Shown here: positions 1 through 64,000 of the stretch, one piece after another
How the letters are laid out: each line of letters starts with the position of its first letter
Numbering within the stretch: position 1 is the first letter of the stretch
Source: Bacillota bacterium
GTDB lineage: Bacteria; Bacillota; Limnochordia; Limnochordales; ZCTH02-B6
Direction of reading: 5' to 3'
Assembly (NCBI GenBank): GCA_017656145.1
Contig: JACDOI010000006.1
Coordinates: 400 to 64,399, forward strand
DNA: 64,000 bases
The notes under the pieces: model-generated
Database searches by the model: none
What the model saw: the letters and a program-made list of their open reading frames with translations, nothing else
Told to the model about the DNA's origin: nothing
Program-made: the position numbers and the translations under genes

Positions 1-62
1 GCGGGTAAGTCACAGGCCGTCAGGGCCGTCGCGGCAAGGCGGATAGCCCGCGGCGGCCGCGG

Positions 63-83
63 TTATCCACAGAATTCTCCACA
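63..83. promoter_or_regulatory. Two tandem DnaA boxes (part of the oriC region upstream of rpmH/dnaA)
   Basis: TTATCCACA at 63-71 (perfect) and TTCTCCACA at 75-83 (1 mismatch), immediately upstream of rpmH, where dnaA normally diverges. Confidence 0.85.
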
Positions 84-160
84 AGGGGCGCGCGAGAAGA
101 TTTTTTCGCGTAAGGGGACGCGGAACGCCTGTGGGACGGGTGCGCGTGAAGGGCTAAAGC

Positions 161-190
161 TTGACGCTCTCGCGAGCCGTGGTCTATAAT
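161..190 (+). promoter_or_regulatory. sigmaA promoter of rpmH operon
   Basis: TTGACG(161-166)-18 bp-TATAAT(185-190), followed by a GGAGGAG RBS. Confidence 0.8.
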
Positions 191-219
191 CGAGACAGTT
201 TTCCGGAGGAGTGAGTAGC

Positions 220-354
220 GTGAAGCGCACGTACCAACCCAACCCGGTGCGGAAGCGCCGGACCCACGGGTTTTTGAGCCGCATGGCGACCCCGGGCGGC
301 CGCCGGGTGCTCAAGCGGCGGCGGGCGAAAGGGCGTCATCGGCTGACGGTGTAG
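220..354 (+). CDS. rpmH: 50S ribosomal protein L34
   Basis: Not in ORF track; translated by hand as [44 protein letters not shown]; GTG start with RBS. Confidence 0.98.
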
Positions 355-361
355 CCCGGGC

Positions 362-754
362 GTGGCACGATTGGAACGGTTGCGGCGCCCGCGGGATTTC
401 GCCCGGTGTTACGAATCGGGGCGGGTGCGGAAAAACCGGATCGCGGTGCTTCACGTGGCCGATTCGCCGGACGGCGTGACCCGCGTCGGATTTTCGGTCA
501 GCAAGAAGGTGGGCAAAGCGGTGGTCCGCAACCGGGTAAAGCGGCTATTGCGGGAAGCCGTGCGGGCCCACGCGGAACAGTTGGCCCCGGGCCTTCACTT
601 GGTGGTGTCGGCCCGGGCGGCGGCGCGTGAGGCGGAATTCGCGAGCGTTCTTTCGGCGGTGGGCCAGCTGCTCGCAGGGGCCGGGGCGTTGCAGACCCAT
701 GATGCCCCCGCGGGGGCGAGGGAGCCGGGGAAGGGAGCGGGCAACGGCCGGTGA
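362..754 (+). CDS. rnpA: Ribonuclease P protein component
   Basis: [25 protein letters not shown] (RNR motif); synteny after rpmH. Confidence 0.97.
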
Positions 755-963
755 TGCGGATGATGCTGGTATTCGCCATCCGGGTGTATCGTCGCGCGGT
801 GTCGCCGCTCTTTCCTCCCAGGTGCCGGTTTTACCCGTCGTGCTCCGCATACGCCGAGGAAGCGATTACCCGCTACGGCGTGTTGCGGGGCGGGTGGCTG
901 TCGCTGAAACGACTGCTGAAGTGCCATCCGTGGCACCCCGGCGGGTACGATCCGGTGCGGTAA
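751..963 (+). CDS. yidD: Membrane protein insertion efficiency factor YidD
   Basis: [11 protein letters not shown]...[12 protein letters not shown] motif. Confidence 0.97.
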
Positions 964-989
964 ATGCGGGTCTAAACGGGGGCGGATTG

Positions 990-1619
990 ATGGACTTCTT
1001 GCGCGACGTTATGCTCCAGATGCTCGTCTTTTTTGCGGATCTGACCAACAGCTCCGGCTTGGGAATCATCCTCTTGACCCTTGTGATCCGCCTGCTGCTC
1101 TTTCCCCTCACGCTTAGCCAGACGAAGTCGCTCGCGGCCATGCGGGAGCTGCAGCCGAAGATGCAGGAGTTGCAGCGGAAGTACAAAGACAAGCCGCAGG
1201 AATACCAAAGGCGGTTGCTGGAGCTCCACCGGGAGCACAATATCAACCCGCTGGGCGGGTGTCTGCCGGTGCTGGTGCAGCTGCCCATCCTGTGGGCGTT
1301 GTTCTTCGTGTTGCGGGAATTTCCGCTGGAGCAGCGGCAGTTTCTCATATGGGATTTGGCCGGGCCGGCGGGGGAGCCGTACTGGATTCTTCCGCTGCTG
1401 TCAGGCCTGACGACGTACGGGCAAATGATGCTCAGCGCCACGGATCCCAGCCAGCGAGCGATGATGTTCATCATGCCGGTGTTTCTCGTATGGGTGAGCG
1501 TGCAGTTCCCTGCCGGGTTGGTGCTTTACTGGGTGGTCAGCAACGTGTTCTCCATGGGCCAGCAGTACGTGATTAACCGACAGCTGGCGGCGGCGAAGAA
1601 GGGGGACAAGGTGCGCTGA
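990..1619 (+). CDS. yidC: YidC/Oxa1 membrane protein insertase (short form)
   Basis: IRLLLFPL, NPLGGCLP.LVQLPI and PAGLVLYW motifs; ATG at 990 chosen over the long ORF start. Confidence 0.95.
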   Translation: MDFLRDVMLQMLVFFADLTNSSGLGIILLTLVIRLLLFPLTLSQTKSLAAMRELQPKMQELQRKYKDKPQEYQRRLLELHREHNINPLGGCLPVLVQLPILWALFFVLREFPLEQRQFLIWDLAGPAGEPYWILPLLSGLTTYGQMMLSATDPSQRAMMFIMPVFLVWVSVQFPAGLVLYWVVSNVFSMGQQYVINRQLAAAKKGDKVR

Positions 1620-2383
1620 TGCAAGTGGTGGAGAAGGTGGGGCGCACAGTGGAGGAGGCCGTCGCGGGCGCGCTGGCGGAGCTGGGCGCTTCCCGTGACG
1701 AGGTGGAAGTCGAGGTGCTGGAAGAGGGTACCAAAGGACTGTTCGGGCTGCTCGGGGCAAAACAGGCGCGCGTGCGCGTTCGGCGAAAAGCCGGGGTGGC
1801 GGGGGAACCTCCGGTCATGGACGAAGAGGCCGGATCCGGTGGAGCTCGGGCAGCCGAGGGGGAGCTTGGCGAGGAGCGAGAGGGGCCGGGGGCCGCGCGG
1901 GAGGATGCTCAGCTACGGCCGTGGCCGCCGGAGGAAAAAGTGGCGGCGGCGCGGACGTTTTTGACGGGCGTGCTGGTGCGGATGGGCGTCGATGCGGCGC
2001 TTGAGAGCCGGGTGGACGAGGATGGTTTCGTTCACGTCAATATCGTCGGGGAGGACCTGGGGCTGGTCATCGGCCGGCGGGGGCAAACCTTGGACGCGCT
2101 GCAGTTTTTGGTCAACCAGGTCGCCAATCGAGGTTCGGGCGAGCGGGTTCGGATCGTGCTGGATGCGGAAGGGTACCGGGAACGGCGGGCTGAAGCCCTC
2201 AGGGCGCTGGCCCGGCGAATGGCAGCCCGCGCAAGGCGCCAGGGTCGCCGGGTGGTGCTGGAGCCGATGAGCGCGATGGAGCGGCGGATCGTCCACCTGG
2301 CGCTGGCGAACGAGCCGGGCGTGGAAACCCACAGTGAGGGCGAGGACCCCAACCGGCGGGTGGTCATCGTGCCTCGGGGGTAA
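1619..2383 (+). CDS. jag: Jag/EloR/KhpB RNA-binding protein (Jag_N, KH, R3H)
   Basis: GRTVEEAV...KGLFGLLG, IGRRGQTLDALQ, ERRIVH and SEGEDPNRRVVI motifs. Confidence 0.96.
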   Translation: MQVVEKVGRTVEEAVAGALAELGASRDEVEVEVLEEGTKGLFGLLGAKQARVRVRRKAGVAGEPPVMDEEAGSGGARAAEGELGEEREGPGAAREDAQLRPWPPEEKVAAARTFLTGVLVRMGVDAALESRVDEDGFVHVNIVGEDLGLVIGRRGQTLDALQFLVNQVANRGSGERVRIVLDAEGYRERRAEALRALARRMAARARRQGRRVVLEPMSAMERRIVHLALANEPGVETHSEGEDPNRRVVIVPRG

Positions 2384-2407
2384 TGGCTGTGAATCGGTGC
2401 GGGTGGG

Positions 2408-2444
2408 AAAGCGCGAAACGGTCCGTTTCGCGCTTTTCTTATTT
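2408..2444 (+). terminator. Intrinsic terminator after jag
   Basis: AAAGCGCGAAACG-GTC-CGTTTCGCGCTTT stem followed by a T-rich tract. Confidence 0.8.
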
Positions 2445-2495
2445 CCCCATCGCCGGTTCGAGATGGTCGGCGCCGGGAGGGAGGTTTGTGAAAGC

Positions 2496-3173
2496 GTGAC
2501 GGGCAGACCGGGCCTGGAGGGGTTGGAGGCGTACTGCCGGGAGATGGGGATCGACCTGGAACCGGGCCAAAGTGCCCTTTTGCGGCGGTTTTGGGCCATG
2601 GTGCTTGAGCAGAATGCGCGGGTCAACCTCACGCGGATTACCGACGACCGGGAGGCGGTGCTGAAGCACTTTGTGGACTCGCTGACCGTGTTGCGCGCGG
2701 GGGTGATCCACGCTGGCGCCAAGGTCGCGGACGTCGGGACGGGCGCAGGGTTTCCGGGCGTGCCGCTCGCCATCGCTCGGCCGGACGTGCGGGTGCTGCT
2801 CGTGGAAGCGACAGGGAAGCGGGTGAAGTTTCTGGAGGGCGCTGTCGGCGCCCTAGGACTCAAGAACGTGGAAGTGTTGCACGAGCGGGCGGAGGAGCTG
2901 GCTCGGCGGACACGCGGGGCGGGCGTCGCGGACGCGGTCACGGCGCGGGCGGTTGCCCCTCTGTACCGCTTGGTGGCGTGGTGCGTTCCGTTGCTCCGGG
3001 CCGGCGGGCACCTCGTAGCGATGAAAGGCCCGGACGTCTCGGAAGAACTGGGACAAGCGGAACAAGCCCTGGGGAAAGCCGGCGCCCGGGTCGCAGCTGT
3101 CCACAGGCTCGAGTTGCCGGGCGGCGCCGGGGGGCGAACGTTGCTGGTGATCAGGCGCGAGGCGGTTGGGTAA
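2496..3173 (+). CDS. rsmG: 16S rRNA m7G527 methyltransferase
   Basis: NLTRI, KHFVDSL, DVGTGAGFPG and TARAVA motifs; GTG at 2496 follows GGGAGG. Confidence 0.95.
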   Translation: MTGRPGLEGLEAYCREMGIDLEPGQSALLRRFWAMVLEQNARVNLTRITDDREAVLKHFVDSLTVLRAGVIHAGAKVADVGTGAGFPGVPLAIARPDVRVLLVEATGKRVKFLEGAVGALGLKNVEVLHERAEELARRTRGAGVADAVTARAVAPLYRLVAWCVPLLRAGGHLVAMKGPDVSEELGQAEQALGKAGARVAAVHRLELPGGAGGRTLLVIRREAVG

Positions 3174-3245
3174 GGGGACGGGAAGGAGGCCCTCGCGCAG
3201 GTCTCGAAATGAAGGGCGACGGGTCAGGGAGGCGGTGAGGCCTGG

Positions 3246-4223
3246 GTGCGGCTCAGCGAGCTGCTGAAAGGAAAAGGCATGGACGAGGCCGCGGGCCGGC
3301 GGGCACCCGGGACGGACCGGACACGGGCGGGCGAGCGGGTGGAGGAAATCCCGGTTTCTTCCATCGCAGCGTCGCCGTTTCAGCCGCGGCGCGCCATCGA
3401 CGAATCTTCGGTTGAGGAGCTCGCGGCATCGGTGTCCGAAAACGGCCTGCTGCAGCCGGTGATCGTGCGGCCTGTGGCCGGCGGCTACGAGCTGGTGGCG
3501 GGCGAGCGGCGCTTTCGGGCGTGCAAGCAGCTGGGATGGACGACGATTCCCGCGGTCGTCCGAGAGCTGACGGATGAGGCTGCGGCGGCGCTGGCGATGG
3601 TGGAAAATTTGCAGCGGCGGGACTTGACGCCGCTGGAGGAGGCAATCGGCTACCGGAACTTGCTGGACCGGTTCGGCTGGACCCAGGAAGAACTCGCGCG
3701 AAGGCTGGGCCGCAGCCAAAGCGCGATCGCGAACAAACTGCGCCTGTTGCGCCTGCCGGAAGCGGTGCAGGAGCGGCTGGCGAACCAGAGGTTGACGGAG
3801 CGGCACGCCCGGGCGCTGTTGCGGCTTCCCCAGCCAGCGGAGCAGGAGCGGTTGGCGAAAGAGATCGAGGCTCGCGGGTTAACGGTGGAGGAGACTGAGC
3901 GCCGGGTCGCGGAGCTGCTGAGCGCGTCTCGCGAAGGCCGGAAGGCGGGGGGGGACGGCGGCGATTTGGAACAGGAAACGTCGCCGGGCCCGCGCGGGAG
4001 CAGCCGGGACCGCGAACCGGGGGAGGAGAACCGGCCGAGCGGGCGGCGGATGGTCCGGGTGTACAAAGACGTGCGGCTGTTTCGCAATAGCATCGATCGA
4101 GTGGTCCAGGAGCTCCGGGAGGCGGGACTGCTCGTAGAAGTCGATGAGGCGGTGTGGGAGGACAGCCGAGCGGAGTGGTGGGAAATGCGGATCCGTGTAG
4201 GGCGGGCCAAGGAGCCGAGGTGA
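3246..4223 (+). CDS. noc: Nucleoid occlusion protein Noc (ParB paralogue)
   Basis: GERRFRA, ENLQRRDL and HTH; C-terminal KDVRLFRNSI...IRV typical of Noc; rsmG-noc-parA synteny; cognate NBS at 7880. Confidence 0.88.
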   Translation: MRLSELLKGKGMDEAAGRRAPGTDRTRAGERVEEIPVSSIAASPFQPRRAIDESSVEELAASVSENGLLQPVIVRPVAGGYELVAGERRFRACKQLGWTTIPAVVRELTDEAAAALAMVENLQRRDLTPLEEAIGYRNLLDRFGWTQEELARRLGRSQSAIANKLRLLRLPEAVQERLANQRLTERHARALLRLPQPAEQERLAKEIEARGLTVEETERRVAELLSASREGRKAGGDGGDLEQETSPGPRGSSRDREPGEENRPSGRRMVRVYKDVRLFRNSIDRVVQELREAGLLVEVDEAVWEDSRAEWWEMRIRVGRAKEPR

Positions 4224-4227
4224 TCCG

Positions 4228-5019
4228 ATGGCCAGGGTGATTGCGATCGTCAATCAAAAGGGCGGCGTCGGCAAGAGCACGACGGCGGTCAATCTCGCCG
4301 CGTACTTGGCGGTCGGGGGGGCCCGGGTTCTGCTGGTCGACTTGGACCCGCAGGGAAATGCCACGAGCGGCGTTGGGGTCGACAAGGTGCGGCTTGAGCG
4401 GTGCATGTACGATGTGCTGGTTCATGAGGAACCGCTTGAGAGCATCTTGCAACAGTGCTCCATCGAGGGATTGTGGATTGCGCCGGCGACCATTGAGCTG
4501 GCCGGCGCGGAGATCGAGCTGGTGGCGGCCATGTCCCGGGAGTTCCGGTTGCGGCGGGCGATTGAAGGCGTTAAGGAGCGGTTCGACTACATACTCATCG
4601 ATTCGCCCCCATCGCTGGGCTTGTTGACGCTCAACGGGTTGACCGCGGCGGATTCGGCGCTTGTGCCAATCCAGTGCGAGTATTACGCGCTGGAAGGGCT
4701 CAGCCAGCTGGTCAAGACGCTGAAGCTTGTGCGGGATCATCTGAACCCCGAGTTGAAGGTCGAAGGCATCGTGATGACGATGTACGACGCCCGCACCAAC
4801 TTGTCCCAGCAAGTCGTGGAGGATGTCCAGGCGTTTTTCGCCGGGGCGGAAGCGCGGCGGTACATCCCGGAACAAGTTCGGGTGTTCCGATCGGTCATCC
4901 CGCGCAACATTCGCCTCAGCGAAGCGCCTAGTTTCGGCCAGCCCATCGTCCTGTACGACGCCCGGTCCCGGGGGGCGCGGGCGTACGAAGAGCTGGCCCG
5001 GGAGGTCCGGGCGGGATGA
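4228..5019 (+). CDS. parA: ParA/Soj partition ATPase
   Basis: NQKGGVGKST, DLDPQGNAT, QCEYYALEG and IPRNIRLSEAPSFG motifs. Confidence 0.97.
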   Translation: MARVIAIVNQKGGVGKSTTAVNLAAYLAVGGARVLLVDLDPQGNATSGVGVDKVRLERCMYDVLVHEEPLESILQQCSIEGLWIAPATIELAGAEIELVAAMSREFRLRRAIEGVKERFDYILIDSPPSLGLLTLNGLTAADSALVPIQCEYYALEGLSQLVKTLKLVRDHLNPELKVEGIVMTMYDARTNLSQQVVEDVQAFFAGAEARRYIPEQVRVFRSVIPRNIRLSEAPSFGQPIVLYDARSRGARAYEELAREVRAG

Positions 5020-5870
5020 GCCGGCGGGCGCTGGGGAGGGGATTGCGGGCGCTGATTCCCGGCGAGGAGCGAGAGGAGACGCGGGTCGAAGAGGTGGCCG
5101 TCGACCGGATCCGGCCGAACCGGTATCAGCCGCGAACGGAGATGGATGAGGAGTCTCTACAGGAGCTGGTCGAATCGATCCGGGTTCACGGCGTGCTGGA
5201 ACCCGTTATCGTCCGGCCGACGGGCGACGGGTATGAGCTTGTGGTCGGCGAGCGGCGGTGGCGGGCGGCCCGGCAGGCGGGGCTGGCGGTCATCCCATCG
5301 GTGGTGCGGGCGATGTCCGATCAGGAGGCTGCCGTCCTCGCCCTCGTGGAAAACTTGCAGCGGGAAGACTTAAATCCCATTGAGGAGGCGCGCGCGTATC
5401 GCCGGCTGATGGATCTGGGCTTGACCCAGGAGGAGGTCGCGGCACAGGTGGGGCGGAGCCGCCCCGCGGTGGCCAACAGCTTGCGGCTTCTGGCGCTGGG
5501 CGAGGAGGAGCAGCGGGCGGTGGCGAGCGGGCAGGTGAGCGTCGGCCACGCGAAGGTTCTTCTGGGCGTGGAGGACAAGTCGTTGCGGCAGGAGCTTCTG
5601 GCGGAGATCGTGAGCAAGGGATTGACAGTGCGGCAGGCGGAGGCCCTGGCCCGCAAGCACGCTCGCAAGGCCCGGAGGATGGCCGCTCGCGGGGCGCGCC
5701 AGCTCCATCCGGACCCGGTTTGGAAGGATGTGGAGATGCGCTTGTCGGAAGCGTTGGGCACGCGCGTCAGTGTCCAGCGGATGGGGGAGGGCGGGCGGAT
5801 CGTCATCGAGTTTTACACGGCTGAGGATGTGGGCCGGTTGCTCGAGTTGATTGTTCCACGTGGAACATAA
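5016..5870 (+). CDS. parB: ParB/Spo0J partition protein
   Basis: ALGRGLRALI N-terminus, GERRWRA, ENLQREDLNPIEEA. Confidence 0.97.
   Translation: MSRRALGRGLRALIPGEEREETRVEEVAVDRIRPNRYQPRTEMDEESLQELVESIRVHGVLEPVIVRPTGDGYELVVGERRWRAARQAGLAVIPSVVRAMSDQEAAVLALVENLQREDLNPIEEARAYRRLMDLGLTQEEVAAQVGRSRPAVANSLRLLALGEEEQRAVASGQVSVGHAKVLLGVEDKSLRQELLAEIVSKGLTVRQAEALARKHARKARRMAARGARQLHPDPVWKDVEMRLSEALGTRVSVQRMGEGGRIVIEFYTAEDVGRLLELIVPRGT
5852..5867. promoter_or_regulatory. parS: parS centromere site
   Basis: Perfect palindrome TGTTCCACGTGGAACA inside the last codons of parB. Confidence 0.95.
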
Positions 5871-5893
5871 CCCGCGCGGTGAGGAGGGGGCGC

Positions 5894-7063
5894 ATGGTGC
5901 AGCAGCGGGACGACGGCCAGAGCAGAGACGCTGCCGCCTGGACGCGGCTCAAGCCGGGCCAAACGGTTACCCTGCGAGCCGAGTCTCCGCTCCACAAAGG
6001 CGCGTACGAGTGCTCCGTCATCGAATCGTCCCCCGAACGGCTCCGCATCACCATGCCCATGGTGGATGGCCGCCTGGTCCTGGTTCCCGTCGGAACGCCT
6101 GTGCACGTCGAAGGCGAGGCGGAAGGCGGCACGATAGCGCTCCAGGCCCGGGTCATCGACCGGCAGGGGGGATCGTCCCGCAGCCTCCTGCTGGGGCCGT
6201 TGCCTGAGCCGCCTGCCTATCTGGCCCGGAGGCCGACCGGCGCGCCCTCGCGCACCATAGCCGTCACCAGCGGCAAGGGTGGGGTTGGGAAGACCGCCTT
6301 TGTGGTCAACCTCGGCGTGGCATTGTGCGAGTTGGGCAAGCGTGTGTGCGTGGTCGACGGCGACCTGGGGACGGCCAACGTCGACGTCATCCTCAACTTG
6401 ACGCCCCGGTTCAACCTGGCTCACGTCATCGCCGGCGAAAAGACGATATTCGAGGTGTTGGTGGAAGGGCCGGGCGGGCTGGTCGTGCTCCCCGGTGGTT
6501 CCGGGTTGCAGGAGCTGACCGATCTGGGGGACCGCCAATTTGCCAAGCTGCGGACCCAGTTCCAGCAACTGGAGCGCTACACCGACATCCTGCTCCTGGA
6601 TACCGGCAGCGGGCTTTCACGGTCGGTGACGAACTTCCTTCGAGCGGCTCACGAAACCATCGTCATTACAACGCCCGAGCCTCACGCGATCACCGACGCA
6701 TATGCGCTGCTGAAGGTCATTTCCCGCCACGAAGACGACTTGACCATGCGCCTGGTAGTCAACCGGACTGCAAGCCGCGAGGAAGCCCATGATATCGGGC
6801 AGAAAATGCTGTTCGCCAGCCAGCGGTTTTTGGGAGTGGACATGACTTTCCTGGGATACATCCCCGAAGACCCAGCGGTCGGCCAGGCGATCCGCCGGCA
6901 AGCGGACCTCCTCTCGACCTACCCGAAGAGCCGGGCGGCGGAGTCCATCCGCCGGATCGCCGGCACGCTCCTCCAGGAAGGGGAGCCGAATCCGGAACCG
7001 GCGGGCGGCCGGGAAGGACGCCGTTCGTTCGTCCAACGGATCCGGGCCGTCCTTGGCCGTTGA
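5894..7063 (+). CDS. FlhG/MinD-family ATPase with N-terminal YcgR/PilZN-like domain
   Basis: C-terminal ~270 aa has TSGKGGVGKT, DGDLGTANVD, TTPEPHAITDAYALLK and a terminal amphipathic helix (SFVQRIRAVLGR); N-terminal ~110 aa resembles flagellar-brake PilZN (GQTV.L...Y.C.V...L.I.MP..DG.LV..PVG..V.V). Confidence 0.8.
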   Translation: MVQQRDDGQSRDAAAWTRLKPGQTVTLRAESPLHKGAYECSVIESSPERLRITMPMVDGRLVLVPVGTPVHVEGEAEGGTIALQARVIDRQGGSSRSLLLGPLPEPPAYLARRPTGAPSRTIAVTSGKGGVGKTAFVVNLGVALCELGKRVCVVDGDLGTANVDVILNLTPRFNLAHVIAGEKTIFEVLVEGPGGLVVLPGGSGLQELTDLGDRQFAKLRTQFQQLERYTDILLLDTGSGLSRSVTNFLRAAHETIVITTPEPHAITDAYALLKVISRHEDDLTMRLVVNRTASREEAHDIGQKMLFASQRFLGVDMTFLGYIPEDPAVGQAIRRQADLLSTYPKSRAAESIRRIAGTLLQEGEPNPEPAGGREGRRSFVQRIRAVLGR

Positions 7064-7122
7064 ATCCCCGCCGGGAGCGCAAGAGCGCAGTGAGCGGGCA
7101 GAAATCGCCCGCGCTGCCCGTC

Positions 7123-7767
7123 TCAGGGCTGGATCCCGCCCGGTGAGCGGGCTACGGCCGCTTCCCGCATCGCCGGCCATTGCTCGAGCGCAATTCTCAC
7201 CCCTTCCGCAATGGTTTCGGCCATCCGCATGACCAGACTCAGTCGAGTGTTCTGCAAGACGAAATACTCCATAAAACCGCCCACGTTGACGATGCCGATG
7301 ATGTGAAGATCGCCGACGGGAGGAAGCTGCTTGTTGACGCCCGTCCCGGGCAGCAGGGCTCCCGGCTTGACGGAGATGTACCCGACGCTTTCGCTGCGGC
7401 CAAGACACGCGTCCACCGCGATGACCCCCTGCTCATCCGCATCCGGGTGCCGCTCGATGCGCCAGAGCACTTCGTGGAGGTTCGCCGCGTGAACCGGCTC
7501 ATCCAGCGTACCCAGCACCCGCACCCATGCAGGAGCCGACTGAGCGAGGCGGCTTCCGACCAGCGGTCCCAGCGCATCGCCGGTGGACCGGTCGGTGCCG
7601 ATACAAACCACCGTTACAGATCGACGGCCGCTACAGCGCTCGTGCATGTGCTCCAGGATGGACGCGGCCAGCGCTTGAACGGCCTGGCCGTCATCCACGT
7701 GGACCCGGTGAGAGCACTCGGATGCTCGCCACGCGCGCTCCAACGCCTGGGAAAGCTTTTGCCACAC
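7123..7767 (-). CDS. yyaC: Spore protease YyaC (DUF1256)
   Basis: CIGTDRSTGDALGPLVG, PVHAANL, IAVDACLG and LQNTRLSLVMRMA motifs; start approximate. Confidence 0.93.
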   Translation of the reverse strand: MWQKLSQALERAWRASECSHRVHVDDGQAVQALAASILEHMHERCSGRRSVTVVCIGTDRSTGDALGPLVGSRLAQSAPAWVRVLGTLDEPVHAANLHEVLWRIERHPDADEQGVIAVDACLGRSESVGYISVKPGALLPGTGVNKQLPPVGDLHIIGIVNVGGFMEYFVLQNTRLSLVMRMAETIAEGVRIALEQWPAMREAAVARSPGGIQP

Positions 7768-7821
7768 CCTGGCCACCACCCCGCACCGGATCGCGCCCTG
7801 AGGGTTGGGCGCTGCACGAAC

Positions 7822-7850
7822 AGTATATGAACGCCCTGCGAGCGCTATAC
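7822..7850 (-). promoter_or_regulatory. Sporulation sigma-type (sigmaE/F/G-like) promoter of yyaC
   Basis: Minus strand GTATA-16 bp-CATATACT. Confidence 0.5.
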
Positions 7851-7879
7851 GGACGGCTCCGGCCGGCCTAGGCCTAGGA

Positions 7880-7895
7880 TATTTCCCGGGAAATA
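7880..7895. promoter_or_regulatory. Noc-binding sequence (NBS)
   Basis: Perfect 16-bp palindrome TATTTCCCGGGAAATA, matching the B. subtilis NBS consensus. Confidence 0.9.
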
Positions 7896-7908
7896 CGCAC
7901 CGGTCACA

Positions 7909-7937
7909 TTGACAAGCGGGTCTGCGTGAAGTAATGT
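7909..7937 (+). promoter_or_regulatory. Probable sigmaA promoter of TPR gene
   Basis: TTGACA-17 bp-TAATGT, then AAGGAGG RBS. Confidence 0.55.
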
Positions 7938-7958
7938 GGCTGGGAAGGAGGGGCGGAG

Positions 7959-8552
7959 ATGGCAATCACCGGTGACGGCGACCGTTTCCCCCAGACCGGC
8001 CAACCCTCAAGCGGCGGGACGCCGCCCCCGCCGGCCGACATCGCGCGGCAGCGGTTTCAAGCGGGGGAGCGGCTTCTTGAGCAGGGGCGGTTCGACGAAG
8101 CCCTTCGACAGTTCCAGGAAGCCGTGAACCTTGATCCTCGCTGGGCTGCGGCCCGGAACAAACTGGGTGTCGCGTACGCCCGGATGGGGCAGCGGGACGA
8201 AGCCCGGCGGCAATTCCTCGCCGCCATCGAGTGCGATCCGTCCTACGCTCCGGCCCACAGCAATCTCGGCAACGTTCTCCAAGAGGAAGGGCGGCTCGCA
8301 GAGGCCGAGGCGGCCTACAAGGAGGCCATTCGCCTCGATCCGGACTACGCGGTCGCCTACCACAACCTGGGCGTCGTCTACAAGCGCATGGGGCGCATCG
8401 GCGACGCCGTAGACAATCTAAAACGGGCGGCCCGGATGGAAAGAGCGCTGCTCAAGGGAAAGGCCGAAACGGAGAACCCTCGGGCTGCCCGGTACGCCGG
8501 CCTCGCCTGGATAGCCGCGATTGCCCTCATCGCGTACCTGCTCTTGCGTTGA
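7959..8552 (+). CDS. Tetratricopeptide repeat protein with C-terminal membrane anchor
   Basis: About 4 TPR units (A..NLG.....G...EA...Y..AI..DP); hydrophobic C-terminus LAWIAAIALIAYLLLR. Confidence 0.9.
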   Translation: MAITGDGDRFPQTGQPSSGGTPPPPADIARQRFQAGERLLEQGRFDEALRQFQEAVNLDPRWAAARNKLGVAYARMGQRDEARRQFLAAIECDPSYAPAHSNLGNVLQEEGRLAEAEAAYKEAIRLDPDYAVAYHNLGVVYKRMGRIGDAVDNLKRAARMERALLKGKAETENPRAARYAGLAWIAAIALIAYLLLR

Positions 8553-8617
8553 TCCCTTTTCTCTGCCTTCCTTGCGGAACGTAGAAGGATCCAGATTGCA
8601 GCTCGTAGAACGCAGAC

Positions 8618-9301
8618 CTAATTTCGGTCTAGATACTCCGGGTCCCGGGCGGCCCGGCACCCGTCTTGCAAAGGGCAGCGGCCGCACTGGGGACGGCGCT
8701 TGCGGCAACAGTCTTTCGCCAGCGCCACCAGGAGAGCGTGGTATTCGCCGAACAGCTCCGGGTCCGGGGGCAGGTTCCGATGGAACTCCGCCTGCCAATC
8801 GTCGTACCGGTCGGACGGCGGCCCGATGAGCCCGGTCCGGGAAAAGATTCGCCGCGTGTACGCGTCGATGACGAAGACAGGGTAACCTCCTGCGTAGAGC
8901 AAGATGGAGTCGGCGGTTTCCGGACCGACGCCCCGGACCCGTAACAGTTCCCGGCGAAGCGTCGCAGCCGGCGCGGCCAGCATGCGCGCCAGGTCTCCGC
9001 CGTAGCGGTCGTTCAGGAGGGTGCAGAACCGCTTGAGCGTGCAGGCCTTTGCCCGGAAATACCCGGCCGGCCGGATGGCTTCTTCGAGCTCGGCAACGGG
9101 AACCACGAGCACCCGAGCCGGCTCGAGCAGGCCGGCTTCCTTCATCCGGCCGATGGCCTTCTCGACGTTGCGCCAGCTGGTGGCCTGCGTGAGGATGGCG
9201 CCCACCACGATTTCAAACGGAGTTTCCGCGGGCCACCAATGCTGCGGGCCGTAGCGGTCCAACAGGCGAGCGAACACTTCTTCGAGCGAGAACCGGGCCA
9301 T
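8618..9301 (-). CDS. HhH-GPD / endonuclease III-related DNA glycosylase with [4Fe-4S] motif
   Basis: YGPQHWWPAETPFEIVVGAILTQ, GVGPETADSILLYA, C-x6-C-x2-C-x5-C. Confidence 0.9.
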   Translation of the reverse strand: MARFSLEEVFARLLDRYGPQHWWPAETPFEIVVGAILTQATSWRNVEKAIGRMKEAGLLEPARVLVVPVAELEEAIRPAGYFRAKACTLKRFCTLLNDRYGGDLARMLAAPAATLRRELLRVRGVGPETADSILLYAGGYPVFVIDAYTRRIFSRTGLIGPPSDRYDDWQAEFHRNLPPDPELFGEYHALLVALAKDCCRKRRPQCGRCPLQDGCRAARDPEYLDRN

Positions 9302-9346
9302 CGAATACCCCCGGGCGTCCGAGCTCGTCAATCGGAGCTGTGCCAG

Positions 9347-9376
9347 CTGTGGTCGTGACAACTGTGGTCGTGACAA
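9347..9376. repeat. 15-bp perfect tandem direct repeat
   Basis: CTGTGGTCGTGACAA x2 in the divergent intergenic region. Confidence 0.9.
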
Positions 9377-9473
9377 GGCGATTCTCATTATGACAAATCG
9401 GCTCCGAGGCTGCAAACCCCGCTGGCCGGGGTGCGACAGCGAAACAGACACGGCAGAGGAGGCGCCACGAGAG

Positions 9474-10388
9474 ATGGGACGATTTGCCTTCTTGCAAGGC
9501 CGGCTCGTGCCAATGGAGGAAGCCAAGATCAGCGTCATGACCCACGCCTTCATGTACGGCACGGCATGCTTCGAAGGCATCCGGGCGTACTGGAACGAGG
9601 GCGACGGGCAGATGTACGTCTTCCGCATGACCGAGCACTACCGGAGGTTGCTCAACAGCTGCAAGATTTTGCGCATCGATCCGGCCTACGGCCTGGAAGA
9701 CTTGAACCGCATCACCCTTGAGCTGTTGCGGAAGAACGGCGACCGCCAGGACATGTACTTGCGCCCCATATACTACAAATCGGGAGAGGACATCGGTCCC
9801 AGGCTCGCCGGCGTGGCGGACGATTTCCTCTTGTTCGCCATGCCCATGGGGGCCTATCTGGACTTGAGCAAGGGGCTCAAAGTTCGGGTCTCCTCCTGGA
9901 CCCATCTCAGCGACAATACCATCCCCATGCGGGCCAAAATCAACGGCGCCTACGTCAACGCCGCCCTGGCCAAAACTGAGGCGATGGACGACGGGTACGA
10001 TGAAGCCATTTTCCTTACCAAGGAAGGGAAGGTCTCCGAAGGCACCGCGGAAAACTTGTTCATTGTGCGCGACGGCCGCGTCATCACCACACCGGTGACG
10101 GCCGACATCCTCGAAGGGATCACCCGGGTAACCGTCATGGAGCTGGTTCGGGAGGAACTGGGGTTGCCGGTGGTCGAGCGAGAGATTGACCGGACCGAGC
10201 TCTACCTGGCCGATGAGGCGTTCTTCGTCGGCACGGGAGCCCAGGTGAGCCCCATCGCGGAAATCGACCGGCGTCTCATCGGCGACGGGAAGCCGGGACC
10301 GATCACCCGCCAGCTTCAGGAGCTCTATTTCGACGTGGTCCGCGGCCGGGTGCCCAAATACCGTCATTGGTGCACGCCGGTGTATTGA
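9474..10388 (+). CDS. ilvE: Branched-chain amino acid aminotransferase
   Basis: THAFMYGTACFEGIRAY, AKINGAYVN, EGTAENLF, LEGITR, FFVGTGAQ. Confidence 0.93.
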   Translation: MGRFAFLQGRLVPMEEAKISVMTHAFMYGTACFEGIRAYWNEGDGQMYVFRMTEHYRRLLNSCKILRIDPAYGLEDLNRITLELLRKNGDRQDMYLRPIYYKSGEDIGPRLAGVADDFLLFAMPMGAYLDLSKGLKVRVSSWTHLSDNTIPMRAKINGAYVNAALAKTEAMDDGYDEAIFLTKEGKVSEGTAENLFIVRDGRVITTPVTADILEGITRVTVMELVREELGLPVVEREIDRTELYLADEAFFVGTGAQVSPIAEIDRRLIGDGKPGPITRQLQELYFDVVRGRVPKYRHWCTPVY

Positions 10389-10495
10389 GCGGCCCGGCGC
10401 CCGGCCAACCGGCGGGCGCCGTTTTCCATTTTGGCCTCGATTTGATGTATAATGGCCGGCGGAACGCCGGCGGAAGGCTAGGGAGGTCTGGAGAC

Positions 10496-11629
10496 TTGAA
10501 GCTCATCGAAAGCCAGGCGAAAGCCATCTTCGCCGAGACTGGAATACCCGTTCCGCCCGGGCGCATCGCGCGCACGCCGGATGAAGCCCGGGCCATCGCG
10601 CAAGAGATCGGCGGGCGCGTCGCAGTCAAGGCTCAGGTGCCCATCGGCGGCCGGGGGAAGGCGGGCGGCATCAAGCTGGCCGCCGGGCCCGATGAAGCCT
10701 ACGAGGTGGCCCGGCAAATTCTCGGCATGGACGTGCGGGGCTATCCGGTTGAGCGGGTCCTGGTGGAACAGGCCGGCAGCATCGAGCAGGAGTATTACTT
10801 GAGCATCACCGTCGACAGGGACCGGCAAGCCCACGTCTTCATCCTCTCGTCCGCGGGCGGGATGGACATCGAGGAGATCGCGGCCCAACACCCGGAAAAG
10901 GTCGTCAAGCTGTGGCTGGACGCAGGACTAGGCCTTCGGGACTTCCACATCCGCGATCTCGCCGTTCGGGCTGGGGTGCCGGCCGAGCTCTTCCCCCAGC
11001 TGGCGGCCATCGCGCGGCGGATCTACGAGATCGCCCGCTCCCGTGATGCAAGCCTGGTGGAGATTAACCCGCTGGCCCGCTTGAGCGACGGCCGGCTCGT
11101 GGCGCTGGACGGCAAGATGGAAATCGATGACAACGCGCTGTTTCGCCAGAAGGCGCTGGCCGAGCTCAAGGAAGCGGAAGGCGACCACCCGCTGGAGGTC
11201 GAGGCGAGAAAGCGCGGGCTGCAATACGTCAAGCTTGACGGCTACGTCGGCGTCATCGGCAACGGCGCGGGGCTCGTCATGACGACGCTGGACATGATCC
11301 AGCGCAGCGGCGGAAAAGCCGCAAACTTCCTCGATATCGGCGGCGGGGCCCGGGCGGAGGTGGTGAGGAACGCCTTGGAGGTGGTCCTTTCGGATCCCGA
11401 CGTCAAGTCGGTCCTCATCAACGTCTTCGGCGGCATCACCCGCTGCGACGAAGTGGCGCGGGGACTGCTCGCGGTGATGGACTCCATGGACATCCGGGTG
11501 CCGGTGGTCGTGCGGCTGGCGGGTACCCGGGAGGAAGAGGGGCGAAAGCTCCTTGAAGGCACCGCACTGACTCCGGCCGCGACGTTTCAGGAAGCGGCCC
11601 AAAAGGCCGTAGCCGCGGCGCAACGGTAA
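10496..11629 (+). CDS. sucC: Succinyl-CoA synthetase beta subunit
   Basis: [49 protein letters not shown]; TTG start after GGGAGG. Confidence 0.96.
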
Positions 11630-11648
11630 CGAGGAGGTAAGACCGTCC

Positions 11649-12518
11649 GTGAGCATTCTCGTCGATGGGAACACCCGTCTCATCGTGCAGGGCATCACCG
11701 GCCGCGAAGGCCAGTTTCACACAAGCCAGATGATGGCGTACGGAACCAACGTGGTGGCAGGCGTCACGCCTGGCAAGGGCGGGCAGGAGGTGCTGGGCGT
11801 GCCGGTGTTCGACACCGTCCGGGAGGCAGTGCGGGCCACCGATGCGAACACGTCCATCATCTTCGTACCGGCGCCCTTTGCCGCCGAAGCGGTGCTGGAA
11901 GCCGCCGAGGCCGGCGTCGATCTCATCGTCTGCATCACCGAGGGGATTCCCGTTCAAGACATGATTGAGACGGTTCAGTACGTTCGCCGTCAGGGGGTGC
12001 GGCTCATCGGGCCCAACTGCCCGGGTCTCATTTCCGCCGGGCAGGCTTTGGTGGGCATCTTGCCGGGGCGCATCTTCACGCCGGGCCCTGTGGGGCTCGT
12101 CTCCCGCAGCGGCACCTTGACGTATGAGGTGGTCAACGAGCTGTCGTCCCGCGGTATCGGGCAGTCGACGTGCGTCGGCATCGGCGGCGACCCGATCATC
12201 GGTACCCGCTTCGTCGACGTCCTCCGCATGTTTGAGGCCGATCCCGACACCGAAGTCGTTGTAATGATCGGTGAGATCGGCGGCTCCGACGAGGAGGAGG
12301 CGGCTGAGTACATCAAGGAGATGCGGACGCCGGTCGTCAGCTTCATCTCAGGCCGTACCGCTCCTCCCGGCAAGCGGATGGGCCACGCGGGCGCCATCAT
12401 CTCCGGCGGGCGGGGAACCGCCCAATCGAAGGTCGAGGCGCTGGAGGCGGCTGGCGTTCCTGTGGCGGCCACCATCACCGAAATCGCGGACAAAGTGGCC
12501 GAGGCACTCGGACGCTAG
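11649..12518 (+). CDS. sucD: Succinyl-CoA synthetase alpha subunit
   Basis: [37 protein letters not shown] (phospho-His). Confidence 0.97.
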
Positions 12519-12560
12519 CGGCCCCGACGAGAAACAAATCCCAGCGGGAGGACAGCGCCA

Positions 12561-14087
12561 GTGAGACGCGAAGCAAACCGGCGGACCGGACAGTGGATTT
12601 GCGCCATCTTGTTGATGACCGCCGCATTGTCGGCGGGGGTGCTTCCAGCGCAAGCCGCGACGGTGGTCGTGGCCAACCCGGGCGAGCCCCCGACGTTGGA
12701 CCCGAACATAACGTTTAACGGCTATTCGTTCGTTATAACCAATCAAGTCGCCGAGACCCTTGTTTCCAAGGACGACGAAGGGTTTCAACCGCGCCTGGCG
12801 ACCCATTGGGAAGCTGTGGACGATCGCACGTGGCGCTTCACGTTGCGTCAAGGCGTCCAGTTCCACGACGGAACGCCGTTTGACGCCCAGGCGGTCAAGT
12901 TTACCCTGGAGCGGATTCTCGATCCCGCGACGCAAGCCAGAGGTCGCTTCGTCGTCAGCATGATCGAAGAGGTCCGCGTGATCGACTCCCATACGGTGGA
13001 AATTGTCACCAGCTACCCGTTTGCCCCGCTGCTGGCCCACCTGGCCCATCCGGTGACGGCCATCGTCAGCCCTGCGGCGGTGGAACGGTACGGGGACGAT
13101 TTCGGCCGCCATCCGGTGGGAACCGGGCCGTTTGTGTTCGAAAGCTGGCAGTCCGGCGATCAGGTGGTGTTGCGGCGCAATCCCGACTATTGGGGCGGCG
13201 CCCCGGAGATCGACACGTTGATAATTCGGACTATCCCCGAGCCGACCACGCAAATCGTGGAGCTGCGGTCCGGGGCGGTGGACATTATCTTCAACGTGCC
13301 GGCCGATCAAATTGCGGATCTGGCAGGCCAGCCGGGGATTGCGGTGCACAAGGCGCTTGGGTGGGGATCGACGTTCCTGGGCTTCAACGTCACCCGCGGG
13401 CCGCTGGCCGACGCCCGGGTGCGCCGGGCTATTGCGTATGCCCTGGACCGGGAGGCCATGGCCACCCAGCTCATGCAAGGGATGGCCGTCCCCGCGGCGG
13501 GCATGGTGCCCGAGACGGTGTGGGGCGCGGTCGAGTTGGAACCGTACGAATACGACCTTGAGAAGGCCCGGCAGCTTTTGGCCGAGGCCGGCTACCCGGG
13601 CGGTTTCCGCACGTCTTTGGTGGCCTTCGAATCCGCGGAGCTTCGCCTGATGGCGGAAGCCATCCAGTTTCAGCTCGAGCAGGTGGGCATCCAGGTGGAC
13701 GTGCAGGTCACAGACTATGGCGCCTACGTGGGGCTGGTCAGCCAGGAAGACCGGGAAGGCATGTACTTAACCACATGGGGAACCGTCACCCTGGACGCGG
13801 ATTACACCCTTTACGCCCTGCTGCACTCGTCGCAAATACCGGACAACAACATTTCGTTTTACCGCAATCCGCGGGTTGACCAGCTGCTGGACGAGGCCCG
13901 GCAGCAGCCGGACCCCGCGGCTCGGATGGCGGCCTATCGCGAGGTGGCTGAGATCGTGCATGAGGAGTTGCCGATCCTCACCTTGTATTATCCGTTGTTC
14001 AGCTACGCCAAGCGGGACCGGATCGAAGGTGAGGTCATCAACTTCTCCTGGATCAACCTCAATCTGACGGGTGCGAGGGTCAAGTAG
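12561..14087 (+). CDS. Peptide/glutathione ABC transporter substrate-binding protein (family 5)
   Basis: Signal peptide (AQA cleavage), LRQGVQFHDGTPFDA.AVKF, PVGTGPF. Confidence 0.92.
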   Translation: MRREANRRTGQWICAILLMTAALSAGVLPAQAATVVVANPGEPPTLDPNITFNGYSFVITNQVAETLVSKDDEGFQPRLATHWEAVDDRTWRFTLRQGVQFHDGTPFDAQAVKFTLERILDPATQARGRFVVSMIEEVRVIDSHTVEIVTSYPFAPLLAHLAHPVTAIVSPAAVERYGDDFGRHPVGTGPFVFESWQSGDQVVLRRNPDYWGGAPEIDTLIIRTIPEPTTQIVELRSGAVDIIFNVPADQIADLAGQPGIAVHKALGWGSTFLGFNVTRGPLADARVRRAIAYALDREAMATQLMQGMAVPAAGMVPETVWGAVELEPYEYDLEKARQLLAEAGYPGGFRTSLVAFESAELRLMAEAIQFQLEQVGIQVDVQVTDYGAYVGLVSQEDREGMYLTTWGTVTLDADYTLYALLHSSQIPDNNISFYRNPRVDQLLDEARQQPDPAARMAAYREVAEIVHEELPILTLYYPLFSYAKRDRIEGEVINFSWINLNLTGARVK

Positions 14088-14096
14088 GTAGAAACG

Positions 14097-15026
14097 GTGG
14101 CGCGATACTTGCTGCACCGGCTCCTGGGCACGCTGGCCGTGCTCTGGGGAATGACCGTCCTTGTGTTTCTCATGATCCATGCTACCCCAGGAGACCCAGC
14201 CCGGGCTCTCCTGGGGGATATGGGCCGGGGGGCGACCGAGGAGGACGTGGCCTTGATCAGGGCCCAGCTGGGCCTCGACCGCCCCCTCCTGGCGCAGTAC
14301 CAAGACTTTCTCGCCAAACTGCTCCGGGGGGACCTCGGCAAATCGTGGCGGTCCAACCGTCCTGTGGCCGAGGAAATTCGCGAGCGGTTCCCCTACACGG
14401 TCCAGCTGGCCGGGACGTCGCTCGTAATCGCCGTCCTCTTCGGAATACCTGCCGGCGTCGTCGCGGCGGCGCGGCCGTACTCGAGAATCGACTACGCCTT
14501 AACAGTCGCGTCCCTTGTGGGTGTGTCCGTGCCCGTGTTCTGGCTGGGCTTGTTGCTCATGATGTTGTTCTCTCTCGTCCTGGGGTGGTTTCCGGCCTCG
14601 GGCAGTGGCTCCTGGAAACACCTGGTGATGCCCGCTGTGACCATCGGCGCCGCGTCGACGGCGTTCATCGCTCGCATGACCCGCGCGGCGGTGCGGGAGG
14701 CGCTGGCCGAAGACTACGTGCGCACCGCCCGGGCGAAAGGACTGGCCGAGGTGTGGGTAGTGGGCAAGCACGCCCTGCGGAACGCGGCCATGCCGATTCT
14801 GACCACCGTCGGCCTGGAGTTGGGGAGCCTGATGGGCGGCGCGGTGCTGACCGAGACGGTGTTTGCTTGGCCCGGTCTTGGCCGTTTGACTGTCCAGGCC
14901 ATTTTGGCCCGGGACATCCAGTTGCTGCAAGGATGCGTCTTATTTACGGCGGCCGTTTTTTCCGGCGTCAACTTGCTGGTGGACATCGGTTACACCTGGT
15001 TGAACCCGAAGGTGCGCTTCGGATGA
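14097..15026 (+). CDS. Peptide ABC transporter permease (DppB/NikB-like)
   Basis: PGDPA, LGLDRPL..QY, DYVRTARAKGL, ETVFAWPGLG. Confidence 0.93.
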   Translation: MARYLLHRLLGTLAVLWGMTVLVFLMIHATPGDPARALLGDMGRGATEEDVALIRAQLGLDRPLLAQYQDFLAKLLRGDLGKSWRSNRPVAEEIRERFPYTVQLAGTSLVIAVLFGIPAGVVAAARPYSRIDYALTVASLVGVSVPVFWLGLLLMMLFSLVLGWFPASGSGSWKHLVMPAVTIGAASTAFIARMTRAAVREALAEDYVRTARAKGLAEVWVVGKHALRNAAMPILTTVGLELGSLMGGAVLTETVFAWPGLGRLTVQAILARDIQLLQGCVLFTAAVFSGVNLLVDIGYTWLNPKVRFG

Positions 15027-15886
15027 CCACAACTCGGCCCGGGGCCCCGGCAACGGCGTGGCGCCGGTTTTCCCGCCACCGGCTGGCTGTGGCCGGCGCA
15101 ATTCTTTTGGTCGCCCTGGCGGCCGTTTCCGTGGCCGCACCGTGGCTTGCTCCTTACGAGCCGGACGCCCAGAACTGGCGCGAGCGGCTTCAGGCGCCCA
15201 GCCTCCGGCATCCGTTCGGAACCGACCACGTCGGCCGGGACGTCCTAAGCCGCGTCCTTTTCGGCGGCCGGCTGTCGCTGGCATCAGGCCTCTTGCCGGT
15301 CCTGCTCGGCGGCGCCGCGGGAACGCTCCTCGGCCTTGTGGCTGGGTTCTCCAAACCGTGGATGGACAGCCTGATCATGCGCATCATGGATGTGCTCCTG
15401 GCGCTGCCGTCCCTGTTTCTGGCCCTGGCGGTGGTCGGCACCCTGGGCCCCGGTTGGTTCAACGCGGTGCTGGCGGTGGCCGTCGTTTCGGTGCCGGGCT
15501 ACGCTCGGATTGTCCGAGCCCGGGTTCTGGCGCTGAAGAATGAGCCGTTCGTGGAGGCGGCCCGGGCCTCGGGTGCCAAGAGTAGCCGGATCCTGATGCG
15601 CCATGTGCTGCCCAACGCCCTCTCGCCCATCCTGGTGCAAGCGACCCTGAGCTTTGGCTCAGCCCTGTTGTCCATGGCCGGGCTCAGCTTTTTGGGCCTG
15701 GGCGTACAACCGCCGGCCGCCGACTGGGGAAACATGTTGGCCGCCAGCCGCCGGTTCCTGCCGCGCGCCTACTGGTTGGGGCTGTTTCCAGGGATGTGCA
15801 TCATGCTGGCGGTGCTGGCGATCAATCTCATCGGGGACGGGCTGCGGGACGCCCTCGACCCGCGCTCTGAGGACAGGCGAGCCTAG
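15023..15886 (+). CDS. Peptide ABC transporter permease (DppC-like)
   Basis: HPFGTD..GRDVLSR, FVEAARASGA (EAA motif), LSFLGLG, GDGLRDALDP; ATGA overlap with the upstream gene. Confidence 0.93.
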   Translation: MTTTRPGAPATAWRRFSRHRLAVAGAILLVALAAVSVAAPWLAPYEPDAQNWRERLQAPSLRHPFGTDHVGRDVLSRVLFGGRLSLASGLLPVLLGGAAGTLLGLVAGFSKPWMDSLIMRIMDVLLALPSLFLALAVVGTLGPGWFNAVLAVAVVSVPGYARIVRARVLALKNEPFVEAARASGAKSSRILMRHVLPNALSPILVQATLSFGSALLSMAGLSFLGLGVQPPAADWGNMLAASRRFLPRAYWLGLFPGMCIMLAVLAINLIGDGLRDALDPRSEDRRA

Positions 15887-16073
15887 CCGCAAACCGGCGC
15901 GCCGCCGTTCCGGCTCAACAGATGCGGCCGGCTCAGATGCGGCGGCGGCGCCAAACGACCAGTAGCGTGCGGCCCCGGGCCCGAAGGACCGGGTTCAAGA
16001 CGACCTGCAACACGCGCCACAGCACAACCATCGCCCCCAGCCCGGGCCGGCCGGGCACCCCGGCCGGCAACTG

Positions 16074-17636
16074 CTAACCAGTATATCCCGGGACGTCCCG
16101 GGATGTGCCTGGCCGGCCCGGGGCCGAAGCGGTGTCGATCTGCGCCCGCTGCAGGCGGCCCGAGTAATCGACATAGATCGTCTTCCACTCGGTGAACCCG
16201 TCCAGCGCCTGGACCGCGGCCTCCCGGTGGCCGTTTCCGGTGCTTCGGGTGCCGCCGAAGGGCAGATGAACCTCGGCACCGGTGGTGCCGTGGTTTATGT
16301 AAACGATGCCGGACGTCATGTCCCGGGCGGCTCGCATGGCCCGGTTGACGTCGCGGGTGTAGATGCCGCTTGAAAGCCCGTAGGCGCTGTCATTGTTGAT
16401 CCGGATGGCCTCCTCCAGGCTGTCGCACGGAACGATGACCGCCGTGGGCCCAAAGATCTCCTCCCGGGCCACCCGCATGCCGGGCCGGACGTCGCCGAAC
16501 AGCGTCGGCCGGTAGAAGAAACCCCGGGCGCATTCGCCTTCCCGGTACATCTCGCCGCCGCACAAAAGGCGCGCTCCTTCGGCCAGGCCCAGCTCCGTAT
16601 AGCGGTGTACCCGATCCAGCTGGCGCCGGCTGGCGACGGGCCCCACGTCGGTATCGTCGGCTAGCGGATTGCCCAGGCGGAGCTTTTGGGCCCGCTCGAC
16701 CAGCCGCTCGGTGAGCTCCTCCAGAACCCGGCGGTGGACGATGAGGCGGCTTGCGGACGTGCACCGCTGTCCGGTGGTGCCGAAGGCGCTCCACAAAATG
16801 CCTTCGACGGCTAAATCCAAGTCGGCGTCGTCCATGACTGCAATCGCGTTTTTCCCGCCCATCTCCAGCAACACCCGCTTGCCGCGCCGGGCCGCCTCCG
16901 CCGCGATGCGCGTGCCCGTTTCCGTCGATCCGGTGAAGGCGATGACGCGCACCCCGGGATGTTCGACCAAGGCAGCGCCCGCGCGGGGGCCTGTTCCGAG
17001 AACGACGTTCAGCACACCCGGCGGAAGCCCGGCCTCTTCCAAGATGAGTGCGAGGGCCAGCGACACCCGGGGCGTGTCCTCGGCCGGTTTCCAGACGACG
17101 GTGTTGCCCGCGATGAGCGCCGGGCCCAGCTTCCACGAGGGGACCGCGGCGGGGAAGTTCCAAGGAGTGATCAAGCCCACGACCCCTACCGGGTCCCGCA
17201 CGCAGCAGGCGAACTTGTCGGGCATCTCAGAGGGGGTGGTGAACCCGAACATTCGCCGCCCTTCGCCGGCCATGTATGCGAATTCGTCGATCGCTTCCTG
17301 GACGTCGCCTCGGGCTTCCAAGAGCACCTTGCCCATCTCCTCGGCCATAAGCCGGGCCAAAGCCTCTTTGCGCTCGGCCAAAAGCTGGGCCGCCCGCGAC
17401 AGGATCTCGCCCCGCCGCGGCGCGGGCACCGAGCGCCATCCGGCAAACGCCTCTTGGGCCGCTTCCACCGCCTGATCCACTTCAGCCCCGCCAGCTACGG
17501 ATACGTGGCCGAGCAGTTCTCCGGTGGCGGGGTTGATGTCGGGATACAGCTCTCCCGTGCTGCCCTCCACCCAGCGCCCCGCGATGTAGCTCGAAAGAAC
17601 CGGCTCCGGCATCGCCGGCCCAAGGTAATCCGCCAT
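16074..17636 (-). CDS. NAD-dependent aldehyde dehydrogenase
   Basis: ITPWNFP, FTGSTETG, LEMGGKN, GQRCTS (catalytic Cys), EEIFGP, PFGG. Confidence 0.95.
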   Translation of the reverse strand: MADYLGPAMPEPVLSSYIAGRWVEGSTGELYPDINPATGELLGHVSVAGGAEVDQAVEAAQEAFAGWRSVPAPRRGEILSRAAQLLAERKEALARLMAEEMGKVLLEARGDVQEAIDEFAYMAGEGRRMFGFTTPSEMPDKFACCVRDPVGVVGLITPWNFPAAVPSWKLGPALIAGNTVVWKPAEDTPRVSLALALILEEAGLPPGVLNVVLGTGPRAGAALVEHPGVRVIAFTGSTETGTRIAAEAARRGKRVLLEMGGKNAIAVMDDADLDLAVEGILWSAFGTTGQRCTSASRLIVHRRVLEELTERLVERAQKLRLGNPLADDTDVGPVASRRQLDRVHRYTELGLAEGARLLCGGEMYREGECARGFFYRPTLFGDVRPGMRVAREEIFGPTAVIVPCDSLEEAIRINNDSAYGLSSGIYTRDVNRAMRAARDMTSGIVYINHGTTGAEVHLPFGGTRSTGNGHREAAVQALDGFTEWKTIYVDYSGRLQRAQIDTASAPGRPGTSRDVPGYTG

Positions 17637-17667
17637 ACGGTTCACCGCCTCCTCAGTTCGGAGTATC

Positions 17668-17685
17668 TTTTGAAACGATTCACAA
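17668..17685. promoter_or_regulatory. Probable Rex operator
   Basis: TTTTGAA-ACGA-TTCACAA versus Rex consensus TTGTGAA-N4-TTCACAA (1 mismatch). Confidence 0.65.
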
Positions 17686-17845
17686 CTTAGATGCCCGTTC
17701 CTCTGAAATCCGTGAAACCCGGACGGAGCATGGGCGTAGGTTCCGCGCGGCGAAGGAATCCACCAGGGGTCAGGTAGAATAGAAGAAGGAACGCCCGGAG
17801 GGCGGAACGACAGCTGGACAGCCGGGGCAGCGGGAGGTCGAGCTT

Positions 17846-18988
17846 GTGGACGATACGACGGGGAAGCGCACCCCGCTTTACGAGGAGCATGTGGCCAGTG
17901 GGGCCCGTATGACCGACTTCGCAGGCTTCCGCATGCCCCTTGAATACACCGGGATCCTGGAGGAGCACCGGGCCGTGCGGTCGGCGGCCGGGTTGTTTGA
18001 CTTGTCCCACATGGGAGAGATCCGGGTGGCGGGGTCGGCAGCGGCCCGGTTTCTCGATGGGGTCGTGACCAACCGGGTCGCGGACATGGAGCCGGGCCAA
18101 GCCCGGTACTCGCCCATCTGCCGGCCCGACGGCGGCATCGTCGATGACGTCGTCATCTACCGGCGTCAGGACGACTTTTTGCTGGTCGTCAACGCGGCCA
18201 ACATCGAGAAGGACCTGGGCTGGCTGGATTACCTTCGCCGGGCGTGGCCAGGGGACGGCGGCCCCGATGTCAACCCGGAGGATGTGGTGCTGGAAGATCT
18301 GTCCGAGCAGACGGCGCTCTTGGCCGTTCAAGGCCCGCGATCCCAGGCGGTCCTGGAGAAGCTGGCGGACCTGCCGCTTGACGGGTTGCCCTCGTTCCGG
18401 TTCCTCGAGGGCCAAGTGGGCGGTCATCCCGCGATGGTAGCCCGCACAGGCTACACCGGCGAGGACGGCTTCGAGATCTACATTTCTCCTGAGGCCGCGT
18501 TGCCTCTTTGGCGGGCGTTTCTTTCGGCCGGCGGCGACCTCGGGCTTGTGCCAGCGGGCCTCGGCGCCCGGGACACCTTGCGCCTTGAGATGCGGTTTCC
18601 CCTTTACGGCCAGGATATCGATGACACGACGACGCCGCTGGAGGCCGGCCTTGGGTTTACGGTCAAGTTCGACAAGGAGTCGTTCGTCGGTAAGGCGGCG
18701 CTGGAGCGGCAGCGGGACCAGGGCGTAAGCCGGCGGCTGGTCGGGTTTACGATGTTGGACCGGGGCGTTCCCCGCCGCGGCTATCCGTTGTTTTCCGGTG
18801 AGGAAGCGATCGGGAGCGTGACCTCCGGCACCATTTCCCCGACCTTGGGCGAACCCATCGGGCTTGGGTACGTGCCCTCCCGGCTCGCGGCGCCCGGTAC
18901 GGAGCTGGCCGTCGGCATCCGGGGCCGCCGGGCTCGCTGCCGGGTAATCAAAGGCCGGTTTGTGCAACCGGGCACCGCTTCCCGGTAA
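17846..18988 (+). CDS. gcvT: Glycine cleavage system T protein
   Basis: KRTPLY, GLFDLSHMGE, RTGYTGEDGFE, GLGARDTLRLE. Confidence 0.97.
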   Translation: MDDTTGKRTPLYEEHVASGARMTDFAGFRMPLEYTGILEEHRAVRSAAGLFDLSHMGEIRVAGSAAARFLDGVVTNRVADMEPGQARYSPICRPDGGIVDDVVIYRRQDDFLLVVNAANIEKDLGWLDYLRRAWPGDGGPDVNPEDVVLEDLSEQTALLAVQGPRSQAVLEKLADLPLDGLPSFRFLEGQVGGHPAMVARTGYTGEDGFEIYISPEAALPLWRAFLSAGGDLGLVPAGLGARDTLRLEMRFPLYGQDIDDTTTPLEAGLGFTVKFDKESFVGKAALERQRDQGVSRRLVGFTMLDRGVPRRGYPLFSGEEAIGSVTSGTISPTLGEPIGLGYVPSRLAAPGTELAVGIRGRRARCRVIKGRFVQPGTASR

Positions 18989-19044
18989 TCAGCGGCCAGC
19001 CCCCGCGACACGGCGCGGGATGACATGAGAGGGAGGGCGCTTTC

Positions 19045-19422
19045 GTGTACCCCGAGGATTTGCGCTACAGCCAGCAGCACGAGTGGGTTCGGCGGGAAGG
19101 CAACCGGGTGAGGGTGGGGATCACCGACTACGCCCAGCAAGAACTGGGCGACGTGGTGTTTGTCGACCTGCCCCAGGAAGGGACCACGTTGCAGTCGGGC
19201 GAGGCGTTTGCGGCCGTTGAGTCGGTCAAAGCCGTCTCCGACATCTACGCGCCGGTCAGCGGGCGGGTCGTCGAGGTCAACCAGGACCTCGCGGACCGGC
19301 CGGAACTCGTCAACCAGGACCCGTACGGCGCCGGCTGGATTGCGGTGCTGGAGATGGAGAACCCCGCCGAACTGGACGAGCTGTTGGACGCGGAACAATA
19401 CCGGGAGCTGCTGGAACGGTAG
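19045..19422 (+). CDS. gcvH: Glycine cleavage system H protein
   Basis: HEWV, VGITDYAQ..LGDVVFV, VESVKA (lipoyl-Lys), N.DPYG.GWI. Confidence 0.98.
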   Translation: MYPEDLRYSQQHEWVRREGNRVRVGITDYAQQELGDVVFVDLPQEGTTLQSGEAFAAVESVKAVSDIYAPVSGRVVEVNQDLADRPELVNQDPYGAGWIAVLEMENPAELDELLDAEQYRELLER

Positions 19423-19459
19423 CGGCCCGGACCAGGCGCTGAAAAGGAGGCGGTCAGGC

Positions 19460-20803
19460 CTGTCCTATTCGCCCATGACCGATGCCGACCGCCGCGCGAT
19501 GCTCAACGCAATCGGCGTGGCGGACGTGGAGGAGCTGTTCGCAGATATCCCTGCGGAAATCCGGCTGCGCCGGCCCTTGAACATCCCCGAAGGGATGGCC
19601 GAGGCCGAGTTGCGCCGCCACATGGCCGAACTGGCCGGGCGCAACGCGGACGCCGGGCGGTACGCGTGCTTTCTTGGCGCGGGAGCGTACGATCATCTCA
19701 TTCCCGCGGCGGTGAGCCAGCTGGTTTCCCGCAACGAGTTTTACACTTCATACACGCCCTATCAGGCCGAGATAACCCAGGGCGTGCTTCAGGCGACGTA
19801 CGAGTATCAGACGCTCGTAGCCGAACTGACCGGTATGGAGCTGGCCAATGCCTCGATGTATGACGGGGCCACCGCCATGGCGGAAGCGTGCCTCGTCGCG
19901 TGCGCCCACACCGGCCGGGACCGGGTCGTGGTGCCCCGGGCGGCGCACCCCGAGTACCGGCAAGTGAGCGCAACATACTTGCGCCATCAAGGGCTGGAAA
20001 TCGTCGAGGTGCCGTTTCGGGACGGCGTCACCCCGGTGGACGAAGTACGGGCCCGGGTAGACGGGCGGACCGCAGCCGTCGTCGTCCAGCAGCCGAACTT
20101 TTTCGGCTGCCTTGAGGACGCGGAGGCCATGGCGGAGGTGGCGCAGGAACACGGCGCGCTGTTGATCGCGGTGATCACCGATCCCCTATCGCTGGGGCTG
20201 TTGCAGCCGCCCGGGGCGTACGGCGCCCACATGGCCGTGGGCGAAGGACAACCTTGGGGCAGCCCGTTGAGCTTCGGCGGGCCGTACCTGGGATTCTTTG
20301 CCGCCCAGGGGAAGCTGGTCCGGCGCATCCCGGGCCGCATCGCCGGCGCGACAGTGGATCGGGACGGCAACCGGGGCTACGTCTTGACCTTGCAAACCCG
20401 GGAACAGCACATTCGCCGGGAGCGGGCCACCTCGAACATCTGCACCAACCAGGCGTTGAACGCTCTTGCCGCCGCCGTCTACCTGACGTTGCTCGGCAAG
20501 GAAGGGGTGCGGGAGGTGGCCGGTCAGTGTGTGCAGAAGGCCCATTACCTCCAGCGGGCCATGACCGCGCTGGAAGGTGTATCGGCGGCGTTCCCCGGGC
20601 CGTTTTTTCATGAGTTCGTCGTCCGGCTCAGCGCGGACCCCGAGGAGGTCACCCGGCGCCTGCTGGACTACCAGATCTTGGGCGGTCTGCCGCTTGGCCG
20701 GTTTTACCCGGAACTGGCCGACTGCTTGCTCGTCTGCGTCACAGAGGCCCGGACCCGGGAGGAAATGGACCGCTTCGTCACCGCGCTGGGGGGATTGGCA
20801 TGA
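19460..20803 (+). CDS. gcvPA: Glycine dehydrogenase subunit 1
   Basis: [43 protein letters not shown]; probable CTG start at 19460 (ATG alternative at 19475). Confidence 0.95.
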
Positions 20804-22329
20804 CCGGCTACCAGCTCAAGGGAAGTTTTCCCCTGATCTTTGAGCGGGGGGCTCCGGGCCGCCGCGGCTACCGGCTGCCGCCCCTTGACGTGCCCGAGCA
20901 GCCGATTGAGGCTCTCATCCCTGACCGGCACCAGCGCACAAACCCGCCGGCCCTCCCCGAGGTGAGCGAGCCCGAGGCGGTGCGGCATTTCGTCGGTCTG
21001 TCCCGGCGCAACTACGGCGTCGATGTCGGGTTTTACCCGCTCGGGTCGTGCACGATGAAGTACAACCCCAAAATCAACGAGGAAGTCGCGGCGTTGCCCG
21101 GGTTTGCCCGGCTGCACCCGTACCAGCCCGAGGAGACGGTCCAGGGGGCGCTGGAGCTGATGTACAACCTCGAGCGTTACCTGTGCGAGATCGCCGGCTT
21201 AAGCCGCGCCACGTTGCAGCCGGCGGCCGGCGCCCACGGCGAGCTGCTCGGCCTCATGATCATGCGGGCGTACCACGAATCCCGGGGCGAGGGCCACACC
21301 CGCCGGGAGGTGCTCGTGCCCGACTCGGCCCACGGCACAAACCCCGCCAGCGCGGCGATGTGCGGCTACCGCGTCGTCGAGGTCCAATCCAACGCCCGGG
21401 GCGGTGTCGACGTGGCGGCGCTAAGAGCGCTTGTAGGGCCCAAGACCGCGGGCTTGATGTTGACCAACCCCAACACTTTGGGGCTCTTTGAGGAGGATAT
21501 CCTCGAAATCGCCCGGCTCGTTCACGACGCGGGAGGGCTCTTGTACTACGACGGCGCCAACGCCAACGCGATTTTGGGCATCTGCCGGCCCGGCGACATG
21601 GGGTTTGACATCGTCCACTTCAACCTGCACAAGACGTTTTCCACGCCCCACGGCGGGGGCGGGCCAGGCTCGGGCCCCATCGCGGTGCGGGAGGAACTGG
21701 TGCCGTTCTTGCCGGTTCCGACCGTGGAGCGGGACGGGGACCGATACTACCTGGACTTTGACCGTCCCCAATCGGTGGGCCGGATCAAGGGCTTTTACGG
21801 CAACTTCGGCATGATGGTTCGGGCGTACGCCTACATCCGCACCATGGGCGCGGCGGGACTCAAAGCCGCCAGCGAGCAAGCGGTCATCAATGCGAATTAC
21901 CTCATGAAGCGACTTGCGCCCTTGTTTGATGTGGCCGTCGACCGCTACTGCAAGCATGAGTTCGTGCTCTCAGGCCGCCGGTACAAGCGCCTCGGCGTGC
22001 GCACCCTGGATATCGCCAAGCGGCTTTTGGACTACGGCATCCACGCGCCCACCGTGTACTTTCCGCTCATTGTCGAAGAGGCGCTGATGATCGAGCCGAC
22101 CGAGACCGAAACCAAAGAAACGCTGGATGAATTCGCCCGCGTCATGGAGCAGATCGTGCGGGAAATCGAGGAAGACCCCGACCTCGTCCGCAACGCCCCC
22201 CACGAAACGCCGGTGCGCCGCCTGGACGAAGCGCGGGCCGCCCGCCAACCGGATCTTTGCTTCTGCGCGCCCGCGTCCTCAACGGTCGGCGAGGTGAATG
22301 CCGGCGGCGGGGGCCGGACCGATGGGTGA
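20800..22329 (+). CDS. gcvPB: Glycine dehydrogenase subunit 2
   Basis: [40 protein letters not shown] (PLP-Lys). Confidence 0.97.
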
Positions 22330-23230
22330 TGGGCAGGGGGCCAAGATCGGATTCCTCGGCCCCCGGGGAACGTTCAGCGAGGAGGCGGCGCGAAAGCATC
22401 TGGCCCAGGCGGGCCTTGACGCGGAACTGATCCCGTACCGGGGCATCCCGGATCTTCTGGCCGCCGTGGAACGGGCTGAGCTCGACTGGGCGGTGGTGCC
22501 GGCGGAAAACTCCATCGAAGGGTCCGTCGCGGTGACCTTGGACACGCTGGCCCACGACGTGGATGTGGCCATCGCGGGGGAAATCGTCCTTGCAGTGCGC
22601 CACCACCTGCTCGTGCGCCGAGGACACGAAGGGTGGCCCATCCACACCGTCGTTTCCCACCCCCAGGCGCTGGCCCAATGCCGCCGCTACTTGCAGGCCC
22701 GCCTTCCCGGGGTTTCGGTGCAGGCCGCGTTCAGCACCGCGGAGGCCGCCCGCCTGGCGGGGGAATCGGAAGAGCCGGGTCTGGCGGCCATCGGAAACTC
22801 CCTGTGCGCGGACCTCTACGGCCTGGCCGTGCTCGACTCCGACATCCAGGACTTTCCGGGAAACGCTACCCGCTTCTTTGTCGCAGGCCGCGCTGACCGA
22901 CCGCGGACGGGACAAGACAAGACTTCGGTCGTGTTCGCGTTCGCTGCCGACCGGCCCGGCAACTTGTACCGGGCCTTGGGTGAATTCGCCCGGCGGAACA
23001 TCAACTTGACGAAGCTTGAATCCCGCCCGGCCAAGCAACTGTTGGGCGACTACATCTTTTTCGCCGACTTGGAAGGGCACCGGGCGGATCCGGCGGTGGC
23101 CGGCGCTCTGGAGGGCCTGCGCCGACAGTGCGCCTATGTGAAAGTCTTGGGCTCCTATCCCCGGGCGGACTACGCCGGCGTCAGATCTCGGACAAGGCCC
23201 GCGCCAGCCGAGCGGCAGGACAACCGGTAG
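22322..23230 (+). CDS. pheA: Prephenate dehydratase
   Basis: [41 protein letters not shown] (ACT domain). Confidence 0.95.
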
Positions 23231-23636
23231 CGCAGGCGCCACCGCACCCGCCGGCCTTTGACCCGCACCCGCATCCGCCGCAGCCGCCTCGACCCGCGGA
23301 CGATGAGCCCCGGTTTCCCAGGCCCGCCAGGCGCGCGTAAGTCTTGGTTTTGGCCCGCATCTCCCGGCGCCGCCAGACGTACGCTTCGAAATGATAGCAG
23401 GAAGACGCCTGGCAGTCCAGGCAGCTAGTCCCCTTCAGATCGGCGCAGTCACGAATGATGCACTCGCCCGTCTCCAGGTTCGGACATCCGGGGCAGACCC
23501 CGGTGATGTATGCGCTGCACGTGTTGCACAACAAGCCGCAGCGGGAGACGATATCCCCGGGCCGAATCTCGGGCTTGCCCGCCGCGCGGGCGTTTCCGGC
23601 CGTCGACAAGCCAACGCCCCCCAGCATACGCTCCAA
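23181..23636 (-). CDS. Cys-rich DUF3795-like protein with Cys/Gly-rich tail
   Basis: CGLLC..C...C.GC...C.I..C...C..C...C pattern; start uncertain (23636/23627/23609). Confidence 0.75.
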   Translation of the reverse strand: MERMLGGVGLSTAGNARAAGKPEIRPGDIVSRCGLLCNTCSAYITGVCPGCPNLETGECIIRDCADLKGTSCLDCQASSCYHFEAYVWRRREMRAKTKTYARLAGLGNRGSSSAGRGGCGGCGCGSKAGGCGGACATGCPAARLARALSEI

Positions 23637-23693
23637 AGTTGGTCCAAGTATATCATATCGGCCGGAATCGAACCAAACAGCGAAACGGAGGAC

Positions 23694-25940
23694 CTACCGG
23701 AGGGGGCTCGACCGGTCCCGGCCGCTGTCCACCGCCAAGTAGAGCAAGGTGGCGGTGGCGGGAATCATCGTCGTAGCCGCAGCTACGACGCCGGAGTCGT
23801 TGGCCACGAGGGCCACGCGGCTCGCGACGACCGCGCCCCGTATCCCCCGCATCAGGTTGGGATGGGCGCGATCCAGCCGGCGAATCGTCTCGATGGGCCG
23901 GTACAAAGCGACGGCCGACACCGCCAAAGCGGCCACAAGAACCTGGGACCAAATCGTCCAGCGCAGGAGCCGGACGTTCATCTGAATTTTGCGGATGGCA
24001 ATGCCGGCCAGGCCGTCCCAGCCGCCCGCCAGGGCCCGGGCCGCTGCCCGCCCCAGATGGGACGCGTCGTTTCCTCCTACCGCCACGTCGAAAGCCGCAG
24101 CCGCGGCCAAAATCGCGAACACGATTGCGGCTACGGCAACGCCCGTTTTCCAGGAAATCGGCCAGTTCCAGATCAAGACGAGCGTCACGGCAAGCCCCGC
24201 GGTGGCGGCGACGGTTCCGCCCACGTTGGCCCCGATGCCCGGTGACGCGAGGACTGCCACGACGCCTCCGTAAACGGCGGCGACGGCCCAGCGCAAAGCC
24301 GAAGGGCGACGGGCCCGATCGATCAGGCCCGTGGTGCCTACCAGCGTCGAGGCGATCAGTACACCCATGTACTCGTTGCCGATACCGTAATACCGGGCGC
24401 CTACGATTGGATCGTAGCCCAGGATGGACGATTTGATCAGCGGCGCTCCCCGGACCGCATCAAGTACGAGAGCGATGGTGGTCACCAAAGCCAGCAAGAC
24501 GAACGGATCCGGTCCCGCCCGGCGGGTCGCACCGGCGGCTACCGCGGCCAGGCCGGCGGTCAGCCCGGCCAAAGTCAGGCCGGCTGTGGCGGGGTCCGCA
24601 GCGGCGGCCACGGGCAGGAGCAAGATGGCCAGCGGGGCCGCCACCAGCACCGACAATACCCAGCGCCACAGGGCCGGCCGGGACTCGGGGCCGGGAACGC
24701 CGAGCGCGGCGGCCCCCAGCTTCCAGGCGATCCAGGCCACGAACACCGCGATGGACAAGCCGATGAACGCTTGCACGGCCGGCGGGCGAAGGTTGCGGAC
24801 CAGGGCAGCCCGCCGGAAGATGAGTGTCAGGGCTTCCCACGGGTCGGCCGGCGGCGCGGACGGCGGCGGCCAGTCGCGGATAAGATCCTCCGGGGCCGCG
24901 GCGACGACGGGCCGGCCGACCATCCGCGGCGGCGGGGGCACGTCCAAAGCTGCAAGGATCGTCGGCGGGATGTCGGTATTGGCTACGATGCCGGCCCGGC
25001 GGGTTGTGGCGGAAGTGGCCAGGCGCGGCAGGGAGGCGCCCCCGCCGATGCGGGTCCAGAGGAAGGGAGACAGGAGCAGATTCTCCCGCAGCTCAGGTGC
25101 CGGCGGCGTCGGAGCGATGACCAAGAGCCATGTGTCGAGAGCCGGAGACCAATCGAGCAGGCGGCCGACAAACCGATCGACTCGCGACAGCGTCGCGTCT
25201 TGCAGGTCGGCAAACCGGCCGGGCGAAAGCCAGTCCCGGTACGCATCGAGCCGGGCCAGGTCCCCAAGTTCTACGACGATCAGGTCTGCCGCGGGATAGA
25301 CCGCCGCCAAAGCCTCCCACGTGGCATCGTAGTCGGTGCGCCGACCGAACGGAAAACCGGGATCGCTGGCCAGGAGCTCCCGGCTCACGGACCCCAGCGG
25401 CACCCGTCCTTGGGCGTCCATGGCCAAAAGGACGCCATGGCGGCGGAACGCGTCGAAGAGATCGCTGTTGCCGATGACGGCCACCCGGCCGCCCGCGTCC
25501 CGGACCGCTTGTCCGAGCGAGCCGGGCACGACCCGGTCAGGCAACTCCGCGGAGACCGCTTGCAACTCGGCGAGGCCTAAAAACAACACCGCGTCGTCGC
25601 CGGCGGCCGCGCCGGTCAAGCTTTCGTACAACTGCTGTACAGGCTGGCCTTGGTAGCGGCCGCCGGCATCAAACGCCAGCCCGCTTCGGCGGCCGGCCCG
25701 CGCCCGCGCGCCCGCGCCTAAGGTGACGTGGGCTGCAGCGGGCGAGGTGGCTGCGGCGGTGCGGGCGTTCATGAGGCCGATGACGCCTCCCTGGGCCGCG
25801 CGGCGCAAGTGGGTCCAGCGGGGATCGAGGAACTCGTTCACCGAAAGGCCGTCCACAAGCAGCACGACCGCCTTGCCCGCGGCGGCGCCAGAAATGGGAA
25901 ATGCTGCCTGGGCCACAAGCACCAAGGCCCCAAGCAGCAT
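23694..25940 (-). CDS. Large polytopic membrane protein with N-terminal alkaline-phosphatase-superfamily-like extracytoplasmic domain
   Basis: VVLLVDGLS, STTRRAG..ANTDIPPTIL-like and GARYYGIGNEYMG motifs; many C-terminal TM helices; NDSGVVAAA; start uncertain. Confidence 0.75.
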   Translation of the reverse strand: MLLGALVLVAQAAFPISGAAAGKAVVLLVDGLSVNEFLDPRWTHLRRAAQGGVIGLMNARTAAATSPAAAHVTLGAGARARAGRRSGLAFDAGGRYQGQPVQQLYESLTGAAAGDDAVLFLGLAELQAVSAELPDRVVPGSLGQAVRDAGGRVAVIGNSDLFDAFRRHGVLLAMDAQGRVPLGSVSRELLASDPGFPFGRRTDYDATWEALAAVYPAADLIVVELGDLARLDAYRDWLSPGRFADLQDATLSRVDRFVGRLLDWSPALDTWLLVIAPTPPAPELRENLLLSPFLWTRIGGGASLPRLATSATTRRAGIVANTDIPPTILAALDVPPPPRMVGRPVVAAAPEDLIRDWPPPSAPPADPWEALTLIFRRAALVRNLRPPAVQAFIGLSIAVFVAWIAWKLGAAALGVPGPESRPALWRWVLSVLVAAPLAILLLPVAAAADPATAGLTLAGLTAGLAAVAAGATRRAGPDPFVLLALVTTIALVLDAVRGAPLIKSSILGYDPIVGARYYGIGNEYMGVLIASTLVGTTGLIDRARRPSALRWAVAAVYGGVVAVLASPGIGANVGGTVAATAGLAVTLVLIWNWPISWKTGVAVAAIVFAILAAAAAFDVAVGGNDASHLGRAAARALAGGWDGLAGIAIRKIQMNVRLLRWTIWSQVLVAALAVSAVALYRPIETIRRLDRAHPNLMRGIRGAVVASRVALVANDSGVVAAATTMIPATATLLYLAVDSGRDRSSPLR

Positions 25941-25986
25941 TCCCAGCGCACGAATCCGCCGGCCCGAAGCCGACGTCGCGTGTTCG

Positions 25987-26592
25987 TTAGCGGGCGTAGA
26001 ACTCGACCACCAGGGTCTCATTGACCTTGATAGGGATCTCCTCCCGGGACGGCAGACGCAAAAGCGTTCCGGAACGGCTTTCCGGATCCACCTCGACGTA
26101 GGGCACCCGGGACGGCGTCGATTCCAACGAGCTGACGACAAGGCCCAGGTTGCGGGACTTCTCCGCCATGCCGACCCGCTGGCCCGGCTGTACCCGATAC
26201 GAGGGGATGTCCACCTTGCGGCCGTCCACCGTCACATGGCCGTGGGTCACCAGCTGCCGGGCGCTGGGCAGCGTGGGCGCCAGACCCATCCTGTAGACGA
26301 TGTTGTCGAGCCGAGTTTCCAGCATTTGCAAAAGCAGTTCGCCCGTGCGGCCCCGATGCCTGGCCGCGTTGCGGAACAGGTTGCGCAGCTGCGTTTCCGA
26401 AATGCCGTAGATTGCCTTCAGCTTCTGCTTCTCAAGAAGCTGGCGCCCGTACTCGGACAGTTTCCGCCGGGGCCCCCGCCCGTGCTGGCCCGGGGGGTAT
26501 GGGCGCTTCAACGCCGGGCATTTGGGCGATCCGCAGATGGGCTCGCCGACCCGCCGGCAGATGCGGTGCTTCGGTCCCGTCCGTCTCGCCAT
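25987..26592 (-). CDS. rpsD: 30S ribosomal protein S4 (stand-alone)
   Basis: PPGQHG, SEYGRQLLEKQK, LETRLDNIVYR, ARQLVTHGH, VVEFYAR. Confidence 0.98.
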   Translation of the reverse strand: MARRTGPKHRICRRVGEPICGSPKCPALKRPYPPGQHGRGPRRKLSEYGRQLLEKQKLKAIYGISETQLRNLFRNAARHRGRTGELLLQMLETRLDNIVYRMGLAPTLPSARQLVTHGHVTVDGRKVDIPSYRVQPGQRVGMAEKSRNLGLVVSSLESTPSRVPYVEVDPESRSGTLLRLPSREEIPIKVNETLVVEFYAR

Positions 26593-26616
26593 AATCCCTT
26601 CATCCTCCAGTGCACG

Positions 26617-26656
26617 CCTCTAATTGTTCGCCAGTCGCCGCGGTAACATGCAGAGG
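26617..26656 (-). ncRNA. Candidate S4 autoregulatory mRNA leader
   Basis: Minus strand CCTCT..TGTT-ACCGCGGCGACTGGCG-AACA..AGAGG nested stems just upstream of the rpsD RBS; resembles Firmicute S4 leaders as recalled. Confidence 0.5.
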
Positions 26657-26862
26657 TTCCACTTTTGATAAGGTATACCTTCCGGCCGCCTTCATCAAGC
26701 CCCCGATTCGCACCGCCCGCTTTGCCGCCCGGGAAGGAGTGGGGGCCGGTTTCGAGAACATCGAAGGGGCGGAATGCCCAAGGCCCGGCCGGCACCGGCG
26801 GAAATCCCGCCCGGCCTGCACAGGCAGGCCGGGGGCAGAACAGTAAGGCGGGAAGTCGCGCT

Positions 26863-27072
26863 GTGATCCGCAAGTTCTACCTGGGTGATGTCGTCCAGAT
26901 GCGCAAGCCCCACCCGTGCGGCAGCGACCAGTGGGAAGTTTTGCGCACCGGCATGGACTTTCGCATCCGCTGCCTCGGTTGCGGGCGGGTCGTCATGTTG
27001 CCCCGGCGTCGCTTCGAGCGGCAGGTGAAGGCGATCGTCAAGCGGCTCATCGAGGAGGAGCCGGGAGACTGA
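26863..27072 (+). CDS. DUF951 (YyzM-like) protein
   Basis: [29 protein letters not shown]. Confidence 0.92.
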
Positions 27073-27078
27073 CAGCGA

Positions 27079-27107
27079 TTGCTGCGCCCGGAAGCGGGTG
27101 CTATAAT
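27079..27107 (+). promoter_or_regulatory. sigmaA promoter of rpsF-ssb-rpsR
   Basis: TTGCTG-17 bp-TATAAT with extended -10 TG. Confidence 0.8.
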
Positions 27108-27120
27108 ACTCAAGCGGTAT

Positions 27121-27170
27121 CCCTGCTCCAGACCGAGAGTCTGGGGCCGACGTCCAAAGGGAGGAGGTGA
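27121..27170 (+). ncRNA. S6:S18 ribosomal protein leader RNA
   Basis: CCCTGCTCC-hairpin-GGGGCCG...CCAAAGGGAGGAGGTG; conserved CCG after the hairpin, overlapping the rpsF SD. Confidence 0.75.
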
Positions 27171-27177
27171 AGCCGCG

Positions 27178-27585
27178 GTGCGACCGTATGAAGCTATGGT
27201 CGTCCTCGACCCGGGACTCGGCGAGGAGGAGCTGGAAGCGACCCTCAACCGGTTGACCGGCGCAGTGAGCGGCCAGGGCGGAGAAGTGACCCACGTCGAC
27301 CGGTGGGGCAAGCGCCGGTTGGCGTATGAAATCGCCGGGCGCACAGAGGGCATCTACGTCCTGATCAAGTTCCGGGGCGAGCCGGGCGTCGCGGCGGAGC
27401 TGGAACGGGTGATGCGCATCACCGACTCGGTCATGCGCCACCTGGTGGTGCGGGAAATCCCGCCCCGGGCCAAAGCCCGCAAAGCGGCCGGCCCTGCGCC
27501 GGGCGCCGATTCGGCTGCCGCACCGGTTGGCGAGGCGAGCGGTGCGGCCGACGGTGAGGCCGCCGGTGCCCCGGCGGAAGGCTAG
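27178..27585 (+). CDS. rpsF: 30S ribosomal protein S6
   Basis: RPYEAMVVLDP, WGKRRLAYEI, EGIY; Ala-rich C-terminal extension. Confidence 0.97.
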   Translation: MRPYEAMVVLDPGLGEEELEATLNRLTGAVSGQGGEVTHVDRWGKRRLAYEIAGRTEGIYVLIKFRGEPGVAAELERVMRITDSVMRHLVVREIPPRAKARKAAGPAPGADSAAAPVGEASGAADGEAAGAPAEG

Positions 27586-27612
27586 GGCAACCGCCGGGAG
27601 GAGGGAGCCTCG

Positions 27613-27999
27613 TTGCTGAACCGGGTCATTTTGATCGGCAGGTTGGCGGCCGACCCCGAGCTGCGCTACACGCAAGCCGGTGTCGCGGTGACCAACTTTC
27701 GCCTGGCGGTCGACCGGCCGTTCACCAACCAGCAGGGGGAACGGGAGACGGACTTTTTTCCCGTGGTCACCTGGCGCAAGCTCGCAGAAACGTGTGCCCA
27801 CAATCTCAACAAGGGGCGGTTGGTGGCCGTCGAAGGCCGCCTGCAGACCCGGTCGTTCCAGGGACAGGACGGCAGCACCCGCTGGGTCACCGAAGTGGTA
27901 GCCGACAACGTCCGGTTCCTGGACTGGCCCAAGGACGGCGGCGGGCCCGGGTTTGCCGGGACCGTCGACGAGATGGAAGAGGACGACGTCCCCTTTTGA
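27613..27999 (+). CDS. ssb: Single-stranded DNA-binding protein
   Basis: LNRVILIGRL..DPELRYT; C-terminal DDVPF. Confidence 0.98.
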   Translation: MLNRVILIGRLAADPELRYTQAGVAVTNFRLAVDRPFTNQQGERETDFFPVVTWRKLAETCAHNLNKGRLVAVEGRLQTRSFQGQDGSTRWVTEVVADNVRFLDWPKDGGGPGFAGTVDEMEEDDVPF

Positions 28000-28032
28000 C
28001 GGGTAAGGGGGACTTCAACGGGAGGTAAGGCC

Positions 28033-28257
28033 ATGCGGCGCGATCGGCGGCGCAAGAAGAAGGTTTGCGCCTTCTGCGTGGACAAGATCGACCGGGTGGA
28101 TTACAAGGAAACCGGCCGCCTGCGCCGGTACTTGACGGAGCGGGCCAAGATCTTGCCCCGCCGCATCACGGGCAATTGCGCCCGGCATCAGCGGCAGCTG
28201 ACGGTGGCCATCAAGCGGGCCCGGCAGCTGGCGCTCTTGCCCTACACCACCGACTGA
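28033..28257 (+). CDS. rpsR: 30S ribosomal protein S18
   Basis: [37 protein letters not shown]. Confidence 0.98.
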
Positions 28258-28312
28258 AGGCGCGGCATCCGACCCCGTTGCGGCCGGTGTTCCGCGGGAG
28301 AGGTCGGGTATT

Positions 28313-28347
28313 AGAGGGTGGGCCGGTCCGGTCCACCCTCTGTCTTT
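28313..28347 (+). terminator. Probable terminator after rpsR
   Basis: AGAGGGTGGGCC...GGTCCACCCTCT stem followed by GTCTTT. Confidence 0.6.
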
Positions 28348-28436
28348 ACTGTGCGCGGCCCGGCGGCGGGAGCCGAGCCGCTGAAGGAGAGGGCTCAAGC
28401 AGCGCCGAAGTTCGGCCGTGGACGGAGGTGGTGAGG

Positions 28437-28757
28437 GTGAGCCGCGCCGGGGGGGCGCGGGCTGACATCGCCCGCAACCTGCAGGCTATCGAACGGCTCA
28501 AAGCGGATCTGGCCGTCAGTTTCGCCGCCCTTTACCAGGCCATGTACCGCAACGAAGACCGGGAGATGGAGGCCGCTCTCGCCGACGTGGTCATCGGTGC
28601 GTTTTTGCTCAGCAAACGATTGGGAATCTCGTACGCGGGGCTGGATGCGGCTGTTCTGCGGCGCCTGAGGGCCATGCGGGGACAAGGGCATGAGGCCGAG
28701 GAGTGGTTCGGTGACTGCTCCGCACTGCTCGCGTACCTGCAGGACGGGGCGGGGTGA
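28437..28757 (+). CDS. MazG-like family protein
   Basis: DIARNLQAIERLKADL...LADVVI..FLL.KRLGI...E.WFGD.SAL; typical position after rpsR in Clostridia-like genomes. Confidence 0.85.
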   Translation: MSRAGGARADIARNLQAIERLKADLAVSFAALYQAMYRNEDREMEAALADVVIGAFLLSKRLGISYAGLDAAVLRRLRAMRGQGHEAEEWFGDCSALLAYLQDGAG

Positions 28758-29806
28758 GCGGCATGGACGGGAAGCGGCCGCCGCACGGGCCGGGCGGGTC
28801 CGTCGACGGCGCGGTCCTGGCCGCGGCTGCCGTTCTCATGGCCGTGTTGGGCGCCGTATCGCCCCTGCCGTTGTGGGGGCTATCTCCTGCACCGCTGGCG
28901 GCGCTGGTGTACCGCCACGGCTACCGGGCCGGCATTGTTTCCGCGGCGTTTGTGGTAATCGTTGCCGGTGCTCTGCAGGGGCCGCTTTTGGCAGAGCTGG
29001 AACCCATCCTCCCTTCTGGGACCGAGCGCCCGGCGCTTTTGTCCGCCATGGCTGTCCCCGTGACCGTGGGGCTTTTGGGGCTTGTCATCGGTGGGGCATG
29101 GCGGGAGGGCGTTGCGGCAGGACCCACCTTTTGGCTCGGCCTGGGCGCGGCGCTGTTTCCCGGCGCCGCCCTGTGGACTCTTGTCCGGGTGATCGAGCGG
29201 GTTGATCTGGTAGGCCTGGTGATCGATGTTTGGGTGGCTCTGCTTGAAACCGCGGCCGATCAGGCGGCGGGCGGACCCTTGGCTCCTGAGGCCGCTAGGA
29301 GCCTGCAAGAGGCCGCAGCCAGCTGGAAGCAAGCGTTTGCCGAGGCGCGGCCGCTTTTTCCCGGCATGATGGCGAGCTATGCGGTCCCGTGGGCATTCGT
29401 CAACATGGCCATTGCCCGCTGGCTGTTGCAGCGTCTTGGCGAGGCGCCGCCCTGGTTTCCGCCCTTTTCCCGATGGCGGTTCCCGTGGCCGGTGGCCCTC
29501 GGGTTCGTCGCCGGCCAGGGATTGTTGCTTGGCGCTGCGATTACCGGCAGCCGGTTGATGGAAATCGCCGGGGGCAACCTGAACGTCTTTTTTAGCGTAC
29601 TGTTTACGGTGCAGGGGCTGGCGGTAGGCTGGCACTGGCTGAAGCGGCGAAGGGTGCCGCCGCTTCTGGGGGCCGTCATGTTGGGAATCGTTTGGTTCGC
29701 CCTTCCCAACGTGCCCCCGTGGGCTGGGGTGCTGGATACGTGGTTCAATTTTCGCCGGCTTCCGACTTCCGATGAGGCCGCCGACGGGGGGAGAATCGAG
29801 GGATGA
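28754..29806 (+). CDS. YybS/DUF2232 membrane protein
   Basis: Multiple TM helices; PPFSRWRFP, QGLAV and G.LD.WFNFRR motifs; synteny before rplI. Confidence 0.88.
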   Translation: MSGMDGKRPPHGPGGSVDGAVLAAAAVLMAVLGAVSPLPLWGLSPAPLAALVYRHGYRAGIVSAAFVVIVAGALQGPLLAELEPILPSGTERPALLSAMAVPVTVGLLGLVIGGAWREGVAAGPTFWLGLGAALFPGAALWTLVRVIERVDLVGLVIDVWVALLETAADQAAGGPLAPEAARSLQEAAASWKQAFAEARPLFPGMMASYAVPWAFVNMAIARWLLQRLGEAPPWFPPFSRWRFPWPVALGFVAGQGLLLGAAITGSRLMEIAGGNLNVFFSVLFTVQGLAVGWHWLKRRRVPPLLGAVMLGIVWFALPNVPPWAGVLDTWFNFRRLPTSDEAADGGRIEG

Positions 29807-30255
29807 AGGTCATCCTGTTGCAGGACGTCAAAGGCTTGGGCCGGAAAAACGACGTGGTCGACGTGGCCGAAGGGTACGGACGTAACTACCTGATCCCGCG
29901 AGGGCTCGCGCTGTTGGCCACCGACGCGAGCTTAAAGCAGCGGGAGCAGAAACAGCGAGCCGAGAAGCGCAAGCGGGAACGGGAGGAAGCCCAGGCCCGG
30001 GAGACCGCAACCAAGCTGGAAGCCCGGCCGCTGGTGCTCAAGGTCAAAGCGGGTGAGGGCGGCAAGCTGTTTGGCTCCGTCACGGCCGCCGACATCGCCC
30101 GGGAACTGTTGCAGCAGCACGGCGCCAACGTGGACAAGCGCCGCATCGAGCTGGATGAGCCCATCAAGTCAATCGGAACCTATGAAATTGCCGTCAGGCT
30201 TCATCCCGGGGTGCAGGCCCGCCTCAAGCTGGAAGTGCTGGAGGAGTCGTCATGA
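29803..30255 (+). CDS. rplI: 50S ribosomal protein L9
   Basis: MKVILLQDVKGLG...VAEGYGRNYLIPRG, GKLFGSVT, IKSIG. Confidence 0.98.
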   Translation: MKVILLQDVKGLGRKNDVVDVAEGYGRNYLIPRGLALLATDASLKQREQKQRAEKRKREREEAQARETATKLEARPLVLKVKAGEGGKLFGSVTAADIARELLQQHGANVDKRRIELDEPIKSIGTYEIAVRLHPGVQARLKLEVLEESS

Positions 30256-32192
30256 GTTTCTGGAAGCGGCCCCCGGCCGGCCAGGCGCCGGCCGGGCCGC
30301 GCCCGGCGATACGGGTCAGCGGAGACGCCCGGCGCCGGTTGGCCGTCTTATGGGAGGTCATGGCCAAGGTCCACGGCCCCGACGGGCTGGTGCTCAAGGC
30401 CGGCCAGCTGGACGTCTTGCAGGACATGCGGTCTGACGATCCCGTCCGGCAGGCGGTAGCTCTCCGCCGGCTGTTGCACGACGACCCGACCCTCGACGGT
30501 GCACCGTCCGAGCGATTCGACGAGATTCTAAACGAGCTGGAGGAGACGGTCGCCGATCTGCTGGCCCGGCGCGCGGTCGAGGCGCAAATCGAGCGGCGGG
30601 TAGCCGAGCGGCTGCGGGCCCGTCATGAGGAGTACGTCAAAGATTTGCGCCTTCAGGTTATCAAGGAGGAGGGCGGACCCGATAACGCTCACACGCTGCG
30701 CAAGCTGGCGCAGCTGGAAAAGCTGGAGCGGCGCCGCCTGTCCCGCCCGCTGGCAGAGGAGCTGAGGCCCCGGACGCTTGAGGAAGTCGTCGGCCAGGAG
30801 CGAGCGGTGGAAGCCCTCATGGCCCGGCTCTGCTCGCCGTTCCCGTCCCATGTCATTCTCTACGGGCCGCCCGGGGTCGGCAAGACGACGGTGGCCCGGC
30901 TTGTGCTTGAGGCGGCCAAGAGGCTGCCGTACACACCGTTTTCGGAAGATGCACCCTTTGTGGAGGTGAACGGCGCCACCCTCCGCTGGGACCCCCGGGA
31001 GGTGGTCAACCCTCTCTTGGGCTCGGTACATGACCCGATCTACCAAGGAGCCCGCCGGGAGCTGGCGGAGACCGCGGTTCCCGAGCCGAAGCCCGGACTC
31101 GTGACCGACGCCCACGGCGGTGTACTGTTCATCGACGAAATCGGCGAGATGGACCCGTTGCTCCAGGTCAAGCTTCTGAAAGTCTTGGAAGACAAGCGGG
31201 TGAATTTCGACTCGGCCTACTACGACCCCGACGATCCGAAAGTTCCCCGCTACATCCGCAAGCTGTTTGAGGAAGGCGCGCCGGCGGACTTCGTCTTGAT
31301 CGGCGCGACCACCAGGGAGCCCGGCGAAATTAATCCGGCCCTGCGCTCCCGGTGCGCGGAAGTATTTTTCGAACCTTTGACCGATCGCCAAATCCAGCTG
31401 ATTGTCGCCCAGGCCGCCGGCCGCCTGGGAGTGGAGCTCGATCCCGAAGTGCCGGCCCGGATCAGCCGTCACACCGTGGAAGGCCGCATGGCCACCCGGA
31501 TGCTCGCGGACGCCTACAGCCTGGCGCTGCACCGGGCCGGGGGCCGCGAGCCGGTCCGCATCACCGCCGAGACGGTGTCGGAAGTGGTGCGCATCGGCCG
31601 CATTCCGCACCTGGCGCCGGCCCGGCCCCGGCGGCCGGCGGAAGTCGGCCGGGTTTTCGGCCTGGGCGTCAACCGGTACGTCGGCGCCGCGGTGGAGATC
31701 GAAGCCGTGGCCTTTCCCGCCCGGAAGCCGGGCAAGGGCACCGTCCGGTTCAACGAGACAGCCGGCACCATGTACCGGGACTCGGTGTTCAATGTGGCCT
31801 CCGTGCTGCGGAAAGTCGCGGGGCTGGATCTTTCCGACTGGGATGTGCACGTCAATGTTGTAGGCGGCGCCCGCATCGACGGGCCGTCAGCCGGGGCTGC
31901 TATCCTGGTCGCGGTGATGAGCGCCGTCCGAGGCTGGCCCGTCCGGCAGGACACGGCCGTCACCGGCGAGGTGTCCATTCAAGGGTTCATCCGCCCGGTG
32001 GGCGGCGTGTACGAAAAGCTCTACGGCGCCCGGCGGGCGGCGCTCCGCCGGGTTTTGCTCCCGCAGGACAACGCGGCTGACGTTCCCGGCCCAGTGGAGG
32101 GGCTTGAGGTGGTGTCCGTGGCGACAGTAGAGGAGGTCGTCGCGGAGATGTTCGGCGGGTTGGCCGAAGACGAGGCGAGCAATGGTGCGTGA
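30252..32192 (+). CDS. lonC: Lon-family ATP-dependent protease LonC
   Basis: Walker A GPPGVGKT, LFIDEIGE, DGPSAG (catalytic Ser), PVGGVYEK (Lys). Confidence 0.92.
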   Translation: MSFWKRPPAGQAPAGPRPAIRVSGDARRRLAVLWEVMAKVHGPDGLVLKAGQLDVLQDMRSDDPVRQAVALRRLLHDDPTLDGAPSERFDEILNELEETVADLLARRAVEAQIERRVAERLRARHEEYVKDLRLQVIKEEGGPDNAHTLRKLAQLEKLERRRLSRPLAEELRPRTLEEVVGQERAVEALMARLCSPFPSHVILYGPPGVGKTTVARLVLEAAKRLPYTPFSEDAPFVEVNGATLRWDPREVVNPLLGSVHDPIYQGARRELAETAVPEPKPGLVTDAHGGVLFIDEIGEMDPLLQVKLLKVLEDKRVNFDSAYYDPDDPKVPRYIRKLFEEGAPADFVLIGATTREPGEINPALRSRCAEVFFEPLTDRQIQLIVAQAAGRLGVELDPEVPARISRHTVEGRMATRMLADAYSLALHRAGGREPVRITAETVSEVVRIGRIPHLAPARPRRPAEVGRVFGLGVNRYVGAAVEIEAVAFPARKPGKGTVRFNETAGTMYRDSVFNVASVLRKVAGLDLSDWDVHVNVVGGARIDGPSAGAAILVAVMSAVRGWPVRQDTAVTGEVSIQGFIRPVGGVYEKLYGARRAALRRVLLPQDNAADVPGPVEGLEVVSVATVEEVVAEMFGGLAEDEASNGA

Positions 32193-33069
32193 CTTTTCGG
32201 GAGAAACGGCGGTGGTAGGCCTCATCGGCTACCCGGTGGCCCATTCGCTTTCGCCGGTGATGCACAATCGGGCCTTCGCCCAGCTCGAGATGAACTGGGT
32301 GTACGTGCCGTTCCCGGTCCGGCCTGAAGATCTCGAAGCCGCGGTGAAGGGACTGCGAGCCCTGTCGTTGCGGGGCGTCAACGTCACCGTTCCCCACAAG
32401 ACCGCGATCGTGCCGTTCCTTGACCGGCTGACGCCAGCCGCGGCCGCCATCGGGGCGGTCAACACCGTGATCAACCAAGATGGCTATCTGGTCGGCGACA
32501 ACACCGACGCCATTGGGTTCGTTCGGTCGTTGCGGGAGGAAGCGGATTTCGACCCGGCGGGAAGCCGGGCGGTCATCCTCGGCGCGGGCGGGGCCGCTCG
32601 GGCCATCGCTGTGGGACTGGCGGAAAGCCGTGCAGCCCGCATCGCCATCGCCAACCGGACGCGGGAACGGGCCCGGGAGCTGGCTGAACTTGCCGCCCGG
32701 CTGGGCCCTGAAACGACGGCGCTGGCGCTAGACTCTCCGGAACTGGAAGAGGAGCTGGCCGCGGCCGACGTGCTCGTTCAGACGACGCCTTTGGGGATGG
32801 CCGGCGCCGGAGAAGCCCACCTGCCCGTGAACGAAAACTGGTTGCATCCTCCCCTGCTGGTATGCGACATTGTATACACACCGCTTTACACACCCCTGTT
32901 GGCCGCGGCCGCCCGCCGCGGATGCCGGATCGTGCCGGGATGGGGGATGTTGCTGTATCAGGGCGTCGAGGCCTTTGAACGATGGACGGGGAGGCCCCCG
33001 CCGATCGCGGTCATGCGCCGGGCCCTTTTGGACGCGCTGCAGATGAGCCAAGGAAGCGAGGAGGCGTAA
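32182..33069 (+). CDS. aroE: Shikimate dehydrogenase
   Basis: HSLSPVMHN, NVTVPHK, GAVNT, NTD, GAGGAA, ML.YQG. Confidence 0.95.
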   Translation: MVRDFSGETAVVGLIGYPVAHSLSPVMHNRAFAQLEMNWVYVPFPVRPEDLEAAVKGLRALSLRGVNVTVPHKTAIVPFLDRLTPAAAAIGAVNTVINQDGYLVGDNTDAIGFVRSLREEADFDPAGSRAVILGAGGAARAIAVGLAESRAARIAIANRTRERARELAELAARLGPETTALALDSPELEEELAAADVLVQTTPLGMAGAGEAHLPVNENWLHPPLLVCDIVYTPLYTPLLAAAARRGCRIVPGWGMLLYQGVEAFERWTGRPPPIAVMRRALLDALQMSQGSEEA

Positions 33070-33078
33070 ACGGTTCGG

Positions 33079-34266
33079 ATGACGGTCGAACGGTACGGCG
33101 AGCTCGGGTCCGCAGCGCGGATCTTGCTGGGCCCGGGCCCAAGCGAACCGGATCCCCGCGTCATGCAGGCCATGATCACTCCGGTGGTGGGCCATCTGGA
33201 TCCGGCGTTTCTCAACGTCATGAACGACACCCGAGATCTGCTCCGGTCGGCGTTCGCCACGGCCAACCGGCTGACAGTGGCCATGTCGGGTACGGGCAGC
33301 GCCGGGATGGAGACGTGCATGGTCAACCTATTGGAACCCGGCGATCGGGCCGTCATCTGCGTCAACGGCGCCTTCGGCGAGCGCATGGCCGAGATGGCGC
33401 GCCGCACGGGTGCGGAGACGGTCATCGTGCGGGCACCGTGGGGACAGCCCATAGACCCGGCGGATGTGGAAGAGGCGCTCAAGCAAGGCGGTGCCAAGAT
33501 CGTAGCCTTCGTTCACGTTGAAACCTCCACCGGCGTCTGCCAGCCCGTCGAGGAGATCGCGTCCTGCGCCCGGGCCTACGGGGCCCTTTCGGTGCTGGAC
33601 GCGGTATCGTCTTTGGGCGGCATGCCGGTTCGCATCGACGAGTGGGGGATCGACGCGGCGTACAGCGGTTCCCAGAAATGCCTGGGCGCTCCGCCGGGCC
33701 TGGCGCCGGTGACGCTCAACGACCGGGCCCGGGAGCGCATTGCCCGCCGAAAGGGGGCGGTACAAAGCTGGTATCTCGATCTGACGCTGATCGAGAACTA
33801 CTGGGGCGAAGCCCGCGCCTACCACCATACCGCTCCTATTTCCATGGTGTACGCTTTGCGGGAGGCGCTGCGGGTCGCGGCGGCCGAAGGCTGGGAAGCC
33901 CGATTCGAGCGGCACCGCCGGCTGGGCCGGGCGCTGCAGGCGGGCCTGGCCGCGATGGGGCTTGAGCTTCTTGCGCCCAGGGAGTACCGGGCCCCGGTCG
34001 TGACCGCGGTCCGGGTGCCCGACGGGGTGGACGAGGCCGCAGTCCGCCGCCGGCTCCTGGCGGAGTACGGGATCGAGATCGCCGGAGGTCTCGGAGAGCT
34101 CAAGGGGCAGGTATGGCGCATCGGCCTCATGGGTTATTCGTGCCGCTGGAGGAACGTGGTGCTGCTCCTTTCCGCTTTGGGCGCCGTCCTAAGGGATCTA
34201 GGAATCCAGGCGTCGGTGGACGAGGCGCTTTCCGCCTCGGCTGAGGCGCTGGCCGCGGGAGATTGA
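33079..34266 (+). CDS. Alanine-glyoxylate/serine-pyruvate aminotransferase (class V PLP)
   Basis: LLGPGPS, ETSTG, DAVSSLGG, SGSQKCL (PLP-Lys), YHHTAP, WRIGLMG. Confidence 0.93.
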   Translation: MTVERYGELGSAARILLGPGPSEPDPRVMQAMITPVVGHLDPAFLNVMNDTRDLLRSAFATANRLTVAMSGTGSAGMETCMVNLLEPGDRAVICVNGAFGERMAEMARRTGAETVIVRAPWGQPIDPADVEEALKQGGAKIVAFVHVETSTGVCQPVEEIASCARAYGALSVLDAVSSLGGMPVRIDEWGIDAAYSGSQKCLGAPPGLAPVTLNDRARERIARRKGAVQSWYLDLTLIENYWGEARAYHHTAPISMVYALREALRVAAAEGWEARFERHRRLGRALQAGLAAMGLELLAPREYRAPVVTAVRVPDGVDEAAVRRRLLAEYGIEIAGGLGELKGQVWRIGLMGYSCRWRNVVLLLSALGAVLRDLGIQASVDEALSASAEALAAGD

Positions 34267-34387
34267 CCGGCCGGCGAGGAGGCCGGAAGGCAGGGAGCCG
34301 GAAAGACCCGGGCGCGTCCGTTTGGGTTCCAAGCATATAAGTACGTCATAGACCGGTGCCCGGAAGCTCTCGGCTGGAGGGTGCAGC

Positions 34388-35500
34388 GTGCGCAAATTGC
34401 GGGTGGGGGTTATCTTCGGCGGCCGCTCCGGCGAGCACGAAGTGTCCCTCATGTCGGCTCAAAGCGTCATTCAGGCCATCGACCGGCAGAAATACGAAGT
34501 AGTTCCCATTGGGATCACGCGCGACGGCCGGTGGATCGCCTCCGGGGACCCGATGCGGGCCTTGCTCGAAGGCAGACCGGGCCTGTCAGCCCCCGCGGCG
34601 GTCTTGCCCCAGCCCGGCGCCGGGTTGCGCCTGACCGACGGCGGCAGTTCGGGCAGGGAGTCAGGGGATGCGGCCATCGACGTGTTCTTTCCCGTGCTCC
34701 ACGGGCCCTACGGCGAGGACGGCACGATCCAAGGGCTCCTCGAGCTGGCCGGAGCGCCGTATGTGGGATCGGGCGTTGCCGCCTCGGCCGCAGGAATGGA
34801 CAAGGCGATGATGAAAGCACTTTTCCAGCAGGCGGGCCTGCCGGTGGTGCCCTACGTCGTCGTCGTCGAGCCCGAGTGGCGGCGGGATGCGGCGGCAGTC
34901 CGGGCCCGGCTGGAAGCGGAGATCGGATACCCGTGTTTCGTCAAGCCGGCGAACATGGGCTCCAGCGTCGGCGTGAGCCGGGTGACATCAGGGGAGGGCT
35001 TGGGCCCTGCGCTGGAGCGGGCGCTGCGCTACGACCGCAAGGTGCTCGTCGAACAGGAGGCCTCTTGCTGCCGGGAAGTGGAAGTGGGCGTGCTCGGCAA
35101 CGACGATCCCGAGGCTTCGGTCCCCGGCGAGGTCGTGCCCGCCGGAGACTTTTACGATTACCGGGCAAAATATCTCGACGACCGCTCGGAGCTCATCATC
35201 CCCGCCCGCATCGGTCCCAAGGCCCGGGCCGCGGTGCGCGACATCGCTCTGCGGGCTTTCCGGGCCATCGACGGGGCGGGCCTTGCCCGGGTGGACTTCT
35301 TCGTTCACAAGGAGACCGAGCGAGTCTGGGTGAATGAGATCAATACGATGCCGGGATTCACCCGGATGAGCATGTTCCCCAAACTCTGGGAAGCATCCGG
35401 CCTGCCCTACGACCAGCTCATCGACCGCTTGATCCAACTGGCCCTGGAACGCCATGGCCAGCGGGCCCGGCTGGAAACCCGGCCCGAACCCGCCGGCTGA
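34388..35500 (+). CDS. ddl: D-alanine--D-alanine ligase
   Basis: FGGRSGEHEVS, LHGPYGEDG, KPANMGSSVG, FYDY.AKY, NEINTMPGFT. Confidence 0.97.
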   Translation: MRKLRVGVIFGGRSGEHEVSLMSAQSVIQAIDRQKYEVVPIGITRDGRWIASGDPMRALLEGRPGLSAPAAVLPQPGAGLRLTDGGSSGRESGDAAIDVFFPVLHGPYGEDGTIQGLLELAGAPYVGSGVAASAAGMDKAMMKALFQQAGLPVVPYVVVVEPEWRRDAAAVRARLEAEIGYPCFVKPANMGSSVGVSRVTSGEGLGPALERALRYDRKVLVEQEASCCREVEVGVLGNDDPEASVPGEVVPAGDFYDYRAKYLDDRSELIIPARIGPKARAAVRDIALRAFRAIDGAGLARVDFFVHKETERVWVNEINTMPGFTRMSMFPKLWEASGLPYDQLIDRLIQLALERHGQRARLETRPEPAG

Positions 35501-35524
35501 TTCCTGATTCGGGGAGGGAGCCCG

Positions 35525-35827
35525 GTGCCTGCGTCGTTGCGCCTCGTTCTGGCTAGCGCCGCTATGGCCGGCTGGGCGTGGTGGTTTTGGAACGTTGTCG
35601 TTCACGCGGCGATGCCCGCCTATGGACCGCCGGCCCATCATCTCGCGGCTTTGCGGGCTGCGGAGACGCACGGCGTTTTGGCCGGAGCGGTTGTTCTCGC
35701 CCTCTGGGGGCGGGAACTGGCGCTGTGGTTCCGGAGGCGAACTTCCGGGATCGCCCGGGGGAGCCGCCGTTCGGGAGGAATCCGCGGGCGGGCGGCCGAA
35801 TCCCGCGCGCACGTGTCCTGGAGGTGA
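35525..35827 (+). CDS. Small hypothetical membrane protein
   Basis: GGGAGGGAG RBS, two hydrophobic segments, fills the gap between ddl and the DnaD gene. Confidence 0.5.
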   Translation: MPASLRLVLASAAMAGWAWWFWNVVVHAAMPAYGPPAHHLAALRAAETHGVLAGAVVLALWGRELALWFRRRTSGIARGSRRSGGIRGRAAESRAHVSWR

Positions 35828-35835
35828 CTGGTCCG

Positions 35836-36672
35836 GTGGCCACGGAGGGTATCCGCCTGGATGACGGCGGAGCAAGGAAGGACTGGCCACTTTTGGTGCC
35901 GCGCGCCATTCTGTCCGCGTACCAGCCCGTCGTCGGCACCACCGCCACCCTTCTTTGGCTCAACCTGTACGCCATGGCCAGTGGGGATCCGGCCGGGGAT
36001 GCCGGACCGCCCGCGATGCCCGTGGAACCTGCGAGCTTTCCGAGCAGCGGCCCTCGAAGCGAGACGGCGCAAGGATTTGACGGTGCAAGGCTTGTGGACA
36101 GGCTCTCCCGGTTAATGAGCGTATCCGCCGCGGAAGTCGAACGGGCCGCCCAGAAGCTGGAGAGCGCGGGGTTGCTGGTGCGCTCGCCCGCGGGGTGGCT
36201 TTTACGCTGGCCGGAAGGGGCGCCTCCCGCGCCAGCAACCAGCGCCGCGCCCGGGGGCGCTGCGGAGGGGCCGGAGCCTTTGGCCCGGCGCTCGGCGGAC
36301 GTAGAGGATGCGCTCAAAGCGGTGGTCGCCTTTTACCATCAGCGAATCGGGCTGATGGGCCCTTCGCAGTTTCAGCGGCTCCGGTTTTGGATCGAGGAAC
36401 AAGGCATGTCCGCCGACGTGGTGGCCTTGGCCATCGAAGAAACGGTCCGTTCGGCCCGCACGCCCCGGCTCAACTACCTGGAAGGGGTGCTGCGCAACTG
36501 GTACAACGAAGGGATCCGCACCCTGGAAGATCTGCAGCGGAGCCAGCGGGCCCGGGCGCTGAAGTCTACGGCCAACGCAGAAGGATCGCCCAACGCGGCT
36601 GCGTACAATCCGGTCGACCCTGACGCGGTCCGCCGCTGGAAGGAGATGTTCGCCGATGAGTATGACGGCTGA
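35836..36672 (+). CDS. DnaD-domain protein (N-terminal winged-helix-like, C-terminal DnaD/DnaB_2 domain)
   Basis: YQPVVG..AT.LWL.L and A..KLE.AGLL; C-terminal DVVALAIEE...LNYLEGVLRNWYNEGIRTLED (YxxxxLxxW motif); GTG 35836 after GGAGGTG. Confidence 0.82.
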   Translation: MATEGIRLDDGGARKDWPLLVPRAILSAYQPVVGTTATLLWLNLYAMASGDPAGDAGPPAMPVEPASFPSSGPRSETAQGFDGARLVDRLSRLMSVSAAEVERAAQKLESAGLLVRSPAGWLLRWPEGAPPAPATSAAPGGAAEGPEPLARRSADVEDALKAVVAFYHQRIGLMGPSQFQRLRFWIEEQGMSADVVALAIEETVRSARTPRLNYLEGVLRNWYNEGIRTLEDLQRSQRARALKSTANAEGSPNAAAYNPVDPDAVRRWKEMFADEYDG

Positions 36673-38035
36673 AGCCCGCCGTCTGCCGCATCTGGCCGAC
36701 CTCGACGCCGAGCGGCGGATCATTGGAATCTTCTTGAAACACCCCGAGACGGTGGACATGGCTGTGGACCGTCTCACCCCGGAACATTTCCAGGATCCGG
36801 CCCACCGCCAGATCTATGAGGTTATCCTCGACTTGTATCATAACGGCGGTCGGGTTTCGTACACCCAGGTGTACAATCGCCTCCGCAAAAACGCCGGAGT
36901 GCCGTGGAACGACATCCTCATCGCCATCACCGAGTCGTTCGTCAGCCAGGCGGAGCTTATTCCGAGCCTCGATTCCCTCAGCGAACGGCTGGCCCGCCGC
37001 CGCATTTTGGCCGCGGCCGAAGAAATTCAGCGGCTGGTGCTGTTTGACCAAGATCAGCCCGTCGACCGGCTGCAGGCCCGGGCCCAGGAGCTGATCTTTC
37101 AGGCCACCGCCCAGAGCGCGGGCGGCGACGACGTGAAAGACCTCATCGATGTGCTGCGCAAATGTTACGTAGAGTTACTGGAGCGGCGCGAGGGGAAACG
37201 GCCGTCGGGCCTGCTGGTGAAGTATCCGTCCATCGACATGGTGACGACCGGTTTCAAAAGCGGCGACCTGATCATTCTGGCTGCCCGTCCCTCGATGGGC
37301 AAAACGTCGCTGGCCCTCAACTGGGCCGTCAACGTGGCCAAGTCCCGGCAGCGGACGCCGGTGCTCATCTTCAGCCTGGAAATGGACGACGTGCAGATCG
37401 GCGATCGGCTCGTCATCAGCGAACTGCTCCGGTACAAGGAGCAAGGGCCGGCGGCGGAGGTGACCGCCCGGGACTACGCGACCCGCATGGACGACGCCAA
37501 GTTCGCCCGCACCCAGTCCATCTTCAACGAGCTGTACCACCTGCCGATCAAGATCGTGGATCGACGGGGACTCACCGTCACCGATATTCGGGCGAAGGCC
37601 CGCAAGGTGAAAGCCGAAGAGCCGAACCTGGGCCTCATCATCATCGACTACCTGCAGCTCATCAAGCCGCCGCCGGCCAGCAACAAAAACTGGGCGCTGG
37701 TCGTCGGCGACATCGTGCGGGAAGTGCGGGATCTGGCCGGCGAACTCGACGTGCCCATTATCCTGCTGTCCCAGCTGAACCGGGGCGTGGAATCCCGGGA
37801 CAACAAGCGGCCGGTCATGTCGGACCTGCGGGACAGCGGCAACATCGAGGAGTTCGCCGACGTCGTCATCTTCCTTTACCGGGAGGACTACTACTACCCC
37901 GATAAGGCCCGGGAAAACGGGACCGAGGGAATGGTGGAAGTCATCTTCGCCAAGCAGCGCAAGGGCGAAACCCGCACGGTCCAGTTGCGGTTCGTCAAAG
38001 AGTACACCCGGTTCATCGACCCGGCCGATGAGTGA
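36656..38035 (+). CDS. dnaB: DnaB-family (SF4) replicative helicase, divergent
   Basis: N-terminal AER.IIG...L.PEHF..PAH..IY; AARPSMGKTS, FSLEM, IIIDYLQL, LSQLNR, SDLRDSG.IEE.AD, AKQRKG. Confidence 0.9.
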   Translation: MSMTAEARRLPHLADLDAERRIIGIFLKHPETVDMAVDRLTPEHFQDPAHRQIYEVILDLYHNGGRVSYTQVYNRLRKNAGVPWNDILIAITESFVSQAELIPSLDSLSERLARRRILAAAEEIQRLVLFDQDQPVDRLQARAQELIFQATAQSAGGDDVKDLIDVLRKCYVELLERREGKRPSGLLVKYPSIDMVTTGFKSGDLIILAARPSMGKTSLALNWAVNVAKSRQRTPVLIFSLEMDDVQIGDRLVISELLRYKEQGPAAEVTARDYATRMDDAKFARTQSIFNELYHLPIKIVDRRGLTVTDIRAKARKVKAEEPNLGLIIIDYLQLIKPPPASNKNWALVVGDIVREVRDLAGELDVPIILLSQLNRGVESRDNKRPVMSDLRDSGNIEEFADVVIFLYREDYYYPDKARENGTEGMVEVIFAKQRKGETRTVQLRFVKEYTRFIDPADE

Positions 38036-38267
38036 TGGGCGGTCGATGAAGGAGGGCAGGCCGTTGGACTTGTTTGAGGACATGGAACGGCTGAAGCTCA
38101 AGTTTTTGGCCGCGTTTGAAGAGCTGGCCCGGCGCGGCATCATCGGCGAAGCGCAGCTCGCGGAGATCATCGATCTGGTGGACAAGCTCGACGAGCTTTC
38201 GGAGGAGGAAATCCGGGCCCGGCTTGGCCGCTACGTTCCGGGGGATGTCGATGCGGGCGTTGGCTGA
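38028..38267 (+). CDS. Small acidic helical hypothetical protein
   Basis: 79 aa, overlaps both the dnaB stop and the next gene start; protein-like composition. Confidence 0.7.
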   Translation: MSDGRSMKEGRPLDLFEDMERLKLKFLAAFEELARRGIIGEAQLAEIIDLVDKLDELSEEEIRARLGRYVPGDVDAGVG

Positions 38268-39249
38268 CGACCGGATCAAAGCATTGGTCTTTCTCGCGGT
38301 TCTCTACGGGTTGGTGATGGCTTCTCCGTCGTGGGCGATCCTCGGGGTGACGGTGGTGGACGAAGACCGGATCGTTCACGCCGAGGCGTTCCGGGGTACT
38401 GTGGAGAAAGCTCTGGACCAGTTGCAGGTACCCATCGACGCGGGCGACCGGATCCGCCCCGGCCCGGACGCGCCCCTTGCGCCCGGGATGACGGTGGCCA
38501 TCGAGCGGGCTGTGCCCGCCGTCATCGCTGTCGACGGCCATCAGCGGGTGCACCGGGCGCCGGCCCGGACCGTGGCCGAATTTCTGGCCGATGCGGGCGT
38601 GGAGCTCGGTCCCGACGACCGGGTCATCCCCTCGCCGGCAACGCCGGTGAAGCCCGACATGGTCATCCGGGTGATCCGCGTCCGGCACGAGGAGGCGGTA
38701 CGGCAGGTGCCCATCCCGTACGAAACGCGGCGGTGGGCCGAACCCCGCTGGGAAAAGGGGCGGGTCGGAGTGCTCCGGCCCGGCCGGCCGGGAGTCGAAC
38801 AGCAGAAGATCCGCTTAACGTACGAAGACGGCCTGCTGGTGCGCCAGGCGATAGTGGAGCGCACCGTCGTCGAGGAGCCCCGGGCGGAGATCATCGGCAT
38901 CGGCACCCGCATCGTCGTCCGCACCCTCGAAACGCCCTCGGGCCCCATTCGGTACACCGACGTCCTGGAGATGGACGCCACCGCCTACTACCCTGGTCCT
39001 GAGAGCACCGGCCGGTTCGCCGACGGGCGGACCGCGACGGGCCTTTTGGCCGGCCACGGCGTAGTGGCGGTGGATCCCTCGGTCATCCGCCTCGGCACCC
39101 GCGTCTACATCCCCGGATACGGCATTGCCATCGCGGGCGACACCGGATCGGCCATCCGGGGACGGAGAATCGACCTGGGGTTTGACACGTACCGGGAAGC
39201 GGTCCACTACGGCCGGCGGCGGGTGTTGGTGTACATCCTGGCGGACTGA
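38251..39249 (+). CDS. YabE-like cell-wall protein (DUF348, G5, 3D domains)
   Basis: TVAEFL...G..LGPDDRV.P, G5 segment, ATAY...TATG...VAVDPSVI.LG...A.DTGSAI.G.RIDL. Confidence 0.9.
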   Translation: MRALADDRIKALVFLAVLYGLVMASPSWAILGVTVVDEDRIVHAEAFRGTVEKALDQLQVPIDAGDRIRPGPDAPLAPGMTVAIERAVPAVIAVDGHQRVHRAPARTVAEFLADAGVELGPDDRVIPSPATPVKPDMVIRVIRVRHEEAVRQVPIPYETRRWAEPRWEKGRVGVLRPGRPGVEQQKIRLTYEDGLLVRQAIVERTVVEEPRAEIIGIGTRIVVRTLETPSGPIRYTDVLEMDATAYYPGPESTGRFADGRTATGLLAGHGVVAVDPSVIRLGTRVYIPGYGIAIAGDTGSAIRGRRIDLGFDTYREAVHYGRRRVLVYILAD

Positions 39250-39278
39250 CTCATCCTACCTTGCGGAGGGACTACCCG

Positions 39279-40229
39279 ATGGATGCAGGACGGCTGGCCA
39301 CCCCTTCCGGGGTGGCCGCCATTTTGGCCGCCTACGGCTTATCGCCCCGGAAGGGGTTGGGCCAGCATTTCCTCGTCGACCGGCATATCGTCGAGAAGAT
39401 CCTCGCCGCGGCCCAGCTCGGCCCCGAGGACACCGTTCTTGAGATCGGACCCGGACTGGGCGTACTCACCCAGGAAATGGCCGCCCGGGCAGGACGGGTC
39501 ATCGCGGTCGAGGTGGATGCCGGCCTCGTCCGCTGGCTAAACGACCTGTTCACGGGTTGTGATCGCGTCCGGATCGTCCACGGGGACGCCCGGACCGTCG
39601 ATCTCAAGGAGCTCTTGTCCCAACATCCACCCGGGCCCGGCGGCTCGGCCAAGGCGGTGGCCAACCTTCCCTACTACGTGACGACCCCGCTGCTGTTGCG
39701 CCTGCTGGAAGAGCCGCTGTCCCTGTCGATCATCGTCGTCATGGTGCAAAAAGAAGTGGCCCGGCGCCTGGCTGCCGCGCCCGGCGGAAAGGACTACGGG
39801 GCTTTGTCGGTTGCCGCCCAGCTCCGAGCCGAAATCGAACTGGTCTGCACCGTGCCAGCGAGGGTCTTTTTCCCGGCTCCGGACGTGGAGTCGGCAGTCG
39901 TGCGGCTGACGGTCCGGTCCACTCCCCAGCTAGGGAAAGATCCGCAGGTGCTATTCGCCCTCGTGCGGGCCGCCTTCGGCCAGCGGCGCAAAACGTTGCG
40001 CAACGCGTTGCGAAGGCCGGGTATGCCTTGGCCTGCCGCGGCCGTGCCCGCGGCCCTCGATGCGGCGGGCATCGATGGCGGCCGGCGGGGAGAAACGCTG
40101 AGCGCCGGCGAGTTCGTCCGGCTGGCCGACAGCCTGATCGCGGCCGACGACGCTTTGGCAAGGGACAACCGGGAATCCGCGGAACCCGGGAACCTGGCCA
40201 GCGGGCCGGTCCCGGGCGAGCGCCCCTAG
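39279..40229 (+). CDS. rsmA: 16S rRNA dimethyladenosine transferase
   Basis: KGLGQHFL, EIGPGLG, ANLPYYVTTP, MVQKEVA, F.QRRKTLRN. Confidence 0.97.
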   Translation: MDAGRLATPSGVAAILAAYGLSPRKGLGQHFLVDRHIVEKILAAAQLGPEDTVLEIGPGLGVLTQEMAARAGRVIAVEVDAGLVRWLNDLFTGCDRVRIVHGDARTVDLKELLSQHPPGPGGSAKAVANLPYYVTTPLLLRLLEEPLSLSIIVVMVQKEVARRLAAAPGGKDYGALSVAAQLRAEIELVCTVPARVFFPAPDVESAVVRLTVRSTPQLGKDPQVLFALVRAAFGQRRKTLRNALRRPGMPWPAAAVPAALDAAGIDGGRRGETLSAGEFVRLADSLIAADDALARDNRESAEPGNLASGPVPGERP

Positions 40230-40242
40230 CTGGGCTGCGTCG

Positions 40243-40271
40243 TTGTTCGCTCCTTTCGCAAATGATATAAT
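40243..40271 (+). promoter_or_regulatory. sigmaA promoter of YkuK-like gene
   Basis: TTGTTC-17 bp-TATAAT with extended -10 TG. Confidence 0.65.
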
Positions 40272-40295
40272 GTCTCGCGAAAGGTGGCGGCGGCG

Positions 40296-40766
40296 ATGGA
40301 ATTTATCAGCCCGTCGAAGGGCCGGCTGTCCTTCGACGAGGTGTTTGAGGACATGATGGCCTATGTCGATGAGGAGCCCGACGCCAAGTACAAGGTGATC
40401 ATCGGCTCGGACTCCCAGTTTGGCCCGGAAACGTGCTTCGTCACCGCGATCATCATCCACCGGGAAGGCAAGGGCGCCCGCTACTACTACACCCGAGAGC
40501 GGGAGCGGGTCGACCGATCGTTGCGCCAGCGCATCTATTACGAGACCGCCCGCAGCCTGGGCTTGGCCAGCCGCATCGCCGAGCGGATGGCCGAAAACGG
40601 CCATGCCGACATGAACGTCGAGATTCACCTGGATGTCGGCGAAAACGGCCGGACCCGGGAGCTCATCCGGGAAGTCGTGGGAATGGTGGTCGGCTCCGGG
40701 TTCGACGCCCGAATCAAGCCGAATTCGTACGGTGCCATGACGGTGGCCGACAAGTTCACCAAATGA
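40296..40766 (+). CDS. RNase H-like YkuK (DUF458) family protein
   Basis: IIGSDSQ, FVTAIIIHR.GKG, RIYYET..S, EIHLDVG.NG.T, ADKFTK. Confidence 0.92.
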   Translation: MEFISPSKGRLSFDEVFEDMMAYVDEEPDAKYKVIIGSDSQFGPETCFVTAIIIHREGKGARYYYTRERERVDRSLRQRIYYETARSLGLASRIAERMAENGHADMNVEIHLDVGENGRTRELIREVVGMVVGSGFDARIKPNSYGAMTVADKFTK

Positions 40767-40813
40767 TCGGGTGAGCTTGTCGCACCTCGTCCGCCCCCGG
40801 GCGCGCCTTGGGC

Positions 40814-40841
40814 GCACCGGTGCACGCCCGCGCCATAGTAT
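40814..40841 (+). promoter_or_regulatory. sigmaK-like promoter before amidase
   Basis: gcAC-16 bp-CATAGTAT matches AC-N16-CATANNNT. Confidence 0.45.
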
Positions 40842-40897
40842 GGGGTAGAGCCCGGGCCGGCAGGCCGGGGCTGCCTCGTTGTGAGGGGGCGGCATCT

Positions 40898-41758
40898 GTG
40901 CAAGCGACGATCCGGGTGTTTGTCAACGGCCGGGAGATGGAAAATCCGGAGGCGCCACCCGTACAGTGCAACGGGCGCCTTTATGTGCCGGCCCGCCAGT
41001 TGCTCCAGCGGCTCGGGGCCCGGGTGCGGGTGGAAACGGCCAGGGCTTGCGTCGCGGTGGACCCGCAAACGTCCAAAACGACCATCGTCGCGGGCCGCCG
41101 GGAGGGCCGCCATGGACCGCTGCTCGCTGCCGCCGAGCGGGTCGTCGAAGCCGCCGGCGGCCGCATGGATTGGGATGCGGAGCTTGGGGTGTTCATCGCC
41201 CAGCGGCGGGAAACGTGGGTTGCCAAACGGTCGCTGGCCATCGACGCAGGCCACGGGGGCCGGGACACCGGGTCCACTACGGCCGCCGGATTGGCTGAGA
41301 AAGACCTCAACCTGGCCATCGCTCATCGCCTTCAGAAACTCGTCCAAATGGCCGGCGGCCGGGCGGTGCTGACCCGCAGCCGCGACCACCATCGGGTCAT
41401 GGCCGAACGCCTCCGGCGGGTTCGCTCCCGCGGAGTCGACGCGCTCATCAGCATCCACCACAATTCCCATGCGGACACAAGCCTGAGCGGATGCGAAGCC
41501 TACTTTTTCGAGAGCGATGCCGGCCGCCGCCTGGCCTTTTGCCTGCAGGACGAGGTTGCCCAGGAACTGGGACTCCCGGACCGGGGAGTGCGGGAAGCCG
41601 GGTTTGACGAACTGCGCCACGGCGCAATCGGGGCCGTGTGCAAGCTGGCGTTCCTGTCGAATCCGAAGGACGCGGCGGTGGTGGCCTCCCCTTACTACCC
41701 GCTGCAGGCGGCGTTGGCGCTGTTTCGAGGATGGCGCCGGTTTTGCGAAGGGCTGTAG
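40898..41758 (+). CDS. N-acetylmuramoyl-L-alanine amidase (Amidase_3) with N-terminal copper-amine-oxidase-N-like domain; catalytic Glu apparently lost
   Basis: IDAGHGG.D.G, EKDLNL, LTRS.D, ISIHHN, K-L-A-F-L-S-N. Confidence 0.85.
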   Translation: MQATIRVFVNGREMENPEAPPVQCNGRLYVPARQLLQRLGARVRVETARACVAVDPQTSKTTIVAGRREGRHGPLLAAAERVVEAAGGRMDWDAELGVFIAQRRETWVAKRSLAIDAGHGGRDTGSTTAAGLAEKDLNLAIAHRLQKLVQMAGGRAVLTRSRDHHRVMAERLRRVRSRGVDALISIHHNSHADTSLSGCEAYFFESDAGRRLAFCLQDEVAQELGLPDRGVREAGFDELRHGAIGAVCKLAFLSNPKDAAVVASPYYPLQAALALFRGWRRFCEGL

Positions 41759-41798
41759 GCCCCCAACCGGGAGCGCGAAAGAAGGTCCCAACGGTATC

Positions 41799-41869
41799 TT
41801 GACAACGTCTCTCTGCCTTGCTATAATCATCTAATTTCCGTTGACACTATCCGGGAACCGTGGTAACAT
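41799..41869 (+). promoter_or_regulatory. Tandem sigmaA promoters of veg
   Basis: TTGACA-17 bp-TATAAT (41799-41827) and TTGACA-17 bp-TAACAT (41841-41869), both with extended -10 TG. Confidence 0.88.
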
Positions 41870-41904
41870 GAAATAGGTACACGGCGCGAGAGGGGTGATG
41901 ACCG

Positions 41905-42174
41905 TTGGCCGCAAACCGCAAGAGCCTCGACGAGATCAAGCGCGATCTCGATATGTACGTGGGCAGGCGGGTCAAGTTGCGGGCCAACCGCGGCCGCCGG
42001 AAGTTCATCGAGGCGGAAGGCATTTTGGAGCAGACGTACCCGAAGGTTTTCGTCGTCCGCCTCAACAAGCGCGGCGGGGTAACCAACCGGATGTCCTACT
42101 CGTACGCCGATGTGCTGACGTCCACCGTTGAAGTGACTGTGGACGACAAGCAGATCGGAGCGGCAAACATGTAA
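41905..42174 (+). CDS. veg: Veg protein
   Basis: VG.RVKL.AN.GRRK...EGILE.TYP.VFVV...SYSYADVLT.TVE. Confidence 0.96.
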   Translation: MAANRKSLDEIKRDLDMYVGRRVKLRANRGRRKFIEAEGILEQTYPKVFVVRLNKRGGVTNRMSYSYADVLTSTVEVTVDDKQIGAANM

Positions 42175-42232
42175 CGGTTCTCGGCAAACGATCCTTTGGG
42201 CCCCGCGGCCCAAAGGGCGCGGTGCAGGACAT

Positions 42233-42259
42233 GCCCAGGGATTTCCCTGGGCTTTTTTT
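42233..42259 (+). terminator. Intrinsic terminator after veg
   Basis: GCCCAGGG-ATTT-CCCTGGGC-TTTTTTT, preceded by a second hairpin at 42193-42216. Confidence 0.9.
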
Positions 42260-42355
42260 CTCTGCCCGCCGGACGGAGCAGGCTGAGCGGTCGCGCATAG
42301 GCTGAATCAAGCCGTCGCTGGCGGCCGGGACGGCGGGCAAGGGGGGAGACTCGTC

Positions 42356-43381
42356 ATGCCTTCGGAAAAAGCGGGTTGGGTGAACCGGCTGCGCGATCGG
42401 GTGCTCCCGTTGCCGAACGTGGTAGGGTGCGGGTGGGGAGAAAAGCGAACCCGGGGCCGGCCCACGGGCAAGCACGGGATGATCGTGTTTGTGAAACGCA
42501 AGGTTCCCGCCCAAAAGCTCAAAAAGGGCGAGCGGGTGCCCGCCGTTTTGGGGGCGTTGCCCACCGACGTGGTGGAAGTCGGCGAACTGCGGCTGTTGGC
42601 CGTGGAAACGCCCGTGCTGCGCACGATGAGGCTGCGGCCCGCACCGCCGGGGGTGAGCGTCGGACACCTTTTGGTGTCTGCGGGCACCCTGGGAGCGGTG
42701 GTGAAGGATGCCGCCACCGGCAGGACCCTCATCTTATCGAACAATCACGTCCTGGCCAACCAGACCGACGGCCAGGACGGGCGGGCTCAGGCCGGCGATG
42801 CGGTCCTGCAGCCGGGGTCGTACGACGGCGGCCGGGTGCCGCAGGACATCATCGGACGACTGGCGCGGTTTGTTCCCATCCGCCGCTGTGCCACCGAGCC
42901 CCGCTGCTCGGTTGCCCGTGCCGCGGAGCGGGTGCTGAACGCCGGAATGCGCTGGCTCGTTCCCAAGTACCGGATACGGTTTGCGCGCTTGGAAGAAGCG
43001 GACAACCTGGTGGACGCGGCGGTGGCCGAACCCGCGGCACCGGGAATCGTCAAGCCGTCAATTTTGGATTTAGGCCCGGTGCGGGGCGTAGCCGAAGCGG
43101 AAGTCGGAATGCGGGTAGAAAAAAGCGGCCGCACCAGCGGCGTCACCCGGGGAGAAGTCATTGCCCTCGGCGCCACGTTTACCGTGTCGTTGGGCGACTC
43201 GGTCGCAGCCCGGTTCAGCGACCAGATTGTCACGACCCCCATGGCCCAGCCCGGAGACAGCGGATCGCTGATCGTGGACGAGCGTCGCCGGGCGGTAGGG
43301 CTCCTGTTTGCCGGTTCGGAGCAAGCCACGCTGTGCAACCGGATTCAAAACGTTCTCGAACAGCTGGACATCCACTTCTGA
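42356..43381 (+). CDS. Trypsin-like (Nal1-type) serine protease
   Basis: AGTLG, ILSNNHVLAN (His), VDAAVA (Asp), PGDSGS (Ser), VGLLFAGS. Confidence 0.85.
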   Translation: MPSEKAGWVNRLRDRVLPLPNVVGCGWGEKRTRGRPTGKHGMIVFVKRKVPAQKLKKGERVPAVLGALPTDVVEVGELRLLAVETPVLRTMRLRPAPPGVSVGHLLVSAGTLGAVVKDAATGRTLILSNNHVLANQTDGQDGRAQAGDAVLQPGSYDGGRVPQDIIGRLARFVPIRRCATEPRCSVARAAERVLNAGMRWLVPKYRIRFARLEEADNLVDAAVAEPAAPGIVKPSILDLGPVRGVAEAEVGMRVEKSGRTSGVTRGEVIALGATFTVSLGDSVAARFSDQIVTTPMAQPGDSGSLIVDERRRAVGLLFAGSEQATLCNRIQNVLEQLDIHF

Positions 43382-43479
43382 AGCCAAGACCGCATCCGAA
43401 GTCCGCGCCCCGGTGTTTTGCGGCCCGAAGGTGACATAGACATCCGCGGAGATCCTCCACGGGAAAGGAGGGACGCGGC

Positions 43480-44862
43480 GTGGGCTGGCCGCGCCGGGGC
43501 CTCCTTTTGGGCAAGGCGCTTCGCCTGGGAAGCCGGGGAGAGGCCGTGGCCTGCCTGCAGGAGCGCCTGCGGGAGCTAGGCTACGATCCCGGGCCGGTCG
43601 ACGGCATTTACGGGTATCAGACCTTCGAGGCGGTGCAGGAGCTGCAGCGCGACTGCCGGCTGCGGATGGACGGGGTGGCAGGAAAGCAAGTGATGGCGGT
43701 GCTCCAGGACCCCCGCCTGCCGCTGGTGCGGCGCGCCTACACGCTGGCGCCGGGCGAATCGCTCAGCGACGCGGCCCGGGCTTTGGGCGTTCCGGTTCAC
43801 CGGTTGCGGCGGGCACTGTCCCTCCCCCGGCGAGCGGCGGTCCGGGGAGGGCAACGGGTCGTCGTTTGGGAGCGGCTGGTGGTGGCCGAGATCAAACCCG
43901 GGCAAGCCCGGGACCCGGGCTTGCGGGCCGCAGCCCGGCGGCTGCCGCTGCTCAGCGCGCTGGCCGAACTGGCCAGCGCGGAAGCACGCGTTGGAGAAAC
44001 GCCCGGCGGCCCGGATTTTCCCGAGCCGCCGGCCGAGCGCTCCGGCAGCTTGGAGGGCTTGCCGGTCTGGACGACGCTTCACACCCGAGATGGGAGCCTT
44101 GTGCCTGGCCTGTACGCGCCGGGAGCGGTCCAGCGCTTGCTCCACGTCCGTTCGGCCCGCCGAGCGTTTCTCGGAAGCATCCGGAAATGGGCTGCGCAAC
44201 CGGGCCCGGGGCCGTTGCACCTCGACCTTGGGGGCCTGCGGTGGGGCGACGGCGCGCGGTGGCTGGCCCTCGTGCGCGAGGCTGCGGCAGTGGTCCGGCG
44301 GGCCGGCGGGGATCTCGCGGTCTCGGTGCCGCTTGGGGCCGCGGCGGGGCCACTCCAGCGGCTGGCCAACGACATCGACATCCGGGCCGCGGCCGCCGCG
44401 GCCGCGTGGTTGATACTGGTCCCGCCCGCGATCGTCCCCGGGCCCGAATCGCCCCGGCCGCTTTCGTACGAGGAGCTGGCCAGCCGGATCCGGGCCGTCG
44501 TCCGGCAGGTGCCGCCGTGGAAGTGCCTTTTGGCCGTTCCCGTCTGCGCCCTGGTCGTGCCCGTGGGCGGCCGGGAACAGCCCACCGCTTTGTCGTACCA
44601 GCGGGCTGTCGGCCTGGCTTGCGCCGGCCGCATTCGGCCCGCGTGGAACGAGCAGGTCGGGCGGCCTTCTTTCCGGTACGTCAAGGACGACCGGGAATGG
44701 GCCGTCTGGCTCGAGAACCGGGCCAGCCTCGGGCGCAAGTTGGACCTGGTAGACGCGATGCACCTGGGCGGTGTGGTCGTCTCCGCTTTGGGCGAGGAAG
44801 ATGGTCGGGTGTGGACGGCGGTCGCGGAGCGCTGGAAAGTGCACAAACCGGGGGCGGAATGA
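43480..44862 (+). CDS. Peptidoglycan-binding + LysM-like + degenerate GH18 (YaaH/YdhD-like) spore protein
   Basis: LRLGSRG..V..LQ..L..LGY.PG.VDG.YG; C-terminal P.F.Y....VW.EN..SL..KL.L...LGGV....LG.ED...W. Confidence 0.78.
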   Translation: MGWPRRGLLLGKALRLGSRGEAVACLQERLRELGYDPGPVDGIYGYQTFEAVQELQRDCRLRMDGVAGKQVMAVLQDPRLPLVRRAYTLAPGESLSDAARALGVPVHRLRRALSLPRRAAVRGGQRVVVWERLVVAEIKPGQARDPGLRAAARRLPLLSALAELASAEARVGETPGGPDFPEPPAERSGSLEGLPVWTTLHTRDGSLVPGLYAPGAVQRLLHVRSARRAFLGSIRKWAAQPGPGPLHLDLGGLRWGDGARWLALVREAAAVVRRAGGDLAVSVPLGAAAGPLQRLANDIDIRAAAAAAAWLILVPPAIVPGPESPRPLSYEELASRIRAVVRQVPPWKCLLAVPVCALVVPVGGREQPTALSYQRAVGLACAGRIRPAWNEQVGRPSFRYVKDDREWAVWLENRASLGRKLDLVDAMHLGGVVVSALGEEDGRVWTAVAERWKVHKPGAE

Positions 44863-44928
44863 GGGCATGTTTCATTCCCGCCCGCAATATAGTGTCCCCA
44901 GGATGGTGCCTGCGAAGGGGGAGTTTCC

Positions 44929-46605
44929 GTGAACTTCAGGCTGGACCACAAGATGGTGCGGACCGAGCGGCCCATCGGCACCGCCTCCCAGCAGACGATC
45001 TTCGAAGGCTCCTTCGAGCTTCCGCCGAGCCTGCCCGACGTTGCGCGAATCGTCCGGGTAGAGGCCAGGCCCGCCGTTACCGACTGGGACGTGATGGAAA
45101 ACCAGCTGGCCGTCCAGGGCACAGTGGATCTGGTGCTCCTGTACGCCCACGACGAAGAAGTGCCGGCAGCTTCCAGGGACATCGAGGCCGAGTCGGGGCT
45201 GGCCGAAGACGACGACGCGGATCTGGCGCCGCCTCCGGCCGAGGTGCGGGAGGCCCTCTACCGGCACTGCTGGAGCCGCGCGGGCACGTTTGAGACGGTA
45301 CTGGATCTTGAGGGCCTTGAGCCGGCAGCGGCGGTCGACGTGTCGGCCCATCCGGAGCGGGTTGACGTCGAACTCCACCAGAGCGGGCGCCGGATTGAAG
45401 TGGAAGCGGTCGTGGATGTGACGGCCCGAGCCACCCTGCAACGGACCGCCGTCGCGCCCGTGAAAGCAGGGCCCCTGCCGGCCGAGGCGGCCGAGGAGGA
45501 AGCGCCGGTACCGGTAAAGCACGTGGCCGGGCGGGGCAGCGTCCGGCTGGCGGTGGAGGGCGTCCTGGCCCCGGCGGAGGACGCTGCCGTCGCCCGGATC
45601 GCGGATGTCGCCGCGGTTGCCCGCATCACCCGGGCAGAGGCGTCCGCGGGCCAAGTCACGGTCCAGGGCACCATCGATTACCGGGTGCTGTATTTGACAG
45701 CGAGCGGGGAGCTTGTGACAGCGGCGTTCGACGCCCAAACGCCGTATTCGTACACATTCGATATCCCGGAAGCCCGCGAAGGCATGACCGTTGAGGTCGA
45801 GGCGCGGGCTAGAAGCGTGGACGGCGCCCCGGCCGGGGACGGCCGGGAGATCCAGGCGTATGTGGACTTAAGCATCGCCGTCGAGGTTTCCAAAGTCGAG
45901 ACGCTGGCCCTTCTCACCGCCATTCGGGGTTCCGAAGGCCTGGAGGTGGATTACCGCACCGCACCGGTCGAGCTGGACCAGTGGATCGGCTCGGCCAGAC
46001 GGCACGTTTCCGCCGCAGGCACCCTGGAGCTGCCCGAAGGCCATCCGCCCATCGAGCGGGCGCTGAGCGCCTTTGGCCGGGCCCGGGTCGACGATGTCCT
46101 GGTGCTGGACGACAAGGTCGTCGTGGAAGGCCACGTGGACGTGGAAGCGCTCTACGCGGCCCGCACCGAGGGGCATCCGGTCCACGCGGCCACATGGAGT
46201 CAGGCGGTGCCCTTTGAGGCCGAGGTGGCCCTTCCGGGCGCGGAGCCGGGCGTGGACGCGGTGGCCGACGTGAACGTCGAGGGGGTGGAGCTGGATCTGC
46301 TGAACCGGGAAACGGTGGAAGCCGCGGTGCACCTCGCCGTCACCGTCTGGGCGGTGCGCCCCGCCGCCTGGGAGGCGGTCGTCGAGGCGGTGGCGGTCCC
46401 GCCGCCGGATCCCGACCCGCCCACGTGGACGTTCGTCGTGATCCAGGAAGGCGACACCGTCTGGAAGTTGAGCCGCCGTTACCACGCGGATCCGGAGCAG
46501 ATCGTCGGGGCGAACCCGTGGATCGCTGACAGCGAGGCGCCGCTTGTGGTGGGCCGCAAGCTGTGCATCCCGCGGCGCCGGCCCGCTGAGGCCATCAGCC
46601 CCTGA
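44929..46605 (+). CDS. SPOCS (DUF3794) x3 + LysM spore coat morphogenetic protein (SipL/SpoVID-like)
   Basis: Three PDV.RI...V.G.V...LY repeats; C-terminal VIQEGDTVWKLSRRY...I..AN...L.VG.KL.IP. Confidence 0.88.
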   Translation: MNFRLDHKMVRTERPIGTASQQTIFEGSFELPPSLPDVARIVRVEARPAVTDWDVMENQLAVQGTVDLVLLYAHDEEVPAASRDIEAESGLAEDDDADLAPPPAEVREALYRHCWSRAGTFETVLDLEGLEPAAAVDVSAHPERVDVELHQSGRRIEVEAVVDVTARATLQRTAVAPVKAGPLPAEAAEEEAPVPVKHVAGRGSVRLAVEGVLAPAEDAAVARIADVAAVARITRAEASAGQVTVQGTIDYRVLYLTASGELVTAAFDAQTPYSYTFDIPEAREGMTVEVEARARSVDGAPAGDGREIQAYVDLSIAVEVSKVETLALLTAIRGSEGLEVDYRTAPVELDQWIGSARRHVSAAGTLELPEGHPPIERALSAFGRARVDDVLVLDDKVVVEGHVDVEALYAARTEGHPVHAATWSQAVPFEAEVALPGAEPGVDAVADVNVEGVELDLLNRETVEAAVHLAVTVWAVRPAAWEAVVEAVAVPPPDPDPPTWTFVVIQEGDTVWKLSRRYHADPEQIVGANPWIADSEAPLVVGRKLCIPRRRPAEAISP

Positions 46606-47599
46606 ACCCGGGATACGAGGCGTACCAGCCTTCCGGGGCGTCCGCCGCCGAGATTTGATGGGAAGGCCGCTCCCACCACGGACGGCCGTACCGGGAGGCC
46701 ACATCGACCAGCTCCCGGAGGCGCCGGGGCATCTCGCCGGTGAGAAAAGCCTGGCGGGCCGGTTCGTCGGTCATCTCGACCGCTTCGCGCCAGATGGCCC
46801 TTCCCGCGACGAAGCCGGAGGCGCCTGCCCGGCAGGCGGCTTCCAGCTGCCGGCGGTAGGTGGCAAAGTCGACGCCGGCGGAAAGCAGCGCCCACGGCAC
46901 CCGGCAGGCTTCATCAAGCCTTAGGCACGCGTCGCGCCAAAGGCCCGGGTCGTCGCCCGCAGTCGGGTGCAGGGGAAATTCCATCTTGAGCAAATCGACG
47001 GCGAACTCGCTCATGTGGCGGGCGGTTTCAACCACAAGGTCCGCCTTTTCCCGCCGGAAGCCGTCCTCGTCCCCGTCCCGCGACGGGTAGACCACCGGTT
47101 CCACCATGAGGGGGATATCGTACTCGTGGCACTCCCGGGCTACTTGCTCCACCACCTGTCGCTGGTGGGCGGCCGCGGCCTCCCGGCGGGGATTGTAGTA
47201 GATCAACAGCTTGACTGCGGAAGCGCCCATGGCCTTGATCTTGGACACGCTCCAATCGGTCAAAAGGCGGGTCAGGCGGTCGCCGTTCCGCTCTTCATAG
47301 CCGGTTTCCTCAAGAGCCACCACAAGGCCGACCCGGCCGGGCAGCACCCGCCGGGCCAAAAGCTGTGCCGCGCTGTATTCGGGATCCAAGAGAACGCCGC
47401 TCGAGTAGGGCGCGAGGGGGCCGACAATCTCCTCCTTCATCCGGACGACGGCTTCGAAATCCGCCGGAACCCGCCCGGCTTTCTCCATCATCCGCCTGAG
47501 GGCGCCCCGCTGGTCGCAAGCGAGAATCGCAAATATGCCGCCGTCAGTCGACACCTGCGCAAGGCCCCGCAGCTTGCCCATGGAAACCGTCATGGCCAT
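46595..47599 (-). CDS. lacD: Tagatose-1,6-bisphosphate aldolase (class I, LacD family)
   Basis: LACDQRGALRRM, VLLDPEY, LEETGY, AVKLLIYY, LLKMEFP, LSAGV, GFVAGRAIW. Confidence 0.88.
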   Translation of the reverse strand: MAMTVSMGKLRGLAQVSTDGGIFAILACDQRGALRRMMEKAGRVPADFEAVVRMKEEIVGPLAPYSSGVLLDPEYSAAQLLARRVLPGRVGLVVALEETGYEERNGDRLTRLLTDWSVSKIKAMGASAVKLLIYYNPRREAAAAHQRQVVEQVARECHEYDIPLMVEPVVYPSRDGDEDGFRREKADLVVETARHMSEFAVDLLKMEFPLHPTAGDDPGLWRDACLRLDEACRVPWALLSAGVDFATYRRQLEAACRAGASGFVAGRAIWREAVEMTDEPARQAFLTGEMPRRLRELVDVASRYGRPWWERPSHQISAADAPEGWYASYPGFRG

Positions 47600-47777
47600 C
47601 GCCCTCCCTGGAATCGGCGCCGGATTGCCTTTATCGGCGAGCGCCTCCCGGGTTCTCCGCTGCCGGCCGGCGCTCCTGCCGTTTCAGTTTTGCCCTTAAA
47701 CAGCCGTCTCCTGCCGGGCGACGGCGCTGTCCACCAACCGGCAGCGCCTTGGTCTGGCGGCAGCGGGGGCTCCTCGA

Positions 47778-48446
47778 TCAGGGGCCGATGAACAGCCGCG
47801 TGCCCGGGACGACCCGGTGAAACACGAACTCGACGTCTTTGTTGTACATGCGCAGGCAGCCGGGCGTGGACGCCCGCCGGACGGACCACGGTTCCCACGT
47901 CCCGTGGAGGCTGCACCCGTCAGGCTTCAAGCGAATCCAACGGGTGCCGAAGGGACCGCCGGGGAAGGCTATGAGCTCCGCGACGGCGAACGATCCCGCA
48001 GGGGTCGGAGATTCGGGGCGGCCCACCGCAACCGGAAACACCGCCGTCTTGCCGCCCCGGGTGTGGAGTATCAGCACCCGGCGCTCCAGGGAAACCTGGA
48101 GCGAAACGGCCTGGTCGCGCTCGTCCCCGGGAGACCACGGGGAAACGCCTGTGCCGCCGGCGAGCAGGGCGGGCGCCGGGGTGGCGCCTTGTTCGGCCGG
48201 TGCGGGATGCTGCTTGCCGCTGGGATCCGACAGCGCGTAGAGGCGTTGCCAGGTGGCGGGCCCGGCGATGCCGTCGGGCTTAAGTCCCCAGGCGGCCTGG
48301 AACGCGGCCACCGCCTCTTCCAATTCCCGGTCCCATGTGGCGCTCCCGCAGGAAACGGGGTAGCCCAGGCGGGCCAGGCGCCACCGCAAGTCGGCCACGG
48401 CCGGGCCCCGGCTGCCCGGGCGCGCGGTGAGGCGATAATGCCACAC
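47778..48446 (-). CDS. L,D-transpeptidase (YkuD) with peptidoglycan-binding domain
   Basis: PG-binding (AV.AFQ...GL.PDGIAGP.TW); FPVAVG...TP.G.F; LHGT...S.GCLRM. Confidence 0.88.
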   Translation of the reverse strand: MWHYRLTARPGSRGPAVADLRWRLARLGYPVSCGSATWDRELEEAVAAFQAAWGLKPDGIAGPATWQRLYALSDPSGKQHPAPAEQGATPAPALLAGGTGVSPWSPGDERDQAVSLQVSLERRVLILHTRGGKTAVFPVAVGRPESPTPAGSFAVAELIAFPGGPFGTRWIRLKPDGCSLHGTWEPWSVRRASTPGCLRMYNKDVEFVFHRVVPGTRLFIGP

Positions 48447-48618
48447 TGTATTTCACCCACTTTGCCGGTGCATCAGGCTTTCCCGCGACGGAGCGGGGGT
48501 CGGCTGCGACCGGCGACAGACCCGCGGATCGACAGCATTGCCCATTATCCCAGGGCAGGATATTACCGGGAACCGGGGAAATTGCTATAGGATCTAACCC
48601 GTTGCGGAGGCTAAAAAC

Positions 48619-49800
48619 GTGAGCATGCGGAACTTGGTTTCCGTCGCATTGCTGGTCATTCTGGTGTTGGGGTTGGCTGGCCCGGCGGCCCGGGCGCAGC
48701 TGCGGTTTGACATACCGGCCGAGGCAGGTCTTTTGATGGAGGCCAGCACGGGCCGGATCTTGTGGTCGAAGAACCCCGACATGCCGACGGAACCGGCCAG
48801 CCTCGCGAAAATCGTCGTCATCCTCCTGACGTACCGGGCCGTGGACGAGGGCATCGCCTCGTGGGACGATCGGGTCGTCACAAGCCCTTACGCGGCCAGC
48901 ATCGGGGGTTCCACCGCGCTGCTCGCGCCGGGCGAAAGCTTCACGTTGGCGGACATGATACGGGCCGTTGCCATCAACTCGGCCAACGACGCTACGGTGG
49001 CGGTGGCCGAGCATCTCGCGGGCAGCGAGGCGGCCTTCGTTGAAGCGATGAACAGTCTGGCCCGGGAGCTGGGCATGGAAAACACGCGGTTTGTCAACAG
49101 CAACGGCCTGCCGGTGCCGCCGGGAGAGGAGCCGAACCAGATTACGGCCCGGGACATCGCTATCGCCGCCCGGGAACTGATCACCCGCTATCCGGAGGTG
49201 CTGGAGCTCACCTCCACCTGGCAGTACACCTTTCGGGAACCCACGGCTACCCGGCCGGCCTTCGTGCTGACCAACACCAACCGGCTCATCCAGCGCTACC
49301 CGGGCGCGGACGGGCTCAAGACCGGTTGGACCGACGCAGCTGGCTACAACTTGGTGGCCACCGCGGAGCGCAACGGGGTGCGGCTTATCTCGGTCGTACT
49401 TCGGACCGAGAGCGACGAAGCCCGGCTGGCGCAGACAGCCCGGCTTTTGGACTACGGGTTTCAAAACTTCAGCTGGCACACGGTGTTGCCTCAAGGCCAG
49501 GCCGTCGGATCGGTGCCGTTGCCCGACGGGGCCCAGGAGCATTTGCCGGTGCGGGCCGGCGCCGACCTGCGGGTGTTTGTGCACCGGACGGACGCGGGCC
49601 GGGTGACGCTGCGAGTGGAACCCCTGCCGGAGCTTGCCGCGCCCGTGGCCGTTGACGAGCGGGTGGGCGATGTCGTCGCGTACCTCGACGATGAGGAGCT
49701 GGGCCGGGTTCCCGCCATCGCGGCGACCGATGTGGATCGGGCCAACGTTCTGGTGCGGGGATTCCGCTGGCTGCGAAATATGATCACCGGCCAAGAGTGA
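48619..49800 (+). CDS. D-alanyl-D-alanine carboxypeptidase (S11 family)
   Basis: PASLAK (SxxK), SAND (SxN), LKTGWT (KTG), PBP5 C-terminal domain. Confidence 0.93.
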   Translation: MSMRNLVSVALLVILVLGLAGPAARAQLRFDIPAEAGLLMEASTGRILWSKNPDMPTEPASLAKIVVILLTYRAVDEGIASWDDRVVTSPYAASIGGSTALLAPGESFTLADMIRAVAINSANDATVAVAEHLAGSEAAFVEAMNSLARELGMENTRFVNSNGLPVPPGEEPNQITARDIAIAARELITRYPEVLELTSTWQYTFREPTATRPAFVLTNTNRLIQRYPGADGLKTGWTDAAGYNLVATAERNGVRLISVVLRTESDEARLAQTARLLDYGFQNFSWHTVLPQGQAVGSVPLPDGAQEHLPVRAGADLRVFVHRTDAGRVTLRVEPLPELAAPVAVDERVGDVVAYLDDEELGRVPAIAATDVDRANVLVRGFRWLRNMITGQE

Positions 49801-49806
49801 GCGGCC

Positions 49807-50745
49807 GTGGTTGCGGTCGAAGCTCCAGCTAAGGTGAATCTCACGCTGACCGTCACGGGCCGCCGGGCCGATGGTTATCATTGGATCGAAAGCCTCATGC
49901 AAACCGTGGACCTGGTGGACCGAGTCGTTCTTGTGCGGACCCCGAGCGAGGCCGGTGTCCGCTGCGTCGGAAACGGCGTGCCTGTCGGCGACGGCAATCT
50001 CGCCTGCCGGGCCGTCCGGGCGCTGCAAGAGGCCGTTCCTCCCCCAGCCGGCGAGTGGGAGGGCGTCACGATCCGCATCCGCAAGCGCATCCCGGTGGCT
50101 GGGGGCTTGGCCGGCGGCAGCGCGAATGCGGCCGCGGCGTTAATCGGAGCGAACGCCTTGTGGGGGCTGGGCATCGGTCGCAAGGAGCTGGCCAGGATAG
50201 GCGCCCAGGTCGGCGCGGACGTCCCGTTTTGCCTGTACGGGGGAACCGCGGTGGCCCAAGGAATCGGCGACGTGCTGGAGCCGGTGCCGCCCGCGCCGCC
50301 CTTGGCCGGGGTCATCCTCAACCCGGGATTTCCGGTGTCCACCGCCCGGGTATATCAGTTGTACGACGAATGGCGCCTTCCCCTGGGCGAGGAAGGTCGG
50401 GCCCGGGCGATGGCCGAGGCCGTCGCGGCGCACGATGTCCGGGCCGTGGCGCAATTGCTCCAAAACGACTTGGAAGCGGTGACCGTGCGCCTGCATCCGG
50501 AGGTGGCCGCGCTGCGGGAGCTGGTTCTTTCCGCCGGCGCCCTGGGAGCGGTGATGTGCGGCAGCGGGCCGAGCGTGTTCGGGCTGGCCGAGAACCCCGA
50601 GCATGGCGAACATTTGGCCCGGCGGCTTGCGGGCCGGGTTCCGTTCGCGGTCGCCTGCCGGTTTGTGAGCCACGGCGCCCGGATCACCGGTTTCGCCCAA
50701 GGCCCAGGCGGTGAAGGAGGTACGATAGTATGCGCCGACCGTTGA
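49807..50745 (+). CDS. ispE: 4-diphosphocytidyl-2-C-methyl-D-erythritol kinase
   Basis: APAKVNL, DGYH, KRIPVAGGLAGGSANAAA, GADVPF, GSGPSVF. Confidence 0.96.
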   Translation: MVAVEAPAKVNLTLTVTGRRADGYHWIESLMQTVDLVDRVVLVRTPSEAGVRCVGNGVPVGDGNLACRAVRALQEAVPPPAGEWEGVTIRIRKRIPVAGGLAGGSANAAAALIGANALWGLGIGRKELARIGAQVGADVPFCLYGGTAVAQGIGDVLEPVPPAPPLAGVILNPGFPVSTARVYQLYDEWRLPLGEEGRARAMAEAVAAHDVRAVAQLLQNDLEAVTVRLHPEVAALRELVLSAGALGAVMCGSGPSVFGLAENPEHGEHLARRLAGRVPFAVACRFVSHGARITGFAQGPGGEGGTIVCADR

Positions 50746-51431
50746 TGCCCATCAAGCTGGACAACTACAAGCCTTTGCGGGAACTGGTCTTTGAGACGAT
50801 CCGGGAGGCCATCATCAACGGCACGCTCAAACCGGGCGAGCGGCTCATGGAAATTCAGCTTGCCGAGGAGCTGGGCGTCAGTCGCACGCCGGTGCGGGAA
50901 GCCATCCGCAAGCTGGAGCTGGAAGGATTCGTGGTCATGGTGCCCCGAAAGGGGGCGTACGTGACCGACATTTCGCTCAAAGACATCGCGGACGTGTTTG
51001 AGATCCGGGGAGCCCTGGAGGGGCTGGCGGCTGAGCTCGCCGCGGAACGGGCCACCGAGGAGCAACTGGAGAAACTGGAACGGCTTCTGGTGGAGATCGG
51101 CGAGTGCATCGAACGGCAGGACGTGGAGGGGATGATCGCCAAGGACACCGAGTTCCATGACGTCCTGTTTTCGGCCAGCCACAACGAACGTCTCGTTCAG
51201 ATGTTGAGCCTGTTGCGGGAGCAGATTCAGCTGGCCCGCTCCCGCACCTTGGCCAAAGTGGAGCGGATGCGGGTGGCCTTGGAGGAGCACCGGGCCATTG
51301 TGGAAGCGGTGGGGCGGCGCGATTCGGAGCTGGCCCGAGCGCTTGCTGAAGCGCACATCGAAAGCGCCCAAAACAGCTTAATGGCGCTGTACACCAACGA
51401 GCTGTCTCCCAACGGTCGGGACGAATCATGA
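50730..51431 (+). CDS. GntR/FadR-family transcriptional regulator
   Basis: YKPLRELVFE..REAI..G.LKPGERL.E..LA..LGVSRTPVREA; FCD domain. Confidence 0.93.
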   Translation: MRRPLMPIKLDNYKPLRELVFETIREAIINGTLKPGERLMEIQLAEELGVSRTPVREAIRKLELEGFVVMVPRKGAYVTDISLKDIADVFEIRGALEGLAAELAAERATEEQLEKLERLLVEIGECIERQDVEGMIAKDTEFHDVLFSASHNERLVQMLSLLREQIQLARSRTLAKVERMRVALEEHRAIVEAVGRRDSELARALAEAHIESAQNSLMALYTNELSPNGRDES

Positions 51432-52216
51432 GCCGGGCGGTAGCCGCACTGGTGCTGGCCGGAGCGCCCAACGAAGGACCGCTCCGGGCGGTGAGCGACT
51501 GCGCCTACGAGGCGCTCATCGAAGTGGCTGGCCGGCCGATGGTGGAGTATGTGCTGGACGCGCTGCGGGCCGCTCCGTCGGTGGGCCCTATCGGCATCGT
51601 GGGCCCTGTCGCCGACCTCAAGGCTGCCGTGCGCCTCGAGGGAGAAGAGCTCATCGAGCCCGCAGGGGGGCTGTTGGACAACGTCGCGCGCGGGGCCGAG
51701 CGGCTGACGGAAAGCGGGGACCGGCTGCTAGTAGTCACCGGCGACATCCCGCTGCTTACGCCCGGGGCCGTGGAAGACTTCCTCGCGCGCTGCCGGCGCC
51801 GGCCCGCGGGGCTTGACGCCTGCTACCCGATGGTCAGCCGGGAAGTAGCCGAAGCCCAGTTTCCCGGCCAGACCCGGACGTACGTGCGGTTGCGGGAAGG
51901 CCTATTTACGGGCGGCAACTGCGTCCTGCTGTCGCCTGAGGTGCTCTTGCGGCAACGGTCGCTGTTCGAGCAGGCCGTAGCGCTCCGCAAAAATCCTGTG
52001 GGCATGGCCCGGCTCCTGGGCGCGGGGTTCATTGTGAGCTTTTTGCTTAAGCGCCTGTCCGCCGCGGATATCGAACGGGTGATCCGGGACAGGCTGGGCA
52101 TCAACGGGGCCATTATCGCGGTGCCCCACGCGGAGATCGGTTTCGACGTCGATAAGCCGGCCGATCTGGAGCTGGCCCGGCGCATGCTGGAGGACGGACG
52201 GCCCGGGACCGGCTAG
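51428..52216 (+). CDS. MobA-like NTP-transferase family protein
   Basis: ALVLAG, GRPMV.YV, TGDIPL, TGGN, DVDKP.DL. Confidence 0.85.
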   Translation: MSRAVAALVLAGAPNEGPLRAVSDCAYEALIEVAGRPMVEYVLDALRAAPSVGPIGIVGPVADLKAAVRLEGEELIEPAGGLLDNVARGAERLTESGDRLLVVTGDIPLLTPGAVEDFLARCRRRPAGLDACYPMVSREVAEAQFPGQTRTYVRLREGLFTGGNCVLLSPEVLLRQRSLFEQAVALRKNPVGMARLLGAGFIVSFLLKRLSAADIERVIRDRLGINGAIIAVPHAEIGFDVDKPADLELARRMLEDGRPGTG

Positions 52217-52258
52217 GGCCGAATCCGGAAACCCACAGCGCCGGGGGAGGGAAGAGGA

Positions 52259-53131
52259 TTGCGGCGAAGCGAGCGTATCAGCGCGGTGACCAAGTGGCTG
52301 GTCGACCGCCCTCGCCAGATCATCACCTTGGCCGAGCTGGGCCAATTGCTCGGAGCGGCCAAGTCCACCTTGAGCGAAGACATCGCCATCATCCGGGAGA
52401 CGTGCGAGCGAATGGGCCTCGGACGGGTGGAAACGATTCCCGGGGCCGCGGGCGGAGTGCGCTACGTTCCCCAGCTGTCTCCGGCGGCCATGCGGGACGT
52501 TGTCCGGCGGCTGGTGGAAAGCCTGGCCGATCCCGACCGGATCTTGCCGGGCGGGTTCTTGTACATGAGCGACATCGTCGCCTCGCCTCCCCTGCTTGCC
52601 CGCATCGGGGAGCTGTTCGCCACCCGGTTTTCCGATCGGGATCCCCAGGCGGTGGTGACGGTGGAAACCCGCGGGATTCCGATCGCCCTCATGACGGCCC
52701 GGATGCTGAACGTTCCCCTGGCCATCGTCCGCCGGTCGAGCCGGCCCAGCGACGGCACCGTCGTCACCATGAACTACATCTCCGGCTCGGCCCGCCGCAT
52801 TGAAACGATGTCCCTTTCCCGTCGAGCCATTGCCCCAGGCACCCGCGTGCTCATCATCGACGACTTCATGAAGGCCGGCGGGACAGCCCGGGGCTTGGTC
52901 GACCTCATGGGTGAGTTCCAGGCGCCGGTCGTCGGCGTCGGGGTGCTCATCGAAACGCTGGAACCCCGCCAGAAGCTGGTGCGGGACTACGTTTCCCTCG
53001 TCGTGCTGGAATCGGTCGAGGAGGAGGAGCGGAGGGTGCGGGTGCGGGCCAGCCGGTGGTTCGATGAACCGAACCTCGACGAGCCGGGCCCCGGCGAGCG
53101 GGCCCCGGCGCGACCGAACGCCGGCCGGTGA
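52259..53131 (+). CDS. purR: pur operon repressor
   Basis: MRRSERI, AAKST.SED, GAAGGV.Y, R.LPGG.LYM.D, IIDDFMKAGGT. Confidence 0.96.
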   Translation: MRRSERISAVTKWLVDRPRQIITLAELGQLLGAAKSTLSEDIAIIRETCERMGLGRVETIPGAAGGVRYVPQLSPAAMRDVVRRLVESLADPDRILPGGFLYMSDIVASPPLLARIGELFATRFSDRDPQAVVTVETRGIPIALMTARMLNVPLAIVRRSSRPSDGTVVTMNYISGSARRIETMSLSRRAIAPGTRVLIIDDFMKAGGTARGLVDLMGEFQAPVVGVGVLIETLEPRQKLVRDYVSLVVLESVEEEERRVRVRASRWFDEPNLDEPGPGERAPARPNAGR

Positions 53132-53196
53132 ACCGGAACCCCTCGGGCTTGCCGGGGACGACCTGCTCCCGTCCCCGGATCGAGGACGCTTTGGCT

Positions 53197-53226
53197 GGAG
53201 GAATTACGAGCAAGATAGTGGAATCG
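53197..53226 (+). promoter_or_regulatory. sigmaH-type promoter (spoVG-like)
   Basis: GGAGGAATT-ACGAGCAAGATA-GTGGAATC; AGGA-18 bp-GAAT. Confidence 0.65.
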
Positions 53227-53393
53227 TATTGAAACCAACTTGGTATACCTGAGCGACGAACCCGCTGAACAGGTCGATGCCGGCCTCGCCGACGGGGGCC
53301 GCGAGCGTTGACGAGCGCTCCGGATGCGCTCGCGGGAGAGGGGATGAGCGCCGTGGGGCCGCGTTTTCCGGCCGCAGTCCCGGGCTTGGCCGT

Positions 53394-54860
53394 ATGAAAC
53401 ACGACGCCGAAAAGACCCTGGCCCGATCCCGCCGGGCGAGCAGGCTGGCTGCTTGGACCGTAGGCCGGGCGGCCGCCGTCCTGTCCGCCGTCGTGTGGGC
53501 TCCGCTCTTGTTTCGGCTTTTGGGCGCGGCTCCGCCGGTCGCCCGTTCTATGGGCCTTCTTGTCTTCGGTCTTGCCGGATGGGGCACCGGCGCCCTTCAC
53601 CAGTCGCTTGTCTCCGTGCTCATTCTCATCTTCATTCCCGCACTGGGACTGGGCGATTTCGACGACGCTGTCGCGGGCTTCGGCGAGCCCTTCGTGTGGC
53701 TGCTTGTATCCGTGTTCATTCTTGGCAAGGGAATGGAGACCAGCGGGCTGGATCGGCGCATCGCCTTGGCCTTGCTGCACCTGGCCCGCGGCCGCACCCG
53801 GGCTACGTTGCGGGCGGTGTACGCGTCGGTCGTCGTGCTCGGGTTCCTGGTGCCCACCGGGGCGGGGAGGACCGCGATGCTCACCCCGATTTGCACGGGT
53901 CTGCTCAACGTCATCCAAGAGCGGTTGCCTGCGGGAACCCGGGATTTTGCGAACTTGGGAAAGTCGGTCTTCATCGGCTTTTCCTACGTCACCCTAATGA
54001 TGTCGTGGGCGCTGGTGACCGGGTCGGTCTCATCGGTGTACGCCGTGCCCGCCATCCGGGAGCTCACCGGGTTCGAGTGGAATTACCTGACGTGGATGGC
54101 CGCTTGCGCGCCGGCGGCGGTGATATTCACCTTTCTTTTGGACCAGGTGATGGCCCGGGTATTCCCGGTGCGCATGACCGTCATTCCCGGCGGGCTTGAG
54201 TACATCGCCGAACAGCGGCAACAGCTGGGAGCCGTAGGCCCGGCGGAAAGGCGGGTGATGGTCATCATGGCCCTCATCGTGCTGGGGTGGATGACCGAGG
54301 GTTTTCACGGCCTGCCGGTGCCGATGATCTCGCTGGCCGGTGCGGCATTGATGTGCCTGCCGCCCGTTGGCGTGCAGCGATGGGAAGATGCGGCGACGAG
54401 CATCAAATGGGACGTCATCATCTTGTTCGGCACCGGTTTCTCGCTGGCCCAGGCGCTTCAGAAATCGGGGGCGGCAGCGTGGATGGCGCAAACGTTGGCG
54501 GGCGCCTTTCCCGCCCTGCCGCCAGGGGCTGCTGGCCTGTTCGTGCTCGTGGTGATGCTTTTGGCCAGGCTCGGTTTTGCGAACATGCTGGCCATCCTGG
54601 CCACCTCTTTGCCTGTGGCGGTCGGCTTGGGCAACCGGTGGGGGATCAATCCGGTGTGGCTGGCGCAGCTTGCGGTCATCGCGAGCTCCTTCGGGTTCTT
54701 CATGCCGTATCAGGCGCCAAGCCTGACGATCTCATACAGCGCGGGCTTTTACCATCAGCGGGATCTCTTGCGGGCAGGTATCGGAGCGGCGGCGTTGATG
54801 GTAGGGGTGACGATGGTCGTATCCTTGGTCTGGTGGCCGATGTTGGGCATCAAACCTTGA
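53394..54860 (+). CDS. SLC13/DASS divalent anion:sodium symporter
   Basis: SGLDRRIAL, many TM helices, IKWDVIILFG.G.SLA.AL..SGAAAW, FFMPYQAP; start uncertain. Confidence 0.85.
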   Translation: MKHDAEKTLARSRRASRLAAWTVGRAAAVLSAVVWAPLLFRLLGAAPPVARSMGLLVFGLAGWGTGALHQSLVSVLILIFIPALGLGDFDDAVAGFGEPFVWLLVSVFILGKGMETSGLDRRIALALLHLARGRTRATLRAVYASVVVLGFLVPTGAGRTAMLTPICTGLLNVIQERLPAGTRDFANLGKSVFIGFSYVTLMMSWALVTGSVSSVYAVPAIRELTGFEWNYLTWMAACAPAAVIFTFLLDQVMARVFPVRMTVIPGGLEYIAEQRQQLGAVGPAERRVMVIMALIVLGWMTEGFHGLPVPMISLAGAALMCLPPVGVQRWEDAATSIKWDVIILFGTGFSLAQALQKSGAAAWMAQTLAGAFPALPPGAAGLFVLVVMLLARLGFANMLAILATSLPVAVGLGNRWGINPVWLAQLAVIASSFGFFMPYQAPSLTISYSAGFYHQRDLLRAGIGAAALMVGVTMVVSLVWWPMLGIKP

Positions 54861-54892
54861 CCGGTTGCCGGGCCGGGAGAGGCGGGGTGGGG

Positions 54893-55576
54893 GTGGAACG
54901 GGTGGATACAACGAACCAACAAACGCAAGCGGCAGGCACGAAAGGTCCGGACACCTACAGCCGGCTGCGGGCGATGATCCTCTCCGGTGTGTTTCGTTCC
55001 GGCCAGCGGCTGAGCGAGCGGGAGCTGGCGGCCCAGCTGTCCGTCAGCCGCACACCGGTGCGGGAGGCTTTGAGGCAGTTGGTCCAGGAAGGCACTGTCG
55101 TCTACCAACCCCGCCGCGGGTACCGGATTGCCAGCATATCCCAAGAGCAAGCCCGGCACTTGTTTATCGTTCGGGAAGCTTTGGAGGGGCTCGCCGCCCG
55201 CCTTGCCTGCCAACAGGGCGATCCCGGCTGCCTTGCGGGCATGCAGGCCAGCATCGAGCGGGGGCGGGCGGCAGCCCGGGAGGGCCACCTGGCCGGGCTC
55301 ATCGCGGCCAATCAGCAGTTTCATACCTGCCTTGCCGAATCCAGCGCCAATCCGTACCTGATAAGCGCCTTCGCAAGATTGCAAGTGCACATCGCCCTCA
55401 TGATGAGCCGCTCGCTGGCGACTCCCCGGCGTCCTGAAGAAACCCTCCGTGAGCACCAGGCCATCGTCGACGCCGTCAGGGCGCGGGACGCCGGATCGGC
55501 CGAGCAGCTCATCCGGGAACATATCCGCAAAGCTCTTCAAGGATACTTGCGCCATCTGGGCGACGAAACCGGCTAG
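54893..55576 (+). CDS. GntR/FadR-family transcriptional regulator
   Basis: Y..LR.MILSG....GQRLSE.ELA..L.VSRTPVREAL; FH and EH.AI FCD motifs. Confidence 0.92.
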   Translation: MERVDTTNQQTQAAGTKGPDTYSRLRAMILSGVFRSGQRLSERELAAQLSVSRTPVREALRQLVQEGTVVYQPRRGYRIASISQEQARHLFIVREALEGLAARLACQQGDPGCLAGMQASIERGRAAAREGHLAGLIAANQQFHTCLAESSANPYLISAFARLQVHIALMMSRSLATPRRPEETLREHQAIVDAVRARDAGSAEQLIREHIRKALQGYLRHLGDETG

Positions 55577-55623
55577 CGGCAAGCTGGCCCCGGTCACCGC
55601 TCAAGGCGCGGGATATCCGGGAT

Positions 55624-55656
55624 CAGAAACGCCCGGCGCGGGGCCGGGCGTTTCTG
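55624..55656. terminator. Bidirectional terminator-like hairpin
   Basis: CAGAAACGCCCGGC-GCGGG-GCCGGGCGTTTCTG between convergent genes. Confidence 0.7.
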
Positions 55657-55679
55657 GTGCTGGAGCCCTTGCCGGCAGG

Positions 55680-57092
55680 TCAGCCGGCAACGGGTTCCGC
55701 GGGCGGGCGGACAAGCCGCGACAGCAGCGACCGGGCGGACGGCAGTTCTTCCAAGCGCTGAACGGCCTGCCAGACGTCCTCGGCAGCAGAGGGATCAAGC
55801 ACTCCCTGCGCGCCTTCGGTGAACTTCTCCATCTGCTCTTCCGGCGACAGCGGCCGTTCGGGGTAACCCCGGGCGATCTGAGCGTCCCGGGTCAGGACGG
55901 TGCCGTCGGTCAGGCGAATGCGGACGACGGTGTGCATCCGGTCGTATCCCCGGGCATCGATATCCGGCGTGTTGTACACCCTTACCCGTTCCTTCATGAA
56001 CCGCCGCACATTGGGGTCGCGGACCGTTTCGTCCGTGTATTCCCGGATTCCCGCCCGGCCGAACAAGGCGATGAGGGTGACGCCGTACTGCAGGCTGAAC
56101 TTGGCCTCCAGCTCATTTTCGGGTTCGGTGTAGCGCAGCGCGGCGACGATGTTGGAAGCCGCTTCCACGTCGATGCGCTCGATTTGCTCCGGCTTCACCT
56201 GATGCTCCCGCAGGAGATCCCGCACCGCGTCCATGGTCGGATGGCCCAGCGACCCGCACGGGTACGGCTTGATGGAGATGCCGGGAGACTGAATCTGCCA
56301 CGGGCTGGCGAGCCGGGACTCAAGGTATCCCGCATCGAAACCGCCGCCCATGATTTGGAAGAAACCCCACTGGCTGTCGAAAACGTCCGGCGAGGAGGTG
56401 AAACCGCGCTCGGCTAAAAGCGCCGCGACGACGCCGTTTTCGGCCGCCCGGCCCGCGTGGAGGGGCTTGGTCATCGTACCGAAGTTCACCCGCAGGCCGG
56501 CGCTCATGCTGGCCGCGATGCCCAGGGCGCGGATGACCTTATCCAAAGAGAGATCGAGGAGCTTGCTGGCAGCCGCCACCGCGCCCAGCGCTCCGAGGGT
56601 GCCGGTGGAATGAAACCCCCGCCGGTAATGCTCCGGATTGATGGCTTCGGCCAGCTTGCATTCGACCTCGACCCCGATGTTGTAGGCCGCAAGCAGATCC
56701 CGGCCCGACCGGTCCCGGGCCTCGGCCACGGCCAAGGCTGCTGCCAAGACCGGCGTCGTGGGGTGGACGAGGAGGCCCGTCACCCGGTCGGGAAGCGAGG
56801 CGATCTGGGTGTCGTCGTAGTCGTCGGCATGGCCGGCCACACCGTTGGCCAGTGCCGCCAGCTGAGCCGGGGCCCGCAGCCCGGTCCCCAGGACGGACGC
56901 CTCCGGCCGTCCTCCGCAAGCGGCCACGAAGTCCCGCACCATGCGGGAGCAATCTTGTTTGGCGCCGCATAAGGCCACCCCCAGACCGTCGTAGAAAAAC
57001 GCCCGGGAGCCTTCGATGACGTCCCTGGGGATATGCTCGAAGTTTGTGTCGACGATAAACTCGGCAACCTTCTTGGTGATGGGATTGTCCAT
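55680..57092 (-). CDS. MmgE/PrpD family protein
   Basis: AALANG..GH.DDYDD, HP, GFHSTG, GTMTKPLHAG, KPYPCG...H, AKFSL.Y. Confidence 0.93.
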   Translation of the reverse strand: MDNPITKKVAEFIVDTNFEHIPRDVIEGSRAFFYDGLGVALCGAKQDCSRMVRDFVAACGGRPEASVLGTGLRAPAQLAALANGVAGHADDYDDTQIASLPDRVTGLLVHPTTPVLAAALAVAEARDRSGRDLLAAYNIGVEVECKLAEAINPEHYRRGFHSTGTLGALGAVAAASKLLDLSLDKVIRALGIAASMSAGLRVNFGTMTKPLHAGRAAENGVVAALLAERGFTSSPDVFDSQWGFFQIMGGGFDAGYLESRLASPWQIQSPGISIKPYPCGSLGHPTMDAVRDLLREHQVKPEQIERIDVEAASNIVAALRYTEPENELEAKFSLQYGVTLIALFGRAGIREYTDETVRDPNVRRFMKERVRVYNTPDIDARGYDRMHTVVRIRLTDGTVLTRDAQIARGYPERPLSPEEQMEKFTEGAQGVLDPSAAEDVWQAVQRLEELPSARSLLSRLVRPPAEPVAG

Positions 57093-57181
57093 CGCTTCAT
57101 GTCTCCTCTCGGCGATGCTTTTTGCGGTCTTTCGCTCCCGACAGGACGCCCGCCGGGATGCCGGCGGCTAGCCCGCATCCG

Positions 57182-57973
57182 CTAAACGATCGCGCGCACC
57201 AGGCCGCCGTCGACGGTGATGGACTGGCCCGTGATGTAGCTGGCGTGGCGGGAGCATAGAAATACTGCCATGGCGGCGACCTCCTCGGGCCGCCCGAAAC
57301 GGCCCAGCGGAATGGCCTGGGCGAATTCGCGGATGACGTCCTCGGGCTCTACCCCCCGGGCGGCCGCCATCTGGCGGGCCCGCTCCTCCCAAAGCCTCGT
57401 CAGGGTTCGCCCGGGCAGGACGGAGTTGACCAGAATGCCGTGCGCGGCGTACTCGTTGGCCAGGCTGCGGGTGAGGGCCAGCAATCCGGCCTTGTGGACG
57501 TTGGAGACGATCTGGTGCTCATGGGGCTGCTTGGCCGACGCGGCTCCCACGATGACGACCCGGGCGCCCTCGGCCTTCTTTAGCTGGGGCAGAAACGTGC
57601 GGACGGTCCTCACTGCCGACAACACGTTGAACTCATAATTGTCCAGCCAGTCTTGATCCGTCAGATCTTCGAAGGGAACCCGGCGGCTGCCGCCGACGGA
57701 AAAGATGAGGCAGTTCAAGGCTGGAACTCGTTGGCGGACCCACGCCGCGAGGCGTTCCACATCATCGGCCTTGGTGACATCGGCCGCGCAGTAGGGCACT
57801 TGCCTCCCGGACTCGGCCTCCAGCCGGGCGGACACCTCTGCCAGCCTGTCGTTGTTGCGGGAGCACAACAACACGTTGGCCCCCTCGTTCAGCAACATGG
57901 CGGCGGCGGAAAGGCCGATGCCCGAGCTTCCGCCGACGACCAGGGCGTACTTGCCGTCTAAACCCAGCTCCAT
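57182..57973 (-). CDS. Short-chain dehydrogenase/reductase (atypical active site)
   Basis: VGGSSGIG, VNSVLPG, IPLGRFG.PEEVA, YITGQ...VDGG; SNVHK in place of YxxxK. Confidence 0.9.
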   Translation of the reverse strand: MELGLDGKYALVVGGSSGIGLSAAAMLLNEGANVLLCSRNNDRLAEVSARLEAESGRQVPYCAADVTKADDVERLAAWVRQRVPALNCLIFSVGGSRRVPFEDLTDQDWLDNYEFNVLSAVRTVRTFLPQLKKAEGARVVIVGAASAKQPHEHQIVSNVHKAGLLALTRSLANEYAAHGILVNSVLPGRTLTRLWEERARQMAAARGVEPEDVIREFAQAIPLGRFGRPEEVAAMAVFLCSRHASYITGQSITVDGGLVRAIV

Positions 57974-58024
57974 CGCGTCGCACCCTCCTTGTGGGGGTTT
58001 GGGGCGCCCAACCCGGCGGTTGCG

Positions 58025-58864
58025 TCAGGCGAGCCGGGTAACGAGGCCGTAAACCTCGGGACGCCGGTCCCGAAAGATGAAGCGCCGGCGCCGGGCGGCT
58101 TCGATGGCTCCCAAGTCGACCTCGGCCAACAGGATGCCCTCATCGAATTCCAGGGAGGCGATGATCTCGCCCCCAGGAGCCACCGCGACGCTGTTGCCGG
58201 CAAACTCATGGTGCTCCTCGTCGGTGCGGCCGGTGAGACCGACGCCTACGACGAACAAGCCGTTTTCATACGCCCGGACCCGGCAGATGGCCCGCCACAG
58301 GCTGGCCAAATTCCGCGGGCAACCGGTCGGCAGGGCGATGAGTTCGGCGCCCTGCAGCGCGAGGCTGCGGCTCCCTTCGGGGAAATCCCGATCGTAGCAA
58401 ATCTGAATCGCGATCCGTCCAAGCGGCGTGGAAAAGACCGGGAATTCATATCCCGGACGAAAGTAAAACTTTTCCCACCCGGTCAAGGACCACGGGATGT
58501 GCACTTTTCGGTAGCAGCCGAGGACCTGGCCGCTGGAGCCGATGAGGGCCGCGCTGTTGTAGTACACGCCGCGGTCGCCCTTTTCGACGAAGGGAGCGAT
58601 GATGAACACGTTCAGTTGCCGGGCCAGCGTCCCCAAGCGCTCCAAGGTCGGACTGGCGCCGACGGGCTCCGCCAAGTCCCAAAAGCCCGGGTCGACATGG
58701 CCGGTGTGGGAGAAGTACCCGGTGTTGAACATTTCGGGCAAGACCATCAGCCGGGCGCCTTGCGAGGCCGCCTCCTCGATCATGGCGCACGCTTTGTCCA
58801 CATTCGCTTGTTTGTCCCCGATCCGGCATGACATCTGAATGCCGGCCACGATGAACCCGCTCAC
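58025..58864 (-). CDS. Carbon-nitrogen hydrolase (beta-ureidopropionase/N-carbamoylputrescine amidase-like)
   Basis: LPEMF (Glu), YRKVHIP (Lys), WEKFYF.PG, ICYDRDFPE (Cys); GTGA overlap with the upstream gene. Confidence 0.9.
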   Translation of the reverse strand: MSGFIVAGIQMSCRIGDKQANVDKACAMIEEAASQGARLMVLPEMFNTGYFSHTGHVDPGFWDLAEPVGASPTLERLGTLARQLNVFIIAPFVEKGDRGVYYNSAALIGSSGQVLGCYRKVHIPWSLTGWEKFYFRPGYEFPVFSTPLGRIAIQICYDRDFPEGSRSLALQGAELIALPTGCPRNLASLWRAICRVRAYENGLFVVGVGLTGRTDEEHHEFAGNSVAVAPGGEIIASLEFDEGILLAEVDLGAIEAARRRRFIFRDRRPEVYGLVTRLA

Positions 58865-59541
58865 CTGACTGTCCACTCCTCTTCCAGTTGCTCTGGCCCG
58901 TTGCTCCAGGCGCGGATGATGTCGGCGGAATCGCATACGTGCCCGAAGCGGCGCCGGACGTTCTCGAGAGTCGCCTGGCGCAACGTTTCGCTCCATGAAG
59001 CCGTGCAGTCTTGCGGCAAAACCACGTAGTACTCCAGCTCGAAGGCATGCCGCAGCGTCGTTTCGACGCAGACGTTGGTAGACACGCCGGTGATGACGGT
59101 AGTCTTGATGCCGTTGCTGCGGAGGATGAGGTCAAGATTGGTTCCGGTGAAACCACTGTAGCGGTGCTTGTAAACGACGACTTCGCCCTCCGCGGGAGCC
59201 AGGTCGTCGACAAACTGGATGCCCTCCGTACCTTCCATGGCCACCCGTTCGGACGAGTATGTCGATCGGCGCCTTTGAGCAAGCCACGGCCCAGAGTCGC
59301 TGAGATGACCGCGCAGCGTGAGAAAACCGACGTGAATGACGAGGACGCCGTGCCGGCGCGCGGCTTCCAGCAGCCGCTTGAGGCACGGGATGATGGACTG
59401 GGCCGGTCCCAGGTCCCGCCCGGCTTCCCAGCATTGAAACCCTTCCATGCAGAAGTCCTTCTGCATGTCTACGAGTATCAAAGCCGTATGCTCAGGACGG
59501 ACCACGTCTTCCAGGTTCAGCAACATCTGAGGTTCGCGCAC
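58861..59541 (-). CDS. Isochorismatase-family cysteine hydrolase (RutB-like)
   Basis: VDMQKDF, KHRYSGF..T.LDLILRS.GI, TGVSTNVCVETTLR.AF.LEY. Confidence 0.9.
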   Translation of the reverse strand: MREPQMLLNLEDVVRPEHTALILVDMQKDFCMEGFQCWEAGRDLGPAQSIIPCLKRLLEAARRHGVLVIHVGFLTLRGHLSDSGPWLAQRRRSTYSSERVAMEGTEGIQFVDDLAPAEGEVVVYKHRYSGFTGTNLDLILRSNGIKTTVITGVSTNVCVETTLRHAFELEYYVVLPQDCTASWSETLRQATLENVRRRFGHVCDSADIIRAWSNGPEQLEEEWTVR

Positions 59542-59568
59542 GCGTATCCCCCCTTACGTGCCGCAAGC

Positions 59569-61089
59569 TCATTGGCCGGCGCCGGTTTTCAAGGTTCGGC
59601 TGTTCCGGTAGCGCAAAACCGGCGGTCCCACAAGGGACAGGGCGGTGAGCAGCATCAAAATGATGGATAGCTCGCTCTGAAAGAACGTCCCATATCCTCC
59701 GATGCGGATGGCCCGCAGGAAATTGCTTTCAATCATGGGGCCGAGAATGATGGCCAGCAACAGCGCGGGAACGGGGTAGTTGTACACCTTGCAGAGAGCT
59801 CCAAAGAGGCCGAAGACGATCATCAAGATGATGTCGAACGCGAAATACCGCCACGCATACGCGCCGAGGAACAGAAGCACCGCCACGATAGGCACGAGAA
59901 AGCGGGTCGGCACAAAGGCGACGGCTTGAAAATGGCGGGCCAAGGGAAGCCCGAACAGCATAATGAGCAAGCTGGCCAAAACGAGGGAGAACAAAATGGT
60001 GTACGCTTCCGTCTGGAAGTTGATGAAAAACCGCGGTCCGGGCCGCACGCCGTGGAGGAAGAGCGCCGCCAGCATGAGCGTTGTGGAAGAGCTGCCCGGC
60101 AGGCCTAGCGTCAACGTAGGAACGAGGGCTCCGCACGCCACGGCATTGTTGGCCGAATCGGTAGCCACCAGACCGTCCGGATGGCCCTTGCCGAACTTCT
60201 CGGGCGTCTTCGACCACTGTTTCGCTTGGGAGTAGGCTACAAAAGATCCGATGGCGGCGCCGGCGCCCGGGACAATTCCGATCATGGTGCCGATAACACT
60301 CGAGCGTAACAGGGTCGTCTTGTAGCGCAAGGCTTGTTTCATTCCGTCGACGACCTCGCGAAAGGAGCGGGCGCCGGGCGCCGCGGTTTGCGCGATTCGC
60401 GTTCGCTTCATCAAAAACAAAATCTCGGAGAAACCGAAGAGCCCGATCAATACCGGTATCATCGGAAGCCCGTCATACAGCTCCAAGATGCCAAACGTGC
60501 CCCGCGGAAATCCCTGCATGCTGTCCATGCCGACAAGCGAGATGAGCAGGCCAAAACAGGTGATCAGCAACCCCTTGAGCGTATCGTCGCCCGTCAACGA
60601 GCTGACGACGCTCAGCCCGAACACGCCGAGCATGAACATCTCCGCTGGCCCAAACTGCAAGGCGAAGGTGCCCAGGACCGGGGCAATGGCGATGGAGGTG
60701 AAGGCCCCAAATAGGGCGCCTACGGTAGACGCGGCGAACGACACCCCCAGTGCGAACGCGGCCCGGCCCTGCCTGGCCAGCGGGTACCCTTCAAGGCAAG
60801 TGGCCGACGTGCCCGGTGTGCCCGGAATGTTGATCAGAATGGCGGGTATGGAGCCGGCCGCCTGAGCCGAACAGTACAGGGCGGTCATGGCCACGATGGC
60901 GTCGGTCGGGTCCAGGAGCAACGTGAACGGGAGCAGGATAGCCATCAGGTTGGCGTCGTTGAACCCTGGGATGGCGCCGACGACGAATCCCATGCCGAAT
61001 CCCGCGAGGAGCCAGAACAACGTGCCCAGATCGAACAGGTTGTGAAGACCGCCCAATATCGCTTGTGCGTCGTACAACTCACCATGCAC
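59569..61089 (-). CDS. Tripartite tricarboxylate transporter TctA
   Basis: GAIPG, ILINIPGTPG.SAT..EGYPLA.QG.A, IGIVPGAGA, SANNA...GALVPTLTLGLPGS; start may be TTG 61077. Confidence 0.93.
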   Translation of the reverse strand: MHGELYDAQAILGGLHNLFDLGTLFWLLAGFGMGFVVGAIPGFNDANLMAILLPFTLLLDPTDAIVAMTALYCSAQAAGSIPAILINIPGTPGTSATCLEGYPLARQGRAAFALGVSFAASTVGALFGAFTSIAIAPVLGTFALQFGPAEMFMLGVFGLSVVSSLTGDDTLKGLLITCFGLLISLVGMDSMQGFPRGTFGILELYDGLPMIPVLIGLFGFSEILFLMKRTRIAQTAAPGARSFREVVDGMKQALRYKTTLLRSSVIGTMIGIVPGAGAAIGSFVAYSQAKQWSKTPEKFGKGHPDGLVATDSANNAVACGALVPTLTLGLPGSSSTTLMLAALFLHGVRPGPRFFINFQTEAYTILFSLVLASLLIMLFGLPLARHFQAVAFVPTRFLVPIVAVLLFLGAYAWRYFAFDIILMIVFGLFGALCKVYNYPVPALLLAIILGPMIESNFLRAIRIGGYGTFFQSELSIILMLLTALSLVGPPVLRYRNSRTLKTGAGQ

Positions 61090-61151
61090 CCCCTTGCAGA
61101 CCCAAGCTCCTCGCTGAGGATCGTTGGTCCTGCATCAGCTGACGGCTGCGA

Positions 61152-61646
61152 TTACAGCCACGGAACGGTCGGGACGTTCAACTGCACCAACTCGGTGACT
61201 GCGTACAAGGCGACCGCGGTGAGGGTCCCATAGACGATCGCCTGGGTCCAACGTAACCCGGAGTTGGGGAACGCCAGCCACAGAAACAGGAGATTGGCTA
61301 TGTGAAAACCGAGGCGCTGGAACGCCGCGTAATAGCCGAGGCAAAGCGCGACCAGACCGATTTCTCGCCGGTGCCGCTTCACCCACGCCGCGGCTTGTTC
61401 GGGCAACGAGCCCGAACGGGCGCCCGGAGCAGCTTGCGGCGTACGTCGATCGGCGGCGCGATCCGGCGCTTTCCTGCTTTCCCGCCAAACGACTGCCAGG
61501 CAGAGCGCTGCCAACAAGACGATCACGCCCAGCGGCACCAGCACGACGGTGCGGGCTTGCCCGCGCACTTGAAGCCAATACGCCATCGCCACGCCGAGGG
61601 TGAGGGCGGGTACGATCAACTCGTGCCAGCGACGACCCATGACCAC
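61152..61646 (-). CDS. TctB-like small membrane subunit
   Basis: About 4-5 TM helices; lies between tctC and tctA. Confidence 0.75.
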   Translation of the reverse strand: MVMGRRWHELIVPALTLGVAMAYWLQVRGQARTVVLVPLGVIVLLAALCLAVVWRESRKAPDRAADRRTPQAAPGARSGSLPEQAAAWVKRHRREIGLVALCLGYYAAFQRLGFHIANLLFLWLAFPNSGLRWTQAIVYGTLTAVALYAVTELVQLNVPTVPWL

Positions 61647-61739
61647 CGACCTCCAACCTCGAAACTCCGCTCAAGCCGGCAACGGGCCGTGGGGGGCCCC
61701 GCCCGGCCCGGTCGCCGCCCCTGCCGTCCATGCCACGGA

Positions 61740-62774
61740 TCACATCATTTCGGCCAGGTCCCGCTCCATCGCGGGCCGGAACGCGGCGAGCAGCCTCAAG
61801 TAGTCCCTCACGAACTGCTCGCAGCTTTCTGGGCTGCGGTATTTGACGAACGGGGTCAGGTCTTGCTGATCGGCCAAGCGGCGGAACTCAGGCGTTTCCA
61901 TGGCGTCGCGAAGCGTGTTCACCAGTTTTTCGTACCGGTCGGGATAGCGGTCCCTCACGGCGCCGTGCACTTGAACCGCGTACGGTTCGACCAACGAGGG
62001 AAGATTCACGCCCAAAAGCTCATTGGCCGGTTCGGGTTGCCACAGGTGGGGGGCAGGGTTGCTATCTGTGAAAATGCCGATGGCCTTCGTCAGTTCGAAT
62101 ACGTGCAAGGCCGACCAGTAAGGCGCCATGCAGGCGTCCACGTGACCGCCGGCCACCGCGTTGCGGGCCTCGGAGCCGCCCTGGAACGGCACGACCTTCA
62201 AATTGGCGCCGGTGAGCTCCCGGAGGACGACCGTGGCGGCGTGCGCGGCAGACATGGGGCTTGACACGCTTACGGTCAGCGGCCGGTCGGAACTCATGCT
62301 ATCGTCGATGAACTGGTCGATGCGATCCCACTTCGCGTCCTTGTGTACCAGCAACACGTTGGGATCGTCGAAGTACGCGCCCACCCAGGCGATAGAGTCC
62401 AGGGAAAAGCCGGGATTTTGAAGCGCAAAGATCCAGGCGGTGTGGGGAATCGGCGTGAAGTGCACCGCGTGGCCGTCGGGGCGGGGATCGCTCATCATCC
62501 GCCGCAGCGCGACCAACGTCCCCGCTCCGGGAGCGTAGACGTAATTGAACGGGCGCGGTGCTCCCAAGGTCATCTCCCAGGCGGGTGTCACCACCCGGGC
62601 CGACCGGTCGGTCCCGCCTCCGGGGGAAAAGCCGATGATCACGTCCATCTGCCGGCTTGGAAACGGTTGACTCTGGGCGAACACCTTCGAAACAAAGCCG
62701 GGAACCAAAAGAGCACCGGCCGAAGCGCCGCCCAATCTCAAAAACTCCCGCCGATCAAACCTTCTCCTCTCCAC
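61740..62774 (-). CDS. TctC/Bug-family substrate-binding protein with Tat signal
   Basis: DRREFLRLG Tat motif; FPS....IIGFSPGGGTD..AR, PGAG, PDGH, VPF.GG.EA..AV.GGHVD. Confidence 0.9.
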   Translation of the reverse strand: MERRRFDRREFLRLGGASAGALLVPGFVSKVFAQSQPFPSRQMDVIIGFSPGGGTDRSARVVTPAWEMTLGAPRPFNYVYAPGAGTLVALRRMMSDPRPDGHAVHFTPIPHTAWIFALQNPGFSLDSIAWVGAYFDDPNVLLVHKDAKWDRIDQFIDDSMSSDRPLTVSVSSPMSAAHAATVVLRELTGANLKVVPFQGGSEARNAVAGGHVDACMAPYWSALHVFELTKAIGIFTDSNPAPHLWQPEPANELLGVNLPSLVEPYAVQVHGAVRDRYPDRYEKLVNTLRDAMETPEFRRLADQQDLTPFVKYRSPESCEQFVRDYLRLLAAFRPAMERDLAEMM

Positions 62775-63173
62775 TGCGGTCCCTCCTTGAAGCTCTATGT
62801 TTTAGGCAGCTCCATGCGATGAAGCCCCCAGCCGCACACGTGAAGCAGATGCCGGCCGACCCCCGTTCCCGAACGGTCGAAGGCGTTCCCCACTACCCGC
62901 GGTCCAGCCACGGACAAGTTTTGCGCCGATGGTGTGCCGACGCGGTATACCGAAATCATTAGACGCTGTGAGGATGTCTCCTTCGCCGAAGTCAAAAAAA
63001 TTCCAAGCCGGGAACTGGCTGGACTTCAGATGGATGCAGCGGCATTGCGCGTCGGGGCGAACTTGATCCCGAAAAAGAGGAACCGTCGATTGGAAAGAGA
63101 AAATTGTGGATCCTCGCATCCGCAGCGCCCCTTGATGGGAAACGAGGGGCGCCCGCGCAATAGGGGGATCGGG

Positions 63174-64000
63174 TTGGCGGCGCCGCTTGAAGGTATAAGG
63201 GTCGTGGACGTGACGACCAACATCGCGGGCCCTACTCTGACCTGGATCTTGGCGGAGCTTGGGGCGGATGTCATCAAGATCGAGCGGCCCGGCGGTGATG
63301 AGGCGCGCGCCATGGGACCGCTGTGGAACGGCCACGGGGCATACTTTCTCGCCATCAACACCGGCAAGCGCTCGGCGGCTCTCGATCTCAAGGACGAACG
63401 GGTCCGGGGCTGGGTGCGGCGGCTTGTGGCCGGGGCTGACGTCTTCGTCGAGAACTTCCGCCGCGGCAAAGCCGAATCGCTCGGCCTCGGCTACGAGCAG
63501 CTGCGGCAGGTGCGGCCGGACTTGGTCTACTGCTCGGTATCCGCCTTCGGCGAGGAAGGACCCGACGCGGCCAAACCCGGGTACGATTCGATCTTGCAAG
63601 CCCGCACCGGGATCATGAGCGTCACCGGCACCCCGGACGGCCCGCCGGTGCGAGCTGGGGTATCCATTCTTGACGGGGGAACCGCCATGTGGGGCGCTCT
63701 GGCCGTTGTGTCGGCGTTGTTCCGCCGTTCCCGAACCGGCCGGGGTCAGCGGGTGGGCGCCTCGCTGTTTGAGACGGGCGTCGGATGGATGAACTACCAT
63801 CTCATGGCATTTCAAGGCACAGGGCAGGTGCCGCCCCGCCAGGGCAGCGGCCACAACGCGTTCGCCCCGTACGGTGCGTTCCCGTGCCGCAACGGCGCCA
63901 TCGTCGTAGGAATCTCAAACGATCGGCTGTTTCAACGGCTGTGCGCGGCCTTGCAAATGCCTGAGCTGGCGGCCGATCCCCGGTTCCGGGACAATCCGGG
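63174..64000 (+). CDS. CaiB/BaiF family III CoA-transferase (truncated by window end)
   Basis: Not in ORF track; translated by hand: MAAPLEGIRVVDVT..IAGP...LAELGADVIKIE.P.GD.AR, N.GKRS.ALDLK, ADVFVENFR.G, GYD.ILQA.TG.MS.TG. Confidence 0.93.
   Translation, partial: MAAPLEGIRVVDVTTNIAGPTLTWILAELGADVIKIERPGGDEARAMGPLWNGHGAYFLAINTGKRSAALDLKDERVRGWVRRLVAGADVFVENFRRGKAESLGLGYEQLRQVRPDLVYCSVSAFGEEGPDAAKPGYDSILQARTGIMSVTGTPDGPPVRAGVSILDGGTAMWGALAVVSALFRRSRTGRGQRVGASLFETGVGWMNYHLMAFQGTGQVPPRQGSGHNAFAPYGAFPCRNGAIVVGISNDRLFQRLCAALQMPELAADPRFRDNP

Follow-up and report, generated by a model that had tools for sequence, protein, structure and literature searches.

A probable housekeeping helicase operon of Limnochordales, in which a DnaD-type gene overlaps the helicase gene and the gene of a small conserved acidic protein follows

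Of the steps that initiate bacterial replication, helicase loading is, to our knowledge, conserved the least. DnaC/DnaI, DciA and DopE stand in for each other as loaders, and the DnaD and DnaB adaptors of the Firmicutes are, so far as we are aware, understood only in B. subtilis. The helicase of that bacterium, DnaC, belongs to the E. coli DnaB family. Its gene has an origin-proximal site after ssb-rpsR-...-rplI, in a gene order that we take to place it downstream of rplI, and dnaD is presumably unlinked to it. The last 8 residues of B. subtilis DnaD are described as binding the co-loader DnaB (PMC10201434, PMC13326638), and positive and aromatic residues as abundant in its ssDNA-binding tail (PMC10201434). 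In C. difficile, the dnaD-like gene CD3653 adjoins the loader gene CD3654 and lies in the same region as the helicase gene CD3657 (PMC5204125). DnaD-like and DnaB pairs are also typical of phage replication modules, where the two domain families (PHROG 186 and PHROG 19) stand side by side. Our literature search found nothing on DnaD in Limnochorda, on the replicative helicase in Limnochordia, or on the arrangement described below in Clostridia.

The window, i.e., the whole 64-kb stretch of DNA analysed here, comes from a Limnochordales (Bacillota) genome, and 56 ORFs were called in it. It is an origin-proximal part of the chromosome. The gene set yidC-jag-rsmG-noc-soj-spo0J ... ssb-rpsR-rplI is present, every gene lies on the same strand, and the cumulative GC skew rises. 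The gene order around the helicase gene is as follows: rplI-lonC-aroE-agt-ddl-(membrane ORF)-dnaD-dnaB-orf67-yabE-rsmA. An earlier note on this DNA had read four co-oriented ORFs between ddl and yabE-rsmA, and the ORF positions and domain matches bear this out (Table 1). The same note placed aroE in the usual dnaB slot. aroE does directly follow rplI-lonC, but the usual rplI-proximal helicase slot is better read as widened by about 4.5 kb of genes inserted between lonC and the helicase gene, namely aroE, agt, ddl, the membrane ORF and dnaD. In a promoter and terminator scan of positions 29000-42500, the sole strong promoter lies upstream of veg and no terminator-like site was found between 32.3 and 41.5 kb; as the counts are not above those of shuffled sequences, no operon boundaries are claimed from them. 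An Rfam scan of the whole window returned 0 families.

Table 1. Features of the helicase block and its borders (positions in the window)
Feature	Position	Strand	Details
ddl	34388-35500	+	upstream border of block
Membrane ORF, small basic protein, 100 aa, pI 12	35525-35827	+	RBS GGGGAGGGA at 35512-35520
dnaD, predicted DnaD-type replication initiation / helicase-loading adaptor, 278 aa	35836-36672	+	PF07261 5.4e-17, TIGR01446 4.8e-15
Translational-coupling junction	36640-36672	+	dnaB RBS AAGGAG 36640-36645, ATG 36656, dnaD TGA 36670-36672; overlap 36656-36672
dnaB, replicative DNA helicase (DnaB family, SF4), 459 aa	36656-38035	+	PF03796 6.5e-80, PF00772 1.2e-14
orf67, acidic (pI 4.35) three-helix protein, 67 aa	38064-38267	+	TTG start, RBS AAGGAGG 38049-38055
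yabE (DUF348-G5-3D cell-wall protein)	start 38245 or 38251	+	downstream border, then rsmA

The DnaD-type protein begins with a putative winged helix, which a low-complexity linker joins to a single DDBH2 domain; an acidic tail forms the C-terminus. The DDBH2 motif YxxxIxxxW is found as YLEGVLRNW, with Y214, L219 and W222 unchanged across 24 aligned sequences. The AF2 model (mean pLDDT 81) has a confident helix-helix-helix-hairpin in residues 1-125, apart from the loop at 50-82, and 4 of 24 homologues match MarR_2. The top Foldseek matches are DnaD (9a5c_B), Geobacillus primosome DnaB (5wtn) and the S. mutans DnaD-like protein 2zc2. The last is matched with TMt 0.86 and rmsd 1.4; the whole-chain matches to the other two have low TM because the domains are loosely placed. 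A second DDBH2, as in the B. subtilis DnaB-type co-loader, was not found, there being a single PF07261 stretch and one bundle in the model. Among 59 homologues, the named ones are each a 'DnaD domain protein' of Limnochordales/Limnochordia, and a database entry identical to the 278-aa form exists. The longer ORF of 364 aa, from GTG 35578, was rejected, as the codon-position GC signature begins near 35800, homologues start MxTEG and the database form has 278 aa.

With B. subtilis DnaD, the protein shares the YxxxIxxxW motif, conservation of the extreme C-terminus and, apparently, the arrangement in two domains. Sequence likeness, however, is limited to DDBH2 (PDB 8ojj, E 0.008), and the window protein differs in its long Ala/Pro-rich linker, in the overlap of its gene with the helicase gene, and in its tail. 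The conserved tail, ...PNAxAYxxVDxxAVRRWKEMFADEYDG, is acidic (residues 245-278: pI 4.1, 7 D+E vs 3 K+R), and a basic/aromatic ssDNA-binding tail as in B. subtilis DnaD is absent. Thus, the functional analogy is partial.

The dnaD gene overlaps the start of the helicase gene by exactly 17 nt, as the earlier note had stated for a wHTH/DnaD-domain gene and a DnaB-family helicase. Both the RBS and the start ATG of dnaB lie within the final 11 dnaD codons, the RBS in the tail codons W-K-E. The conservation of the last ~10 residues of the DnaD tail is therefore confounded. The overlap is kept in 10/10 loci including the window; it is 17 nt in 8 other loci and 14 nt in the locus L010. With coupling of this kind, a single mRNA would yield the two proteins, adaptor and helicase, at a fixed ratio. 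Fusions of DnaD and helicase were not found among the longer homologues, which says little; P0058 (377 aa, DnaD plus the DnaB N-terminus) looks like a MAG read-through or frameshift, not a true fusion.

In the helicase, PF00772 covers residues 14-100 and PF03796 residues 185-454. Alignment to Geobacillus DnaB confirms that the SF4 motifs are kept yet diverged. ARPSMGKT, FSLEM, IIDYLQL, LSQLNR and SDLRDSG are all present, which we take to be H1 (Walker A), H1a, H2 (Walker B), H3 and H4. IEEFAD, presumably a deviation in the H4 tail, stands in place of the (I/L)EQDAD of Geobacillus (two entries), Thermus and phage SPP1 G40P, and is invariant in 26/26 aligned family members. About 9 extra residues follow FSLEM relative to Geobacillus DnaB. 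The bacterial equivalog model TIGR00665 gives 358.3 bits, below its cut-off of 385.25, and outscores the phage_DnaB model TIGR03600 (326.4 bits, cut-off 498.65); the other replicative-helicase equivalogs are also below their cut-offs. The best PDB match is Geobacillus DnaB (237 bits), with E. coli at 213 and SPP1 G40P at 210. Judged by sequence, the protein appears to be the orthologue of the Limnochorda pilosa protein annotated 'replicative DNA helicase' (65% identity), and to belong to a Limnochordia-specific clade marked by IEEFAD and the ~9-residue insertion. Helicase activity is assumed, for a protein in which a near-invariant motif deviates and which scores below the trusted TIGR00665 cut-off. 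The window helicase matches B. subtilis DnaC in fold, in its two domains and in its motifs (Walker A ARPSMGKT, Walker B IIIDYLQL, SDLRDSG); it and its gene differ in the ~4.5 kb insert, in IEEFAD, in the insertion, in the low TIGR00665 score and in the start within the dnaD-type gene.

The block was then compared with 11 related loci, ±10 kb each, from genomes of differing G+C. The gene order recurs in these 11 loci, where DnaB identity to the window copy is 62-92%. dnaD lies upstream of dnaB in 9/9 loci that extend far enough, and orf67 lies immediately 3' of dnaB in 10/10. The dnaD-dnaB-orf67 trio is intact in L008 and L010 despite changed flanks. The membrane ORF is found in only six of nine loci (L001, L003, L004, L007, L008 and L009; missing from L002, L006 and L010). 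The per-locus identity of DnaB follows that of the flanking housekeeping genes: 86% vs 66-88% in L001 and 64% vs 44-60% in L010.

The membrane ORF ahead of dnaD, also predicted in the earlier note, is real by its RBS and its two hydrophobic segments (KD19 maxima 1.37 and 1.63), which are followed by a basic tail. The ORF ends within the region of the dnaD RBS. It has a conserved loop motif, A(V/I)PA(Y/F)GPxAHHxAAL, a dN/dS of 0.39-0.72, no family in Pfam, NCBIfam or PHROG, and leads under 0.9 only in the ESM Atlas. It is a variable member of the block, and the 2-TM protein is probably a dispensable passenger.

The most probable reading is that the block is a vertically inherited chromosomal replicative-helicase operon with a coupled DnaD-type adaptor, at the ancestral origin-proximal site downstream of rplI. 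The origin-proximal context, the synteny over 11 loci, the orthology with L. pilosa and the overlap kept in all 10 loci support the earlier suggestion of a housekeeping helicase with a dedicated partner. If B. subtilis DnaD and C. difficile CD3653 are a guide, the DnaD-type protein of such an operon should connect DnaA/oriC with the loading of the helicase. The data show what the genes are, their coupling and its conservation, the chromosomal setting and the lack of phage features; the contacts between the proteins, and the order of events, are inferred. What is unusual is only that the helicase gene is coupled to a DnaD-type gene and is followed by that of a small conserved acidic protein. 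The view that Firmicutes keep dnaD and the helicase gene apart fits B. subtilis but not C. difficile, where CD3653 shares a region with CD3657. The C. difficile CD3653-CD3654 (DnaI)-CD3657 arrangement is likewise a chromosomal DnaD-family gene in a conserved helicase region (PMC5204125). CD3653, however, is described there as DDBH1-DDBH2-DDBH2 beside a DnaI-type loader, whereas the window protein has one DDBH2, no loader gene in between, and direct coupling.

Downstream of the helicase, the earlier note had seen a 79-aa ORF that overlaps the stop codon of dnaB. Its frame is indeed coding, by its codon-position GC signature and by a dN/dS of 0.08-0.25 in 6/6 comparisons (shifted frames, 0.77-4.4), and orf67 is under purifying selection. 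The start of the longest ORF, ATG 38028, was rejected, as it has no RBS. TTG 38064 lies 8 nt past AAGGAGG, orthologues begin at the equivalent codon, and an ESM Atlas entry is identical to the 67-aa form in every letter. Thus, the probable start of orf67 is 28 nt beyond the stop of the helicase gene, with no overlap. An AF2 model (pLDDT 81.5) has helixes at residues 3-23, 29-40 and 47-55. Of 1.84 billion representatives, a profile search picked out 71; the source names given among the 20 looked up are 'hypothetical protein', bar one 'ArsR family' label. Seven representatives share their longest-contig size with a DnaB representative (6848, 9291, 3975, 20160, 40310, 20040 and 9267), which suggests that the two lie on the same contigs.

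The family of orf67 is small, has no name and includes SHOCT-like proteins. SHOCT (PF09851) is matched by 19/49 members (best 1.2e-6) and PF20612 by 7/49, the window copy matching neither at E<=1. SHOCT has no known function, and the two-helix unit of the orf67 family, with its conserved Gly and Glu, fits the published description (PMC3581485). orf67 differs in being free-standing with a third acidic helix, rather than a C-terminal appendage. orf67 itself has no Pfam, NCBIfam or PHROG match; no hit of a PDB profile search fell below E 0.03, no Foldseek match in PDB or BFVD reached E<=0.001 (lambda P chain 9oa2_Z, E 8.2), and leads in the ESM Atlas are under 0.9 only. By sequence families, neither orf67 nor the membrane ORF resembles the loaders DnaC/DnaI AAA+, DciA or lambda P/DopE, and orf67 does not by fold. 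Two other candidate likenesses were dropped: GatC was not significant (PDB profile E 0.23, Pfam E 0.12), and a Spo0E-like motif found no Pfam support among 49 members.

The earlier note had also proposed predicting the complex of the small acidic protein with DnaB. orf67 and DnaB fold together with an ipSAE of 0.48 (runs 0.42, 0.48 and 0.48), against 0.00 for the best of 3 controls; the partner pLDDT is at least 71 and the runs agree in 100% of contacts. The ipSAE mark is reached by 116/157 solved complexes and 2/215 mismatches, counts that hold only roughly since the alignments were self-made. Scores <=0.60 comprise 18/157 complexes and both passing mismatches, so the pass at 0.48 is a weak one. 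The model thus lends weak support to an orf67-DnaB contact, and a pass of this sort would be more often wrong than right unless the contact was likely beforehand.

Most likely, orf67 is an accessory or regulatory protein associated with the helicase. It might instead serve yabE, or be a generic SHOCT-like small protein that adjoins dnaB through operon packing only; yabE begins within the 3' end of orf67 in the window, in high-GC loci and in most loci overall, and both the SHOCT-like relatives and the weak complex prediction would fit. We hold this to be unlikely, if worth keeping in mind, as L010 lacks yabE and keeps an orf67 homologue directly after dnaB, and as orf67 appears to co-occur with DnaB on short contigs, to judge from the equal contig sizes. 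A larger role for orf67 is conceivable. That is, Limnochordia may be without DnaI and DciA, and the coupled DnaD-like protein, with its acidic tail, and/or orf67 may recruit and load the helicase directly. No DnaI/DnaC or DciA family is present among the ORFs of the 64-kb window or of the L008 and L010 flanks, although a lack within ±10-30 kb says little, since B. subtilis dnaI lies far from the helicase gene. The strictly conserved translational coupling, the constant position of orf67, its modelled contact with DnaB, and the motif changes and insertion of the helicase clade are consistent with such loading, and loaders are known to undergo non-homologous replacement (PMC5509034). Yet orf67 is unlike any known loader in Pfam, NCBIfam, PHROGs, PDB sequence or Foldseek, and we consider direct loading quite improbable. 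We would put equally little weight on the related proposal that the DnaD-type protein and orf67 together form a previously undescribed helicase-loading or -control system, working without DnaI/DnaC or DciA, to which IEEFAD and the insertion would be the matching adaptation.

The earlier note's other suggestion was a second replisome module (DnaD-like initiator plus DnaB helicase), derived from a phage and domesticated. This origin, or one from a plasmid, for a module beside the housekeeping genes is already largely refuted, and we regard it as very improbable. The pairing is that of phage modules, DDBH2 matches the PHROG 'DnaD-like helicase loader' at 8.8e-17, the helicase falls under the TIGR00665 cut-off, and GC at 36-38 kb is slightly lower (0.641 vs about 0.675). 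However, GC3 is 0.83, like that of the neighbours at 0.78-0.86. As the note itself had remarked, no integrase or structural phage genes lie nearby: none, nor lysis genes, is found among the window ORFs, and the flanks have no phage genes either. The closest phage helicase is 35% identical, and identity of at least 60% occurs in 0/1469 phage records; set against 65% to L. pilosa, this points to the housekeeping helicase rather than a phage-derived second module. Unlike phage modules, the pair keeps its origin-proximal backbone position in 11 genomes of differing G+C, and the identity of the helicase rises and falls with that of its neighbours.

For the preferred reading of a housekeeping operon, the class-wide overlap of a dnaD-type gene with the helicase gene, together with a constant small acidic partner gene, is a compact natural arrangement. 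It could help to find out which of the adaptor's contacts go back to the ancestor of Bacillota, and whether a DnaD-type protein can act directly on the helicase. Were direct loading true, Limnochordia, a deep-branching Bacillota class, would load the helicase without DnaI/DnaC or DciA. A 67-aa gene is easily mis-started or missed in annotation. As the helicase clade falls short of the curated cut-off for DnaB, its members are at times labelled by pipelines only as 'DnaB-like helicase C-terminal domain-containing protein', as in P0118.

The block between ddl and the yabE–rsmA pair consists of four co-oriented ORFs: a small upstream ORF, the gene of a DnaD-type protein (dnaD), the gene of a DnaB-family helicase (dnaB), and a small downstream ORF, orf67. 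The helicase gene, a housekeeping one, is itself ordinary, but its arrangement is unusual and class-wide. Pfam and NCBIfam searches assigned no family to either of the small ORFs.

Features of the block and of other parts of the window
Feature	Coordinates	Strand	Remarks
noc-like ParB-type gene	3213–4223	+	
spo0J-like ParB-type gene	4932–5870	+	
ParA/MinD-type ATPase gene	5825–7063	+	
845-codon open frame	23697–26231	-	coding-like GC3, 0.80
ddl	34388–35500		
Upstream small ORF	35525–35827	+	good RBS, two hydrophobic stretches, very basic tail
DnaD-domain protein	35836–36672	+	PF07261 5.4e-17, TIGR01446
DnaB-family helicase	36656–38035	+	PF03796 6.5e-80, PF00772 1.2e-14
orf67	38064–38267	+	probable start TTG 38064
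yabE start within the orf67 end	38245–38267	+	ATG 38245 or 38251
Sigma-70-type promoter	41799–41827	+	TTGACA, 17 nt, TATAAT, with TG
veg	41905–42174		
Terminator-like hairpin	42233–42252		

The longest dnaD ORF (GTG 35578, 364 aa) is too long, because the codon-position G+C of its frame has a coding signature only from near 35800. GTG 35836, a start common to homologues, gives a protein of 278 aa, the same length as in the protein database. The dnaB start, ATG 36656, is located 10 nt past AAGGAG (36640–36645), and the dnaD stop codon occupies 36670–36672; the 17-bp overlap reported in the earlier note is exact. The small membrane ORF that it placed before dnaD is likewise borne out by its RBS and hydrophobic stretches.

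The gene set of the window is the classic origin-proximal backbone of the Bacillota. The order is yidC, jag, rsmG, noc, soj, and spo0J, then ssb, rpsR, the gene of a DUF2232 protein, rplI, and lonC, whereas yabE, rsmA, veg, ispE, and purR are found 3′ of the block. Nearly all of the genes are on one strand, and the cumulative GC skew is rising. Over the full 64 kb (1–64000), no Rfam family scores at or above its gathering threshold. It had been suggested that aroE occupies the usual dnaB slot. aroE does follow lonC, but the context indicates that the helicase gene keeps its usual place close to rplI; what separates it from lonC is an insertion of aroE, an aminotransferase gene, ddl, the membrane ORF, and dnaD.

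A single scan of species-representative genomes, for which the helicase served as the query, found 11 loci at 62–92% identity, the gene content of which was assigned by tblastn and ORF inspection. The homologues with names belong to Limnochorda pilosa or to MAGs of Limnochordales, Limnochordia or Bacillota. A DnaD-type gene lies directly upstream of dnaB in all nine loci extending upstream, and an orf67 homologue lies directly downstream in all ten extending downstream; nine of the latter were identified by tblastn, and that of locus L010 by position and alignment, its type being confirmed by a profile hit (database representative P0192). The membrane ORF is present in six of nine loci; it is missing from L002 and L006, which leave no space for it, and in L010 an ABC-F gene takes its place. 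Thus, of the four-gene synteny proposed for testing in relatives, the dnaD-dnaB-orf67 trio is kept and the membrane ORF is variable. The dnaD/dnaB junction is kept in all cases: the genes overlap by 17 nt in the window and in eight of the loci, and by 14 nt in L010, and the W-(K/R)-E codons of dnaD contain the dnaB RBS every time. In L008 and L010, the genes farther upstream differ, yet the trio is retained; in L010 it stays together even without yabE.

Two database items deserve mention. L007 (JBAYXX010000210.1), a whole 3.8-kb contig with a DnaB identity of 64%, is labelled a Kiritimatiellia MAG yet has the Limnochordia-type ddl-memb-dnaD-dnaB-orf67 order, and is probably mis-binned; the only name given to its helicase cluster, P0118, is “DnaB-like helicase C-terminal domain-containing protein”. 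P0058, a 377-aa representative, is DnaD-like, continues into the first ~50 helicase residues and then into out-of-frame sequence. The probable cause is a frameshift or an assembly error in a MAG, located where the two genes overlap; the protein incidentally confirms the dnaD-dnaB adjacency in one more genome.

Two origins had been considered for the helicase, namely a housekeeping enzyme with a dedicated partner or part of a domesticated, phage-derived second replisome module. In L. pilosa, the orthologue (65% identity) bears the annotation replicative DNA helicase; the bacterial DnaB model scores 358 bits versus 326 bits for the phage model; and the best solved relatives rank as Geobacillus DnaB (237 bits), E. 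coli DnaB (213), and SPP1 G40P (210). Among the 1469 phage records with a match, the best has 35% identity and none reaches 60%. No phage genes were found in the window or in the flanks examined, in agreement with the earlier note. Based on these findings, phage origin is disfavoured, and we conclude from the window and the related loci that the protein is the lineage’s housekeeping helicase. Helicase identity per locus varies in step with the flanking housekeeping genes. The helicase clade is distinctive, and the divergence first noticed in the sequence holds up: all 26 aligned members have IEEFAD, whereas the counterpart in Geobacillus, Thermus, and SPP1 is (I/L)EQDAD, and ~9 residues are inserted after FSLEM. 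The TIGR00665 score is under the cut-off.

In the AF2 model of the DnaD-type protein (mean pLDDT 81), a disordered Ala/Pro-rich linker joins a probable winged-helix N-domain to a single DDBH2 bundle, after which comes a short C-terminal helix. The top Foldseek matches are DnaD, Geobacillus primosome protein DnaB, and a Streptococcus DnaD-like C-domain (TMt 0.86), and the YxxxIxxxW motif is present and is invariant in the family alignment. As judged from model and sequence, the architecture is therefore DnaD-like, with one DDBH2, rather than B. subtilis-DnaB-like or CD3653-like, with two. The conserved tail, EGxPNAxAYxxVDxxxVxRWKE(M/L)(F/Y)xDEYD, is acidic (pI 4.1), whereas the ssDNA-binding tail of B. 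subtilis DnaD is described in excerpts of PMC10201434 as basic/aromatic. The extreme end of the tail is reminiscent of the C-terminal eight residues of B. subtilis DnaD, to which co-loader binding is ascribed in excerpts of PMC10201434 and PMC13326638. The dnaB RBS and start embedded here are a confounding factor for the conservation of the final ~10 residues. A search for a DnaD-helicase fusion found none, which is weak evidence.

In B. subtilis, the pathway runs from DnaA to DnaD, DnaB, and then DnaI with the helicase (PMC13326638, in excerpt). The premise that Firmicute chromosomes keep dnaD and the helicase gene apart does not hold everywhere, as C. difficile has a DnaD-like gene next to dnaI in a region that also contains the helicase gene (PMC5204125, in excerpt); a chromosomal DnaD-type gene close to the helicase gene is therefore not new. 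What is new is the direct, conserved translational coupling of dnaD and dnaB without a loader gene between them, the acidic tail of the DnaD-type protein, and the constant 67-aa partner gene after dnaB. The literature searched, supplements aside, yielded no description of this coupled arrangement.

orf67 is truly coding, to judge from its sequence signature: its frame has the expected codon-position GC pattern, and its dN/dS versus six orthologues is 0.08–0.25, with 0.77–4.4 for shifted frames of the same DNA. It had been described as a 79-aa ORF overlapping the helicase stop. TTG 38064 sits 8 nt past AAGGAGG, orthologues start at the equivalent codon, each with its own RBS, and the ESM Atlas entry is the 67-aa form, identical letter for letter. 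These points disfavour ATG 38028; the start is probably TTG 38064, which would place orf67 28 nt beyond the helicase stop, with no overlap. Its 3′ end does overlap the yabE start, so the longest yabE ORF (TTG 38116) is too long; codon-position GC also changes frame near 38200–38240.

A profile from 11 orf67 orthologues picked out, from 1.84 billion, 71 representatives with E<=0.001; almost every one has 57–108 aa. Twenty of the 71 were looked up, and seven had a source name; six are only “hypothetical protein” (Limnochorda pilosa, Limnochordia, Bacillota MAGs, and one labelled Betaproteobacteria), and one has an additional JGI “ArsR family” label. Seven of the twenty match DnaB representatives in the size of the longest contig, and these pairs are read as lying on the same contigs. 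The AF2 model has three helices (pLDDT 81.5), and Foldseek against PDB and BFVD gave nothing significant. A SHOCT domain, described in an excerpt of PMC3581485 as of unknown function, matches 19 of 49 family members; the window copy has no match.

The proposed complex prediction with DnaB, run for orf67, gave an ipSAE of 0.48 (runs 0.42, 0.48, and 0.48; best control 0.00), with partner pLDDT at least 71 and runs agreeing in 100% of contacts, and was rated “weak support”. In calibration, 116 of 157 solved complexes passed the mark used, as did 2 of 215 mismatches, counts that are only rough here because custom alignments were used; ipSAE values <=0.60 include only 18 of the 157 solved complexes and both passing mismatches. 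With the 10/10 adjacency as a prior, the predicted binding of orf67 to the helicase is plausible.

Elsewhere in the window, the 845-codon frame matches no Pfam family at 1e-5; a soluble N-terminal part is followed by many hydrophobic segments, and the region has the window’s highest G+C (0.70) and AT skew (0.23). Two ParB-type genes flank soj; after them comes the gene of a second ParA/MinD-type ATPase, which has a fused PilZNR domain. The promoter just 5′ of veg is a perfect 12/12 match, and the terminator-like hairpin follows the gene.
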